From: a virus
Taxonomy: Duplodnaviria > Caudoviricetes
Reading direction: 5' to 3' (one strand)
Length of the DNA stretch: 44,571 nt
Virus record (IMG/VR): IMGVR_UViG_3300045410_000061
Span: 1-44,571 of that record
In this document: one piece after another, positions 1 to 44,571 of the stretch
How positions within the stretch are numbered: the first letter of the stretch is position 1
Layout of the letters: every line of letters starts with the position of its first letter
Translations under genes and position numbers: made by a program
The notes under the pieces: generated by a model
The model's input: only the letters and a program-made list of their open reading frames with translations
What the model was told of the DNA's origin: nothing
Databases searched by the model: none

Positions 1-2
1 AA

Positions 3-1415
3 TGGCAAGGTTCGGGCGAACGGGAGGCCCACAAGCGGAGCCGAGAGGACGGAGAAGTGCTGGTGTGGCTCGTGCCGGATGGCTGGAAGACTCGCCTGCG
101 ATTCATCGAGCCGGACCAACTGCGCGACCCGCAAAGCTTTGGCCGCGACTTAGAAGCGTGGCTCGGCGTGCAAGAGTCCTACGTTTCGTCGTGGTCATTC
201 GGCGTGCATACCAGGCGAGCCGTCCCGAGCGAACCGCTTGGCTACCATATCGCCTTCGATGCAGGCGGCAACGATTACGAGTACATTTCGACGGCGCGTA
301 TGGAGCACGTAAAACGCAACGTCCCGCGGAACGTCAAGCGTGGCGTGAGCGACTATTACCCGGTCCAACGTTGGCTGAACCACGCTGAGAAAGTGCTGGG
401 CAACACGTCGGCCGGCGCTGCGATCCAAGCGGCCGTTGCGTTCATTCGGCAGCACGCGCCCAGTACTACCAGCGGCCAGGCGTCGGGGATGGCAAGCAGC
501 TTGGCCTACAACCGCACGACCCAAAGCACGCCGCTGGGCAGCCGTATAAGAAACGCCCAGCAGTACGAAGCCGGAACGATCCTCGACATCAGTTATGGGA
601 TGGAGTACAAGCCCGGCCCGATGGGGAGCGAGCGTGCGCCGAACTTCATCAACGTAGTCCAAGCGGCGATGCGGATGGCCGGCATCCGCTGGGCGATTCC
701 CGAGTACATGCTGACCGGCGACGCCTCAAACGCGAACTACGCCAGCACGCTTGTGAGCGAGGCCCCATTCGTCAAGGCGCGGGAAGCGGACCAGCAGGAG
801 TACGTCAAGGCGTTCCGATCCATCGCGTGGAAGGCAGTTCGCATCGCTTACGAAGCCGGGTTGTTCGAGCAATTCGGACTTTCATGGGGCCAGTTAGAAG
901 CCATCGTCGACATCCAGGTTACGCCACCTGCCGTAGCAACACGCGATCCGCAGGCACGGGCAACGTCCAACGAAATTGAGATCCGGTCCGGCACGTTGTC
1001 GCGGCGGACGGCGATGATCGAAGCGGGCCGCGACCCTGACGCGGAAGCCGATCAAATGGCCGCGGAAGGCTGGGCTCCTGCGGGCGGGGCGATGCCGATG
1101 GGCGGCGAAGTCGCAGCGGCTGGCGGCGAGTACAGCCAAATGAGCCGCCTCCAACAGAAGCGGAATTTCTCCAGCGTGCTGGATGCGATGAAGCGATTCG
1201 CGTCTGGCGAGATTACGCGTGTCGTTGCGGCCGACTATCTGCGGAGTATCGGCAAGTCGCCGGAGTCCGTGGAAGAGCTGCTGAACGATGCGGCGGACGG
1301 GACGGTTGATAGCCCGGTGGAAGAAGCGACGATTACGGCCTCGGTCGCGGCGGCGCTGGAGAGCGTGACGACCACAGAAGAGGCGCGGGACGTGTTACAG
1401 GGGCTTAGCGGCTGA
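3..1415 (+). CDS. Phage portal protein (lambda-like family), 5' truncated
   Basis: Frame is open from the window edge. Contains the 'IPEYMLTGDASNANYAS' motif typical of lambda-type portals and is the first gene of the head module. Confidence 0.85.
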   Translation, partial: WQGSGEREAHKRSREDGEVLVWLVPDGWKTRLRFIEPDQLRDPQSFGRDLEAWLGVQESYVSSWSFGVHTRRAVPSEPLGYHIAFDAGGNDYEYISTARMEHVKRNVPRNVKRGVSDYYPVQRWLNHAEKVLGNTSAGAAIQAAVAFIRQHAPSTTSGQASGMASSLAYNRTTQSTPLGSRIRNAQQYEAGTILDISYGMEYKPGPMGSERAPNFINVVQAAMRMAGIRWAIPEYMLTGDASNANYASTLVSEAPFVKAREADQQEYVKAFRSIAWKAVRIAYEAGLFEQFGLSWGQLEAIVDIQVTPPAVATRDPQARATSNEIEIRSGTLSRRTAMIEAGRDPDAEADQMAAEGWAPAGGAMPMGGEVAAAGGEYSQMSRLQQKRNFSSVLDAMKRFASGEITRVVAADYLRSIGKSPESVEELLNDAADGTVDSPVEEATITASVAAALESVTTTEEARDVLQGLSG

Positions 1416-2071
1416 TGCAGATCACCGACCGTGACATCATCGAGAGGAGCTTCGCCCGCCGCTTTTCGCGGCTGTCGTCGCGGCACCGCCGCGAGCTGCT
1501 GGAACTGGTAGGCGATCCGCCTGACGCATCGCGCGTGCCGGAATCGTTCTGGGTGCGCGTGGAGGAAGAGACTCAGAAAGAGTTGGCGATCATCTTGTTC
1601 CTGATCTGGATGCAGTCGGCGCAAGAGCACGGGCTGGACTTCGACAGGGCGGAAAAGTTTGGCGAGAGGTACGCCGAACGCCGCGCCGCCAAAGTCGCCG
1701 GAGGCTATACGGACCATTCGCGCGACCTGCTGAAGACGACGGCGAAACAGTGGGAGGCCGGAGAGGTCACGTTGACTCGCGGGACGCTGAAGATCTTCGG
1801 GCCGCGCCGGGCGGCGGGGATTGCGGTGAACGAGACGACTACGGCACAGACGGATGGCGGCGAGATTGGCATCGACAAGACGGTTGGGATCTCGGTACAC
1901 GACACCTGGTACACGCGTGCCGATGGCAGGGTCTGTCCCGTGTGCAAACCGCTACACGATACGCCGCGTGGAACGTGGGGACGGCTGTTCCCCGATGGGC
2001 CGCCAGCGCACACTCGCTGTAGATGTTGGATCCGCTACTCCAACCGTAAACGACGTGTCGAGATACCATAG
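1415..2071 (+). CDS. Head morphogenesis / minor head protein (Mu gpF / SPP1 gp7-like)
   Basis: Follows the portal with a TGATG overlap. C-terminal 'VCPVCKPLH...PPAHTRCRC' motif. Confidence 0.8.
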   Translation: MQITDRDIIERSFARRFSRLSSRHRRELLELVGDPPDASRVPESFWVRVEEETQKELAIILFLIWMQSAQEHGLDFDRAEKFGERYAERRAAKVAGGYTDHSRDLLKTTAKQWEAGEVTLTRGTLKIFGPRRAAGIAVNETTTAQTDGGEIGIDKTVGISVHDTWYTRADGRVCPVCKPLHDTPRGTWGRLFPDGPPAHTRCRCWIRYSNRKRRVEIP

Positions 2072-2081
2072 GAGCCGACTC

Positions 2082-2249
2082 TTGATCGTGGCTGAAAAGG
2101 ATCGCCCAAAACGTCAACGGCTGGGAAAGACAATCGTGGTCTGCCCACGCTGCGGCGAGTTATGCCAACACGTCGGCACGCGTCCGCGAATCGCGTGGTA
2201 TAAGTGCCCGGAGTGTGGAATGCGCAAGAAAGTTCCCCGGCCAACCTAA
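2082..2249 (+). CDS. Small zinc-ribbon protein, possibly an Ogr/Delta-like late activator
   Basis: AGGAG RBS at 2070, TTG or GTG start, CPRC...CPEC Cys pairs, basic composition. Confidence 0.55.
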   Translation: MIVAEKDRPKRQRLGKTIVVCPRCGELCQHVGTRPRIAWYKCPECGMRKKVPRPT

Positions 2250-2257
2250 CACAAATA

Positions 2258-2319
2258 TACCGATTATCGGTACTTTCATTCTTTTATCGGTTCAAACATT
2301 CGCTAGTATTTATTTGAAC
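2258..2319 (+). promoter_or_regulatory. AT-rich putative late promoter with operator palindrome
   Basis: Perfect TACCGAT-T-ATCGGTA (2258-2272), inverted repeat GTTCAAA/TTTGAAC (2290-2319), and -10-like TAGTAT at 2304. Confidence 0.5.
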
Positions 2320-2411
2320 AACCTAACGGGGGCCGTCGAATAACTCGACGACCCGCGAGGGCAAAGCCGGATTGATCCCCGGTTAGATGCCTGAAACGTC
2401 GCTGCCTTTCA

Positions 2412-2450
2412 GGGGCCGCACGAGATAGCTCGTCGGCCCCTTTTTCTTTT
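2412..2450 (+). terminator. Intrinsic terminator or attenuator hairpin in the leader of the capsid genes
   Basis: GGGGCCG-C-ACGAG...CTCGT-CGGCCCC stem followed by TTTTTCTTTT. Confidence 0.6.
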
Positions 2451-2461
2451 GGCAGCGACCG

Positions 2462-3640
2462 ATGCCAGCGACCAAACGCAAGCCGAAAACGACATTGCTC
2501 TTGGAGACTACGTTTTCCGAGTCGGTAGCCGTCGACCGCGAAGCTGGCGTCATCCGCGGCGTGAAGATCCTTGGCAAAGACAGCCGAAACGGCCGCACGT
2601 ATACCGGGACGGCGATTGCCGAAGCGGCGCGGCTCTATGAAGGCAGCAAGGTCAATGTAGACCACCCGCCGATAGACAACCCCGACGCCGAACGGTCCTT
2701 CGTGGACGGCTTCGGCGTGCTGCGCGGAGTCACGATTCGCGAAGGCGACGTGTTCGGGGATCTGCACTACCTCAAGAGCCATCCCCGCGCAGAGATGGTA
2801 GCCGAAGCCGCGGAGCGTTTCCCGCATAGTTTTGGCCTCTCGCACAACGCTGATGGCAAGACTCGCTCTGAGCGTGGCCGCACCATCGTGGAATCGGTGG
2901 TCAAGGTCCGCAGCGTTGACATCGTAGGCAAGCCGGCGACGAACAACGGCATTTTTGAATCGGAGCAACCCGTGCAAAAGACCGTCAAAGCAATCCTCGA
3001 AGCCGCCTACAAGAGCGACAAGAAGCGTCTGGCCCTCTTGCTCGAAATGGCCGGTGAGATGGGCGAAACGATGATGGACGCGCCAGTTGAGATGGACGCT
3101 TCCATGTCCGCCGAAGAACAGATGAAGGCTGCCTTCCGCCAAATGGTGCTGGCCGCCTTCGACGACGAGACGCTGGATTCCACGGCGACCATCGCCCGCA
3201 TCAAAGAGATCCTGGCCGCCCAGGAAAAGCTCATGGGCGGCGGCGCAGCGGCTGCCGAAGAACCGACTGAAGACGATGCCGAGCCGACCGAAGAGAGCCA
3301 ACGCAGCAAGTCCAAAGTCGACCCGACGCTCAAGAAGCTCCAAGAGTCGGTCACCGAAATGCGCCGCGAGCGCGACGAGTTGAAGCGCGAGCGCGACGAG
3401 GCCCGCATGGAAGGCGCTATCCGCTCGCTGCTGGAGTCGATGGATCGCGAACCCACCGAGATTCGTGTAGCCGCGTTGTCCGCCGTGCCGGACAAGCAGC
3501 GCAAAGCATTGGTGGAGAGTTGGCCGAAGCGCGGCGCTGTGGTTGCCAAGCCGCAACGCACCGTACCTCTGGCCGAGTCAGAGATTCCCGGCGGCTACAA
3601 GCCGCTGCCCATCGACGAATGGGTCACCGCCATTAGCTGA
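2462..3640 (+). CDS. Prohead protease / scaffold fusion
   Basis: N-terminal domain 'VNVDHP...GLSHNA...SVDIVGKPATNNG', acidic coiled-coil C-terminus, position upstream of the capsid gene. Confidence 0.75.
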   Translation: MPATKRKPKTTLLLETTFSESVAVDREAGVIRGVKILGKDSRNGRTYTGTAIAEAARLYEGSKVNVDHPPIDNPDAERSFVDGFGVLRGVTIREGDVFGDLHYLKSHPRAEMVAEAAERFPHSFGLSHNADGKTRSERGRTIVESVVKVRSVDIVGKPATNNGIFESEQPVQKTVKAILEAAYKSDKKRLALLLEMAGEMGETMMDAPVEMDASMSAEEQMKAAFRQMVLAAFDDETLDSTATIARIKEILAAQEKLMGGGAAAAEEPTEDDAEPTEESQRSKSKVDPTLKKLQESVTEMRRERDELKRERDEARMEGAIRSLLESMDREPTEIRVAALSAVPDKQRKALVESWPKRGAVVAKPQRTVPLAESEIPGGYKPLPIDEWVTAIS

Positions 3641-3670
3641 GTCACCAACCCCTGACATAAGGGCCAAGCC

Positions 3671-4393
3671 ATGTCCGTCTCGTTAATGCCCAAGCCGCTG
3701 CCGCTGAAAGATCGCGACTACTTCGGCATCTGGGACGATTTCTACTGGTTCATTTCTCCGCACGAGTGGACCAAGACCGTAACCGATGTGGCCGGCGGTG
3801 CCGGCATTGTCCCAGCCGACGGCGCCGGCGGACTGCTGACTGTCGGCACCGAAGACTCCACGGATGAAGACGAGGTGTTGCTGGAGTCGACGCAGGAAAT
3901 CTTCCTGTTCGCCGCCAACAAGCCCATCGTCTACGAGACGCGGGCCAAACACGTCGAAGTCAACACCGACGACGCCAATATCTTCTACGGCTTGATGAAT
4001 GCGGCCGGCGCGGATGCGATGGTCGACGCTGGTGGAGGTCCGAAATCCTCGTTCAGTGGATTCGGCTTTTACAAGGTCGATGGCGGCACGCGGTGGCAAG
4101 CCATCGCCTCGGTCGGCACGGGCCGCACGACGGTAGACCTGACGGCGGCCCTCTCCATCAACGGCGTGGCGCAGACGGTCGATACGTCGTTCCACGTCTT
4201 CCGCATCGAGTTCATGCCGTACAACTCGACCAACGCCAAAGTGGATTTCTTCATCGACGAGGCGCATGTCGCCTCCATCGATTTGGTCTACACCTCGGCC
4301 ACGGAAATGCAAGTCGTCGCCGTCGTCAAGAACGGCGGCGCGAACCCAGAGGTTGCGACGATCGACTACATCGGTTGTTTCCAGAAGCGCTAA
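3671..4393 (+). CDS. Putative capsid decoration / minor capsid protein (beta-rich)
   Basis: Lies between scaffold and major capsid genes; beta-strand-rich composition. Confidence 0.5.
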   Translation: MSVSLMPKPLPLKDRDYFGIWDDFYWFISPHEWTKTVTDVAGGAGIVPADGAGGLLTVGTEDSTDEDEVLLESTQEIFLFAANKPIVYETRAKHVEVNTDDANIFYGLMNAAGADAMVDAGGGPKSSFSGFGFYKVDGGTRWQAIASVGTGRTTVDLTAALSINGVAQTVDTSFHVFRIEFMPYNSTNAKVDFFIDEAHVASIDLVYTSATEMQVVAVVKNGGANPEVATIDYIGCFQKR

Positions 4394-4449
4394 CGAACAC
4401 CGGGCGAAGCTCGCCATACGCGAGCGACCCTCAGTAAGGAGCTTGCTCC

Positions 4450-5640
4450 GTGAATTACACCGCCTTTCGCCGTCGCTATCTGGCGGCCGATGCCGACGTG
4501 CAGAGCGCTGCGCAGCGCGGTGAGCACGGCCACAATCGCGAGCTAGTGTCGCTGACCGAAGCCCTCCGTTCCGGCAAAATGCGGCCGCACGACTTCTCCC
4601 TTCAGCAACTCTTCGACGAGTTTGTCGGCGAGAGCGTCCGCAAGACCTTCAATCCGCGCTTCAACGGACACGGCTCCGCGCCCCTGTCGCCCCTGTTGGA
4701 AGACGTGTCGGCCGTCAGCACCACGCACTTCAGCAACATCACCGGGCAGATCGTCTATTCGACCGTCCTGGAGGCATGGAACAATCCCATGCTGATTGGC
4801 GGAGACCTCTGCACCACGATCCCGACCGTATTCGACGGCGAGAAAATCGCAGGCATCGGCGGCATCGGAGACCAGGCCGAATCGATTGGCGAAGGCCAGA
4901 ACTATCCGTTCGCCGGACTGTCGGAGGAATGGATCGAAACTCCGTCGACCATCAAGCGCGGCATGATTGTGCCGGTCACCAAGGAAGCCATCTTCTTCGA
5001 CCGCACGGGGCTGGTGTTGTCCCGCGCCGGCGAAGTCGGCATGTACATCGCGCTCAACAAAGAGAAGCGCATCCTCGACATGGCGTTGGGCCTGACGACC
5101 AGCTACCGCCGCAACGGTGGCGCGGCGCAAGCCACCTACGGAGACACCCACACGCAGGGCGACTTCGACAACCTGGCAGCCTCAAATGCCCTGGCCGATT
5201 ACACGGATATTGAAAACGCTTTACTGTTGTTCGACGCCATGACGGACCCGAACACTGGCGAGCCGATCATCGTCGATGCCAATACCATCGTGGTGCCAAC
5301 CGCGCTGTCGATGACGTTGGACCGCATCTTGAACGCCACGCAAGTCGGCAACACGGCCAGCGCGAATACGCCGGTTGGTGCAAATCCGCTCCGCGGCAAC
5401 CAGTTCCAAAAGAAGTCCAACGCCTACGTCAAGGCCCGTACCTCGTCGGCGTCAACCTGGTTCGTCGGCGACTTCAAGGGGGCGTTCGTCTACATGGAGA
5501 ACTGGCCGATCACGGTCACCCAAGCGCCGCCGAATTCGCACGATGAATTTCATCGCGACATTGTCTCGCAGTTCAAAGTTTCTGAGAGGGGCGCTGCCGC
5601 GGTGCGGGAGCCGCGAAGGGTCGTGAAAAACACTGCGTGA
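4450..5640 (+). CDS. Major capsid protein (HK97 fold, Mu gpT-like)
   Basis: AAGGAG RBS with GTG start, 396 aa, 'IGEGQNYP...KRGMIVPVTKEAIFFD' and 'IVVPTAL' motifs, expected synteny. Confidence 0.85.
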   Translation: MNYTAFRRRYLAADADVQSAAQRGEHGHNRELVSLTEALRSGKMRPHDFSLQQLFDEFVGESVRKTFNPRFNGHGSAPLSPLLEDVSAVSTTHFSNITGQIVYSTVLEAWNNPMLIGGDLCTTIPTVFDGEKIAGIGGIGDQAESIGEGQNYPFAGLSEEWIETPSTIKRGMIVPVTKEAIFFDRTGLVLSRAGEVGMYIALNKEKRILDMALGLTTSYRRNGGAAQATYGDTHTQGDFDNLAASNALADYTDIENALLLFDAMTDPNTGEPIIVDANTIVVPTALSMTLDRILNATQVGNTASANTPVGANPLRGNQFQKKSNAYVKARTSSASTWFVGDFKGAFVYMENWPITVTQAPPNSHDEFHRDIVSQFKVSERGAAAVREPRRVVKNTA

Positions 5641-5677
5641 TGTGGAAATGATGAGCAGGAACCATAAGAGGAAGCCA

Positions 5678-6226
5678 ATGTCCGAAGGTATGCAGCGGCA
5701 GATTCCACACGAGATGGAAGCCCGCATCAAGCAGCTTGAGGCCGAACGCGACGCGGCCATTGCCGATCGCGATACGGCGGTGTCCCGCGCCGATACCGCG
5801 CAAGCGCGCGTAGGCGCGCTGGAGTCGGAAGGCTCCGACCGCCACTACGCCGGCGACAAGCCCGTACTGTCGGCCACGCGGAACAAGCCGACGTGGCCTT
5901 TTCTCGTGCATTGCGTCGGCATCCCAAAAAACGTGCCTGGCAAGCCGCTGCACCCCGACGTGCCGGACGAAGTGATTCACGCCGTCGATGAGTCGGAAGC
6001 TATCCGGCAGTTCTGCCTGATGCGCAAGGACGACCAGGGGCGACAACTCGACGTGACGCGGTACGCCTTCATCGTGACGTGCCAGAAGGAAAAGGCGCGG
6101 CATCAGTTGACGATCAACCGCCTGAACAACCGCCGCCTGGTCAACGCCGGCAAGCTTCGCGTGCTAGACCGCGAGCAGGAGTTGCGCGTTCCGGAAAAGA
6201 ACCTGGCTGAAATGGCCATCTCTTAA
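5678..6226 (+). CDS. Hypothetical phage protein (head module)
   Basis: AGAGGA RBS, N-terminal coiled coil, in the operon. Confidence 0.55.
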   Translation: MSEGMQRQIPHEMEARIKQLEAERDAAIADRDTAVSRADTAQARVGALESEGSDRHYAGDKPVLSATRNKPTWPFLVHCVGIPKNVPGKPLHPDVPDEVIHAVDESEAIRQFCLMRKDDQGRQLDVTRYAFIVTCQKEKARHQLTINRLNNRRLVNAGKLRVLDREQELRVPEKNLAEMAIS

Positions 6227-6277
6227 CGAAGGTGCATATCCAGCGGTTGCCTCTCAGCTCAATTGGCCGAGGATCCC

Positions 6278-7783
6278 ATGAACCACTTGCCACCGGCTCC
6301 CGCCTTTGCGCTGCTCGGCCCGACCGATTCACTCACAGTTGAGCTGTCGGGCGCGGCTGCAACGGTCGAGCCCACGTATGCAGTCCTGATCGAAAACTCG
6401 CACGCCGTCGGCGAGACGACCGGGGCCACGCCAGTCACGATTGTAGCGGCCCCGAATAGCGGGCTGCTTCCGGTGCAACACGTATCGGTTTTCAACGGCG
6501 ACACTGCGGAGGTGACGGTCACCGTCAAGAAAGACGTTAGCGGCACGGGCTACACGCTGGCCAAGATTACCTTGGCGGCCGGTGACTTGCTGTGGCTGGA
6601 TGGCTCTGGCGTGCAGACAGTCAATACCGCCGGCAACGAGCCTACTGCGGATAGCTTCGCCTATGGCGACGCCGTGGACTTGGGCTTCGGCGATTCGACG
6701 GACGCAATTTTCCGTTGGTCGACGGGCGACGCCTCCGACCATTCGTTGGTCGTCGGCTTGGGTGATACGAGCCAGATGCTCCACATCACCGACAAGGCTG
6801 CCATCGCAACGGACTTTGCGATTACCAGTCCCACGCATCCGACGCTTTACGTCCACAGCAACACGACGCCGATCACCGACTATCTATTGATCGGAGGCCA
6901 CGACGGCACGGTAGCGACTATCGATGTCGTTGGCGGCACGACGCTTTATGTCAAGGCGGCCGGCAATGAGATTGCCGACTTCGTACAGACGGCCAGCGCA
7001 GTCAATGGGCTCAAGTTCCTGTCCAATTCGACCGGCGCGGCTCCGGTCATCGGCAGCAATGGCAACGGCGCGGAAGCGGACATCGGCTTGAATTTGGTGG
7101 ACTCCAACGGCAATGAGCTATTGGAATTCGTCGCAGTTGCTTCGGCTACCAACGGTCTGAAAGTCACGAACGCCACCACCGGTAATCCAGTCCGCATCGG
7201 CGCGAACGGAACAGGCGCTACGGCAAATCGTGGCATCCGTATCGACGACTCGAACGGGAACGAGTTGGCGGTTCTGGTTTCCACTGCGTCGGCGGTCAAT
7301 GAAGTCACGATCACGAATCAGGCGGCAGGCAGCGATCCGTCGATTTCGGCTACCGGCGGCGACACCGACATCAATCTGGGGCTGGCCGCCAAGGGCGCAG
7401 GCTTCGTTGCGGCAAGTAGTCCGGTACAAGTCCGCAGCAGTACGGCCGTCACGGCCACTACTGGCGGCGGTACGACGGGATTGATCCCTGCCGGTGCTGC
7501 GCTGGTAGTCGTTACTTCCGACGATGCCGACAAGCAGATCTCGTTGCCGGCCGCCACGGTCGGAGATCGCATTCGGATCCTCGTGGGGGCTACCGGCTGC
7601 GAACTGATTAGCGCCGTGGCGACCCACAAGGTGAACGACGTAACCGTTGGCGCGACGAACGAAGCGGCGTTGACTGCCGAGAACCTGTACGACTGCCAAT
7701 ACGTGGCCACCGATACGTGGGTTGTCATCGGTTACACGAAGCTTGGGGCCGTGCAAGCGGCGTTAGTACCGGATGCGCTGTAA
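6278..7783 (+). CDS. Putative head fibre / virion structural protein with internal repeats
   Basis: Gly/Ala/Thr-rich, with three '(D)SNGNEL....ASAVN' type repeats. Confidence 0.55.
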   Translation: MNHLPPAPAFALLGPTDSLTVELSGAAATVEPTYAVLIENSHAVGETTGATPVTIVAAPNSGLLPVQHVSVFNGDTAEVTVTVKKDVSGTGYTLAKITLAAGDLLWLDGSGVQTVNTAGNEPTADSFAYGDAVDLGFGDSTDAIFRWSTGDASDHSLVVGLGDTSQMLHITDKAAIATDFAITSPTHPTLYVHSNTTPITDYLLIGGHDGTVATIDVVGGTTLYVKAAGNEIADFVQTASAVNGLKFLSNSTGAAPVIGSNGNGAEADIGLNLVDSNGNELLEFVAVASATNGLKVTNATTGNPVRIGANGTGATANRGIRIDDSNGNELAVLVSTASAVNEVTITNQAAGSDPSISATGGDTDINLGLAAKGAGFVAASSPVQVRSSTAVTATTGGGTTGLIPAGAALVVVTSDDADKQISLPAATVGDRIRILVGATGCELISAVATHKVNDVTVGATNEAALTAENLYDCQYVATDTWVVIGYTKLGAVQAALVPDAL

Positions 7784-8004
7784 TGCCGACTGCCGCCGAA
7801 CAAATCGCCACGATCCATGCCCAGACGTTGCAGATCATGGTGGACATCACCGCGAGCCCGAAGCCCAGTTATTCCGTGGGAGGCCGCAGCTTTTCTCATG
7901 CCGAGTATCTCGCCCACTTGCGCGAGACCGTCAAGTGGTGCGAGGAGAGATTAGACGGCTCCGCAAACGCACCATTTGAACACTCCTCAGTCGGCATCAC
8001 TTGA
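7783..8004 (+). CDS. Head-tail adaptor (gpW-like)
   Basis: TAATG overlap, 'KPSYSVGGRSFSHAEYL' motif, small size, synteny. Confidence 0.6.
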   Translation: MPTAAEQIATIHAQTLQIMVDITASPKPSYSVGGRSFSHAEYLAHLRETVKWCEERLDGSANAPFEHSSVGIT

Positions 8005-8324
8005 TGGCCTATATCGTAGACATCGACAGCGACCTGGATTACGTGGACGGCATCGCGACGGTGACGCTGCACCCGCGCAATCCGCAGTCCAGCGACATCC
8101 CCAACGTCGATGCCGTGCGGGACGTGCTGACGCGGCGAGAGTTATCCATCGTCAGTGATATTGCCGACCCGAGCCAAGCAGTGGCTTTCGAGATCCAGGG
8201 GACAAACGAGCCGTATCAAGGCTGGCACGTGACGGAAGCGGATGGAACGAAGTGGACCGTGTTGTCGGTCGACAAACTGCCGCTATCCGCCGGCCATCGG
8301 CTCGTGTGCGTGAAACAGAAATAG
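8004..8324 (+). CDS. Head closure / stopper protein (FII-like)
   Basis: TGATG overlap, about 106 aa, beta-rich with 'DGTKWTVLSV', synteny. Confidence 0.55.
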   Translation: MAYIVDIDSDLDYVDGIATVTLHPRNPQSSDIPNVDAVRDVLTRRELSIVSDIADPSQAVAFEIQGTNEPYQGWHVTEADGTKWTVLSVDKLPLSAGHRLVCVKQK

Positions 8325-8325
8325 C

Positions 8326-8820
8326 ATGCCGTCGATCCATCAAGGTATCGCGACCGCCGTCCAGACCCGCTTGCGGGCGTTGGTTGACGGCGGCACGTAC
8401 CTCCAAGGGATCGACAAAGATTCCATCCGCGTGCGGAAGATCCCGAGCGCCCAAGGCTTCGCCAGCGATTCTAGTGGGCAGTACCAATATCCGGGTGTCA
8501 TCATCTCGCGGCTGGGACGGAGCTACCCGCCGTTCGGCAGCGCAACGGTGGACGCTCAATATGAGATCGTCATTGCTTTGTTCGACGCGGACAACCAGCA
8601 AGTCGAAGACGACCAAGCGGACAATTTTGCCGAGTGGATCGAAGAAATCGAAATGGAATTCATCGACGCGGCTTTGACGTCCGCGGATCCGGCAATCGAG
8701 TGCTACACGTGCGAAGTCAACGCGGCGCGGGCACTGAGTTTTTCGCAGTGGCTGAACAACCTGGCGGTGATTAGCACAGTGCTGGTTTTTCACACAGACA
8801 AGGCGACTGGCAACGCATGA
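8326..8820 (+). CDS. Tail terminator / completion protein
   Basis: Acidic 164-aa protein with 'YPGVII' motif, synteny. Confidence 0.5.
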   Translation: MPSIHQGIATAVQTRLRALVDGGTYLQGIDKDSIRVRKIPSAQGFASDSSGQYQYPGVIISRLGRSYPPFGSATVDAQYEIVIALFDADNQQVEDDQADNFAEWIEEIEMEFIDAALTSADPAIECYTCEVNAARALSFSQWLNNLAVISTVLVFHTDKATGNA

Positions 8821-9281
8821 AACGCGACGCCGTAATCGAGATCCCGATAGAAGAGTTCGGCGCAGAGATGCGTTTCGTGCTCGGCGTGCTGACCACGGGT
8901 GAGGCGTTCACGCGCGATACCACGGTACTGATGCGCAAAGGCTTCTCGGACAATTTTACCCGACAAGGGACCGATGAAGCGCCTTGGCCGCCGCGCCGCC
9001 GGAGAACACGCGGCCGCAGCGGCAACCCCAACCGCCCGTTGTTGATCGACCTGGGCGACCTGTACGAAGGCGTGGCGGAGACCGGACGGGGGCACGTGGA
9101 CAAGCTGGCTCCGCGGGACGTCGGCAGCGGCGTAGATCCCTACGCGTTCGAGCGGCCCTACCCGCTGTTTCTGCAAGAGGGCACGCAGTTCATGGAACCG
9201 CGGCCGTTCATTGCGCTGGGCGAAGAACGCTTGACGGAAATCGATGGCCAAGTAGCCGACACCGTGTTGGCGCAACTGTAG
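8817..9281 (+). CDS. Virion morphogenesis protein (Mu gpG / P2 gpS-like)
   Basis: 'PWPPR...LLIDLGDL...LQEGTQFMEPRPFI' motif. Confidence 0.7.
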   Translation: MKRDAVIEIPIEEFGAEMRFVLGVLTTGEAFTRDTTVLMRKGFSDNFTRQGTDEAPWPPRRRRTRGRSGNPNRPLLIDLGDLYEGVAETGRGHVDKLAPRDVGSGVDPYAFERPYPLFLQEGTQFMEPRPFIALGEERLTEIDGQVADTVLAQL

Positions 9282-9288
9282 GTGAGAT

Positions 9289-9603
9289 ATGCCGAGTTTT
9301 CGCGTGAGTTACCAGGGCCGGAAAGAAACCGTTGAAGTCGTCGCGCCGGCGATTGGCGACGACCTGGCCAAGCAAGTCAGGGCGCACCTGGCGATGGAAG
9401 AGGATTCGCCGGTGTCGATCTTCGAGTGCCTGCTGGCCGGCGACCAGGCCGCAGCGAATGGCGACGTACTGCTGGGTACTCGGCTTCGCGGCCCGTTCAA
9501 CGCGGCGAAGGAACTGGCTTGGGATGCGTTCAAGATCGCTACGGGCTTGCGGCGCGACTTAGCGAATGAGGCGGCCCCGCCGAAGATCGAACCGGAGGTA
9601 TAA
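9289..9603 (+). CDS. Hypothetical protein
   Basis: AGGTGA RBS; fills the gap between neck and tail tube genes. Confidence 0.55.
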   Translation: MPSFRVSYQGRKETVEVVAPAIGDDLAKQVRAHLAMEEDSPVSIFECLLAGDQAAANGDVLLGTRLRGPFNAAKELAWDAFKIATGLRRDLANEAAPPKIEPEV

Positions 9604-9606
9604 GCG

Positions 9607-10512
9607 ATGGCGTCCCCGACAATCGGCTGGCAAGAAAAGATCGGCGCTGGCGTCACCGGAAGCGCGGTCACCAAGCAGTACGAGTGGCAATCCGGCGACA
9701 TGAAGCGCCGCGACGCGCACTTGCAGAGCGACGGCCCGCGCGGAACGCGAGATCCCTTGAGCGACAACGTCGTCAAGGTCACGGAGGACTGCGAAGGCAC
9801 GCTGGTATTCCGGCCCGATTCAGTCGAGCTGGATTTCCTGCTGCCCTATATCCTGGGCACCGCCGAGAGCGCCGACGTATTCGCCTTGGCGGATCTGTTG
9901 ACCACGGTGGGCGCGCTGCGGATCAGCCGAGACCGCGTGCGGAAGCGGTATCACTACGATGGCGTCTACGTGGACCGGGCGGTGTTTCGCTCGCGCGAAG
10001 GCGGGCCGCTGGAGATGGAATTGACGTTGGTGGGCACCAGCGAAACGGAAGATTCCAACGCGTTCCCGACGTTGACCATCTCGATCATCAAGCCGTACAT
10101 CCACTCGGAAGGCGTCTGGAAGATGGGCAACGTGACCTATTCCGGTGCAGTCCGCGAATCGGTAATCACGATCAACAACTTCCTGTCGCGGGACTTCCGG
10201 GCCAACTCGTTGACGCTGTCGCATATCGTCCCGCTGGACCGCGAAATCACGCTCGGATTGCGGATGAAGTCCAGCTCGGATGAGGACGCGTTGTACGACG
10301 TGGCAATCGCTGGGCTGACGACGAATACGGTGAAGTACACGAAGTCGAACCGTTCGTTGCAGTTCACGTTCGGCGCGCTGCAAAAGCCGACCGAATCGGA
10401 AGAGTTCCAGGGTCGGCGGACGGTGGCTTTGATGCCGCTCAATTTCGTGGCCCGTTCCATTTCTGGCGGGCTGCCTTCACTCTCAGTCACCAATGACAGC
10501 ACCGAGGTCTAA
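9607..10512 (+). CDS. Tail tube (major tail) protein
   Basis: GGAGG RBS, 301 aa, beta-rich, directly upstream of the chaperone and tape-measure genes. Confidence 0.75.
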   Translation: MASPTIGWQEKIGAGVTGSAVTKQYEWQSGDMKRRDAHLQSDGPRGTRDPLSDNVVKVTEDCEGTLVFRPDSVELDFLLPYILGTAESADVFALADLLTTVGALRISRDRVRKRYHYDGVYVDRAVFRSREGGPLEMELTLVGTSETEDSNAFPTLTISIIKPYIHSEGVWKMGNVTYSGAVRESVITINNFLSRDFRANSLTLSHIVPLDREITLGLRMKSSSDEDALYDVAIAGLTTNTVKYTKSNRSLQFTFGALQKPTESEEFQGRRTVALMPLNFVARSISGGLPSLSVTNDSTEV

Positions 10513-10522
10513 TAGGAGTCTC

Positions 10523-10960
10523 ATGTACGACGTTGACTTTATCCAAGATGGCTACGTGCGCGATTTCTACATCGCGCCGGTGAAGGGGCTGCACAAGGAG
10601 ATTCGCGGGAAGTTCCGGCCCATGCTGCCGCAAGACGCGTCGGCTTTGGTTGATGCCCTGCGCGAAAGCGAAGAGAAATATTTTGGCGTGGCGGCGGCGG
10701 CCATTGCGCCCTTCGTCGTGGAATGGTCGCTCGTGGACGCCAAGGGCGGCAAGCGGCCCATCGGGCACGACACTCTGTTGCGCGTCCCGCGGCGGGCGTT
10801 GCAGCGGTTAATCGACATCGTGAGTGGCTTCGCGGCCACGGACATCGATCCGCAGTGGGCGCCGGAACAACGCAACGAAGCGAACCACACGGCTTACGCC
10901 TCGGTGAAGTCCCGCGTTTCACCGGGTGAAGCGGCGCTGGCGGCCGACACAAAAAACTAA
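10523..10960 (+). CDS. Tail assembly chaperone (gpG-like)
   Basis: AGGAG RBS, between tube and tape-measure genes, ends in the slippery heptamer A AAA AAC. Confidence 0.75.
   Translation: MYDVDFIQDGYVRDFYIAPVKGLHKEIRGKFRPMLPQDASALVDALRESEEKYFGVAAAAIAPFVVEWSLVDAKGGKRPIGHDTLLRVPRRALQRLIDIVSGFAATDIDPQWAPEQRNEANHTAYASVKSRVSPGEAALAADTKN
10951..10957 (+). other. Programmed -1 frameshift site
   Basis: A AAA AAC immediately before TAA; the -1 frame reads directly into ORF 10960-11433. Confidence 0.75.
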
Positions 10961-11433
10961 TGGGCGGGCTGACGCTGCTGGAACACTTCCCAGTGTTGGC
11001 CCGCCTCCCGTGTGCGGAGTGCCAGACGTACCGCATCGACTACGACTGGGAGCACCACCGGGGCACTGGCAATCGCGAGAAGAGCTGCGGCGAAGATTGG
11101 AAACGCGAAGGCCCGGACCTGCCGATTTGCATGAATCCGGACGGCAGTAAGGCCTTGGACGAGCACGGCGCGGCGCGGTGTCCCAAGGGGCATCCGCGCG
11201 AAGAACACGAAAGCCGGTTGTCGCCGCGGAACCGGGCGACGTTGGAAATCTATCAGCAGGTGCAAGCCACGAATGGGGCCTGTCTTACCGAGCAGATGCG
11301 GCGGGACAAACTGCTGATGCGGAACCTATCGATCGTACACCGCGTGGTTGAAGCGGCGCGTCAGCAGCAGGCGGCGAAACAGATGGGCGATTACGTCGGG
11401 CTGGCCGTGGCACGGTTGTTTGCGGAGAAATAA
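10960..11433 (+). CDS. gpT-like frameshift extension of the tail chaperone (Cys-containing)
   Basis: In the -1 frame relative to the upstream ORF and abuts the tape-measure gene. Confidence 0.7.
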   Translation: MGGLTLLEHFPVLARLPCAECQTYRIDYDWEHHRGTGNREKSCGEDWKREGPDLPICMNPDGSKALDEHGAARCPKGHPREEHESRLSPRNRATLEIYQQVQATNGACLTEQMRRDKLLMRNLSIVHRVVEAARQQQAAKQMGDYVGLAVARLFAEK

Positions 11434-13382
11434 TGCCCACCGAACGCGAGATCATCTACTGGCTGCGCGCCCGCGTACACCCGTCGTCCGAAGCCGAGAC
11501 GCGGCGGATGGAAGAGCTCGTCCGCAAAGGGCAGTCCGGCGGCGCAGGCGGGGCGGCGAACGGAGCCGGGGCCACAGCGGCGACGCAGCAGCAAGAGCGG
11601 TTGGCACGTGCCACCGAGGCGACGGCGAAGGCCACCTCGGCGCAGGCCGGCGCGCTGAAGGAAAACGAAGAGCGGCTGAAAAAAGTAGCGGAAGCCAGCG
11701 CGAAAGTCACGGACGGATTCCTGATGGCGTCCGAAGGCGCGCTGAAGATGGGCCGCGGCATCGCCGTCCTGGGGCTGGTTGGCGAAGAGGATCTGAAGAA
11801 GCTGACGGACGGGCTGCTGAAGATCCAAGGTGGCTTCGACTTGCTGAAGGGCGGCGTCGAAGTCTGGCGCGGGCTGACTGCGGCGGCGAATACGTATCGG
11901 GCGTCGCTGGCCGGCGTGGCGGCGGCATCGGCGGCGGCGAGCACCGTAGGGGCGGCTGGCGCGGCGGGTGGGGCGGCTGCGGCTGGTGGGGCGGGGGCGC
12001 TTGGGGCAGTTGCCTCAATCCTCATCAATCCGTTAACGCTCACTGCGGCTGCCGTAGCGGCTTTAGGAGCAGCCGCGATATACGCATCGAACAAAATTGA
12101 GAGATTGGCGGCAGAAGGCAAGGATCCGCTTAAAGATTCTTTGTTTGGGAGTTTCAGCGGTTTCGGCAACAGGACGGAAGGTGTTGGAACATCGCTCAGT
12201 ATCGCGGATGCCCTACAAGGTGGTGCAGGCGCCATTGGATTAGGACCATTGGCAAATGACATCGACCCAACAACTGGAATTGTCGAGCTTCGCCGCCGTT
12301 CTCGTGAAAGCGGAGAGAGTCTTAGCGGACAAGACGCTCGAAGACAATCCGCTATTTCCGTTCGCGACCGTGAAGCCGCCCGTCGCATCCAAGACTTCGA
12401 CCTTGAGCGCGGGCTGCGGGCGCAGGGCGGCGACCTGGACGTGCAACGGGCACGGCTAGGATTGAGCGGCGCTGCTGCCGGCCTGGCCGGCAACGCTGTA
12501 TCGACCCAAGCGGCACAAGGCGATCTGTCTGTCGCCGGGGCACGGCAAGCCGACATCCTCCGCCGCCGGGCGCTGGCGTCGCGTACAGGCGACGTATCGC
12601 AAGCCCCGACCCGCGACGAAGAAATCCAGGCGAATCAAGCGATCATCGACGCCCGAAAGCAACTTCTGCAATTGGACCAAGAGCGATTCGACCTGACCAA
12701 GCAAGCCGCACAGGAGGAAAAGGCCGCGGCGGTTGACGTGCTGCGGACGGAGCAAAAAGGCGCGCAGGTCCAGCAAGAGGCGGCACAGAAGAACCTGGAG
12801 GCGGCACGGGCGGAACTGGACTTGCGCAAGTCAGCTTTGGAGGCGGCGGAAAGCGCCGTCAACGCCGCAGTCCGGGCACGCGAAAGCGACGTGGAGAAGT
12901 TCGGCCGGTCCAGTCCCTTCGAGCAAGAGCAGCTTCGCAGCGCGGCGCGGAAGCTGGCGGCCGGGCAGGAGCTTTCCGGGGCGGAGCTTTCCGCGGCGGA
13001 AGGCACCAACCGTTTCCGCGAGCAAGCACGGCAACAGCGAGTGCGGGCTGGATTCGCGGCTGGCGGTGGCGACGTGTTCGGCGAAGACGAAGTCGGCCGG
13101 CTGGAAAACAATCTGGCCAACGCCCAAGCCCGCTTCGGGCAGCAGCATGGGCGAGTCAACCAGGCCCAAGGGCAGGTCAATCTGACGGCTGCCGTGACCG
13201 CGGCCGTGACCAACAAAATCGAGGTGGCGCTGAAGACGGAAGTGCAAGTCGACCCGGCGCAGTTCGAGGCGGCCGTGCGGACTCAACTCGACGCGATCAA
13301 CGCCGCCAACGAGCGGGCAATCGTCTTGCTGCGGGACCAGATGAACGAAAACTTCGCCCGCCTGGCGACGGGGAAAAACTAA
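11433..13382 (+). CDS. Tape measure protein
   Basis: 649 aa, Ala/Gly-rich, helical and coiled-coil character, follows the chaperone pair. Confidence 0.8.
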   Translation: MPTEREIIYWLRARVHPSSEAETRRMEELVRKGQSGGAGGAANGAGATAATQQQERLARATEATAKATSAQAGALKENEERLKKVAEASAKVTDGFLMASEGALKMGRGIAVLGLVGEEDLKKLTDGLLKIQGGFDLLKGGVEVWRGLTAAANTYRASLAGVAAASAAASTVGAAGAAGGAAAAGGAGALGAVASILINPLTLTAAAVAALGAAAIYASNKIERLAAEGKDPLKDSLFGSFSGFGNRTEGVGTSLSIADALQGGAGAIGLGPLANDIDPTTGIVELRRRSRESGESLSGQDARRQSAISVRDREAARRIQDFDLERGLRAQGGDLDVQRARLGLSGAAAGLAGNAVSTQAAQGDLSVAGARQADILRRRALASRTGDVSQAPTRDEEIQANQAIIDARKQLLQLDQERFDLTKQAAQEEKAAAVDVLRTEQKGAQVQQEAAQKNLEAARAELDLRKSALEAAESAVNAAVRARESDVEKFGRSSPFEQEQLRSAARKLAAGQELSGAELSAAEGTNRFREQARQQRVRAGFAAGGGDVFGEDEVGRLENNLANAQARFGQQHGRVNQAQGQVNLTAAVTAAVTNKIEVALKTEVQVDPAQFEAAVRTQLDAINAANERAIVLLRDQMNENFARLATGKN

Positions 13383-13759
13383 TGCTTTCGCTCGTCGTCA
13401 CGCTTGCGGCGATTGGAGTCTTCCAGGGCGGTGGCGATGCGCCGCAGATACCAGAAAAGCGTAGCTGTGACAATGAACGCACCAAAGCCAATAACGGCTA
13501 TCTCGATGCCGTATATTTCGGCGACAACAAACACGAACGGGGAAGCAAGCATCGCAAGCAGGACGAACGCGAAAATTGCTGTTCCTGCACCTGCGTTGCC
13601 GGTTTCGATCTTCCAGCTTCCGCCGTTACGATTGAGCCAAATTGCCACGCTGATACCAAGGATGATAACCAGCGGGATAGCAAAAGCTGGCCCAATCAAG
13701 GCATCCGCAAAGAGAAAAACGACGATCAAGACTATCGCGGAAAGAAAACCGTTCGACAT
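13379..13759 (-). CDS. Antisense moron: membrane protein with about 4 TM segments (126 aa)
   Basis: GGAGG RBS on the minus strand, MSNGFLSAIVL... with four hydrophobic segments and a basic tail, lower GC than neighbours. Confidence 0.7.
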   Translation of the reverse strand: MSNGFLSAIVLIVVFLFADALIGPAFAIPLVIILGISVAIWLNRNGGSWKIETGNAGAGTAIFAFVLLAMLASPFVFVVAEIYGIEIAVIGFGAFIVTATLFWYLRRIATALEDSNRRKRDDERKH

Positions 13760-13837
13760 TTCCCCCTCCCCCTGTATTCGCCCCGCCGCGCCGATTATTG
13801 CTCCGCTGCGCCGGCAACGCAAGCGAGGGGGTGGTGA

Positions 13838-14563
13838 ATGGCCTCTTTTGCCATCTACGGCGGCTATAGCCACCGGCCCGGCACGGTCAACGTGTCGGTC
13901 GTTTCGCGCGTCCTGGAGACCGAGCAGCAACAGCCGTATGCGACCCTCAAGCAAGTCACACTGGACGGCGTCCTGCTTTCGACGCACGGCAGTATATCTA
14001 CGCAGGCCTCGGCGCTCGAATCAGCTTATGCGGTCAATGGCCGCAATTTCTCGTTCTTCCATCACACGATCCGCAGCTCGTCCGCGCTGGGAGGCGTCCG
14101 CGTACTGGAGGTGGCGTTCCCTGATGGCGGGCGATCTGCCTACGTCACGACGCTACCCTTTCGGATTATTCTCGAAGCGGAAGTCCCGGTGACGAACGCG
14201 GCAAATATCCTGCGATCGTTCAGCGAGACGCTTGAATTCGCCGAGCCGGATCCCATTTTCGGCTTCACGCATCCCATCAACGGGCTATCGCGCCGGCAGC
14301 GGACCCGCACGCATTCGTTCTACCGCGCGACGCAAGCGGGCAACGCCGTGGGATACCTGCGGCAGCCGAACCTGGCGACGATCACTCGCCCCATCTGGCC
14401 GGCGCTGCTGCTGAGCACGGAACGCCCGGCGCTGACTGTGACGAGCCCCAAGCCGCGGTTCAACGGACGCGGATTCGACCAGACGGATTTCTCGATTCAG
14501 TGGCGATGGCAGTTCGCGTCCGCGCTGCCGTTCACCGGCCAACCGCATCAGCTGACGAGGTAG
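13838..14563 (+). CDS. Putative distal tail protein
   Basis: First plus-strand tail gene after the tape measure; 241 aa. Confidence 0.55.
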   Translation: MASFAIYGGYSHRPGTVNVSVVSRVLETEQQQPYATLKQVTLDGVLLSTHGSISTQASALESAYAVNGRNFSFFHHTIRSSSALGGVRVLEVAFPDGGRSAYVTTLPFRIILEAEVPVTNAANILRSFSETLEFAEPDPIFGFTHPINGLSRRQRTRTHSFYRATQAGNAVGYLRQPNLATITRPIWPALLLSTERPALTVTSPKPRFNGRGFDQTDFSIQWRWQFASALPFTGQPHQLTR

Positions 14564-14566
14564 AAA

Positions 14567-17398
14567 ATGGCCACCCGTTCGTTCTTGGGAAACGCCCTAG
14601 CCATCGCGGACGTGTGGACCTACACGCCCGCGAATCCAGAACCCGGCGACGTGTTCACCGTTTCGATCAACGATAAGGACGCATCCTACACCGTCATTGC
14701 CGGCGACGGCGTGGACGAGGTGGTAGCGGGGCTTGTGACCGCCATCGAAGCGTTGCAAGCTCAAGGCGTCGGCGAGTGGCGGGAAGTCGAAGTAGCGGCC
14801 GGGCTGGACGCTAACGACGCCACCGCGTTGGTCATCACCGGCAGCACGGCCGGCGTGCCGATCGTGGTCACCGGATCGACTGCCGACAGCGGCAACTTCG
14901 GCGTGACGATCACTGTGCTGACGGACGGCTCGCCCGGCGTCAACCAGGTGCAGACGATTCGCTTGCCGGCGGCTACCAGCGGCGGCACGTTCACGATTAC
15001 ATTCAGCGGCCAGACCACGGGCAACATCGCTTGGAACGCATCGGCGGCTACCGTGCTGGCGGCATTGGAGGCACTGAGTAATATCGCGTCGGGAGACGTA
15101 ATCGTAGCGAAGATCGGGCTGACGTGGACGGTGGAATTCACGCAAGCCTTTGCGGCTACGACCGTCCCGCTGATGACCGGCGACGGCACGCTGCTGACCG
15201 GGGCGGCGACGATCTCGCATGCAACTGTGACCCAAGGGAAGCCTGGCACAAACGAAGTGCAGACGTTGACGGTATCGGACTTTAGCGCGAGCTATCGCCT
15301 GCGCATCGCACAACTTAGTGGGACCGCGTCGAACACAGACATCATCGTCGGAGTGGCCACGGCCGCCAGCGTGCAAGCCGAAATTGAAGCAATCATTGGG
15401 GCTGGCAACGTCTTAGTGACTTCGACGGATCCAACGGCTACCAGTCGCGTTTACACGATCGCTTTTCAGGGCTCCTATGGATCGGCAAACATCACAGAGA
15501 TGATCGTATTGGCCGATTCGGGGACCGCGCCAACTATCGTTACGACTACGCAGGGCAGCGCAACCGCCACACCGGAAGTGCAAACCGTCACGCTCAATGA
15601 CGGGCCGATTGCCGGCACCTACACGCTGACATTCGAGACTGAGACCACGGGCGCGATTCCTTTCGACGACTCCGGCGCCACAATCAAGAGCGAACTGGAA
15701 TTGCTGACTGGCGTTACGACTGTCACCGTGACGAAAACCGGCACGCTGCCGAACCAGGTGGTCTACCAAGTGACCTTCGACGATCCGGGCAACCGCGACC
15801 TGGGGCAGATGACTTCTACCAATAGCCTGACGGGCAGCAACGTCTACGCCAGCATCACAACCGCCGCATCGGCCGCGACGGACGAACGCCAGCGCGTGAC
15901 GCTGGCCACCGGCACTTCCGGCGGGACGCTGACATTGACCTACTCCGGCCAGACTACGGCTAACATACCCTGGGACGCCACGGCGTTTGAAGTCCGCGAT
16001 GCGCTGTGTGATTTGTCCAATATCGCCGGCACGGACGAAGTGCAGGAAGTGGAAGTCGTTGGCGCAAGCTCTGGCGATCTCACGCTGGATCTGGACGGCA
16101 ACACGACCGCGGCGATTGCCTTTGACGCCGCGGCCAGTGCCGTGCAATCCGCGTTGGAAGCGTTGCCGAACATCGAAGTCGGCGACGTCGTCTGCGCCGG
16201 CGGGCCGCTCAACACCAGCCCGGTCACCGTGACGTTCCGCGCCAATCTCGGGCGGCAAGGCGTCTCGGAAATGACCGTGGTGGACAGCACGGACGGCACG
16301 GCCACCAACACGACCACGACGGCGGGAGTGGCGGCCGAAGTCTCGGTATCCGGCAACGACGGCGGGCCGTGGACCGTGCGATTCGTCGAAGGACTGGGCT
16401 CGGAAGACGTGGCCGCGCTGACTGGCGACGGGACGCTCCTCACCGGCGGCGGCTCGCAAGACGTGACCGTGACCAACGAGACCATGGCCACCGGGCCGAA
16501 TTTCTGGAGCAACGCGGACAACTGGAGCGGGGCCGCCGTGCCCGTCAACTCCGACGACGTAATTATTGAGGACACCGACGTGCCGATCCTGTACGGGCTG
16601 GCGCAGTCGGCCGTGACGCTGGCCAGCCTGAAAATCAAGCCCACGTACCGCGGTTTCATCGGGCTGCCGGAGCGCAACGGCAACGGCGGCTACAACGAGT
16701 ACCGCGCGACCTACCTGGCTATCTCGGCTACGACCATCGACATCGACGCGCCCAACGTCACCCGCATCAAGATCGATACAGGCTCGGTGCAGACGGCGAT
16801 CACATGCCTGGCCACCGGCTTTTCTCAGGACGAAGGGCTGCCGGCGTTTCTGTGGAAGGGCACGAACGCTTCCAACGCTTGCAATATCTACGCGGGTAGC
16901 TTCGGGCCTGCGGTGTTGGCCGGCGAAGTGGCTACGCTATTGACGCTGAAACAGGGGCATGCGGGAGATCCGGAGCGGGACACCGACGTACTGCTGGGCA
17001 TCAGCGTGACGCTTGGCACGTACACGAAGGACGGCGGCACGGCCACTGTGCATTGCGGCATGACGACGTTTACGCAGACCGTTGGCGAGACGCTGTTCAC
17101 CGATGCGGCCGGGGCCATCACGACGGCCAATATCCGCGGCGGGCTGGTGCTCGACGCCAGCGAAGGTACGTGGACGACGTTGAACGTCAGCCAAGGCGCT
17201 GGCTACGACGCCAGCCGGACGACCAAGGCCAAGACGATCGCCGACACCAACGTGTACACGGAAGGCACGCTGTTCCGCGACCCGCACAAGCGAGTCACGT
17301 TCACGAACGACATCCAGTGGTTCGGGCGGTTTTCGCTGGCGGCGTTCCGCGAGCTGGACCTGGGGGCCAACATCGACTTCAAACCGGCGGCGATTTAA
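14567..17398 (+). CDS. Large repetitive tail structural protein
   Basis: 943 aa, Thr/Gly-rich, about 5 repeats of 'EVQTV...GT.TLT..G.TT..I.(W/F)DA.A..V..ALEAL.NI'. Confidence 0.65.
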   Translation: MATRSFLGNALAIADVWTYTPANPEPGDVFTVSINDKDASYTVIAGDGVDEVVAGLVTAIEALQAQGVGEWREVEVAAGLDANDATALVITGSTAGVPIVVTGSTADSGNFGVTITVLTDGSPGVNQVQTIRLPAATSGGTFTITFSGQTTGNIAWNASAATVLAALEALSNIASGDVIVAKIGLTWTVEFTQAFAATTVPLMTGDGTLLTGAATISHATVTQGKPGTNEVQTLTVSDFSASYRLRIAQLSGTASNTDIIVGVATAASVQAEIEAIIGAGNVLVTSTDPTATSRVYTIAFQGSYGSANITEMIVLADSGTAPTIVTTTQGSATATPEVQTVTLNDGPIAGTYTLTFETETTGAIPFDDSGATIKSELELLTGVTTVTVTKTGTLPNQVVYQVTFDDPGNRDLGQMTSTNSLTGSNVYASITTAASAATDERQRVTLATGTSGGTLTLTYSGQTTANIPWDATAFEVRDALCDLSNIAGTDEVQEVEVVGASSGDLTLDLDGNTTAAIAFDAAASAVQSALEALPNIEVGDVVCAGGPLNTSPVTVTFRANLGRQGVSEMTVVDSTDGTATNTTTTAGVAAEVSVSGNDGGPWTVRFVEGLGSEDVAALTGDGTLLTGGGSQDVTVTNETMATGPNFWSNADNWSGAAVPVNSDDVIIEDTDVPILYGLAQSAVTLASLKIKPTYRGFIGLPERNGNGGYNEYRATYLAISATTIDIDAPNVTRIKIDTGSVQTAITCLATGFSQDEGLPAFLWKGTNASNACNIYAGSFGPAVLAGEVATLLTLKQGHAGDPERDTDVLLGISVTLGTYTKDGGTATVHCGMTTFTQTVGETLFTDAAGAITTANIRGGLVLDASEGTWTTLNVSQGAGYDASRTTKAKTIADTNVYTEGTLFRDPHKRVTFTNDIQWFGRFSLAAFRELDLGANIDFKPAAI

Positions 17399-19383
17399 TG
17401 GCGGATCCCCAAGGTCTCTTTCACTGGCCTGGCGTCGATGCGATCTTGCCGGGCTCGCGGTATACAGACATCCGCGGCATCCAGCCGGGCTACGCGCAAC
17501 TCTACACCGTGCCGGACGCCTACTTCGCACACGGCGGCACAATGGCTATGACGTTCGGCAGCACGCGGATCCTGCGCGTCGATTGCAAGGCGGACATCGT
17601 AGCGGCCCAGCGGCGCGGCGATGGCACGACCGTGTTCCAAATCAAGATCCTGGACCGCCGCTGGAAATGGGAGACGATGGGGCGGATCTCGGGACACTAC
17701 AACATCCGCGAGAAAGTCGGGGACGTAGAGACGTTCGTGGAAGAATCGGAGCGCACGCCGCGGCAGTTGGCTGAACTGTGCCTGAAAGCACTGAATGAAA
17801 CCGGCTACGACTTGAGCGAGATGCCGAATCTGGTCCGGCCGCCCGTCCACTGGGATTACACGCGGCCGATCAAAGCGCTCGATGAAATCATGCAAGCCAC
17901 TGGGGCGACGTTGATCCTCCGCAACAACGCGCGGAACACGATCAAAATTATCCCCGTAGCCGAGCCGCCTGGCGTGCGCGGGCGTCCTCTGCCGCAAGAC
18001 AACAACCCGCCGGGGCCGCTGGTCACTCGTCAAGACATTGCCGTCGACCCGCCGGAGATCCCGGAAAGCATTCGGGCTTGCGTGCTGATTAAATTGCAAG
18101 TCGATTTGGAGCTGGAATGCGTGGCCGTGGATCTGGACGGCTCGATTGTCTCGGTAAACGACTTGAGCTATCTGCCGATCCAACTCCAAGGCCAGACGCT
18201 ACAGCAGTTGATCGACAGCACCGGCGCGGGACGCCGCCGCGACATTGCCAAAGCCGGCGTTCCGCCGGAGTGGATGAATCTGGAAAATCTCAAGGCACGG
18301 GACTTGGCTCGGCAGCACCTGCTCAAGATGTACCGGATCAAAGTCCCGTTCGACATTCCCGGCATCGGGCGGATGCGGCCGTATCGAGTCAAGCGGCTGG
18401 CCGAGATCCTGCCCATCGAAGGGCTGCAACTGGCCAAGAGCGCGGAGCGCAGGCTTGGCGGGAATCAGCAGCAAGGGCAGAACCAAATCGTGCAACTCGC
18501 CGCCCGGCAGCCGGCGCTTGTGTATGGGATCTGGTTCGATGAGCAAGAGACGCACGTGAACGTCATCGATAAGCTGGACCCCACTGTCATCGACGATTTG
18601 GAAGACGTCCTGCGATCCGATCCGCGGCAAGACGGGCGGCAGACCGGCTACTATCCGCACGGCTTCCAGCTCGATACCGAGCGCGGCATCGTGCGGTTCA
18701 GCCAGCCGGTTTATGCCACCGAATTCTACGACGATGCGACGGGCCGCGCAATCAAGTACGTCAGCAACAAGCCGGCTGAGCAAGGGCCAGTTAACGCCGC
18801 TGGCAACGAGCAACCGCGGCGTTGCGTCCCCGCAGTCTTGCGTTTGCGCACGACCATCAGCATCCGCAATCCCGACCCGCGAAAAGACTATCTCGGTTGG
18901 TTCCGCTATGAGCGCGAACGTCCTTTGGGCGGCGCGCGGTTCGGGCTTGGGCCGCAGTACGAAGTGTTCGACGAAATCGGCTATGAGGTCATCCCGACCT
19001 ACGACGTCAATTACCGCATCACGCGCACCACGGACAACAAGGAGCGGCTGGAACGCTATCTCGATTTGCGGCTGGACGAAATCGAAGCGAAGTACCAAGT
19101 ACAAGAACAGCGGTCCCTGGAGTACGACGGCTTTCTGCCGATCGAGTTATCGCCGTCGATCCGGCAAGTCGAGTATTTCATCGACTCGACCGGGCTGGCT
19201 TACACGCGTGCCGAGCGCAACAACGAAGACCGCACGTTCGTGGAGACTGAGGAACAGCGGCGGTTGCGTCAGGCCCTGCGCGAAGGCGCGGAGTTCCAGC
19301 GCAAGCCTCCGGAAGCGGCCAAGGTCAGACAGGACGGGCAGCAGATTGCGCCGCAGGGCGCGGGAGGGCTGCAACAGGCATGA
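17398..19383 (+). CDS. Putative tail tip / baseplate hub protein
   Basis: TAATG overlap, starts MADPQG, synteny. Confidence 0.55.
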   Translation: MADPQGLFHWPGVDAILPGSRYTDIRGIQPGYAQLYTVPDAYFAHGGTMAMTFGSTRILRVDCKADIVAAQRRGDGTTVFQIKILDRRWKWETMGRISGHYNIREKVGDVETFVEESERTPRQLAELCLKALNETGYDLSEMPNLVRPPVHWDYTRPIKALDEIMQATGATLILRNNARNTIKIIPVAEPPGVRGRPLPQDNNPPGPLVTRQDIAVDPPEIPESIRACVLIKLQVDLELECVAVDLDGSIVSVNDLSYLPIQLQGQTLQQLIDSTGAGRRRDIAKAGVPPEWMNLENLKARDLARQHLLKMYRIKVPFDIPGIGRMRPYRVKRLAEILPIEGLQLAKSAERRLGGNQQQGQNQIVQLAARQPALVYGIWFDEQETHVNVIDKLDPTVIDDLEDVLRSDPRQDGRQTGYYPHGFQLDTERGIVRFSQPVYATEFYDDATGRAIKYVSNKPAEQGPVNAAGNEQPRRCVPAVLRLRTTISIRNPDPRKDYLGWFRYERERPLGGARFGLGPQYEVFDEIGYEVIPTYDVNYRITRTTDNKERLERYLDLRLDEIEAKYQVQEQRSLEYDGFLPIELSPSIRQVEYFIDSTGLAYTRAERNNEDRTFVETEEQRRLRQALREGAEFQRKPPEAAKVRQDGQQIAPQGAGGLQQA

Positions 19384-20594
19384 GTTGGCAACCGACATTA
19401 AATCAGCGGCAACGGTTGATCCGCTTTCGCAACGACAGCGGAGTCACGATTCCCGTGGATGGCGTCATGCGCCTCGGGCACAGCGAAGGCGTCGTTGGCG
19501 GCAGTCATAGCCTCGGCGGGAACGCCGATGGATTCGACAGCGGCTCTAATCCAGGCAATTTTCTACGACATCAGGCGGGCAATGGAATAAATGTCTTTCG
19601 CGCAATAACTGAAGGTGGAGGCGATCATATCTGGCGGGCGTGGCGGCCCAACGAATCGAGCGAGGCGTTTCAGGATCCGATGGCGCATTTTTTCAATTGC
19701 AGCGGCATGTCGGTAAAGAAAGACGAATATGGTTGGGGGTCGATGGACTTTCCATCGCAGGCGATCTATGACGGTGACCTCGGTGGAAGCGAAACGGCGA
19801 CGGCCAGTTGGGCCAGTTCGCCACCGACAAAATTTGCGTGGCGTCGGGAGCACGGGATAACCGCAACGTCATCGAATCCAGGCAATGACGATTATAGATT
19901 CTCACCAGGTCTTCGACTGGGATATGCGGGGCTGAAGGCCGGTTCGTTCAAGTTGCACGTCGGCTACGGCGATGCCTATACGATTTTGGACCACGATTAC
20001 AGCGGTCCCTACGACGTGTTTGGCGTAAGCGAAGTGAAGAATCCGAGCGGCAAGGTGGGGCAACGCTTGTGGGTTGTCCCTACGCTTCGGCGGCCTGGAA
20101 GTGGCTGTATGACGCAGTTCACGGGTTCTGGCGCCATCACCGACATCGTAGGTGGCATAATCCTTGGCCTTGGCGACCCGGATCACATTACTTACGGATG
20201 GGATCTGGCAACTGCGTCCAAGAAAATCATCGTTGGACAAGACGGCTGGTATCGCGTTTCGATCAATTGCTCTGTCGGCGTTGGGTACGCCGGCCCTGGC
20301 TACATCAGCGATACAGAGAGGATCAGCATTCGAGTATACGCAGTCGGTTCCGTGGCTGGCCTAGGACCGCACGCAAGATGCTCGTTCAATGTCTTTGATA
20401 TTGAGCCGGTGGATATTGGCTTAGACATTGTAGGTGGGGCAATACAAAAAAATCTGGCCGCCACATGGTGTCTGTGGCTGGAAAAAGACGAGGAAGTGCA
20501 GGTTGGAATGGACGGCAGTTACAATATTTCTCCGAGCAATATTTCGGCGGCAGTATCGTTGGGCCAACTCACCATCATGCGAGACGCATTTTGA
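19380..20594 (+). CDS. Putative receptor-binding / tail-tip protein
   Basis: Last tail gene, lower GC, C-terminal beta-sandwich-like 'DGWYRVSIN...WLEKDEEVQV'. Confidence 0.55.
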   Translation: MSWQPTLNQRQRLIRFRNDSGVTIPVDGVMRLGHSEGVVGGSHSLGGNADGFDSGSNPGNFLRHQAGNGINVFRAITEGGGDHIWRAWRPNESSEAFQDPMAHFFNCSGMSVKKDEYGWGSMDFPSQAIYDGDLGGSETATASWASSPPTKFAWRREHGITATSSNPGNDDYRFSPGLRLGYAGLKAGSFKLHVGYGDAYTILDHDYSGPYDVFGVSEVKNPSGKVGQRLWVVPTLRRPGSGCMTQFTGSGAITDIVGGIILGLGDPDHITYGWDLATASKKIIVGQDGWYRVSINCSVGVGYAGPGYISDTERISIRVYAVGSVAGLGPHARCSFNVFDIEPVDIGLDIVGGAIQKNLAATWCLWLEKDEEVQVGMDGSYNISPSNISAAVSLGQLTIMRDAF

Positions 20595-21625
20595 AGTGCT
20601 GCCTGCTAACGCCCAACCTGCAACTTGGAGGCGCGGAACTATGGTGTGCCTGGCTGACCCGACATTGCAAAGTCGATTGGCAAGGCATCTGTTGCATCAA
20701 CAACCGCGAACCGCATCCGCTGGTAATGCAGTCCGTTCGCGCTCCAGTTGTCCGCGGCGATATTGCCGCGGCGATATTGGCCAGCAAGTGCGACGTGGTC
20801 ATTGCCTGGGGCTGCGGCGAATCGCTTAGAATGATTGTCGCAGGGGCGAACGCCATCCAGGCGAGCCTAAAACGCAAGGTGGTATTTGTGTCGCACGGAT
20901 CAGTTCCGTGGGGCCAGCAACACGTCTCGCCGGTGCTGGAGACAGCCACGCATTTAGCCGCGGTGTCCCAGCCAGCAGCACGTATCTTTGGTGACCGGGA
21001 AGTGACGGTCATCCACAACGGTGTTTGCACCGAGCGATTGGCGCAGACTATCGACCGGGACACCTTGCGGGCGGAGTGGGGGCTGCATTCCAAGCATATT
21101 GTCTTAGGGTATGTCGGGCGGCTGAGTCCCGAGAAGAACCCCTTGGCGGCAGTCCATGCAGCACGCACGCTTGGTGGAAACTATCGTGCGGTACTGGTGG
21201 GAAACGTCTCCCCGCAATCCGGCCGGCGGTGGCAAGCCTTGCTGCCGCGAATCGGCGGCGACGCGGTTATCGTGCCGGCTCGTCGCGACGTCGGCAACGT
21301 GCTGCGGGCGATGGATTGTTTCGTGCTGGCCAGCCCAGCGGAAGGATTCTCCCTGGCCATCATCGAAGCTTGGCTCTGCGGTTGCCCCGTCGTCTGCACA
21401 CCCGTTGGCGCGATTCCCGAGCTACACGGGCTGTACGGTCAGATGGCGGTCACGGTGCCCGTAGGCGCAACGGGTGACGTGCTGGCGGGGGCGGTACGAC
21501 GTGCTGTGTCGGCGGAGAATCGAGAGACAGTTGAGCGGGCAAAGGCTGTGGCGCTCGCGGAGTTCACGGCGGAGAAAATGGGCGCGCGGTGGCGTGCGTG
21601 CTTGGAGCGGATCGCTCAATTTTGA
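20591..21625 (+). CDS. Glycosyltransferase, GT-B / family 4
   Basis: 'LGGAE', 'VIHNGV', 'VGRLSPEKN' and 'EGFSLAIIEAWLCGCPVV' motifs; TTGA overlap with the upstream gene. Confidence 0.9.
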   Translation: MKCCLLTPNLQLGGAELWCAWLTRHCKVDWQGICCINNREPHPLVMQSVRAPVVRGDIAAAILASKCDVVIAWGCGESLRMIVAGANAIQASLKRKVVFVSHGSVPWGQQHVSPVLETATHLAAVSQPAARIFGDREVTVIHNGVCTERLAQTIDRDTLRAEWGLHSKHIVLGYVGRLSPEKNPLAAVHAARTLGGNYRAVLVGNVSPQSGRRWQALLPRIGGDAVIVPARRDVGNVLRAMDCFVLASPAEGFSLAIIEAWLCGCPVVCTPVGAIPELHGLYGQMAVTVPVGATGDVLAGAVRRAVSAENRETVERAKAVALAEFTAEKMGARWRACLERIAQF

Positions 21626-21727
21626 CGCTGCTTGCTGGCGCACTTTGCACCAGCGAACCAAGTCCGACGAACGCAAGACAGCGGGCGACGAATGAGCGAC
21701 GTGTAGTAGCCATGCCGGAATCATACC

Positions 21728-22276
21728 ATGATAGTTTCCACCGTCCATCAATTCGTCCTACTCACCGCGCCGAAAACCGCATCGACCAGCTTTCACCGTT
21801 GGTTCACGTTACCGGGCTACCCAGCGTTCGATCCATTCCCCGACGACCAGCACCGCATGGAAGTGCTGCCAGAGCACGCCAATTACTTTCGCTGGACGGT
21901 TTGGCGCGAACCGCTGGACCGGGCCGTCTCGTTGTGGAGCCACCTCAACGGTGACCTGCGCCGCCACGGCTGGACCGAGATCGGCATTCATCCGTTTGCT
22001 TGGCTGCTGGCCGGCGGCGCACTCAAGCCGTTCTATCAGCGGACACAAGCGGATTGGCTCGGCGCAAACCGCATCGATTTGTTCGTGCGGTTCGATCAAC
22101 TGCCGGGCTCGCTGCTGGAGGTGCCGTTCGCGTTGCCGCCCGGTGCAATGCCGCAAGTCAACGCCACGCAACACCCGCCCTGGCAGGAGGTCTATGCCGA
22201 GCGTCCCGGCGTCCGCCGCGCCGTCGAGCACTGGGGCGAGCGGGACTACCGGCTGCTGGACGGCACGGTGAAATAG
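21728..22276 (+). CDS. Sulfotransferase family 2 protein
   Basis: PAPS-binding motifs 'PKTASTS' and 'REPLDRAVSLW'. Confidence 0.8.
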   Translation: MIVSTVHQFVLLTAPKTASTSFHRWFTLPGYPAFDPFPDDQHRMEVLPEHANYFRWTVWREPLDRAVSLWSHLNGDLRRHGWTEIGIHPFAWLLAGGALKPFYQRTQADWLGANRIDLFVRFDQLPGSLLEVPFALPPGAMPQVNATQHPPWQEVYAERPGVRRAVEHWGERDYRLLDGTVK

Positions 22277-22284
22277 CCTACAAT
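22257..22284 (+). promoter_or_regulatory. Putative promoter giving a leaderless csf1 transcript
   Basis: TGGACG-N16-TACAAT, 7 nt before the ATG at 22292, with no RBS. Confidence 0.45.
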
Positions 22285-22291
22285 CGCGGAC

Positions 22292-23077
22292 ATGACCGCT
22301 CCCGAGCTATTCGCCCTGGCGTCCGGCGTGCCGCTCAATTACGGCGAGCATCGCTGTTTTTACTGCGGCTGTCCAACGGACGAATCGTTCCCAGCCCGCC
22401 GTTACGTGGCCGACTCTTTCACCGAGAGGGACGCGGTAGCGTGCCCTGGCAGCAAGTACGTCTGTGGCGGCTGCGTCCAATGCCTGCGCAGCGACTTGGG
22501 CAGCGTGCCGTTGATCGATGGCGCCACGTACCGCAGCAAAGCGGACGGCAAGCGCAAGCCGCGTGAAGGCGCGGAAGGCGTGATCCAAATGCGGTGGTTC
22601 TCGTGGGTGCTGACCCGCGAGAAAGCGTTGGGAGCCACGCCGGCGCATCGCGAATTGCTCAATGGCATCTGCCTTGCGCCGCCCGAGCCGCCGTTCGCCA
22701 TCTGCATTGCTGACGGGAACAAGCACCAGTTGTTTCGCACGCCGGTCTGCCATTCGCTGGAACGGGTGTCGCTCAACTGCGAAGGGACGCGCGTCGAGTG
22801 CCATCCCGAAGATTTGCGGGACCGGCTGCAATTGGTCATGCGGCTAGTGGCTGTCGTCGGCAAAGGCGCGGACTCGCTCAAGCGACTGATGGATCCCATG
22901 AGCGAAATGAACGTGGTGTTGCAGTTGGCAAATCACTATGACGATGCGGGAGAGTTGTTCCAAGCGTGGCGCGCCGTGCGCTGCGAACCAACCACGAACC
23001 TTGCTATATGGCTTGCGCCAGGAAAGCAGGAAGCGAGTGAGTGTATTACAAGAACCGCCGCCGCTGGAGCGGTATAG
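22292..23077 (+). CDS. csf1: Type IV CRISPR-associated large subunit Csf1 (Cas8-like)
   Basis: 'CFYCG...SFTERDAVACPGSKYVCGGC' Zn motif and 'PPEPPFAICI...KHQLFRTPV', typical of Csf1. Confidence 0.85.
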   Translation: MTAPELFALASGVPLNYGEHRCFYCGCPTDESFPARRYVADSFTERDAVACPGSKYVCGGCVQCLRSDLGSVPLIDGATYRSKADGKRKPREGAEGVIQMRWFSWVLTREKALGATPAHRELLNGICLAPPEPPFAICIADGNKHQLFRTPVCHSLERVSLNCEGTRVECHPEDLRDRLQLVMRLVAVVGKGADSLKRLMDPMSEMNVVLQLANHYDDAGELFQAWRAVRCEPTTNLAIWLAPGKQEASECITRTAAAGAV

Positions 23078-23519
23078 CGCGGACAAGTTCCGTCTGTGGC
23101 TGGCGCACATGGTGAGTCAGGAATCGCCGCCGTTGCAATCGGACCGCGACGCCATGAAGGCGGCGCTGGTGGAGTTTCTTTCGGTGGTGCCGCTGGTGTA
23201 CGGATTGAAAGACAGGCTGACGCAGTGGGAGAAGATCGGCAACGCCGTAAAGGCGGCGCTAGAGACGTGCAACGGAAGCCTAGACGAGTGGGTGAACCAG
23301 GTCTTGGAAGGCATTCAAGCTGATGAGGGTCGAACAACGACCTGTGAGACCTACAGGGCTCAAGCCAGGCGGTTAGAATCACAAACCGATGCGTGGAAAT
23401 CCACGTGCCTGCAGGTTCTTAAATCTCTGTGGCGGTCACTTCCAGGTCAAGCGAGAGACATTTACAAGGCGACAATCGCACCAACTTGGAAGGAGCCCGA
23501 AGATGCTGGAGACGAGTGA
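23037..23519 (+). CDS. Type IV-B small subunit (Cas11-like, helical)
   Basis: About 160 aa, helical, overlaps both csf1 and csf2; this position is characteristic of type IV-B loci. Confidence 0.65.
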   Translation: MSVLQEPPPLERYSADKFRLWLAHMVSQESPPLQSDRDAMKAALVEFLSVVPLVYGLKDRLTQWEKIGNAVKAALETCNGSLDEWVNQVLEGIQADEGRTTTCETYRAQARRLESQTDAWKSTCLQVLKSLWRSLPGQARDIYKATIAPTWKEPEDAGDE

Positions 23520-24453
23520 TTATCGCCTCGTGCTGGTGCTTCGCGCCATCGACGGACTCAGGCAGATGAGCGGCCGATCCGGCAACGAGCTCATCATCAA
23601 CCGCGACCAGGTGCTGTACGATGGTGAAGCTGTGGGCGTGCCATCGGTGAGCGCCAACAGCATGCGGCACGCAGCGGTACGCGAACCGGGTGGGCTGTGG
23701 CTGATCGATGCCTATGAATTGGCAGGCACGCTCAAGAAAGAAATGCTGCGGCTGCTGACGAACGGCGGGAACAACGCCACGCTATCCGGCGGCGCGGAGT
23801 CTCTGTCTCGATTCGTGGCCATGCGCGAATCGCTGCCGCTGCTGGGCTTGATGGGCTGCGGGCTGCCTGACTCGCCGAAGCCTGGCGTGCTGAAATTCTC
23901 GGCGGCCACGCTGATCTGCCGAGAGACGCGTGAATACGTTGGCGTGATTGCGCCAGAGTTGGACTTGCCCGAGTGGTTGCGTCCGGCGCGGCTGTGCGTC
24001 GGCAAGTGGACTGAGTACAGGCACGACCCAACGCAGCAACGGCCGGACTTGCTGGCGGATCCCAATGAGGTGTCACGGCCCGCGAAAGACGGCAGCGACA
24101 AGAATTCGTCGATGCCTTACGGCGGTGAAGAGATCGTGCCCGGCTGTCTGCTGGTGAGCGAGATCCATCTTGAGTCGGCCACGCCGTTGGAGTTGGGCGC
24201 GCTGTTGTGGTCTCTACGTCTGTGGCAAGCGGCCGGCGGATTCGTGGGCGGCATGTCGGCCAAGGGCAACGGCCGTACCACAGCCATGCTGTGGAGCGAC
24301 TTGGACGATGGCGCATTGGCTGATGCAGCAGCGTCCTACGTGGCTTATGCTGTCGAGTCTCGCGATGCGGCTGTGGCTTGGCTACACGAGACGTACAGCA
24401 GCGAGCCGAAAGCCAAGGGCCGCGGCAAGAAGCAAAAGGAACTGATCGCGTGA
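23503..24453 (+). CDS. csf2: Type IV Cas7-family backbone protein Csf2
   Basis: AAGGAG RBS; 'VPSVSANSMRH..VREPG', 'LLTNGG', 'PLLGLMG' and RAMP G-loop 'VGGMSAKGNGR'. Confidence 0.88.
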   Translation: MLETSDYRLVLVLRAIDGLRQMSGRSGNELIINRDQVLYDGEAVGVPSVSANSMRHAAVREPGGLWLIDAYELAGTLKKEMLRLLTNGGNNATLSGGAESLSRFVAMRESLPLLGLMGCGLPDSPKPGVLKFSAATLICRETREYVGVIAPELDLPEWLRPARLCVGKWTEYRHDPTQQRPDLLADPNEVSRPAKDGSDKNSSMPYGGEEIVPGCLLVSEIHLESATPLELGALLWSLRLWQAAGGFVGGMSAKGNGRTTAMLWSDLDDGALADAAASYVAYAVESRDAAVAWLHETYSSEPKAKGRGKKQKELIA

Positions 24454-25130
24454 CGCCGGTACTCGTGACAGCCAGGCTGGCCGGCGAACTGGCCGGCGAG
24501 CCGCCGCAACTGGACGCCTTGCTGATCGCGGCCCGCTGCCGCTTTCATCCATCAGCCGGCGCACACGAGCGATACGATCCTGCGCCGCCGATGAATAAGC
24601 TGCCGCCGTGCGGGATCGAACGCGAATGGCTGGGCGATTGGCTGGTGCATCGCTGTTCGTCGCCCATCGTCGATGCGCCGCTGTCCGACCGGCACGAGCG
24701 GATCGGCCAGCACTTCCCGCGCGAACGCGCCACGCTGCTGGCGGCGTCGGAACAAGGCACGATTGCCACGACGAACGGCGCGCAGAAATCGATGTACCTT
24801 CCGGTCCGCAAGCGGCTGATAATGCGAGTGGCTTGGTTCGCGCTGGTGCATCACACCGCGGAGTTTCGCCGAGATCTGAAGCGGTCGGTCAAGCACCTCG
24901 GGCAAGACCGTTCGCGCGGCAACGGGCGTGTGGCGGAATGGACGGTGGAGATCGTGGAGGCCGACTACTCGTGGTTCGCGCCGCATCCGCAAGGGACTGT
25001 GCTGATGCGGCAACTGCCGGTTGGCGATTGGCTGCCGGCGGATCTGGTGGGTGCGTTCCAAGAGTACGATGCCTGCACGCCACCCTACTGGCATCCTTCT
25101 CGCAAGACATCGGTGATGCGCCCCGTGTAG
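24450..25130 (+). CDS. csf3: Type IV Cas5-family protein Csf3
   Basis: GTGA overlap; 'QLDALL', G-loop 'LGQDRSRGNGRVAEWTVE', 'LMRQLP' and C-terminal 'PPYWH'. Confidence 0.85.
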   Translation: MTPVLVTARLAGELAGEPPQLDALLIAARCRFHPSAGAHERYDPAPPMNKLPPCGIEREWLGDWLVHRCSSPIVDAPLSDRHERIGQHFPRERATLLAASEQGTIATTNGAQKSMYLPVRKRLIMRVAWFALVHHTAEFRRDLKRSVKHLGQDRSRGNGRVAEWTVEIVEADYSWFAPHPQGTVLMRQLPVGDWLPADLVGAFQEYDACTPPYWHPSRKTSVMRPV

Positions 25131-25139
25131 AATGGCGGC

Positions 25140-26486
25140 ATGCTGACGCTCGCACCACCCGAGAAGCCGCGCAACGTCACAGCGTTCCCGCCGCTTGAAC
25201 GACCGCCGCGGCAGAATATCCGCATCACGATTACCGAGCCCACCGAGCCGGAGAGCCGCAACAGCATGGGCTGCTGGTATGTCCAAGAGGCGGCGCGGTG
25301 GGCAGGGTTTCACGTCGAGTACGAGCCGTGGGACAACCGCACGCCGGCGGACGTGGAGTTGGTGAGCATCCACCATTGCACGGACTTTCCGCGGCTGCGG
25401 GACATGCCGCGCGTGGCGCCCATCAGGATCGTCGGCGGGCACGTGACGACGAACAATATTCGACCGGGCATCCCCTTCGGCGACGTGTTCTGCATCGGCG
25501 AAGGCGAGACGTGGATCCAACATGCGCTAACGATCCTCAACGTCGGCGGGACGGCGCGGGACTTGGCGCAGTTGCCGGGCACGTTGATGCCGCCGTTCGA
25601 CGGCGACATTCCCAAGGGCAACACCGAATCGGGCGTGCCGAAGCATCCGCCGTATCTCAATCGCGCAGGCGATGGACACGCCAAAGTCTGGTATCTCGAA
25701 ATGTCCCGCGGCTGTCCGTTTCATTGTCATTACTGCGAGCTGGGCTGGGCGTGGAAGTACCGGATGCAGGATACCGACTGGCTGCTTGAGCAAGTCGATT
25801 CCATCGACAGTACGCTGTCGCACAAGATCAGCTTATTCGCGCCGGACGAAGCGAGCCACCCAGGCTATGGCGACATTCTTGAGCGGATTCACAAGTGTAA
25901 GCTGGTGACCTCATTCGGTTCGATGCGTTTGGACGTGATTGTCAAGAAGCAACTGCCATTCAAGACGAACATGTTGATTCGCGTGGCGTTGGACGGCATC
26001 AGCGAAGCGACGCGCAAGCGAGTGGGCCGCAACATCAGCAACCAATCGGTCTACGATTACTTTCGATTCATGTCTGATCGCGGGCACTGCAATTTCAAGA
26101 TCTTCCAAATCTTCGGCTACCCGTGGGAGACGCTTGAAGATTGGGACGAATGGGAATGGCTGTGGAGCCGCATCGCCAGCATTCCGCGCAAGAAAAACGC
26201 GCATGTCCGCATCAAGTTCACGCCGCTGATCCCGCAGCCAAGTACGCCGTTGGGCGATTGCCAGCCAGTGTACGACGAGCGGCTGGTGGCACGCATCCAG
26301 CAATGGTTCGCGTCGGTGGGCCAGCCATTGCAGCGGCCTGGCTGGTGGGTCGAGTCGGACGGCATCATGTCCGCGCATTCGCACGCGCTGCAATGCCGGC
26401 TATCGACGGGCGACGAGACCACGCTGCTGGACGGCCAGGATTGGAGCGGCACGGAAACGCTCGTGGGGTATGACGTTTTCGCGTGA
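25140..26486 (+). CDS. Radical SAM enzyme with a B12-binding-like N-terminal domain
   Basis: CxxxCxxC motif 'SRGCPFHCHYC', 'IVGGH...DVFCIGEGE', 'IFGYPWET' and 'LIPQPSTP'; starts 9 nt after csf3. Confidence 0.9.
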   Translation: MLTLAPPEKPRNVTAFPPLERPPRQNIRITITEPTEPESRNSMGCWYVQEAARWAGFHVEYEPWDNRTPADVELVSIHHCTDFPRLRDMPRVAPIRIVGGHVTTNNIRPGIPFGDVFCIGEGETWIQHALTILNVGGTARDLAQLPGTLMPPFDGDIPKGNTESGVPKHPPYLNRAGDGHAKVWYLEMSRGCPFHCHYCELGWAWKYRMQDTDWLLEQVDSIDSTLSHKISLFAPDEASHPGYGDILERIHKCKLVTSFGSMRLDVIVKKQLPFKTNMLIRVALDGISEATRKRVGRNISNQSVYDYFRFMSDRGHCNFKIFQIFGYPWETLEDWDEWEWLWSRIASIPRKKNAHVRIKFTPLIPQPSTPLGDCQPVYDERLVARIQQWFASVGQPLQRPGWWVESDGIMSAHSHALQCRLSTGDETTLLDGQDWSGTETLVGYDVFA

Positions 26487-26491
26487 AGGCA

Positions 26492-26520
26492 TTGACGGCT
26501 GGGCGTCGATAGACTATCAT
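26492..26520 (+). promoter_or_regulatory. Sigma70-like promoter with an overlapping operator
   Basis: TTGACG-N17-TATCAT; imperfect palindrome TTGACG-GCTGGG-CGTCGA. Confidence 0.7.
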
Positions 26521-26552
26521 GGTGCGCGGGGCATCAACCCAGGAGACCAGCC

Positions 26553-26774
26553 ATGATCGCAACACGGATCCCAGACGGCACCTATTTTGTCCACGGCGAA
26601 TGCGATTGGGCCGCAGCCAGCTACCGCGGCGGCCAGCGGATTGACGCCGCGAACGAACTCCCGTCTGAATCTGACATCGACGTGGCGAACATGCACGTCG
26701 CGGACGCAGTCATTCGCGACGTGCTCGGCGAGGACACCGACTGCGACATGGCTGTCGTCACCCGCAGGGCATAG
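26553..26774 (+). CDS. Small acidic hypothetical protein
   Basis: AGGAG RBS; first gene after the promoter. Confidence 0.65.
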   Translation: MIATRIPDGTYFVHGECDWAAASYRGGQRIDAANELPSESDIDVANMHVADAVIRDVLGEDTDCDMAVVTRRA

Positions 26775-26775
26775 T

Positions 26776-27072
26776 ATGACCACTCTCTACGACACCGCCC
26801 AGGCCGCAGACGAGCTCGGCGTGTCCGTCCGCAGCGTCCAGCGAGCCAGCAAGCGCCACAAGATCGGCAAGCAGTTGGGCGTCGGCAAGCCGCGGGTATT
26901 CACCCAGGCCGACATCGATCGGCTGCGGCCGTTGATCCCCGGCAAGGCCGGCTGCCCGGACTTCACGACCGGCAACCAGTTCTGGCAGCAGCGGAAATCG
27001 CGGAATAATCCCAAGCCTAAAGCCACTAAGGACTTAGGACGCGGTAAGACGCGGAAACGTAAATCCGCCTAG
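26776..27072 (+). CDS. HTH DNA-binding protein (excisionase/MerR-like)
   Basis: 'YDTAQAADELGVSVRSVQR...RVFTQADIDRL'. Confidence 0.75.
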   Translation: MTTLYDTAQAADELGVSVRSVQRASKRHKIGKQLGVGKPRVFTQADIDRLRPLIPGKAGCPDFTTGNQFWQQRKSRNNPKPKATKDLGRGKTRKRKSA

Positions 27073-27184
27073 TGTCCGTGGCGTTTTTCTAGCCGCTGGG
27101 AAAATAAATCCGGAATCGCTAACCGCAACACTTATATGGACTTACGACGACAAATAGATTGTAGGGGACGGAATAACAGCCAAT

Positions 27185-27217
27185 CTATTGGACGCCGGGG
27201 CGTCAAATAGGTATAAT
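27185..27217 (+). promoter_or_regulatory. Sigma70-like promoter with a palindromic operator
   Basis: TGGACG-N17-TATAAT; CTATTGGACGCC-GG-GGCGTCAAATAG palindrome with one mismatch. Confidence 0.75.
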
Positions 27218-27260
27218 TAGGACATGCGAGGGGCAAACGAAACGCAAACCGGAGACGACC

Positions 27261-27452
27261 ATGAAACTTCGTGAAGCCATCGAGTTCGCCCGCCTCAACT
27301 GCTATTCCGTCGACGACGCGATCGCGTGCATTAGCGCGATGGAAGTCGACGACCTGCGGCGGGACAGCAACAGCATGCCGAAATGGCCGCTGGAGGTGCT
27401 CCGCGATGCCCTGCGGCAGCGCGGCATGCCGGAGCACGATTCGCCCGAGTAG
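27261..27452 (+). CDS. Small hypothetical protein
   Basis: GGAG RBS; first gene after the promoter. Confidence 0.65.
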   Translation: MKLREAIEFARLNCYSVDDAIACISAMEVDDLRRDSNSMPKWPLEVLRDALRQRGMPEHDSPE

Positions 27453-27505
27453 CCCCCTGACGAGGCCCCGGCGGGGGCCGAAACCGGCAACAGCCGGTCG
27501 GGGAC
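27449..27505 (+). ncRNA. Type I hammerhead ribozyme
   Basis: Stem I CCCC/GGGG, core CTGACGA (27457-63), stem II GGCCCC-GGCG-GGGGCC, GAAA (27480-83), stem III CCGGC-AACA-GCCGG, GTC cleavage triplet (cut after 27499). Confidence 0.9.
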
Positions 27506-27510
27506 GCACC

Positions 27511-27563
27511 AACCGCCGGCAAGCCGGCAACCGCCGGCGAAGCCGGCAGAGGAAAGAACGATG
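27511..27563 (+). repeat. Hairpin+RBS cassette copy 1 (hairpin tandemly duplicated)
   Basis: AACCGCCGGCAAGCCGGC-AACCGCCGGCGAAGCCGGCAGAGGAAAGAACGATG. Confidence 0.9.
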
Positions 27564-27746
27564 GCGACCTACGAACTTGGCGGCCTCGTCAACGGTTCGC
27601 GAGCCCTTATCCGCGACGATGGCAAGACCGTGGCGCGAGTGGACAGCGACGAGGGGCCAGCTCTGGTGGGCGAGCTGACCCGCGAAGAGGCAATCGAACG
27701 CTTTGGTCTCGACGACGATTTCGACGACGCCGACGACGATGATTGA
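27561..27746 (+). CDS. Small very acidic protein
   Basis: Starts at the cassette ATG and ends DDDFDDADDDD. Confidence 0.75.
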   Translation: MATYELGGLVNGSRALIRDDGKTVARVDSDEGPALVGELTREEAIERFGLDDDFDDADDDD

Positions 27747-27793
27747 TCCGGGCACGACGGCCGAACCCCTTGCTGCTTGAGTTTCGACCCCCC

Positions 27794-27827
27794 AACCGCC
27801 GGCAAGCCGGCAGAGGAAAGAACGATG
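27794..27827 (+). repeat. Hairpin+RBS cassette copy 2
   Basis: AACCGCCGGCAAGCCGGCAGAGGAAAGAACGATG. Confidence 0.9.
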
Positions 27828-28439
27828 CAAATCTATATCAAGAACTCCAAGGCCCCGAGGCCGGAATTCGTGCGGGGTATAGTCACGCAATTGCGGGACT
27901 ACGATGTCCCGCCGAAAGACCAGTACGGCAATCAGCCCATTGCGGGCTACCTGTACTGGCGACAGACCACGACAAGCCGCCGCGTGTGGAGCGGCGAAAA
28001 TCACTGGGAGCTGTACGCGGTAGAGCCCGAGGAGGGCTACACGGTAGACGACGCCGCGAGTGTCGTCCTGGGGCGGTACGAGGGCTCCACCATTGGATTC
28101 ACCGTCCGGCGCATTCTGGCCAGCTCGCTTGAGCTGCCGAACGGCACGGTACTGCCGGCAAAGCTGGAGCCCGTCCGCGACCTGCGGTTCATGGCGGTCC
28201 AGCCCAGCAAAGAGCGCGGCATCGTGAATAGTGTCCACGATGCCTTTGCCAAGCTGCCGTTCCACCAGCCTGGTGGCGAGGGCAGCACGCTGGAAGAGCC
28301 GCATTTCGCCCTGTACATGCGGGAACTCGTGAGCTTCTTCGCTCACGAGAATCCTGATCTGTACCGAGCAGCACTGGCCGCGGGCGACGTGCTGACGCCC
28401 GCCAAGGAAATGTACGGTATGGACGCGGACGCCGCCTGA
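27825..28439 (+). CDS. Hypothetical protein (204 aa)
   Basis: Starts at the cassette ATG. Confidence 0.75.
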   Translation: MQIYIKNSKAPRPEFVRGIVTQLRDYDVPPKDQYGNQPIAGYLYWRQTTTSRRVWSGENHWELYAVEPEEGYTVDDAASVVLGRYEGSTIGFTVRRILASSLELPNGTVLPAKLEPVRDLRFMAVQPSKERGIVNSVHDAFAKLPFHQPGGEGSTLEEPHFALYMRELVSFFAHENPDLYRAALAAGDVLTPAKEMYGMDADAA

Positions 28440-28449
28440 CCCACCCCAC

Positions 28450-28482
28450 ACCGCCGGCAAGCCGGCAGAGGAAAGAAGGATG
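28450..28482 (+). repeat. Hairpin+RBS cassette copy 3
   Basis: ACCGCCGGCAAGCCGGCAGAGGAAAGAAGGATG. Confidence 0.9.
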
Positions 28483-28677
28483 AAAACCTACACCATCAAC
28501 AGCGAGTGTGGACTCGCGACAATTGAGGCAGCGACTATCGATGACGCGCGGGATCAATACGAGCGAGGCTTCCACTACGACTTCGCCGGCGCGGCGGCTG
28601 GGGAATACCCCGGCTCGTGGTACTGGATCGAGGCGGAAGGTACCCGCGTAGAGGATTGCACTGCGGACATGCCATGA
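28480..28677 (+). CDS. Small acidic hypothetical protein
   Basis: Starts at the cassette ATG; 65 aa. Confidence 0.75.
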   Translation: MKTYTINSECGLATIEAATIDDARDQYERGFHYDFAGAAAGEYPGSWYWIEAEGTRVEDCTADMP

Positions 28678-28690
28678 ATCACCACCCCCT

Positions 28691-28725
28691 AACCGCCGGC
28701 TACGCCGGCAGAGGAAAGAACGATG
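28691..28725 (+). repeat. Hairpin+RBS cassette copy 4
   Basis: AACCGCCGGCTACGCCGGCAGAGGAAAGAACGATG. Confidence 0.9.
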
Positions 28726-28839
28726 GGACATGTAATGACCACCAGGAACGACCTGCGGAACTGGGTTGACGCCGCTACCAGCGGCTGGAGCGAGTACCTC
28801 GAATCGCTCCCGGAACTGACCGAGTACGTAGCTGCCTGA
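28723..28839 (+). CDS. 38-aa peptide (below the ORF-track cutoff)
   Basis: MGHVMTTRNDLRNWVDAATSGWSEYLESLPELTEYVAA, starting at the cassette ATG. Confidence 0.65.
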   Translation: MGHVMTTRNDLRNWVDAATSGWSEYLESLPELTEYVAA

Positions 28840-28840
28840 C

Positions 28841-29002
28841 GGCTCGTGCCCAGCGTCCGCGGCGGGATGTCCTATCCCGTCCCGTCGCGGCGTTGGGCAA
28901 CGCAAAATTTGAGGCCGGCACATCGCCGGACGGGAGCGCGACCCGACTATCGCGAGCCACCGGGAGACCCCCGGCAGCAAGCGGGCTGCTGCAATTGCCC
29001 GC
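28841..29002 (+). ncRNA. Candidate structured intergenic RNA
   Basis: Closing stem GGCTCG/CGAGCC, a long hairpin at 28847-28899 with G-U pairs, and several small hairpins. Confidence 0.45.
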
Positions 29003-29013
29003 GGGAGAATCGT

Positions 29014-29661
29014 ATGAAGATCAACATCACCATCACCCGTAGCAGTGAGTGGGTGCAGGCTCGCCGGCTGGAGCGCGGCGACAACGTGCCGGCGGAGCTG
29101 CCGGTCGAGGTCGAGGTCTCCGACCTCAGCGAAGATGCGAGGCGGCGGCTGCTGTCCTTGAACGGGAAATACGAGCCGCTTGTCGAGCGGTTGGTATACC
29201 GCATCAACTATTCGCCGCTCGCATTGACCTCCTCCTGGGGATCAGGCTGGGATCCATTCCTCCACGACGGCGACTCGGCTACCGCGGCCGAGTTGAGCGC
29301 CGCAATCTGTGCGGCGTTCGAGCGGCTGGAGGCCAAGCGCGAAAAGCACTTGGCCGAGAAGGCTGAGCATGAGGCACAGCAGGCAGCACTGGCAGCCGAG
29401 CGTGAGGCGGCGGCCCGCAAGTTGGCCGAGGCCCGCGAACTGCTGGCCGGCAAGCTGATGGCCGACAAGCAGCAGATCGAGTCGCTGACTGCGGATCGGC
29501 AGACGTTGGCGGAGTTTCTGGCCGAAGTCCCGGCGGATGCACTGCGTGGGACACTCAAGGCCGTGGCCAGCAGCCCCGAGCGGATCGACGAGTTGCGGCA
29601 GGCGGTCGAGGACGCATCGCCGATTGTGATTTTCGCGTCTGATGAGGACGACGACGACTAG
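29014..29661 (+). CDS. Hypothetical coiled-coil protein with an acidic tail
   Basis: GGGAG RBS; ends DEDDDD. Confidence 0.7.
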   Translation: MKINITITRSSEWVQARRLERGDNVPAELPVEVEVSDLSEDARRRLLSLNGKYEPLVERLVYRINYSPLALTSSWGSGWDPFLHDGDSATAAELSAAICAAFERLEAKREKHLAEKAEHEAQQAALAAEREAAARKLAEARELLAGKLMADKQQIESLTADRQTLAEFLAEVPADALRGTLKAVASSPERIDELRQAVEDASPIVIFASDEDDDD

Positions 29662-29762
29662 CCACGTCGAGTTCACGGGCCGCCGGCTGATGCGTCAGCC
29701 GGTGCCCCTGCACTCCGCGGCGTTGGGCCGTCCGCTTTTCACGCCGCAGCGGTGGGAGAGCC

Positions 29763-30062
29763 ATGGAAAAACCAAAGCATTACGATCCCGAGCAACTCGA
29801 TGCGATGATTGCGGCGAAGGCGATCGAGCGCACATACGCAGTCCTACAGCGATGGATCGCCGTAGGGAAGTTGCTCGACATCTTGCCAGAGCGAGATCGT
29901 GATGTCGTCTTGCGCCGGGCCGCGGGAGAAAGCGCCGCGGCGATTGCAAAATCGATGAAGGTCACCAGAGCGAGAATCAGGATCTTGGAAGACCGCGGGC
30001 TGCGCGTTCTCGCAAACGCTCTAATTGGTCCCCCGCCAATATCGCCCAGCGAATCGCGCTAA
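29763..30062 (+). CDS. Sigma70 region-4-like HTH protein
   Basis: 'LPERDRDVVLRR..GES..AIAKSMKVTRARIRILEDRGLR'. Confidence 0.7.
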   Translation: MEKPKHYDPEQLDAMIAAKAIERTYAVLQRWIAVGKLLDILPERDRDVVLRRAAGESAAAIAKSMKVTRARIRILEDRGLRVLANALIGPPPISPSESR

Positions 30063-30073
30063 GTCGGCCATTT

Positions 30074-30958
30074 TTACGCCGCGCCCCCTTGCTCTTTCTC
30101 GCCGGGCAGTATCAGCGGCGGCGGCTGGCAGCCTTCTTGCAGCTTGGCCAATCTCGGATCCACGTAGTGCCGTATCGCCATCGCCGGCGACTTGTGCCCA
30201 AGGAACTTCGCCGCCGCGCCCGCCTGCTGTGATTCCACAGCAGTCGCGCCGCTCTTGCGAATCGTCCTGGTCCCGCCCTTGAGTCCAGCCATGTCCCGGA
30301 TGCGCCCGAACAACGCCAGCACCTGGCGGCGCTTCACGATGTCCCCAAAGACGCGTTGACGCTCCGGCGGGAACGTGGCTTCCACCGCGGCCACTGTCTC
30401 GGGGCGCAAGCGACACATCACCGGCCACTGCGTCTTGTGCTGGATCACGATCAGCGTCCCATCCGTCCCGATGGCGTCGCGCTCGAGCAAGAGCAGATCC
30501 ACCAGCCGCAAGCCGCTTTCATACGCCACCAGGATGAACGCGCGGAACAGCGTCCGGTATTCGAGATCCCAGAAGCGGAACTTGCCCTTCAGTTTTTCCG
30601 CTTCGGCTAGCAGCTCGATAAGTTGCCGTTGCTCCCAAGCTTTCGGCAGCGTGGCGGGGATCTTCACCTTGCGCACGCGGCGCGGTGGCAACTCGGCCAG
30701 CCCTTCTTGATACGCCGCACGCCAGAGACACAGCAGGTTGTTGCGCTGCCCTTGCACGGTCCGCGGGGACAAGCCGCTGTCCAACATGGAGACGATCCAG
30801 CGGTTGAATTGGTCGTCGCTCAAATCGTCTACCGTGCTGGTGCGCGTCAGCCAGCGCTCGTATCTCGCCACCGTCCAACGGAGTTGATCGTAGTAGTCCG
30901 GCGTGAGGTCGCGAGATAGCCGGTACGATTCGAGCAGCCACTGAATGCTCTTCGACAT
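30074..30958 (-). CDS. Tyrosine recombinase / integrase
   Basis: SAM-like core-binding domain, then 'ESGLRLVDL', 'HKT', 'RTIRKSGAT', 'FLGHKS' and 'RHY'. Confidence 0.88.
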   Translation of the reverse strand: MSKSIQWLLESYRLSRDLTPDYYDQLRWTVARYERWLTRTSTVDDLSDDQFNRWIVSMLDSGLSPRTVQGQRNNLLCLWRAAYQEGLAELPPRRVRKVKIPATLPKAWEQRQLIELLAEAEKLKGKFRFWDLEYRTLFRAFILVAYESGLRLVDLLLLERDAIGTDGTLIVIQHKTQWPVMCRLRPETVAAVEATFPPERQRVFGDIVKRRQVLALFGRIRDMAGLKGGTRTIRKSGATAVESQQAGAAAKFLGHKSPAMAIRHYVDPRLAKLQEGCQPPPLILPGEKEQGGAA

Positions 30959-31168
30959 GTCAAGCCCCTTTCTGGGGTTTCTATCGACACGTCCTAGTCG
31001 GTCCCTCCTTTATTGGGTGCTGTGTCCACAGAGTCCATGCAACCCGTTGGCTGATTACAGCCGGGAAAATCGGCACAAAGCTACGCTAGAAATTTCGGCT
31101 AAAGGTGTGGTCGGTGTGCGCGCTATTGAGGGCGTCGGCCGGTTCAGCGGCATCCCATAGGTGTGCTT

Positions 31169-31252
31169 GCGAGCGTGGCGGAATTGGCAGACGCACCAGG
31201 TTGAGGGCCTGGCGGGAGCAATCCCGTGCGAGTTCAAATCTCGCCGCTCGCA
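31169..31252 (+). tRNA. tRNA-Leu (anticodon GAG), CCA not encoded
   Basis: Acceptor GCGAGCG/CGCTCGC plus A, D-arm GCGGAATTGGCAGACGC, anticodon arm CCAGG-TTGAGGG-CCTGG, long variable arm, T-loop TTCAAAT. Confidence 0.93.
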
Positions 31253-31285
31253 TTGGTAGTTTCCTGGAAAAACAAGGAGCCCCAA

Positions 31286-31489
31286 GTGGCAAGTCACCTA
31301 CCAGAAACGCTTCGTGAAAAACTGGAATGCATGGCGGCGGACAGCGGCGATCAATCTGCGCTGGCGTTGGCGATCTTGATTTTGGAATCTCGTCTGACTT
31401 CCAAACTATTCGCCCAAGGACTTGAGGCATTAAGGGAACGCACGCAGTCCCCATCACCAGCCGACCGAAGCGACGACATTCCGTTCTGA
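31286..31489 (+). CDS. 67-aa protein ending in an SSB-like DDIPF tail
   Basis: AAGGAG RBS, GTG start, C-terminus RSDDIPF. Confidence 0.65.
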   Translation: MASHLPETLREKLECMAADSGDQSALALAILILESRLTSKLFAQGLEALRERTQSPSPADRSDDIPF

Positions 31490-31495
31490 CAAAAA

Positions 31496-31573
31496 AGCCC
31501 GGCGGTTGCCGCACGTTCGCAAGGCGTGCGGGCGGCTACGCGTTGTCGGCCGTTTCTGAACAGCCGCCGGGCT
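31496..31573 (+). ncRNA. C4/CI-like cloverleaf antisense RNA candidate
   Basis: 13-bp stalk and two hairpins; exposed GCGTTGTC and (GT)TTCTGA are complementary to 31916-31923 and 31891-31898. Confidence 0.6.
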
Positions 31574-31577
31574 CTTA

Positions 31578-31606
31578 TTGAAAACGCTGTACGTGCCTAC
31601 TATACT
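31578..31606 (+). promoter_or_regulatory. Sigma70-like promoter (leaderless or near-leaderless HTH gene)
   Basis: TTGAAA-N17-TATACT, 6 nt before the ATG at 31613. Confidence 0.65.
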
Positions 31607-31612
31607 AGGAGC

Positions 31613-31819
31613 ATGAGCAACGTGGCAATAGGCGGACTGATGACGACGAAGGAAGTGGCCGAACGGCTCGGTATCACGCGGGGTAGGGTGCATCAACTCG
31701 TGGACGCAGGGCGGCTTCGTCCGCAAAAGGCTGGACCGATCTTGCTGTTCTACCAGCATGAGATCGAAGATTTTGCCAAAGTGGCTCGCCCAGGTGGCCG
31801 ACCCAAAAAGGCGTCCTGA
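31613..31819 (+). CDS. Excisionase-like HTH protein
   Basis: 'MTTKEVAERLGITRGRVHQLVDAGRL...GGRPKK'; lies near the integrase. Confidence 0.8.
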   Translation: MSNVAIGGLMTTKEVAERLGITRGRVHQLVDAGRLRPQKAGPILLFYQHEIEDFAKVARPGGRPKKAS

Positions 31820-31836
31820 GAAAATTTTCGGGGCTG

Positions 31837-31873
31837 CTATTGCCAAAGGCTTGACCATCGTATATAGATTAGG
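31837..31873 (+). promoter_or_regulatory. Putative early promoter
   Basis: CTATTGCCA ... TATAGATTAGG, resembling the promoters at 27185 and 38037. Confidence 0.5.
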
Positions 31874-32021
31874 CGTTCGCTGAATCGGCGTCAGAAACCG
31901 ACCGGCGAATAAACAGACAACGCATCCTCTGCGCCGCACGCTGCGGCAACGTCGGATGCTTCCCGACTACCTAGCCAATTGCACCTATTGCGTGCGGGTT
32001 GGCTGCACATATGGATCATCC

Positions 32022-32783
32022 ATGCGCACGAAGCAAGTCTCGCCCGAAGTCCTAGCCGTCCTGCGCGGCTCGGAGTGGGACGCCAACGTATTGCGTCTCC
32101 CGCCAACGCAGCTTGAGCGCAAGCTGTACCTGGCGGTACACGACGCCTTGCTGTCGCTCGGCGGCAAGTGGGACCGCAAAGCCAAAGGACACGTCTTCGC
32201 TGAAGCGGCGCACGACGCCCTGGAATCGCTGATTGAATCGGGCGAGTACGTTTCGGCGGCGGACACCAAGCAGTTGCTGGGGCAGTTTGAGACGCCGGAT
32301 CGGCTGGCGGACGAAGTGGCGACGGCGTGCCGCATCGAAACATCGCATCAAGTCCTGGAGCCATCTGCCGGCAGCGGCAGGCTAGTCAAGGCTGCGGGAA
32401 ATTTCGGCCCGTCGTCAATTACGGCAATTGAGATTGACAAACGATTCATTTCGGCGCTGGAAGAACACTACGACACAAACGACGTTGAGCACGCCGACTT
32501 TCTCAGCGTGAAGCCATACGCGGTTTTCCATCGCGTTTTGATGAATCCGCCTTACGCTCGCCAGCAGGACATCGACCACGTCCTACACGCCTGGAAATTT
32601 CTCGCACCAGGCGGCCGGCTGGTGGCGCTCATGTCCGCTGGCTGGACGTTTCGCGAGAACGAAAAGAGCCGTGCGTTTCGCGGATTCGTGGATACGCATG
32701 GCGAGTGGAAACCGAACGAGCCGGGTGCGTTCAAGGAATCGGGCACGATGGTCAACAGCGTGATGGTGGTACTTGACAAGTAG
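32022..32783 (+). CDS. SAM-dependent (N6-adenine-type) DNA methyltransferase
   Basis: 'QFETP', 'VLEPSAGSG', 'MNPPY' and 'FKESGT' motifs; alternative start at 31956. Confidence 0.85.
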   Translation: MRTKQVSPEVLAVLRGSEWDANVLRLPPTQLERKLYLAVHDALLSLGGKWDRKAKGHVFAEAAHDALESLIESGEYVSAADTKQLLGQFETPDRLADEVATACRIETSHQVLEPSAGSGRLVKAAGNFGPSSITAIEIDKRFISALEEHYDTNDVEHADFLSVKPYAVFHRVLMNPPYARQQDIDHVLHAWKFLAPGGRLVALMSAGWTFRENEKSRAFRGFVDTHGEWKPNEPGAFKESGTMVNSVMVVLDK

Positions 32784-32849
32784 TTTCGTCCCGCGGCCGT
32801 GCGGATGGTGGCCGGCGGCCGCGGGTGGGATGAAGAAGGAGCGCAATAA

Positions 32850-34115
32850 GTGATTGCCACAGCCTACAAGCACGGCACGATTGCCATTGCCGAAATAGCG
32901 GTGAAATCCCGCGTGCGGCAGGAACTTGGAGACGTGGACGAACTCTGCCGCAGTATCGAGGAACTCGGTCTGCTACACCCGGTCGTCGTGACTGAGGACA
33001 AGCGGCTGGTGTCGGGACAGCGGCGGCTGGAGGCGTACCGGAAACTCGGCAGGGACAAGATCCCGGCCACGATAGTCAAGCACCTGGACGATGCGGCGTT
33101 GCTGCTGAAAGCGGAGCGAGACGAGAACACGTGCCGCAAGGCGTTCACGGTTTCCGAGGCCGTGGCGATGGGCCAGCGGCTGGAGGTGCTGTTCAAGCCG
33201 GCCGCGGCTGAACGGAAGGCGGCAGGGCAAAAGGCTGGTGGTAAGACAGCAGGACGCGGCAGAGAAAAGCTTAGTGGCAACTTGCCACCAAGCAATGAGG
33301 CGGATGCCGGCAAGACTCGCGACAAGGTTGCGCCGGCTGTTGGCATGGCCCCGCGTACCTATGAAAAGGCTAAGGCGGTTATCGAATCCGGCGACGCCGA
33401 GTTGATCGCCGAAATGGACGCTACCGGCAAGGTGGACGCGGCTTACAAAAAAAAGAAGGACGCGGACAAGAAACAGGAACGCGCCAAGCAGGCGTCCGCT
33501 GCCAAGCAGAAGGCCAAGAAAGTCGTCGGGGTGCATCACGGCGACTTCCGCGAACTCGGCAAAACGATTGCGGACAACTCCGCAGCCCTGGTGTTCACCG
33601 ACCCGCCCTACGACCGTGAATCGCTCCCGCTGTTTGACGACCTTGGCGAATTGGCAGCCAGGGTTCTCGTGGATGGCGGATCGCTGATTACGTTCTGCGG
33701 CCAGTACGTGCTGCCGGAAGTCATGGCCAGCCTGGGCAAGCATCTGCGGTTCTTCTGGATCTGCTGCTGCCAGCATACGGGTGACTCCGCGCAGATGCGA
33801 GAGTATGGAATCAAGGTGAAGTGGAAGCCGATGCTGTGGTTCGTCAAGGGATCGTTTCGTCGCGACCGCGAGCGATGGATAGATGATTTGATCGTCTCGG
33901 CACAGCAGAAAAGCCATCACGATTGGCAGCAGTCCGACGTTGAGGCCCGGCACTTTATAGAGGTGCTGACGGATGCCGGCGAAATGGTTGTCGATCCGTT
34001 TTGCGGCGGCGGCACAACGGCGGCCACAGCCGCGGCGATGGGCCGTAAGTTTTGGACGTGCGAGATTGACGCACACTCGTTTGAAATCGCGCGGGAGCGC
34101 ATCGGAAACGCATGA
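32850..34115 (+). CDS. ParB/Srx domain fused to an N4/N6 DNA methyltransferase
   Basis: 'GLLHPVVV...LVSGQRRLEA' followed by 'TDPPY' and 'VVDPFCGGGTT'. Confidence 0.88.
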   Translation: MIATAYKHGTIAIAEIAVKSRVRQELGDVDELCRSIEELGLLHPVVVTEDKRLVSGQRRLEAYRKLGRDKIPATIVKHLDDAALLLKAERDENTCRKAFTVSEAVAMGQRLEVLFKPAAAERKAAGQKAGGKTAGRGREKLSGNLPPSNEADAGKTRDKVAPAVGMAPRTYEKAKAVIESGDAELIAEMDATGKVDAAYKKKKDADKKQERAKQASAAKQKAKKVVGVHHGDFRELGKTIADNSAALVFTDPPYDRESLPLFDDLGELAARVLVDGGSLITFCGQYVLPEVMASLGKHLRFFWICCCQHTGDSAQMREYGIKVKWKPMLWFVKGSFRRDRERWIDDLIVSAQQKSHHDWQQSDVEARHFIEVLTDAGEMVVDPFCGGGTTAATAAAMGRKFWTCEIDAHSFEIARERIGNA

Positions 34116-34753
34116 CGCGGAATTTCAGAGACAACGTACAGTGTCCGCATTGCAAGATGCGGCACACTATCGAAACCGCTTTTGAACGCTGGATGCGTGG
34201 GGATCCGGAGTTGGATTCTCGGAAGGCTGGGCTCGTGCGATTCGATTGCGACATCATGCTGCACAGCTACGCCACGTGTGAGGACGGGCGGCTAGATCGC
34301 ACGATTCAGCGGCTGATGTTTATTGAAGTCAAGACGTTTGGCGCTTTCCCGACTGCCGCACAACTGGACACGCTTTCGCTGTTCTCCCAGGTGCTGCGAA
34401 ACCGCAGGACGAATATCCACCGGCAGAAGCGAGGTAAGCACGCTGAAGACCACGTGCCGATGGCGAAGGCTTTCAGCAAGATCCAGAACCGGGACGTTTG
34501 CCTGAAGATGTACGGCGGACATTTACTCCAATTGTCGGGCGACGACCCGCTGAACAGCGAGTCTATGACGTGGGACGCCAACCCGCCGCATTGGTCGGGG
34601 AAGACGATCGACATAGATGCCCTGAGAAAGATACTCCGATTTGAACTCGACCCGGACACGCTGTTGCCGGTAGATGACCGCAGGCGATCCGGACCGTTTC
34701 AGCGGCAGAGAAAGAAACAACCGTTGCTGTTTGACAGACTGGCATCGGACTGA
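34112..34753 (+). CDS. Putative PD-(D/E)XK nuclease-fold protein
   Basis: ATGA overlap with the methyltransferase; 'FDCD...FIEVK' and CPHC motifs. Confidence 0.5.
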   Translation: MTRNFRDNVQCPHCKMRHTIETAFERWMRGDPELDSRKAGLVRFDCDIMLHSYATCEDGRLDRTIQRLMFIEVKTFGAFPTAAQLDTLSLFSQVLRNRRTNIHRQKRGKHAEDHVPMAKAFSKIQNRDVCLKMYGGHLLQLSGDDPLNSESMTWDANPPHWSGKTIDIDALRKILRFELDPDTLLPVDDRRRSGPFQRQRKKQPLLFDRLASD

Positions 34754-34757
34754 CGCC

Positions 34758-34988
34758 ATGAGCGAATACATCACCGCATCCGCCTTCATCTCCCGCGACA
34801 CCGGGGAGCGGCACCTGCTGCTGTGGGCTGATGGCAAGCTGCCCAACGCCATCCGCACGATCAGCGATTGGGCTGGCGACCCGGCGATTGCTTTAAGTTG
34901 GTACGAGTGCGCTGTGTGGATGAGTCGGATACGGCGTGGCGATGGGGTGGTTCGGGTCAAGGTCTACTTTCCAGCGGAAGTACGATGA
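34758..34988 (+). CDS. Hypothetical protein
   Basis: Tightly packed operon; ATGA overlap downstream. Confidence 0.55.
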   Translation: MSEYITASAFISRDTGERHLLLWADGKLPNAIRTISDWAGDPAIALSWYECAVWMSRIRRGDGVVRVKVYFPAEVR

Positions 34989-35188
34989 ATTCGAACATCG
35001 CCTTCGAGTTTTTTGATGGCAACCCGCCGCTGCTGTGGCGAGTCCGGGGCCGGAGGAAAATCGGCAAGACGTTACACAAGCATTCGGCCTGGTTCGCGGA
35101 CGAGGCGTCGGCGAAAGAGCACGTCGAGAAGGTGCTGGCTGATGGCGGAGAGGTGGAGTTTTGCGAGCGGTATCGGGGAGAGTCATGA
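34985..35188 (+). CDS. Hypothetical protein
   Basis: ATGA overlaps at both ends. Confidence 0.55.
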   Translation: MNSNIAFEFFDGNPPLLWRVRGRRKIGKTLHKHSAWFADEASAKEHVEKVLADGGEVEFCERYRGES

Positions 35189-35352
35189 CACTGGCCGAAC
35201 ATCGCGTAATCGAAGCGGCGAAAGCTCTGGTGGCAAACTGGAAGTTTTCTGAACGTCAGCCATTCGGATTGGCGGGCGAATTGTGGGAAGCGGTCAAGGC
35301 ACTCGAACGCAAGGAGGTGGAACTTGTTGTCTCTGAAACGGAAAGTCGGTGA
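35185..35352 (+). CDS. Hypothetical protein
   Basis: GGGGAG RBS and ATGA overlap. Confidence 0.55.
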   Translation: MTLAEHRVIEAAKALVANWKFSERQPFGLAGELWEAVKALERKEVELVVSETESR

Positions 35353-35509
35353 GCGGATCGTTATTGCCGGGAACATCATCGTGCAAGTCTACCGCGTGGA
35401 TCGGGACGGCGCCGTTGTGCTGGCTATCGACGCGCCGCGGGATGTGACCGTGGACCGGGAGGAGGTGGCGGTGTCGAAGCGGTTGTACGGGACAAAACGA
35501 AAGGATTAA
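35324..35509 (+). CDS. csrA: Carbon storage regulator CsrA/RsmA homologue
   Basis: MLSLKRKVGERIVI.GNI.V.V......V.LAIDAP.DV.V.REEV; AAGGAGG RBS. Confidence 0.85.
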   Translation: MLSLKRKVGERIVIAGNIIVQVYRVDRDGAVVLAIDAPRDVTVDREEVAVSKRLYGTKRKD

Positions 35510-35512
35510 GCG

Positions 35513-35764
35513 ATGGCCGTTCACGAACTAATGCCTGATGCCACAGACCACGCGACGAAAACCCACGCCGTGCAATCGTGCCTGCGCGTCCGCAGCGGCG
35601 CGGGAGAAGTCGAGATACAGAGCCTTTGGCCGCTGGGATCTCTGCTGCACACGCACGTGCTGAGCGAGTCCGAAGCGGTGGCGATGGCGGAAGACTTGTT
35701 GCGGCGGGTGACGACGATGCGGGAGTTGCGGGCCGGGGCGATCATCGATTCGGAGGTAGCGTGA
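35513..35764 (+). CDS. Hypothetical protein
   Basis: AAGGA RBS; operon packing. Confidence 0.55.
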   Translation: MAVHELMPDATDHATKTHAVQSCLRVRSGAGEVEIQSLWPLGSLLHTHVLSESEAVAMAEDLLRRVTTMRELRAGAIIDSEVA

Positions 35765-36072
35765 TGCGTCCCTGGAAAGCGACTCCCGAGCAAGAGCAGA
35801 AGGAACACCATTGGGCGGACTACGCCGCGTGGACGGACTGGATTGTCACTCGTCAAGAACAACTCAACAGCGACGGCGACATTCTCGGGCAGCTCGATTA
35901 CCAGGATGAAAGTGTGCTGTATCTGCTGATGTGTGAATTGGCGGATCAAAAGAGCGAGGTAATTAACGAGGCCCGCGAGGCGGCGCGATGGCTGGCCGAG
36001 AATCCGTCGATGGAAGATTATGCAATCGCTATCGGACGTTGGCCCTGGCTTGTGGAGAAGGAGACACCCTAA
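35764..36072 (+). CDS. Hypothetical protein
   Basis: GGAGG RBS; TGATG overlap. Confidence 0.55.
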   Translation: MRPWKATPEQEQKEHHWADYAAWTDWIVTRQEQLNSDGDILGQLDYQDESVLYLLMCELADQKSEVINEAREAARWLAENPSMEDYAIAIGRWPWLVEKETP

Positions 36073-36689
36073 TGGGACAATCTGTAATCGCGTTGAGCGC
36101 AACAACTACCACCCGCCGCCGCCGTTGCTCCGAGTGCGGCGAACTGAAGCACAACGTGGACGGCAAGCAGCGGCTGTGCGAAGACTGCGAGCAAGACCGG
36201 ACATATTGTCAGATATGCAACTACTGGCACGGAGCATGGGGAGATGGCTGTCGGCACGTCCAATGGTGTGCCGCGAGTGGGTGCAACTGTGGCTGCGGCA
36301 CGGATGAGATTGAGCCCGACGAACACCGTGAGAGCTTTTACGTGCTGCTGTCCAAGTTTGCGGCCATGACCTACTACGACTTCCGCCGCGGGAAGTTGCC
36401 GCTGCTGCCGGAGTTGCGGCGGTTGATTGCCAAGAACAACTTTTGGACTTGCTGGCACGGTCCGTTAATCGGTGCGCCGCCTGACCTGGCGTTGCGGACG
36501 CAGCTTCGCAAAAGCTGCTACATCACGTGGCACGACATCCGGTACACCGAACAAGAGGCCTGGGGCGCAAAGGCGATTGACGCGATGCAACTTGGAATGG
36601 CTTGGCTGTGCAGCTTGGACAGCAGCAAGACTAAAGCGGCCAACGCGCTAACCGTGCAATGGATCGACGAATGGATGGCCAGCCGATGA
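36072..36689 (+). CDS. Cys-rich hypothetical protein
   Basis: AAGGAG RBS; several CxxC pairs. Confidence 0.6.
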   Translation: MGQSVIALSATTTTRRRRCSECGELKHNVDGKQRLCEDCEQDRTYCQICNYWHGAWGDGCRHVQWCAASGCNCGCGTDEIEPDEHRESFYVLLSKFAAMTYYDFRRGKLPLLPELRRLIAKNNFWTCWHGPLIGAPPDLALRTQLRKSCYITWHDIRYTEQEAWGAKAIDAMQLGMAWLCSLDSSKTKAANALTVQWIDEWMASR

Positions 36690-36943
36690 CGCCAGCCGAA
36701 AAACTCGCCGCCACACGGCCGCTGAAGCGACGGTCGAAGACGGGCCACGTTGGTCCACTGCGGTGCAATATCCGTGCGTTGCGGGAGTCGCTAGGGCTGT
36801 CTCTGGACGAAGTGGTTGCCGCGGTCGAGTTGTCCAAGACCGCGATATGGGAAGCCGAGCACGGCGGCAATGTGACGTTGGTGACGGCTCGCAAGCTGGC
36901 GGCGTTTTACGGGAAGGCGATTGAGGAGTTGTGGCCACTATGA
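36686..36943 (+). CDS. XRE-family HTH regulator
   Basis: 'IRALRESLGLSLDEV...LSKTAIWEAEHG....LVTARKLA'. Confidence 0.8.
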   Translation: MTPAEKLAATRPLKRRSKTGHVGPLRCNIRALRESLGLSLDEVVAAVELSKTAIWEAEHGGNVTLVTARKLAAFYGKAIEELWPL

Positions 36944-37158
36944 GCGAGCCGAACATCGAACCAGCCTCGCGCGAAGTGATCGCCGGCAAGCTGCTGGCCG
37001 CACTTGACGACGGCAGCGGACAAGTGGCAATCGTGCTGCGGGAGGTGGACTTGGATCGGTTGATCCTGGCTATGGAGTCTTATCGATACGGCGATGCCGA
37101 CGATTGGCGATTCATAGCGGACTTGAAGCGTCTGCGGAAGGAGGCGTTCGGCGAATGA
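36940..37158 (+). CDS. Hypothetical protein
   Basis: GAGGAG RBS; ATGA overlaps. Confidence 0.55.
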   Translation: MSEPNIEPASREVIAGKLLAALDDGSGQVAIVLREVDLDRLILAMESYRYGDADDWRFIADLKRLRKEAFGE

Positions 37159-37433
37159 TTCTTGAACGAATCGAAGTCGAAGCCGACGAATTCGGGCCGG
37201 CTATCGCAATCGAAGGCGACGACGATCCCGATAGCCCGGACTTGCGGATCTCATTTCAGCTTGGCTGGCTGTACGCACAAGCGGATCTGACGCCGCAGAA
37301 ACTGGCGCAACTGCGGGACGCCATCGAAGAGGCGCTGCGGAAAATCGAACGCTGCGAGCACGGCATCGAAGAAGGTGACTGGTGTGCGGAGTGCAACCGG
37401 GAGTACAAGGCGGCGATGGGAGAGAACGAATGA
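37155..37433 (+). CDS. Hypothetical protein with a C-terminal CEHG...CAEC Zn motif
   Basis: GGAGG RBS; ATGA overlaps. Confidence 0.55.
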   Translation: MILERIEVEADEFGPAIAIEGDDDPDSPDLRISFQLGWLYAQADLTPQKLAQLRDAIEEALRKIERCEHGIEEGDWCAECNREYKAAMGENE

Positions 37434-38002
37434 AAACCAAGTCCCTGCCCGTCTACACCCTGCGCGACGACCGCCACCGGCTGCTGATGGTAGCCGCGAA
37501 GAGCCAGCGCGAAGCGTGCGTGCTGCTGGGTTGCAGCGCGGCGGAGTACGTCCAGTTCGGCGGGATGGAGTATTCGAAAGAGCTTGTCGCGTTGGCCAAC
37601 GGCGCACCGGGGAAGGTCTGGTGGAAGCCGGTACGCGGCGGCGAGTGGCAATTGTTGGCGAAGCCGGCTAAGGTGGAAGAGTCAGAAACTTCTACAAAGC
37701 CGCGACGCATGCCCAAGAAACGCAAGGTACTGACCAAGGCTGAATCCCGTACAGAACAGGGGCGATTCGCCTTGCACCTACAGGGGCTGCTGAATGCGTG
37801 CGGTTGGGATTCTACGGATCTAGCCGATCGGCTGAAGCGTGCGAAGGTTGTTGCGGCAGAGCCGGCTATCCGGGCCTGGCTCCGCGGCGACGGGATGCCC
37901 AAGGCCAAAGACTTGCGTGCCATCGGCCGCATCTTCATGTCGGCCGACGTCCCCAGCGAAGTCAGGCTAAGCGATCCGCGGCATATCCTACCCCCAGAGT
38001 AG
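37430..38002 (+). CDS. Protein with a C-terminal XRE-like HTH
   Basis: 'GWDSTDLADRL...AIRAWLRGDGMP..KDLRAI'. Confidence 0.6.
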   Translation: MKTKSLPVYTLRDDRHRLLMVAAKSQREACVLLGCSAAEYVQFGGMEYSKELVALANGAPGKVWWKPVRGGEWQLLAKPAKVEESETSTKPRRMPKKRKVLTKAESRTEQGRFALHLQGLLNACGWDSTDLADRLKRAKVVAAEPAIRAWLRGDGMPKAKDLRAIGRIFMSADVPSEVRLSDPRHILPPE

Positions 38003-38039
38003 GGGCGGAAACTATTTGTAAAAATATCTGGTTTGCCTA

Positions 38040-38068
38040 TTGCCATCATAGCCAGACTTTCTTACAAT
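38040..38068 (+). promoter_or_regulatory. Sigma70-like promoter
   Basis: TTGCCA-N17-TACAAT, preceded by an AT-rich tract. Confidence 0.75.
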
Positions 38069-38112
38069 TAGGGTATCGCAAGGGGCAAGGCAACGAACCG
38101 GGAGAACGAACG

Positions 38113-38352
38113 ATGCTTGGAACGATCCTACCGACCGCCAAGATCCTGGCTGCCGGCGAGGCACACGCCGCCGCGATGGAACGCCGTTGCGATAGCATTG
38201 CCCGCCGCTCGCCGGAACTGGCCGGCTGCGAACGCCGCGTTGTCGGCGGGGAGGTGCGGTACTACGACACCACCGACCAGTACGCGATTGTGAGCCGGCA
38301 AGGCCATGTGATCTGGTTTGCCGTGCGGGCCGATGGCGACTACCGGATTTGA
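38113..38352 (+). CDS. Hypothetical protein
   Basis: GGGAG RBS directly after the promoter. Confidence 0.6.
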   Translation: MLGTILPTAKILAAGEAHAAAMERRCDSIARRSPELAGCERRVVGGEVRYYDTTDQYAIVSRQGHVIWFAVRADGDYRI

Positions 38353-38382
38353 CCCACCACCACCATACAGATGGAGACCAAG

Positions 38383-39237
38383 ATGAACCCAGGGCTTCGC
38401 AAGACAATTGACGATCACGGCGGTTGGCTGAGAGGAGAGCAAGGCGGAACCCGTGCCGTCCTCAGCGGTGCCGTCCTCAGCGGTGCCGACCTCAGCGATG
38501 CCGTCCTCAGCGGTGCCGACCTCAGCGGTGCCGACCTCCGCGATGCCGTCCTCAGCGATGCCGTCCTCAGCGGTGCCGTCCTCAGCGGTGCCGTCCTCAG
38601 CGGTGCCGACCTCCGCGATGCCGACCTCAGCGGTGCCGACCTCAGCGGTGCCGTCCTCCGCGATGCCGTCCTCAGCGGTGCCGTCCTCAGCGGTGCCGAC
38701 CTCAGCCGTGCCGTCCTCAGCCGTGCCGTCCTCCGCGGTGCCGTCCTCAGCGGTGCCGACCTCCGCGGTGCCGACCTCAGCGGTGCCGTCCTCAGCCGTG
38801 CCGTCCTCAGCCGTGCCGACCTCAGCGGTGCCGACCTCAGCGGTGCCGACCTCAGCGGTGCCGACCTCAGCGGTGCCGTCCTCCGCGATGCCGTCCTCAG
38901 CGGTGCCGCCGGCGTCGCCACCCGCAACGAGTGCATTGCCCGCTTGGACGTGATTCGCGAACACATCATCGACCACGGCGACAGCCTGGATATGGGCCAT
39001 TGGCACGGCGAAGACTGGACGCCGGAGACGCAGCCAGTTCACGCCTGCCAAACGACGCACTGCTTGGCTGGCTGGGCACAGGCCCTACACCCGGATGCAT
39101 TCGTTCGAGCCCTCGATCCAGTAGATGCCGGCGTGAAGCTGATTCCGCTGGCCGTTCCGTTGTTTTGGTCCAGCAACGACGTGGTGCTGAACTGGTTGCG
39201 CAACCGCACTTATGCGAAGGAGACCCCCCATGCTTGA
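38383..39237 (+). CDS. Pentapeptide repeat protein with a C-terminal CxTTHCxAGW domain
   Basis: 30 x A(D/V)L(S/R)(G/D/R); alternative start at 38371. Confidence 0.9.
   Translation: MNPGLRKTIDDHGGWLRGEQGGTRAVLSGAVLSGADLSDAVLSGADLSGADLRDAVLSDAVLSGAVLSGAVLSGADLRDADLSGADLSGAVLRDAVLSGAVLSGADLSRAVLSRAVLRGAVLSGADLRGADLSGAVLSRAVLSRADLSGADLSGADLSGADLSGAVLRDAVLSGAAGVATRNECIARLDVIREHIIDHGDSLDMGHWHGEDWTPETQPVHACQTTHCLAGWAQALHPDAFVRALDPVDAGVKLIPLAVPLFWSSNDVVLNWLRNRTYAKETPHA
38455..38904 (+). repeat. Coding tandem repeat, 30 x 15 nt
   Basis: Unit GCCGWCCTCMGCSRT. Confidence 0.95.
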
Positions 39238-39304
39238 ATTGATCGTAGGGACCGCGTTTATCGTCGCTCTGGTAGTCGCCCTGGGCTGGCTGGGGGACTA
39301 CTGA
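39230..39304 (+). CDS. 24-aa single-TM peptide
   Basis: AAGGAG RBS; MLELIVGTAFIVALVVALGWLGDY; TGATG overlap with the next gene. Confidence 0.55.
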   Translation: MLELIVGTAFIVALVVALGWLGDY

Positions 39305-39534
39305 TGCACGCCACCCAAGAAATTTCGGCCCGCATCGAGGCCCACATTGCCGCGGACCGCAACATGCGGGGCCGCGTAACGCTTCACGACGGGATCGAGC
39401 TGCGGTTCGTCGTCGCGAGCTGCGACCAATTCGGGGACAAGGTCGGTGGCCGATTCGCCGGCATCGACTGCCAAACGGGTAAGGCCCGCGTTTTCTGGGC
39501 CTGGGAAGTTCGGACGATTGGAGGTGACTCGTGA
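39304..39534 (+). CDS. Hypothetical protein
   Basis: Overlapping start and stop codons with both neighbours. Confidence 0.55.
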   Translation: MHATQEISARIEAHIAADRNMRGRVTLHDGIELRFVVASCDQFGDKVGGRFAGIDCQTGKARVFWAWEVRTIGGDS

Positions 39535-40028
39535 CGACCGCAGCCGAAAGCATCCACAAGTTTGAAGCCGCGGGCCTGGGCAAGGCCCCGTTTAGATTCG
39601 TCGGTGTCGAGAAGAAGGTATTCGTCGCTTGCCCCGGCGCTCCGGCCAAGCCGGGCGGAACCTGCGACTATTGCGGGCAAGGCATCACGTACGCCTTCCA
39701 CGTTGCATCGGCGGACGGCAAGCAGTTTGCCGTTGGCTGCGATTGCATCCGCAAGACCGGCGACGCCGGGTTGATTCGCGCGGTCAAGGAGGATGAGGCG
39801 AAGCAGCGGCGGGCGAAGTCCGAAGCGCGCCGCCAAGCCGGCAACGAACGGGCCGCTCGGCTGCTGGCCGCTTTCCGCGCCGGCGAGTGCGTATCGCTCC
39901 ACTCGCAGCCGCATCCCAAGGGTCGCGAAGGCACCGCGCACGATTACGTGGCCTGGTGCCTGGACAACAAGTGCTGGGGCGCTGGCGTGCTCAAGATCAT
40001 CGAAAAGACGATTGGAGGTGCCGCGTGA
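39531..40028 (+). CDS. Zn-finger hypothetical phage protein
   Basis: 'GTCDYCGQGI...FAVGCDCI'; GGAGG RBS. Confidence 0.65.
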   Translation: MTTAAESIHKFEAAGLGKAPFRFVGVEKKVFVACPGAPAKPGGTCDYCGQGITYAFHVASADGKQFAVGCDCIRKTGDAGLIRAVKEDEAKQRRAKSEARRQAGNERAARLLAAFRAGECVSLHSQPHPKGREGTAHDYVAWCLDNKCWGAGVLKIIEKTIGGAA

Positions 40029-40336
40029 ACATCGAAAAGCTATCGGCCGAGCGGGCCAGCGCCTGGGGAGTGCTGGACGGCTTCGGGCAGGTCCGCGCGG
40101 AAGTCACCCTGGATGGCATCGAGGCGAACGACCTGTGCAGCAGCATGGACTCCGAGCTGCGGCGGGCCGTCGAGCGGGAACTTGCCCCCTTCGGCTACGC
40201 CGACCTGCAGATGTTGCGGCACGCCCTGGCGATTGCGGCCATCGGCAATCGCGCCCCCGACGACGTCAGGGGCTGGTGCCGCCTCAGCGAGCGCATCGAC
40301 GGCATGCTTGCCGCGGAGGAAGCCGATGCCGCATGA
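40025..40336 (+). CDS. Hypothetical protein
   Basis: GGAGG RBS; GTGA overlap. Confidence 0.55.
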   Translation: MNIEKLSAERASAWGVLDGFGQVRAEVTLDGIEANDLCSSMDSELRRAVERELAPFGYADLQMLRHALAIAAIGNRAPDDVRGWCRLSERIDGMLAAEEADAA

Positions 40337-40580
40337 AATCACCATCACCACCCACTGGCGCGGCCACGACCTGACCGCGACTTTCCACCTGGCCGGCGAC
40401 GAATGCCGGCGGGTGGATCTGCACCAGATCGACTATCGCAAGCCTGCTGGGCTGCGCAAGCGGATCGTCCAACTGCGGCTGCGGGAGGAGTACGACGCGG
40501 GCGGCGATGTGTGGGGCGCGGTTGTTGATTCGGCTTTGGCCGCGGGGTGCCTGCGCCGAGTTGGTCGCGTTGGTGGGTGA
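40326..40580 (+). CDS. Hypothetical protein
   Basis: GGAGG RBS. Confidence 0.5.
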   Translation: MPHEITITTHWRGHDLTATFHLAGDECRRVDLHQIDYRKPAGLRKRIVQLRLREEYDAGGDVWGAVVDSALAAGCLRRVGRVGG

Positions 40581-40924
40581 GCAAGAGGCCGACCGGCAGA
40601 TCGAAAATGCGGTGGACAACGCGCCCCGAAGCAATGCTATGGGAGCCGCGAGCGGGTGGCGGAGTGGATCGAGGCGAAACAAGCGGCGAGGGCTGGACGA
40701 TGATCGAGATAACGGCCGCCGGCAAAACGAGGGTCTTTCAAGCAGACTTTGAGTTCGACGTGCTTAGATACGGCGGGACTGTCATACGCACGGCTGCCGA
40801 AGTTGTCGTCGGAGATCTGATTTTCAAGGGCGCACCAGGATGGGCTGGCAGACCGATCAACGAATGCTGGCAGGCGCGTCGTGCTACAGAGATCGTCCCG
40901 GTTACGAACGTGAGGCGACTATGA
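40577..40924 (+). CDS. Hypothetical protein (start uncertain, possibly 40700)
   Basis: GTGA and ATGA overlaps. Confidence 0.45.
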   Translation: MSKRPTGRSKMRWTTRPEAMLWEPRAGGGVDRGETSGEGWTMIEITAAGKTRVFQADFEFDVLRYGGTVIRTAAEVVVGDLIFKGAPGWAGRPINECWQARRATEIVPVTNVRRL

Positions 40925-41082
40925 AACACGGCCCCTACCAATGCCCAGGCGGACGCGGCTGCACTTGCTGCCATGCTGGTTGCGACTGCGGCTGCATCGA
41001 CGATTGCCCTCGGGCTAAGCAGTCGCGGCGGACGGGTGAGATTGAGACGCCGACAGCGAGAGTACCAGAGGAGGCGAAGTGA
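40921..41082 (+). CDS. Small Cys-rich (metallothionein-like) peptide
   Basis: MKHGPYQCPGGRGCTCCHAGCDCGCIDDC; GAGG RBS. Confidence 0.5.
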   Translation: MKHGPYQCPGGRGCTCCHAGCDCGCIDDCPRAKQSRRTGEIETPTARVPEEAK

Positions 41083-41888
41083 AGCTGCTGGACGACGAAC
41101 TGACGCCATTGACCTATCACGCCTATACCGGAGCCGTCAGCAACAGCGGCTTGCAATTGTTCGAGCATTCTCGCCTGGCGTACCATGAGCAATACGTCCT
41201 GGAGACAAGCGAGCGGGAACCGCCTTCGAGGGCGATGGAACTGGGGACTGTGCTGCATAGTCTGCTGCGATGCCCAGTAGACGTTGCCTGCCCGACTGAC
41301 TTGGAGTCGATGCGCGGCCTTGTGCGAAAATGGGAGTCGTTGCGCGAGGCGCTGGAATCGCTTACCGCCCCGCTGGACTCCGAAGAAATGCAGCGCGTGC
41401 TTGGCATGCGGCAAGCCTTGCTGAATCACGCCACCGCCCGCAGGCTGCTGTGGGAACTGCCGGGGGAGACTGAGCGGATCATCGTCTGGTATGACCCAAT
41501 CGGCGTGCGGCGGAAGGCGATGCTCGACCGGATCATTCCGACGCCCGGAATCATCGCGGACTTGAAGACGTTGACTGTGCGGCCGAAGGAAACGCTGCGG
41601 AAGGCCATGCTGCGAAACGCCTATGATTTCGGATATTTTAGGCAGCTCGCGTACTACGAAGATGCAGCGCAGCAAGTGGAGGCGAGAAGCTGGTCCTGCG
41701 TAATCGTGGCCGTCGAATCGAGCCAGCCGCATCGCGTCGGCGCGTACGACTGCACGGGATCGGAGTGGGGAGTCACGCGGCACGCCAAGGCGCGGGCCGC
41801 TAACAATCAATCGCTCTTGGAGCTGGCGGAATGTATCCGCAGCGGCGATTGGCGGGAGCCGGAAGAAAGAGAGATCGTCCTGCTATGA
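41079..41888 (+). CDS. RecE / exonuclease VIII-like PD-(D/E)XK nuclease
   Basis: 'VSNSGL', 'AMELGTVLH', 'KAMLDRI...IADLKT' and 'YFRQLAYY'; upstream of a Bet homologue. Confidence 0.85.
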   Translation: MKLLDDELTPLTYHAYTGAVSNSGLQLFEHSRLAYHEQYVLETSEREPPSRAMELGTVLHSLLRCPVDVACPTDLESMRGLVRKWESLREALESLTAPLDSEEMQRVLGMRQALLNHATARRLLWELPGETERIIVWYDPIGVRRKAMLDRIIPTPGIIADLKTLTVRPKETLRKAMLRNAYDFGYFRQLAYYEDAAQQVEARSWSCVIVAVESSQPHRVGAYDCTGSEWGVTRHAKARAANNQSLLELAECIRSGDWREPEEREIVLL

Positions 41889-42583
41889 GTACGGCAATTG
41901 CACCAGTCAACGGCGGATCGCACAAGGCAAGTCTCCTAGAGACGATGGCAGCCAAGTACAGCTTGGAGCCCGCTAAGTTTTTCTCGACAGTGAAAGCAAC
42001 GATCTTCGACGCCAAAGCCACACAAGAGGAACTGATCGCGTTTCTCACAGTAGCCAACCGTTACAATCTCGACCCGTTCTGCGGAGAGGTGTTTGCCTTC
42101 CGCAAGCAAGGCGGCGGCGTCCAAGCCGTGGTCGGCGTGGACGGTTGGAGCGCGATCATCAACAACCATCCGCAGATGGACGGTATGGAGTTTGAGGATC
42201 GGCTCAACGATGACGGAGACCTGGTAGCCGTGACGTGCCGCATCTACCGGAAGGATCGTTCGCACCCGGTGACCTGCACAGAGTACATGGTGGAGTGTAA
42301 GCGCAGGACTGGACCCTGGGGACAGTGGCCACGGCGGATGCTGCGGCACAAGGCTACCATCCAATGCGCCCGCCTGGCGTTCGGCTTGACCGGCATCATC
42401 GACCCGGATGAAGCGGAGCGGTTCGAGGCCGCTGGCGTCGGCAAGGCTGGCGTCAACGTGGCCGAATCGCCGCTCAACGCGCTGTTGGACAAGATGCCGG
42501 CCAGCAAGCCGGCCGAACCGGAAGAGCACTACGAGGCGGACGCAGAATTCGTTGACGACACCGAGCCCGTGGAGGCCCCATGA
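41885..42583 (+). CDS. bet: Phage recombination protein Bet (RecT family)
   Basis: 'YNLDPF..EVFAF...VVGVDGWSAIINNHPQMDGMEF' and 'WPRRMLRHKATIQCARLAFG', closely matching lambda Bet. Confidence 0.92.
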   Translation: MSTAIAPVNGGSHKASLLETMAAKYSLEPAKFFSTVKATIFDAKATQEELIAFLTVANRYNLDPFCGEVFAFRKQGGGVQAVVGVDGWSAIINNHPQMDGMEFEDRLNDDGDLVAVTCRIYRKDRSHPVTCTEYMVECKRRTGPWGQWPRRMLRHKATIQCARLAFGLTGIIDPDEAERFEAAGVGKAGVNVAESPLNALLDKMPASKPAEPEEHYEADAEFVDDTEPVEAP

Positions 42584-42813
42584 ACTATTCATCCCGTACC
42601 CAGCGGATCAACCTATTCGTGGCCGAGCAAGAGCGGCTGCGGCAGACCATGACCCTTGCCGCAGACGTGGCGCGGATCGCGCCGGAAGGCAGCCGAGCAC
42701 GCGAGATAGCCGACGCCGCGGCGAAAGCCCTGGGGGCGTTGGCGGAGCTTGGCCCCGAGATCGACCTGACGCCAGCGACGTTGCCGCTGGAGAAGAAAAG
42801 CAAGGGAGCGTGA
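42580..42813 (+). CDS. Hypothetical protein
   Basis: GGAGG RBS; ATGA overlap. Confidence 0.55.
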   Translation: MNYSSRTQRINLFVAEQERLRQTMTLAADVARIAPEGSRAREIADAAAKALGALAELGPEIDLTPATLPLEKKSKGA

Positions 42814-42829
42814 GTACAACGCCGGTGGC

Positions 42830-42910
42830 GGCCCGCAGAAGGTTCGGGTCGGGAGTCATATCCCCGACTCGCCGCTTTCAATAGTGGCGGCGGGCTTCGA
42901 ATTGAAAGGA
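42830..42910 (+). ncRNA. Candidate cis-regulatory RNA (three-stem junction plus pseudoknot to the RBS)
   Basis: Stalk GGCCCGC/GCGGGCT, two hairpins, and CTTTCAAT complementary to ATTGAAAG at the RBS. Confidence 0.4.
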
Positions 42911-42917
42911 ACTGACC

Positions 42918-43163
42918 ATGACAGTCGGCGAACTAATCGACCTGCTCCAGCAAGTGGACCGCAACCGCCTGGTCGTCATGTCCCGAGACGCGGAAGGCAA
43001 CGGCTATTCGCCGCTGGCTGGCGCGTGGTCGGGATCGTACTCACCAAATTGGAGCGGAGAAGCCGGACTGGAGACGCTGACGCCAGAGGACTTGGAGCAA
43101 GGCTACACCACTTTGGACATTGTCTCTGGCCAGCCGGCGTTGATCCTGTGCCCGGTGAATTGA
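42918..43163 (+). CDS. Conserved-looking small phage protein
   Basis: 'MTVGELIDLL...VVMSRDAEGNGYSPL'; AAGGA RBS. Confidence 0.65.
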   Translation: MTVGELIDLLQQVDRNRLVVMSRDAEGNGYSPLAGAWSGSYSPNWSGEAGLETLTPEDLEQGYTTLDIVSGQPALILCPVN

Positions 43164-43179
43164 GGAAGGAATTTTGAAC

Positions 43180-43647
43180 ATGCCCACCGCCCAAGCTAAG
43201 ATGGCGGCTTCCCCCCAAGGAGCCCGCAGAGTGGCAGCACGACCGAGAAAAGAACCGGATACCAAGACGTTCTCAGGACGATTGGCGAAGCAAGTCCGCG
43301 ACCTGCGAGACAGCCGTGGCTTGAGCGCCGAAGAGCTTGCGCAGAAGATCCGCACAGCGGGTTACGCGGTATCCATTTCGACTATCTATCATTGGGAGAA
43401 CGGCACGCGGCAGATCCCCGTTGACGCACTTCCGGCAATCGCCAAGGCACTACGGGTGAACCTAATCGACTTGTTCCCGCGGCTGCTGATAAAGGAGACG
43501 CAGCACGACGTGGTGCTGACGGAAGATCAACTGCGGGAGTTGCTCGCGTACCTGCGGAAGCTGTTTTGCCAATGCTGCCACGGGACTGGATTGGACGCGG
43601 AATCGTTGAACGGGCTGTGCGGGTACTGTTCTGAGGAACCGTTTTAG
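43180..43647 (+). CDS. XRE-family HTH regulator with a C-terminal Zn finger
   Basis: 'VRDLRDSRGLSAEELA...STIYHWENGTRQIP..ALPAIAKAL'. Confidence 0.8.
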   Translation: MPTAQAKMAASPQGARRVAARPRKEPDTKTFSGRLAKQVRDLRDSRGLSAEELAQKIRTAGYAVSISTIYHWENGTRQIPVDALPAIAKALRVNLIDLFPRLLIKETQHDVVLTEDQLRELLAYLRKLFCQCCHGTGLDAESLNGLCGYCSEEPF

Positions 43648-43744
43648 GTAGGGCAACAAACGCGGGCGCGGTGCCCGCACGGATTTGCACGGAAAGCGGC
43701 CCGGTGTGGGCCGCATCGGATAGCTAGCACGATGCACGCGCACG

Positions 43745-43981
43745 ATGCGTGCAAGGAGGGTAAACGTGGAATCAGGTTTGTGTTTTTTCTGCCAGGCCAA
43801 AGACGGCACTCACACATTCTCTTTGAGGGCAATAAAGGCTCTGCCGGCCATCGTCGAAAAGTTTCGGCATCACGGCTTTGTGATTTGCGATGACTGCATG
43901 AAGCTCCAGCAGTCGAGTCCTGGGTACCTTGCGCGTGCCATTGTTGAGCATGCCAAGGCCGAACGAATTTTATCCAACTAA
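43745..43981 (+). CDS. Small Cys-containing hypothetical protein
   Basis: CFFC...CDDC; the real start is probably downstream of AAGGAGG at about 43766. Confidence 0.45.
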   Translation: MRARRVNVESGLCFFCQAKDGTHTFSLRAIKALPAIVEKFRHHGFVICDDCMKLQQSSPGYLARAIVEHAKAERILSN

Positions 43982-43996
43982 GCACGGAGGCTGCAG

Positions 43997-44571
43997 ATGA
44001 AAACTCTGTCGCAAATTCTCGACTCCAGCAAGCCGTATCATCAAGCCTGCGAACTGTTCCCGCTGGTGGAAGGTGAGGACTTCGACGACATCAAAGAGGA
44101 CATCCGGCTGCACAAGCAACGCGAGCCGGTAATCGTCTACAAGCGGCAACTCCTGGATGGCCGCACGCGATACCGCGCATGCGAGGAACTCGGCATCCCG
44201 ACCTCGTATACGATCATCGACGAATTGGATTGCCCATTCGCCTTCGTCGCTTCGGTGAATCTGAAGCGACGGCATCTATCGACCAACCAGCGCGCATTGC
44301 TTGGTGCTGAGTTGAAGAAACGCCTTCAGCCGGCAGCGGAAGAGCGGGAAAAATCAGGCGTGGCGAACCCTGTGGCAAAATTGCCACAGGGTTCCCACGA
44401 GCGCAGCCGCGATGCAGCCGGCAAGGTTGTCGGCGTATCCGGCAGGACTGTCGATGCCGCGTCCCACGTCATCGAAAAGGGTTCCACAGAACTTGTTGAA
44501 GCCGTTCGCTCCGATGAAATCGCGATTGGCGCGGCCAGCAAGATTGCGGAGCTTCCCAAGCCGGAGCAACG
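43997..44571 (+). CDS. ParB N-terminal domain protein, 3' truncated
   Basis: GGAGG RBS; manual translation gives MKTLSQ...HQACELFPL...LLDGRTRYRACEELG...NLKRRHLSTNQRA. Confidence 0.8.
   Translation, partial: MKTLSQILDSSKPYHQACELFPLVEGEDFDDIKEDIRLHKQREPVIVYKRQLLDGRTRYRACEELGIPTSYTIIDELDCPFAFVASVNLKRRHLSTNQRALLGAELKKRLQPAAEEREKSGVANPVAKLPQGSHERSRDAAGKVVGVSGRTVDAASHVIEKGSTELVEAVRSDEIAIGAASKIAELPKPEQ

Follow-up and report, generated by a model that had tools for sequence, protein, structure and literature searches.

A phage type IV-B-like cassette with a radical SAM enzyme in the CysH slot

The window analyzed here, the whole 44,571-nucleotide contig of an uncultured sediment phage that is cut at both ends, carries a variant of type IV-B in which a radical SAM enzyme takes the place of cysH. 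Our tentative reading of this IV-B-like phage cassette, to which we give slightly less than an even chance, is that the Csf proteins would assemble on RNA and that the radical SAM enzyme would draw on cobalamin and SAM to modify the nucleic acid held by the Csf complex, most likely by C-methylation.

Gene content of the cassette

All genes of the cassette lie on the plus strand. The first, csf1 (22292..23077), encodes a Cas8-like large subunit of 261 residues with Cys-rich zinc-finger motifs, matched by the PADLOC typeIV_Cas8 model (E 5.8e-48) and, below its cut-off, by TIGR03114 (E 1.8e-9). The cas11-like small subunit gene (about 23037..23519) has a start inferred from its context, a likely GTG that leaves ~160 residues of an ORF reaching back to 22938 (193 residues; PADLOC typeIV_Cas11, E 1.9e-15 for this longer ORF). 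The ensuing csf2 (23503..24453) and csf3 (24450..25130) encode a Cas7-like backbone subunit of 316 residues (typeIV_Cas7, E 3.7e-51) and a Cas5-like subunit of 226 residues (typeIV_Cas5, E 8.9e-23). The assignment of these genes in the earlier note, made from the sequence alone, is hence upheld by PADLOC type IV HMMs for all four proteins; the NCBIfam csf1, csf2 and csf3 models match them as well, each below its own cut-off. A Csf2 profile retrieves the IV-B Csf2 structure 7JHY (E 2.2e-11), and in a quick tree, where the window branch is long, the window Csf2 falls within a clade of 42 Csf2 rows with support 99, in which 32 rows are linked to CysH. The fifth gene (25140..26486), located in the CysH slot, encodes the Csf-linked radical SAM enzyme of 448 residues with a predicted cobalamin-binding N-terminal domain, as indicated by PF04055, TIGR models, AlphaFold2, Foldseek and neighbourhood surveys.

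With the starts as called, csf1, cas11, csf2 and csf3 overlap serially by 41, 17 and 4 nt, and the ATG of the radical SAM gene follows the end of csf3 after 9 nt. In the earlier note the five genes look like one operon. They may share a single transcript, but a weak promoter-like match (25104..25133, plus strand) ends 6 nt short of the ATG of the radical SAM gene, which may thus have a promoter of its own. This match may be incidental, because its -10 box and the stop codon of csf3 overlap. A sigma70-like match (22257..22284, plus strand; 9/12 consensus positions, by consensus only) ends 7 nt before the csf1 ATG and makes a leaderless start possible; promoter-like sites in the 11-kb region number 6, against 2.6 expected. 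A read-mapping joint skipping 22230-26800 was discounted, having just 22 letters on one side. The upstream glycosyltransferase and sulfotransferase-like genes were rejected as parts of the module, since no homologue lies beside csf genes in any fetched locus.

The contig also agrees with the description of an array-less, IV-B-like module devoid of cysH. No CRISPR-like repeat pair was found in its 44.6 kb, open at both ends, and an HMM built from Csf-linked CysH-like copies reports no better than E 0.9 across the six frames. Pfam returns no match for cas6, dinG, cas1/2 or PAPS reductase among 59 chosen window ORFs, and features of types IV-A, IV-C and IV-D (DinG, a Cas10-like HD subunit, RecD, cas6, an array) are absent from the scanned window ORFs. 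An Rfam scan of the window returns tRNA alone. As the adjacent cysH-like gene is absent, the cassette is filed as a IV-B variant and not as a typical member.

The lack of an array is the rule among relatives and is not universal. One locus (L038) carries a CRISPR array directly 3' of csf3, three relatives carry cas6e, and one relative (L045) combines cas6e, the Csf-linked radical SAM enzyme, a PAPS reductase and RecD2. The spacers extracted from L038 (six) and L108 (two) match nothing among the loci compared, and the L038 array matches nothing in GenBank phages. L108 also possesses a second B12 radical SAM enzyme, which found itself alone in the search. A sliding-clamp motif is enriched in the Csf1 tails of relatives (8/100 versus 7/673 in the background, Fisher p 1.8e-4); being absent from the window Csf1, it was dropped as a feature of this locus.

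Linkage to csf genes and exchange with CysH

A csf gene lies within 3.5 kb of the enzyme in 49 of the 52 non-redundant loci of its clade, and none accompanies any of its 37 distant relatives, so the link is not due to chance. In 22 of these 52 loci the enzyme has csf genes to either side, and several gene orders occur. The earlier note had made its proposal depend on recurrent adjacency to csf3, and in 43 of 53 loci csf3 is indeed the csf gene closest to the enzyme on one of its sides. The clade's other recurrent neighbours are terminase or portal genes, together with ParB-like (10 of 53 loci) and DNA-methylase genes (8 of 53). Searches with the enzyme and Csf2 return no match in GenBank phages, nor does the enzyme match any PLSDB plasmid. 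An apparent Csf1-radical SAM fusion (L025) was rejected because the additional N-terminal stretch corresponds to a shadow frame over csf1.

The radical SAM enzyme is near-exclusive with cysH, and the two have been exchanged repeatedly. A single Csf2 query returned no viral loci and a Csf2 alignment query returned 71. The neighbourhood survey of csf2 homologues bears out the exchange envisaged in the earlier note: among 70 Csf2-anchored viral loci, a CysH-like gene occurs in 60, a count inflated by near-duplicate phages, the radical SAM gene in 6, a frequency that is overstated because the Csf2 of four of these six contigs sat in the query alignment, and both in none. In the enzyme clade a CysH-like gene is also near in 2 of 52 loci (adjacent in L045, ~0.8 kb downstream in L103), many of the 52 contigs being too short to exclude one. 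Close relatives swap the partner in the same slot: L114 reads csf3-HTH-radical SAM and L116 csf3-HTH-cysH, their Csf2 and Csf3 being 67% and 64% identical. In the pair L120 and L122, Csf2 is 70% identical and the radical SAM enzymes just 22%. On the Csf2 tree the partner label needs 10 changes, at least 7 of which are imposed by branches with support of 95 or higher, and the radical SAM enzymes make up one side of a 96-supported branch. The slot is likely to be functionally equivalent for the radical SAM and CysH-like proteins. Other genes are found as insertions between csf3 and cysH, among them a SpoU RNA methylase gene (6 loci, ~4 distinct) as well as genes resembling DNA methylases. Csf operons also contain a second family of radical SAM enzymes, which is found beside a ParB-like gene before the terminase as well (L181).

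Across 31 loci, the divergence of the enzyme does not follow that of the Csf proteins (rho 0.08, 0.12 and -0.01; permutation p 0.12-0.51), whereas the Csf proteins covary among themselves (rho 0.56-0.68, p 0.0005), in a test limited by Csf identities of 19-25% that are near saturation. Across Csf sets this divergent, the enzyme retains a median identity of ~47%. It therefore behaves as a mobile plug-in. The genomic part of the earlier note holds, the enzyme recurring in the CysH slot. Its functional suggestion, that the ribonucleoprotein recruits the radical SAM enzyme, stays conjectural and is weakened in the sense of a specific co-evolved interface. Enzyme and Csf proteins are probably coupled via a shared substrate and not through such an interface.

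The radical SAM enzyme and its substrate

The CxxxCxxC motif is intact as CPFHCHYC, its cysteines C192, C196 and C199 being invariant in 72/72 aligned sequences, and PF04055 matches above its cut-off (E 2.6e-8). TIGR04013 (E 1.4e-12; 47.1 bits, cut-off 251) and TIGR03960 (E 5.5e-11; 41.7 bits, cut-off 462.3) score far below theirs, and identity to TIGR04013-type relatives is ~25%. The enzyme clade is separate, mostly viral and tied to csf genes. Foldseek analysis of the AlphaFold2 model (pLDDT 93) reports MgmA (9CCB) as the best match (E 8.5e-18), and the ten best matches all belong to the cobalamin-type or MiaB-type radical SAM enzymes (MgmA, CysS, TsrM, MtaB, TokK; E 8.5e-18 to 4e-10), each solved structure sharing less than 20% identity with the enzyme. 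The nearest cellular models are of the TIGR03960/DUF2344 type (TM 0.82), a family annotated as possibly RNA-modifying. Matches to MgmA, CysS, TokK and TsrM, by fold and by profile, reach into the N-terminal domain, for which PF19864 reports a hit below its cut-off (E 1.3e-4) and PF02310 (B12-binding) no match on the window protein. An invariant polar pair, H78-H79, lies in a loop of the predicted cobalamin domain. Radical methylases have been described with a hydrophobic lower face (PMC12931638), and terms for a lower-axial residue were not found in PMC13469106. Judging from the modelled fold, the enzyme probably binds cobalamin.

Regarding the substrate, nucleic acid has a slightly better than even chance, RNA being slightly favoured over DNA. 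Established work indicates that IV-B Csf2 and Cas11 form filaments that bind heterogeneous RNA of ~55-60 nt, without a nuclease (RNA-bound filament: PMC7937560); by analogy, Csf2 and Cas11 of the window cassette may form an RNA-bound filament. The hints of a nucleic-acid substrate are all indirect: the inserted methylase genes, the TIGR03960-type likeness, and the ParB-adjacent second radical SAM family. Counted against the reading are the best structural match, MgmA, which modifies protein, the failure of PF02310 to match, and the polar H78-H79 pair.

A protein substrate, whether one of the Csf subunits or a host protein recruited by the complex, is rather unlikely. MgmA, a protein glutamine C-methylase, ranks first among solved structures in sequence (E 1.6e-12) as well as in fold, and of the cellular sequence families tested the nearest, TIGR04013, scores against the MgmA family (TIGR04014) too; however, the likeness to MgmA amounts to 14% identity and a shared fold only, and a Csf substrate fits poorly with an enzyme so much better conserved than the Csf sets it accompanies, with which it does not covary. 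The enzyme could instead make or destroy a small molecule resembling a nucleotide, such as a signal, a toxin or an anti-defence product, that the Csf complex would either sense or trigger, CysH-like proteins doing so by adenylation. A diffusible product would explain why unrelated enzymes are exchanged freely with no co-evolution, CysH-like proteins retain a nucleotide-binding PP-type motif (PMC8175902), and a signalling role has been proposed for them (10.1101/270033), but no sensor or effector gene recurs among the neighbour families of the 53 clade loci, and we consider this possibility unlikely. Lastly, the Csf complex may be a crRNA sponge, as a model in the literature and the earlier note have it, or may borrow host crRNAs, the radical SAM enzyme being an independent accessory that shares its location. 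The possible separate promoter and the few relatives carrying cas6e or an array would suit this view; nevertheless, it leaves an intact enzyme kept inside the operon unexplained. The clade almost never occurs without csf genes, sits inside the operon in 22/52 loci and replaces cysH, a pattern that a passenger would not give, which makes this explanation very improbable. Modification of complex-held nucleic acid, the preferred reading, could be extended into a broader and rather improbable scheme, in which IV-B complexes would be Cascade-derived, RNA-scaffolded, snoRNP-like nucleic-acid modification machines with a plug-in catalytic slot that could be occupied by adenylating enzymes of the CysH-like kind, by two or more radical SAM families, or by methylases of RNA or DNA, the present clade installing cobalamin-dependent carbon modifications at RNA-selected sites.

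Comparison with known systems

The window enzyme shares the predicted N-terminal alpha/beta domain and the radical SAM core with its CxxxCxxC motif with MgmA/QCMT (9CCB), CysS, TokK and TsrM, and differs from the uncharacterised TIGR04013 and TIGR03960 families in forming its own clade at scores far below their cut-offs. Type IV-B systems such as that of Mycobacterium sp. JS623 (7JHY, PMC7937560) share the window's four core genes and their order. Both are borne by mobile elements and are devoid of cas6, helicase, adaptation genes and array. In contrast to IV-B, where the literature describes CysH as nearly invariant, the contig has no cysH-like gene and a cobalamin-type radical SAM enzyme of unrelated fold occupies the slot, an arrangement of which we found no description in the literature. 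Reviews regard the CysH-like gene as the key to the unexplained IV-B function. As an unrelated enzyme replaces CysH repeatedly without co-evolving with the Csf proteins, the slot appears to supply chemistry acting on a shared substrate. Since radical SAM turnover is easily followed (5'-deoxyadenosine, SAH, isotope-labelled methyl), the variant offers a direct assay of the IV-B target, and, should its chemistry be guided by RNA, it would be a naturally occurring programmable modifier of nucleic acids. Type IV-D, which derives from IV-B and uses a RecD helicase (10.1101/780106), has a helicase and an array association that the window lacks, but similarly joins a IV-B-type core to a different accessory enzyme, and thereby provides a precedent for accessory exchange on such a core. 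The replacement of the CysH-like helper, seen in dozens of further phages, suggests that the IV-B complexes probably cooperate with exchangeable enzymes, whose predicted role is to modify nucleic acid.

The csf gene cassette of the window

The four type IV-B-like genes csf1 (22292-23077), cas11 (about 23037-23519), csf2 (23503-24453), and csf3 (24450-25130) overlap serially, and the ATG of the 448-aa radical SAM gene (25140-26486, plus strand) lies 9 nt past csf3, an arrangement described in the earlier note and borne out by the gene coordinates. The Csf assignments proposed there also hold, as the four products match PADLOC type IV models and a Csf2 profile search retrieves the IV-B structure 7JHY. 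The GC3 of the radical SAM gene (0.80) resembles that of the phage's structural genes. As for the five genes being one operon, the close spacing agrees, while a single transcript is only plausible because promoter-like matches occur directly 5' of csf1 and, weaker, directly 5' of the radical SAM gene. The reported lack of cas6, cas1/2, cysH, and array is upheld: 59 chosen window ORFs return no cas6, helicase, cas1/2, or PAPS-reductase match, a CysH-like HMM trained on Csf-linked copies finds nothing in the window's six frames (best E 0.9), and neither array-like repeats nor CRISPR RNA families are found in the window, a contig open at both ends. Directly 5' of csf1, after a 15-nt gap, lie a GT4 glycosyltransferase and a sulfotransferase-like gene (20465-22276), a pair that is not conserved at other csf loci.

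The window is the full 44,571-nt contig, whose genes for portal, capsid, tail-tube, integrase, RecT, and PD-(D/E)XK proteins and for a tRNA-Leu mark it as a tailed, probably temperate phage. The stretch occurs in two sediment metagenome runs, one possibly its source, and pieces from the other run show no differences within cas11, csf3, and the radical SAM gene. At 30074-31253, a tyrosine integrase is encoded on the minus strand ~200 nt from the tRNA-Leu(GAG) gene, a stretch that is possibly an attachment-site region. Elsewhere, two DNA-methyltransferase-like genes (31956-34115), one with a fused ParB N-terminal domain, and a pentapeptide-repeat protein coded by a long 15-nt tandem repeat (38371-39237) are found. 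A motif of ~30-57 nt is present four times at 27514-28743, each copy closing with purine-rich sequence plus the ATG that opens a small unknown gene (at about 27525, 27789, 28444, and 28687). The arrangement resembles an expression cassette repeated to serve a series of early genes.

Recurrence beside csf3 and exchange with cysH

Searching with the enzyme returned 197 homologues at E ≤0.001; 71 of the 120 listed, together with the window protein, constitute alignment A1, with which loci were fetched from viral (22), genome (7), and metagenome sequences (80, the best of 465). The 72 close loci (33-59% identity; one short fragment 85%) form 52 groups at 90% identity. In this viral, genome, and best-80-of-465 metagenome set, 49 of the 52 groups carry a same-strand csf gene no more than 3.5 kb away; the other three have at most 510 nt of upstream sequence each, and cas6e is there in one. 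Csf genes flank the enzyme on both sides in 22/52 groups, their order varying between loci, and on one side its closest csf neighbour is csf3 in 43 of 53 loci, window counted, so that the adjacency anticipated in the earlier note is recurrent. A CysH-like gene is near the enzyme in 2/52 groups (L045 and L103), many contigs being too short to judge, and in L105 it is 9 kb away. Both csf and cysH are absent at all 37 distant relatives (~25% identity; the one tested belongs to TIGR04013). In a FastTree phylogeny that includes 18 of these, a 96-supported branch sets the 51 full-length members of the clade apart. The atlas clusters closest to the enzyme by features are mostly viral (73-100%).

A Csf2 alignment search gave 71 viral loci, and the 70 new ones carry a CysH-like gene (60 loci), a radical SAM gene (6), neither (1), or are truncated (3), none having both; PF01507 was detected in 14 of 15 CysH-like members tested. 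The Fisher p of 1e-7 overstates certainty because near-duplicate loci raise the count of 60 and independence between loci does not hold. Four of the six radical SAM loci are contigs that contributed their Csf2 to the query, hence L118 and L122 are the unbiased finds. These carry in the CysH slot (L118:7227-8576; L122:8924-10375) a second radical SAM family, with 22% identity to a clade member. The predicted exchange is directly seen in two close pairs: L114 and L116 share the layout csf1-cas11-csf2-csf3-HTH (Csf2 67% and Csf3 64% identical), after which radical SAM follows in L114 and cysH in L116, and L120 and L122 have 70% identical Csf2 and different radical SAM families. In a quick IQ-TREE Csf2 tree (100 proteins, nine duplicates omitted), the radical SAM label requires 10 changes, no fewer than 7 of which are imposed by branches with support of at least 95, and the window Csf2 is on a long branch within a 99-supported clade of 42, of which 32 rows are CysH-linked.

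In the 31 loci that have all four proteins, Csf1, Csf2, and Csf3 diverge in step, their pairwise identities being correlated (rho 0.56-0.68, permutation p 0.0005), and the enzyme's identities do not correlate with theirs (rho 0.08, 0.12, and -0.01; p 0.12-0.51). The closest enzymes to the window's are in L001, L104, L103, and L025, and the closest Csf proteins in L020, L108, L013, and L057. We infer a mobile enzyme able to work with widely divergent Csf sets. A link through a common substrate would fit better than a specific protein interface, within the limits set by saturated Csf identities (medians 19-25%).

Several relatives depart from this layout. In L038, a radical SAM-type operon, a CRISPR array of at least 9 repeats of 37 nt (12213-12832) begins 30 nt after csf3; no cas6 is recognised near it, and its spacers match nothing among the fetched loci or in GenBank phages. 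Cas6e occurs in L008, L030, and L045, the last a contig truncated upstream with cas6e, radical SAM, PAPS reductase, and RecD2 helicase in one run (3-5841). A second, different B12-domain radical SAM stands between csf3 and the clade enzyme in L013 (tandem genes at 6523-9233) and L108 (8613-11245), the latter with a three-repeat mini-array ~7.5 kb downstream. Many loci have a long Csf2, with a weak Cas11 match in L017, and no separate cas11, and this protein is probably a Cas11-Csf2 fusion. Q-x-x-L-F-like C-termini, which resemble a sliding-clamp binding motif, are found in 8/100 Csf1 (e.g. L058, L064, L127, and L155) vs 7/673 background ORFs, and the window lacks them. In L064, a sliding-clamp gene directly follows the radical SAM gene.

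Fold and candidate substrate of the enzyme

The CxxxCxxC motif is invariant in all 72 aligned sequences, and the enzyme's family scores are far under the cut-offs. Its AlphaFold2 model (pLDDT 93) comprises an N-terminal α/β domain and a radical SAM core. The best solved match is MgmA (E 8.5e-18, 14% identity), followed by CysS, TsrM, an MtaB model, TokK, and MiaB, and the closest cellular models are of the TIGR03960/DUF2344 type (TM 0.82). Given these fold matches, cobalamin use is likely. H78-H79, invariant polar residues within the predicted cobalamin domain, may leave room for a reaction other than radical methylation.

Hints of a nucleic-acid substrate are indirect. CysH-type loci have SpoU and DNA-methylase-like insertions in the corresponding region, the SpoU-family RNA methylase lying between csf3 and cysH in L124, L128, L138, L140, L141, and L145 (Pfam confirmed one member); the radical SAM loci have none. 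In L181 (44-1848), a relative of the second radical SAM family stands not in a CysH slot but next to a ParB-like gene ahead of terminase; no csf is detectable there, on a contig that extends only about 540 nt upstream. The TIGR03960/DUF2344 family, annotated as possibly RNA-modifying, hints the same way. IV-B Csf proteins form an RNA-bound filament (PMC7937560). By analogy, the window's Csf proteins might form such a filament and the enzyme would modify a nucleic acid bound in it, the likeliest of the readings, though at somewhat below an even chance. Modification of a protein by the enzyme is unlikely, and a small-molecule product is slightly more doubtful still. That the radical SAM gene is just a passenger next to a complex acting as a crRNA sponge seems very improbable.

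Comparison with type IV-B systems

No description of the Csf/radical SAM pairing was found in the openly available papers and main preprint texts searched, though CRISPR-mining supplements could list such loci. It is not described in the matching passages of PMC11437467, PMC8175902, 10.1101/2023.08.24.554615, PMC9723712, PMC11656645, PMC4158269, 10.1101/2021.08.16.456562, PMC12931638, PMC7937560, and 10.1101/270033; 'radical sam' is absent from three supplements of PMC12669027, and 'radical' from the main text of 10.1101/780106. Both real and recurrent, the window cassette is a new type IV-B variant with a dedicated, exchangeable radical SAM. It differs from typical type IV-B in having no cysH on the contig, for which the radical SAM enzyme is substituted.
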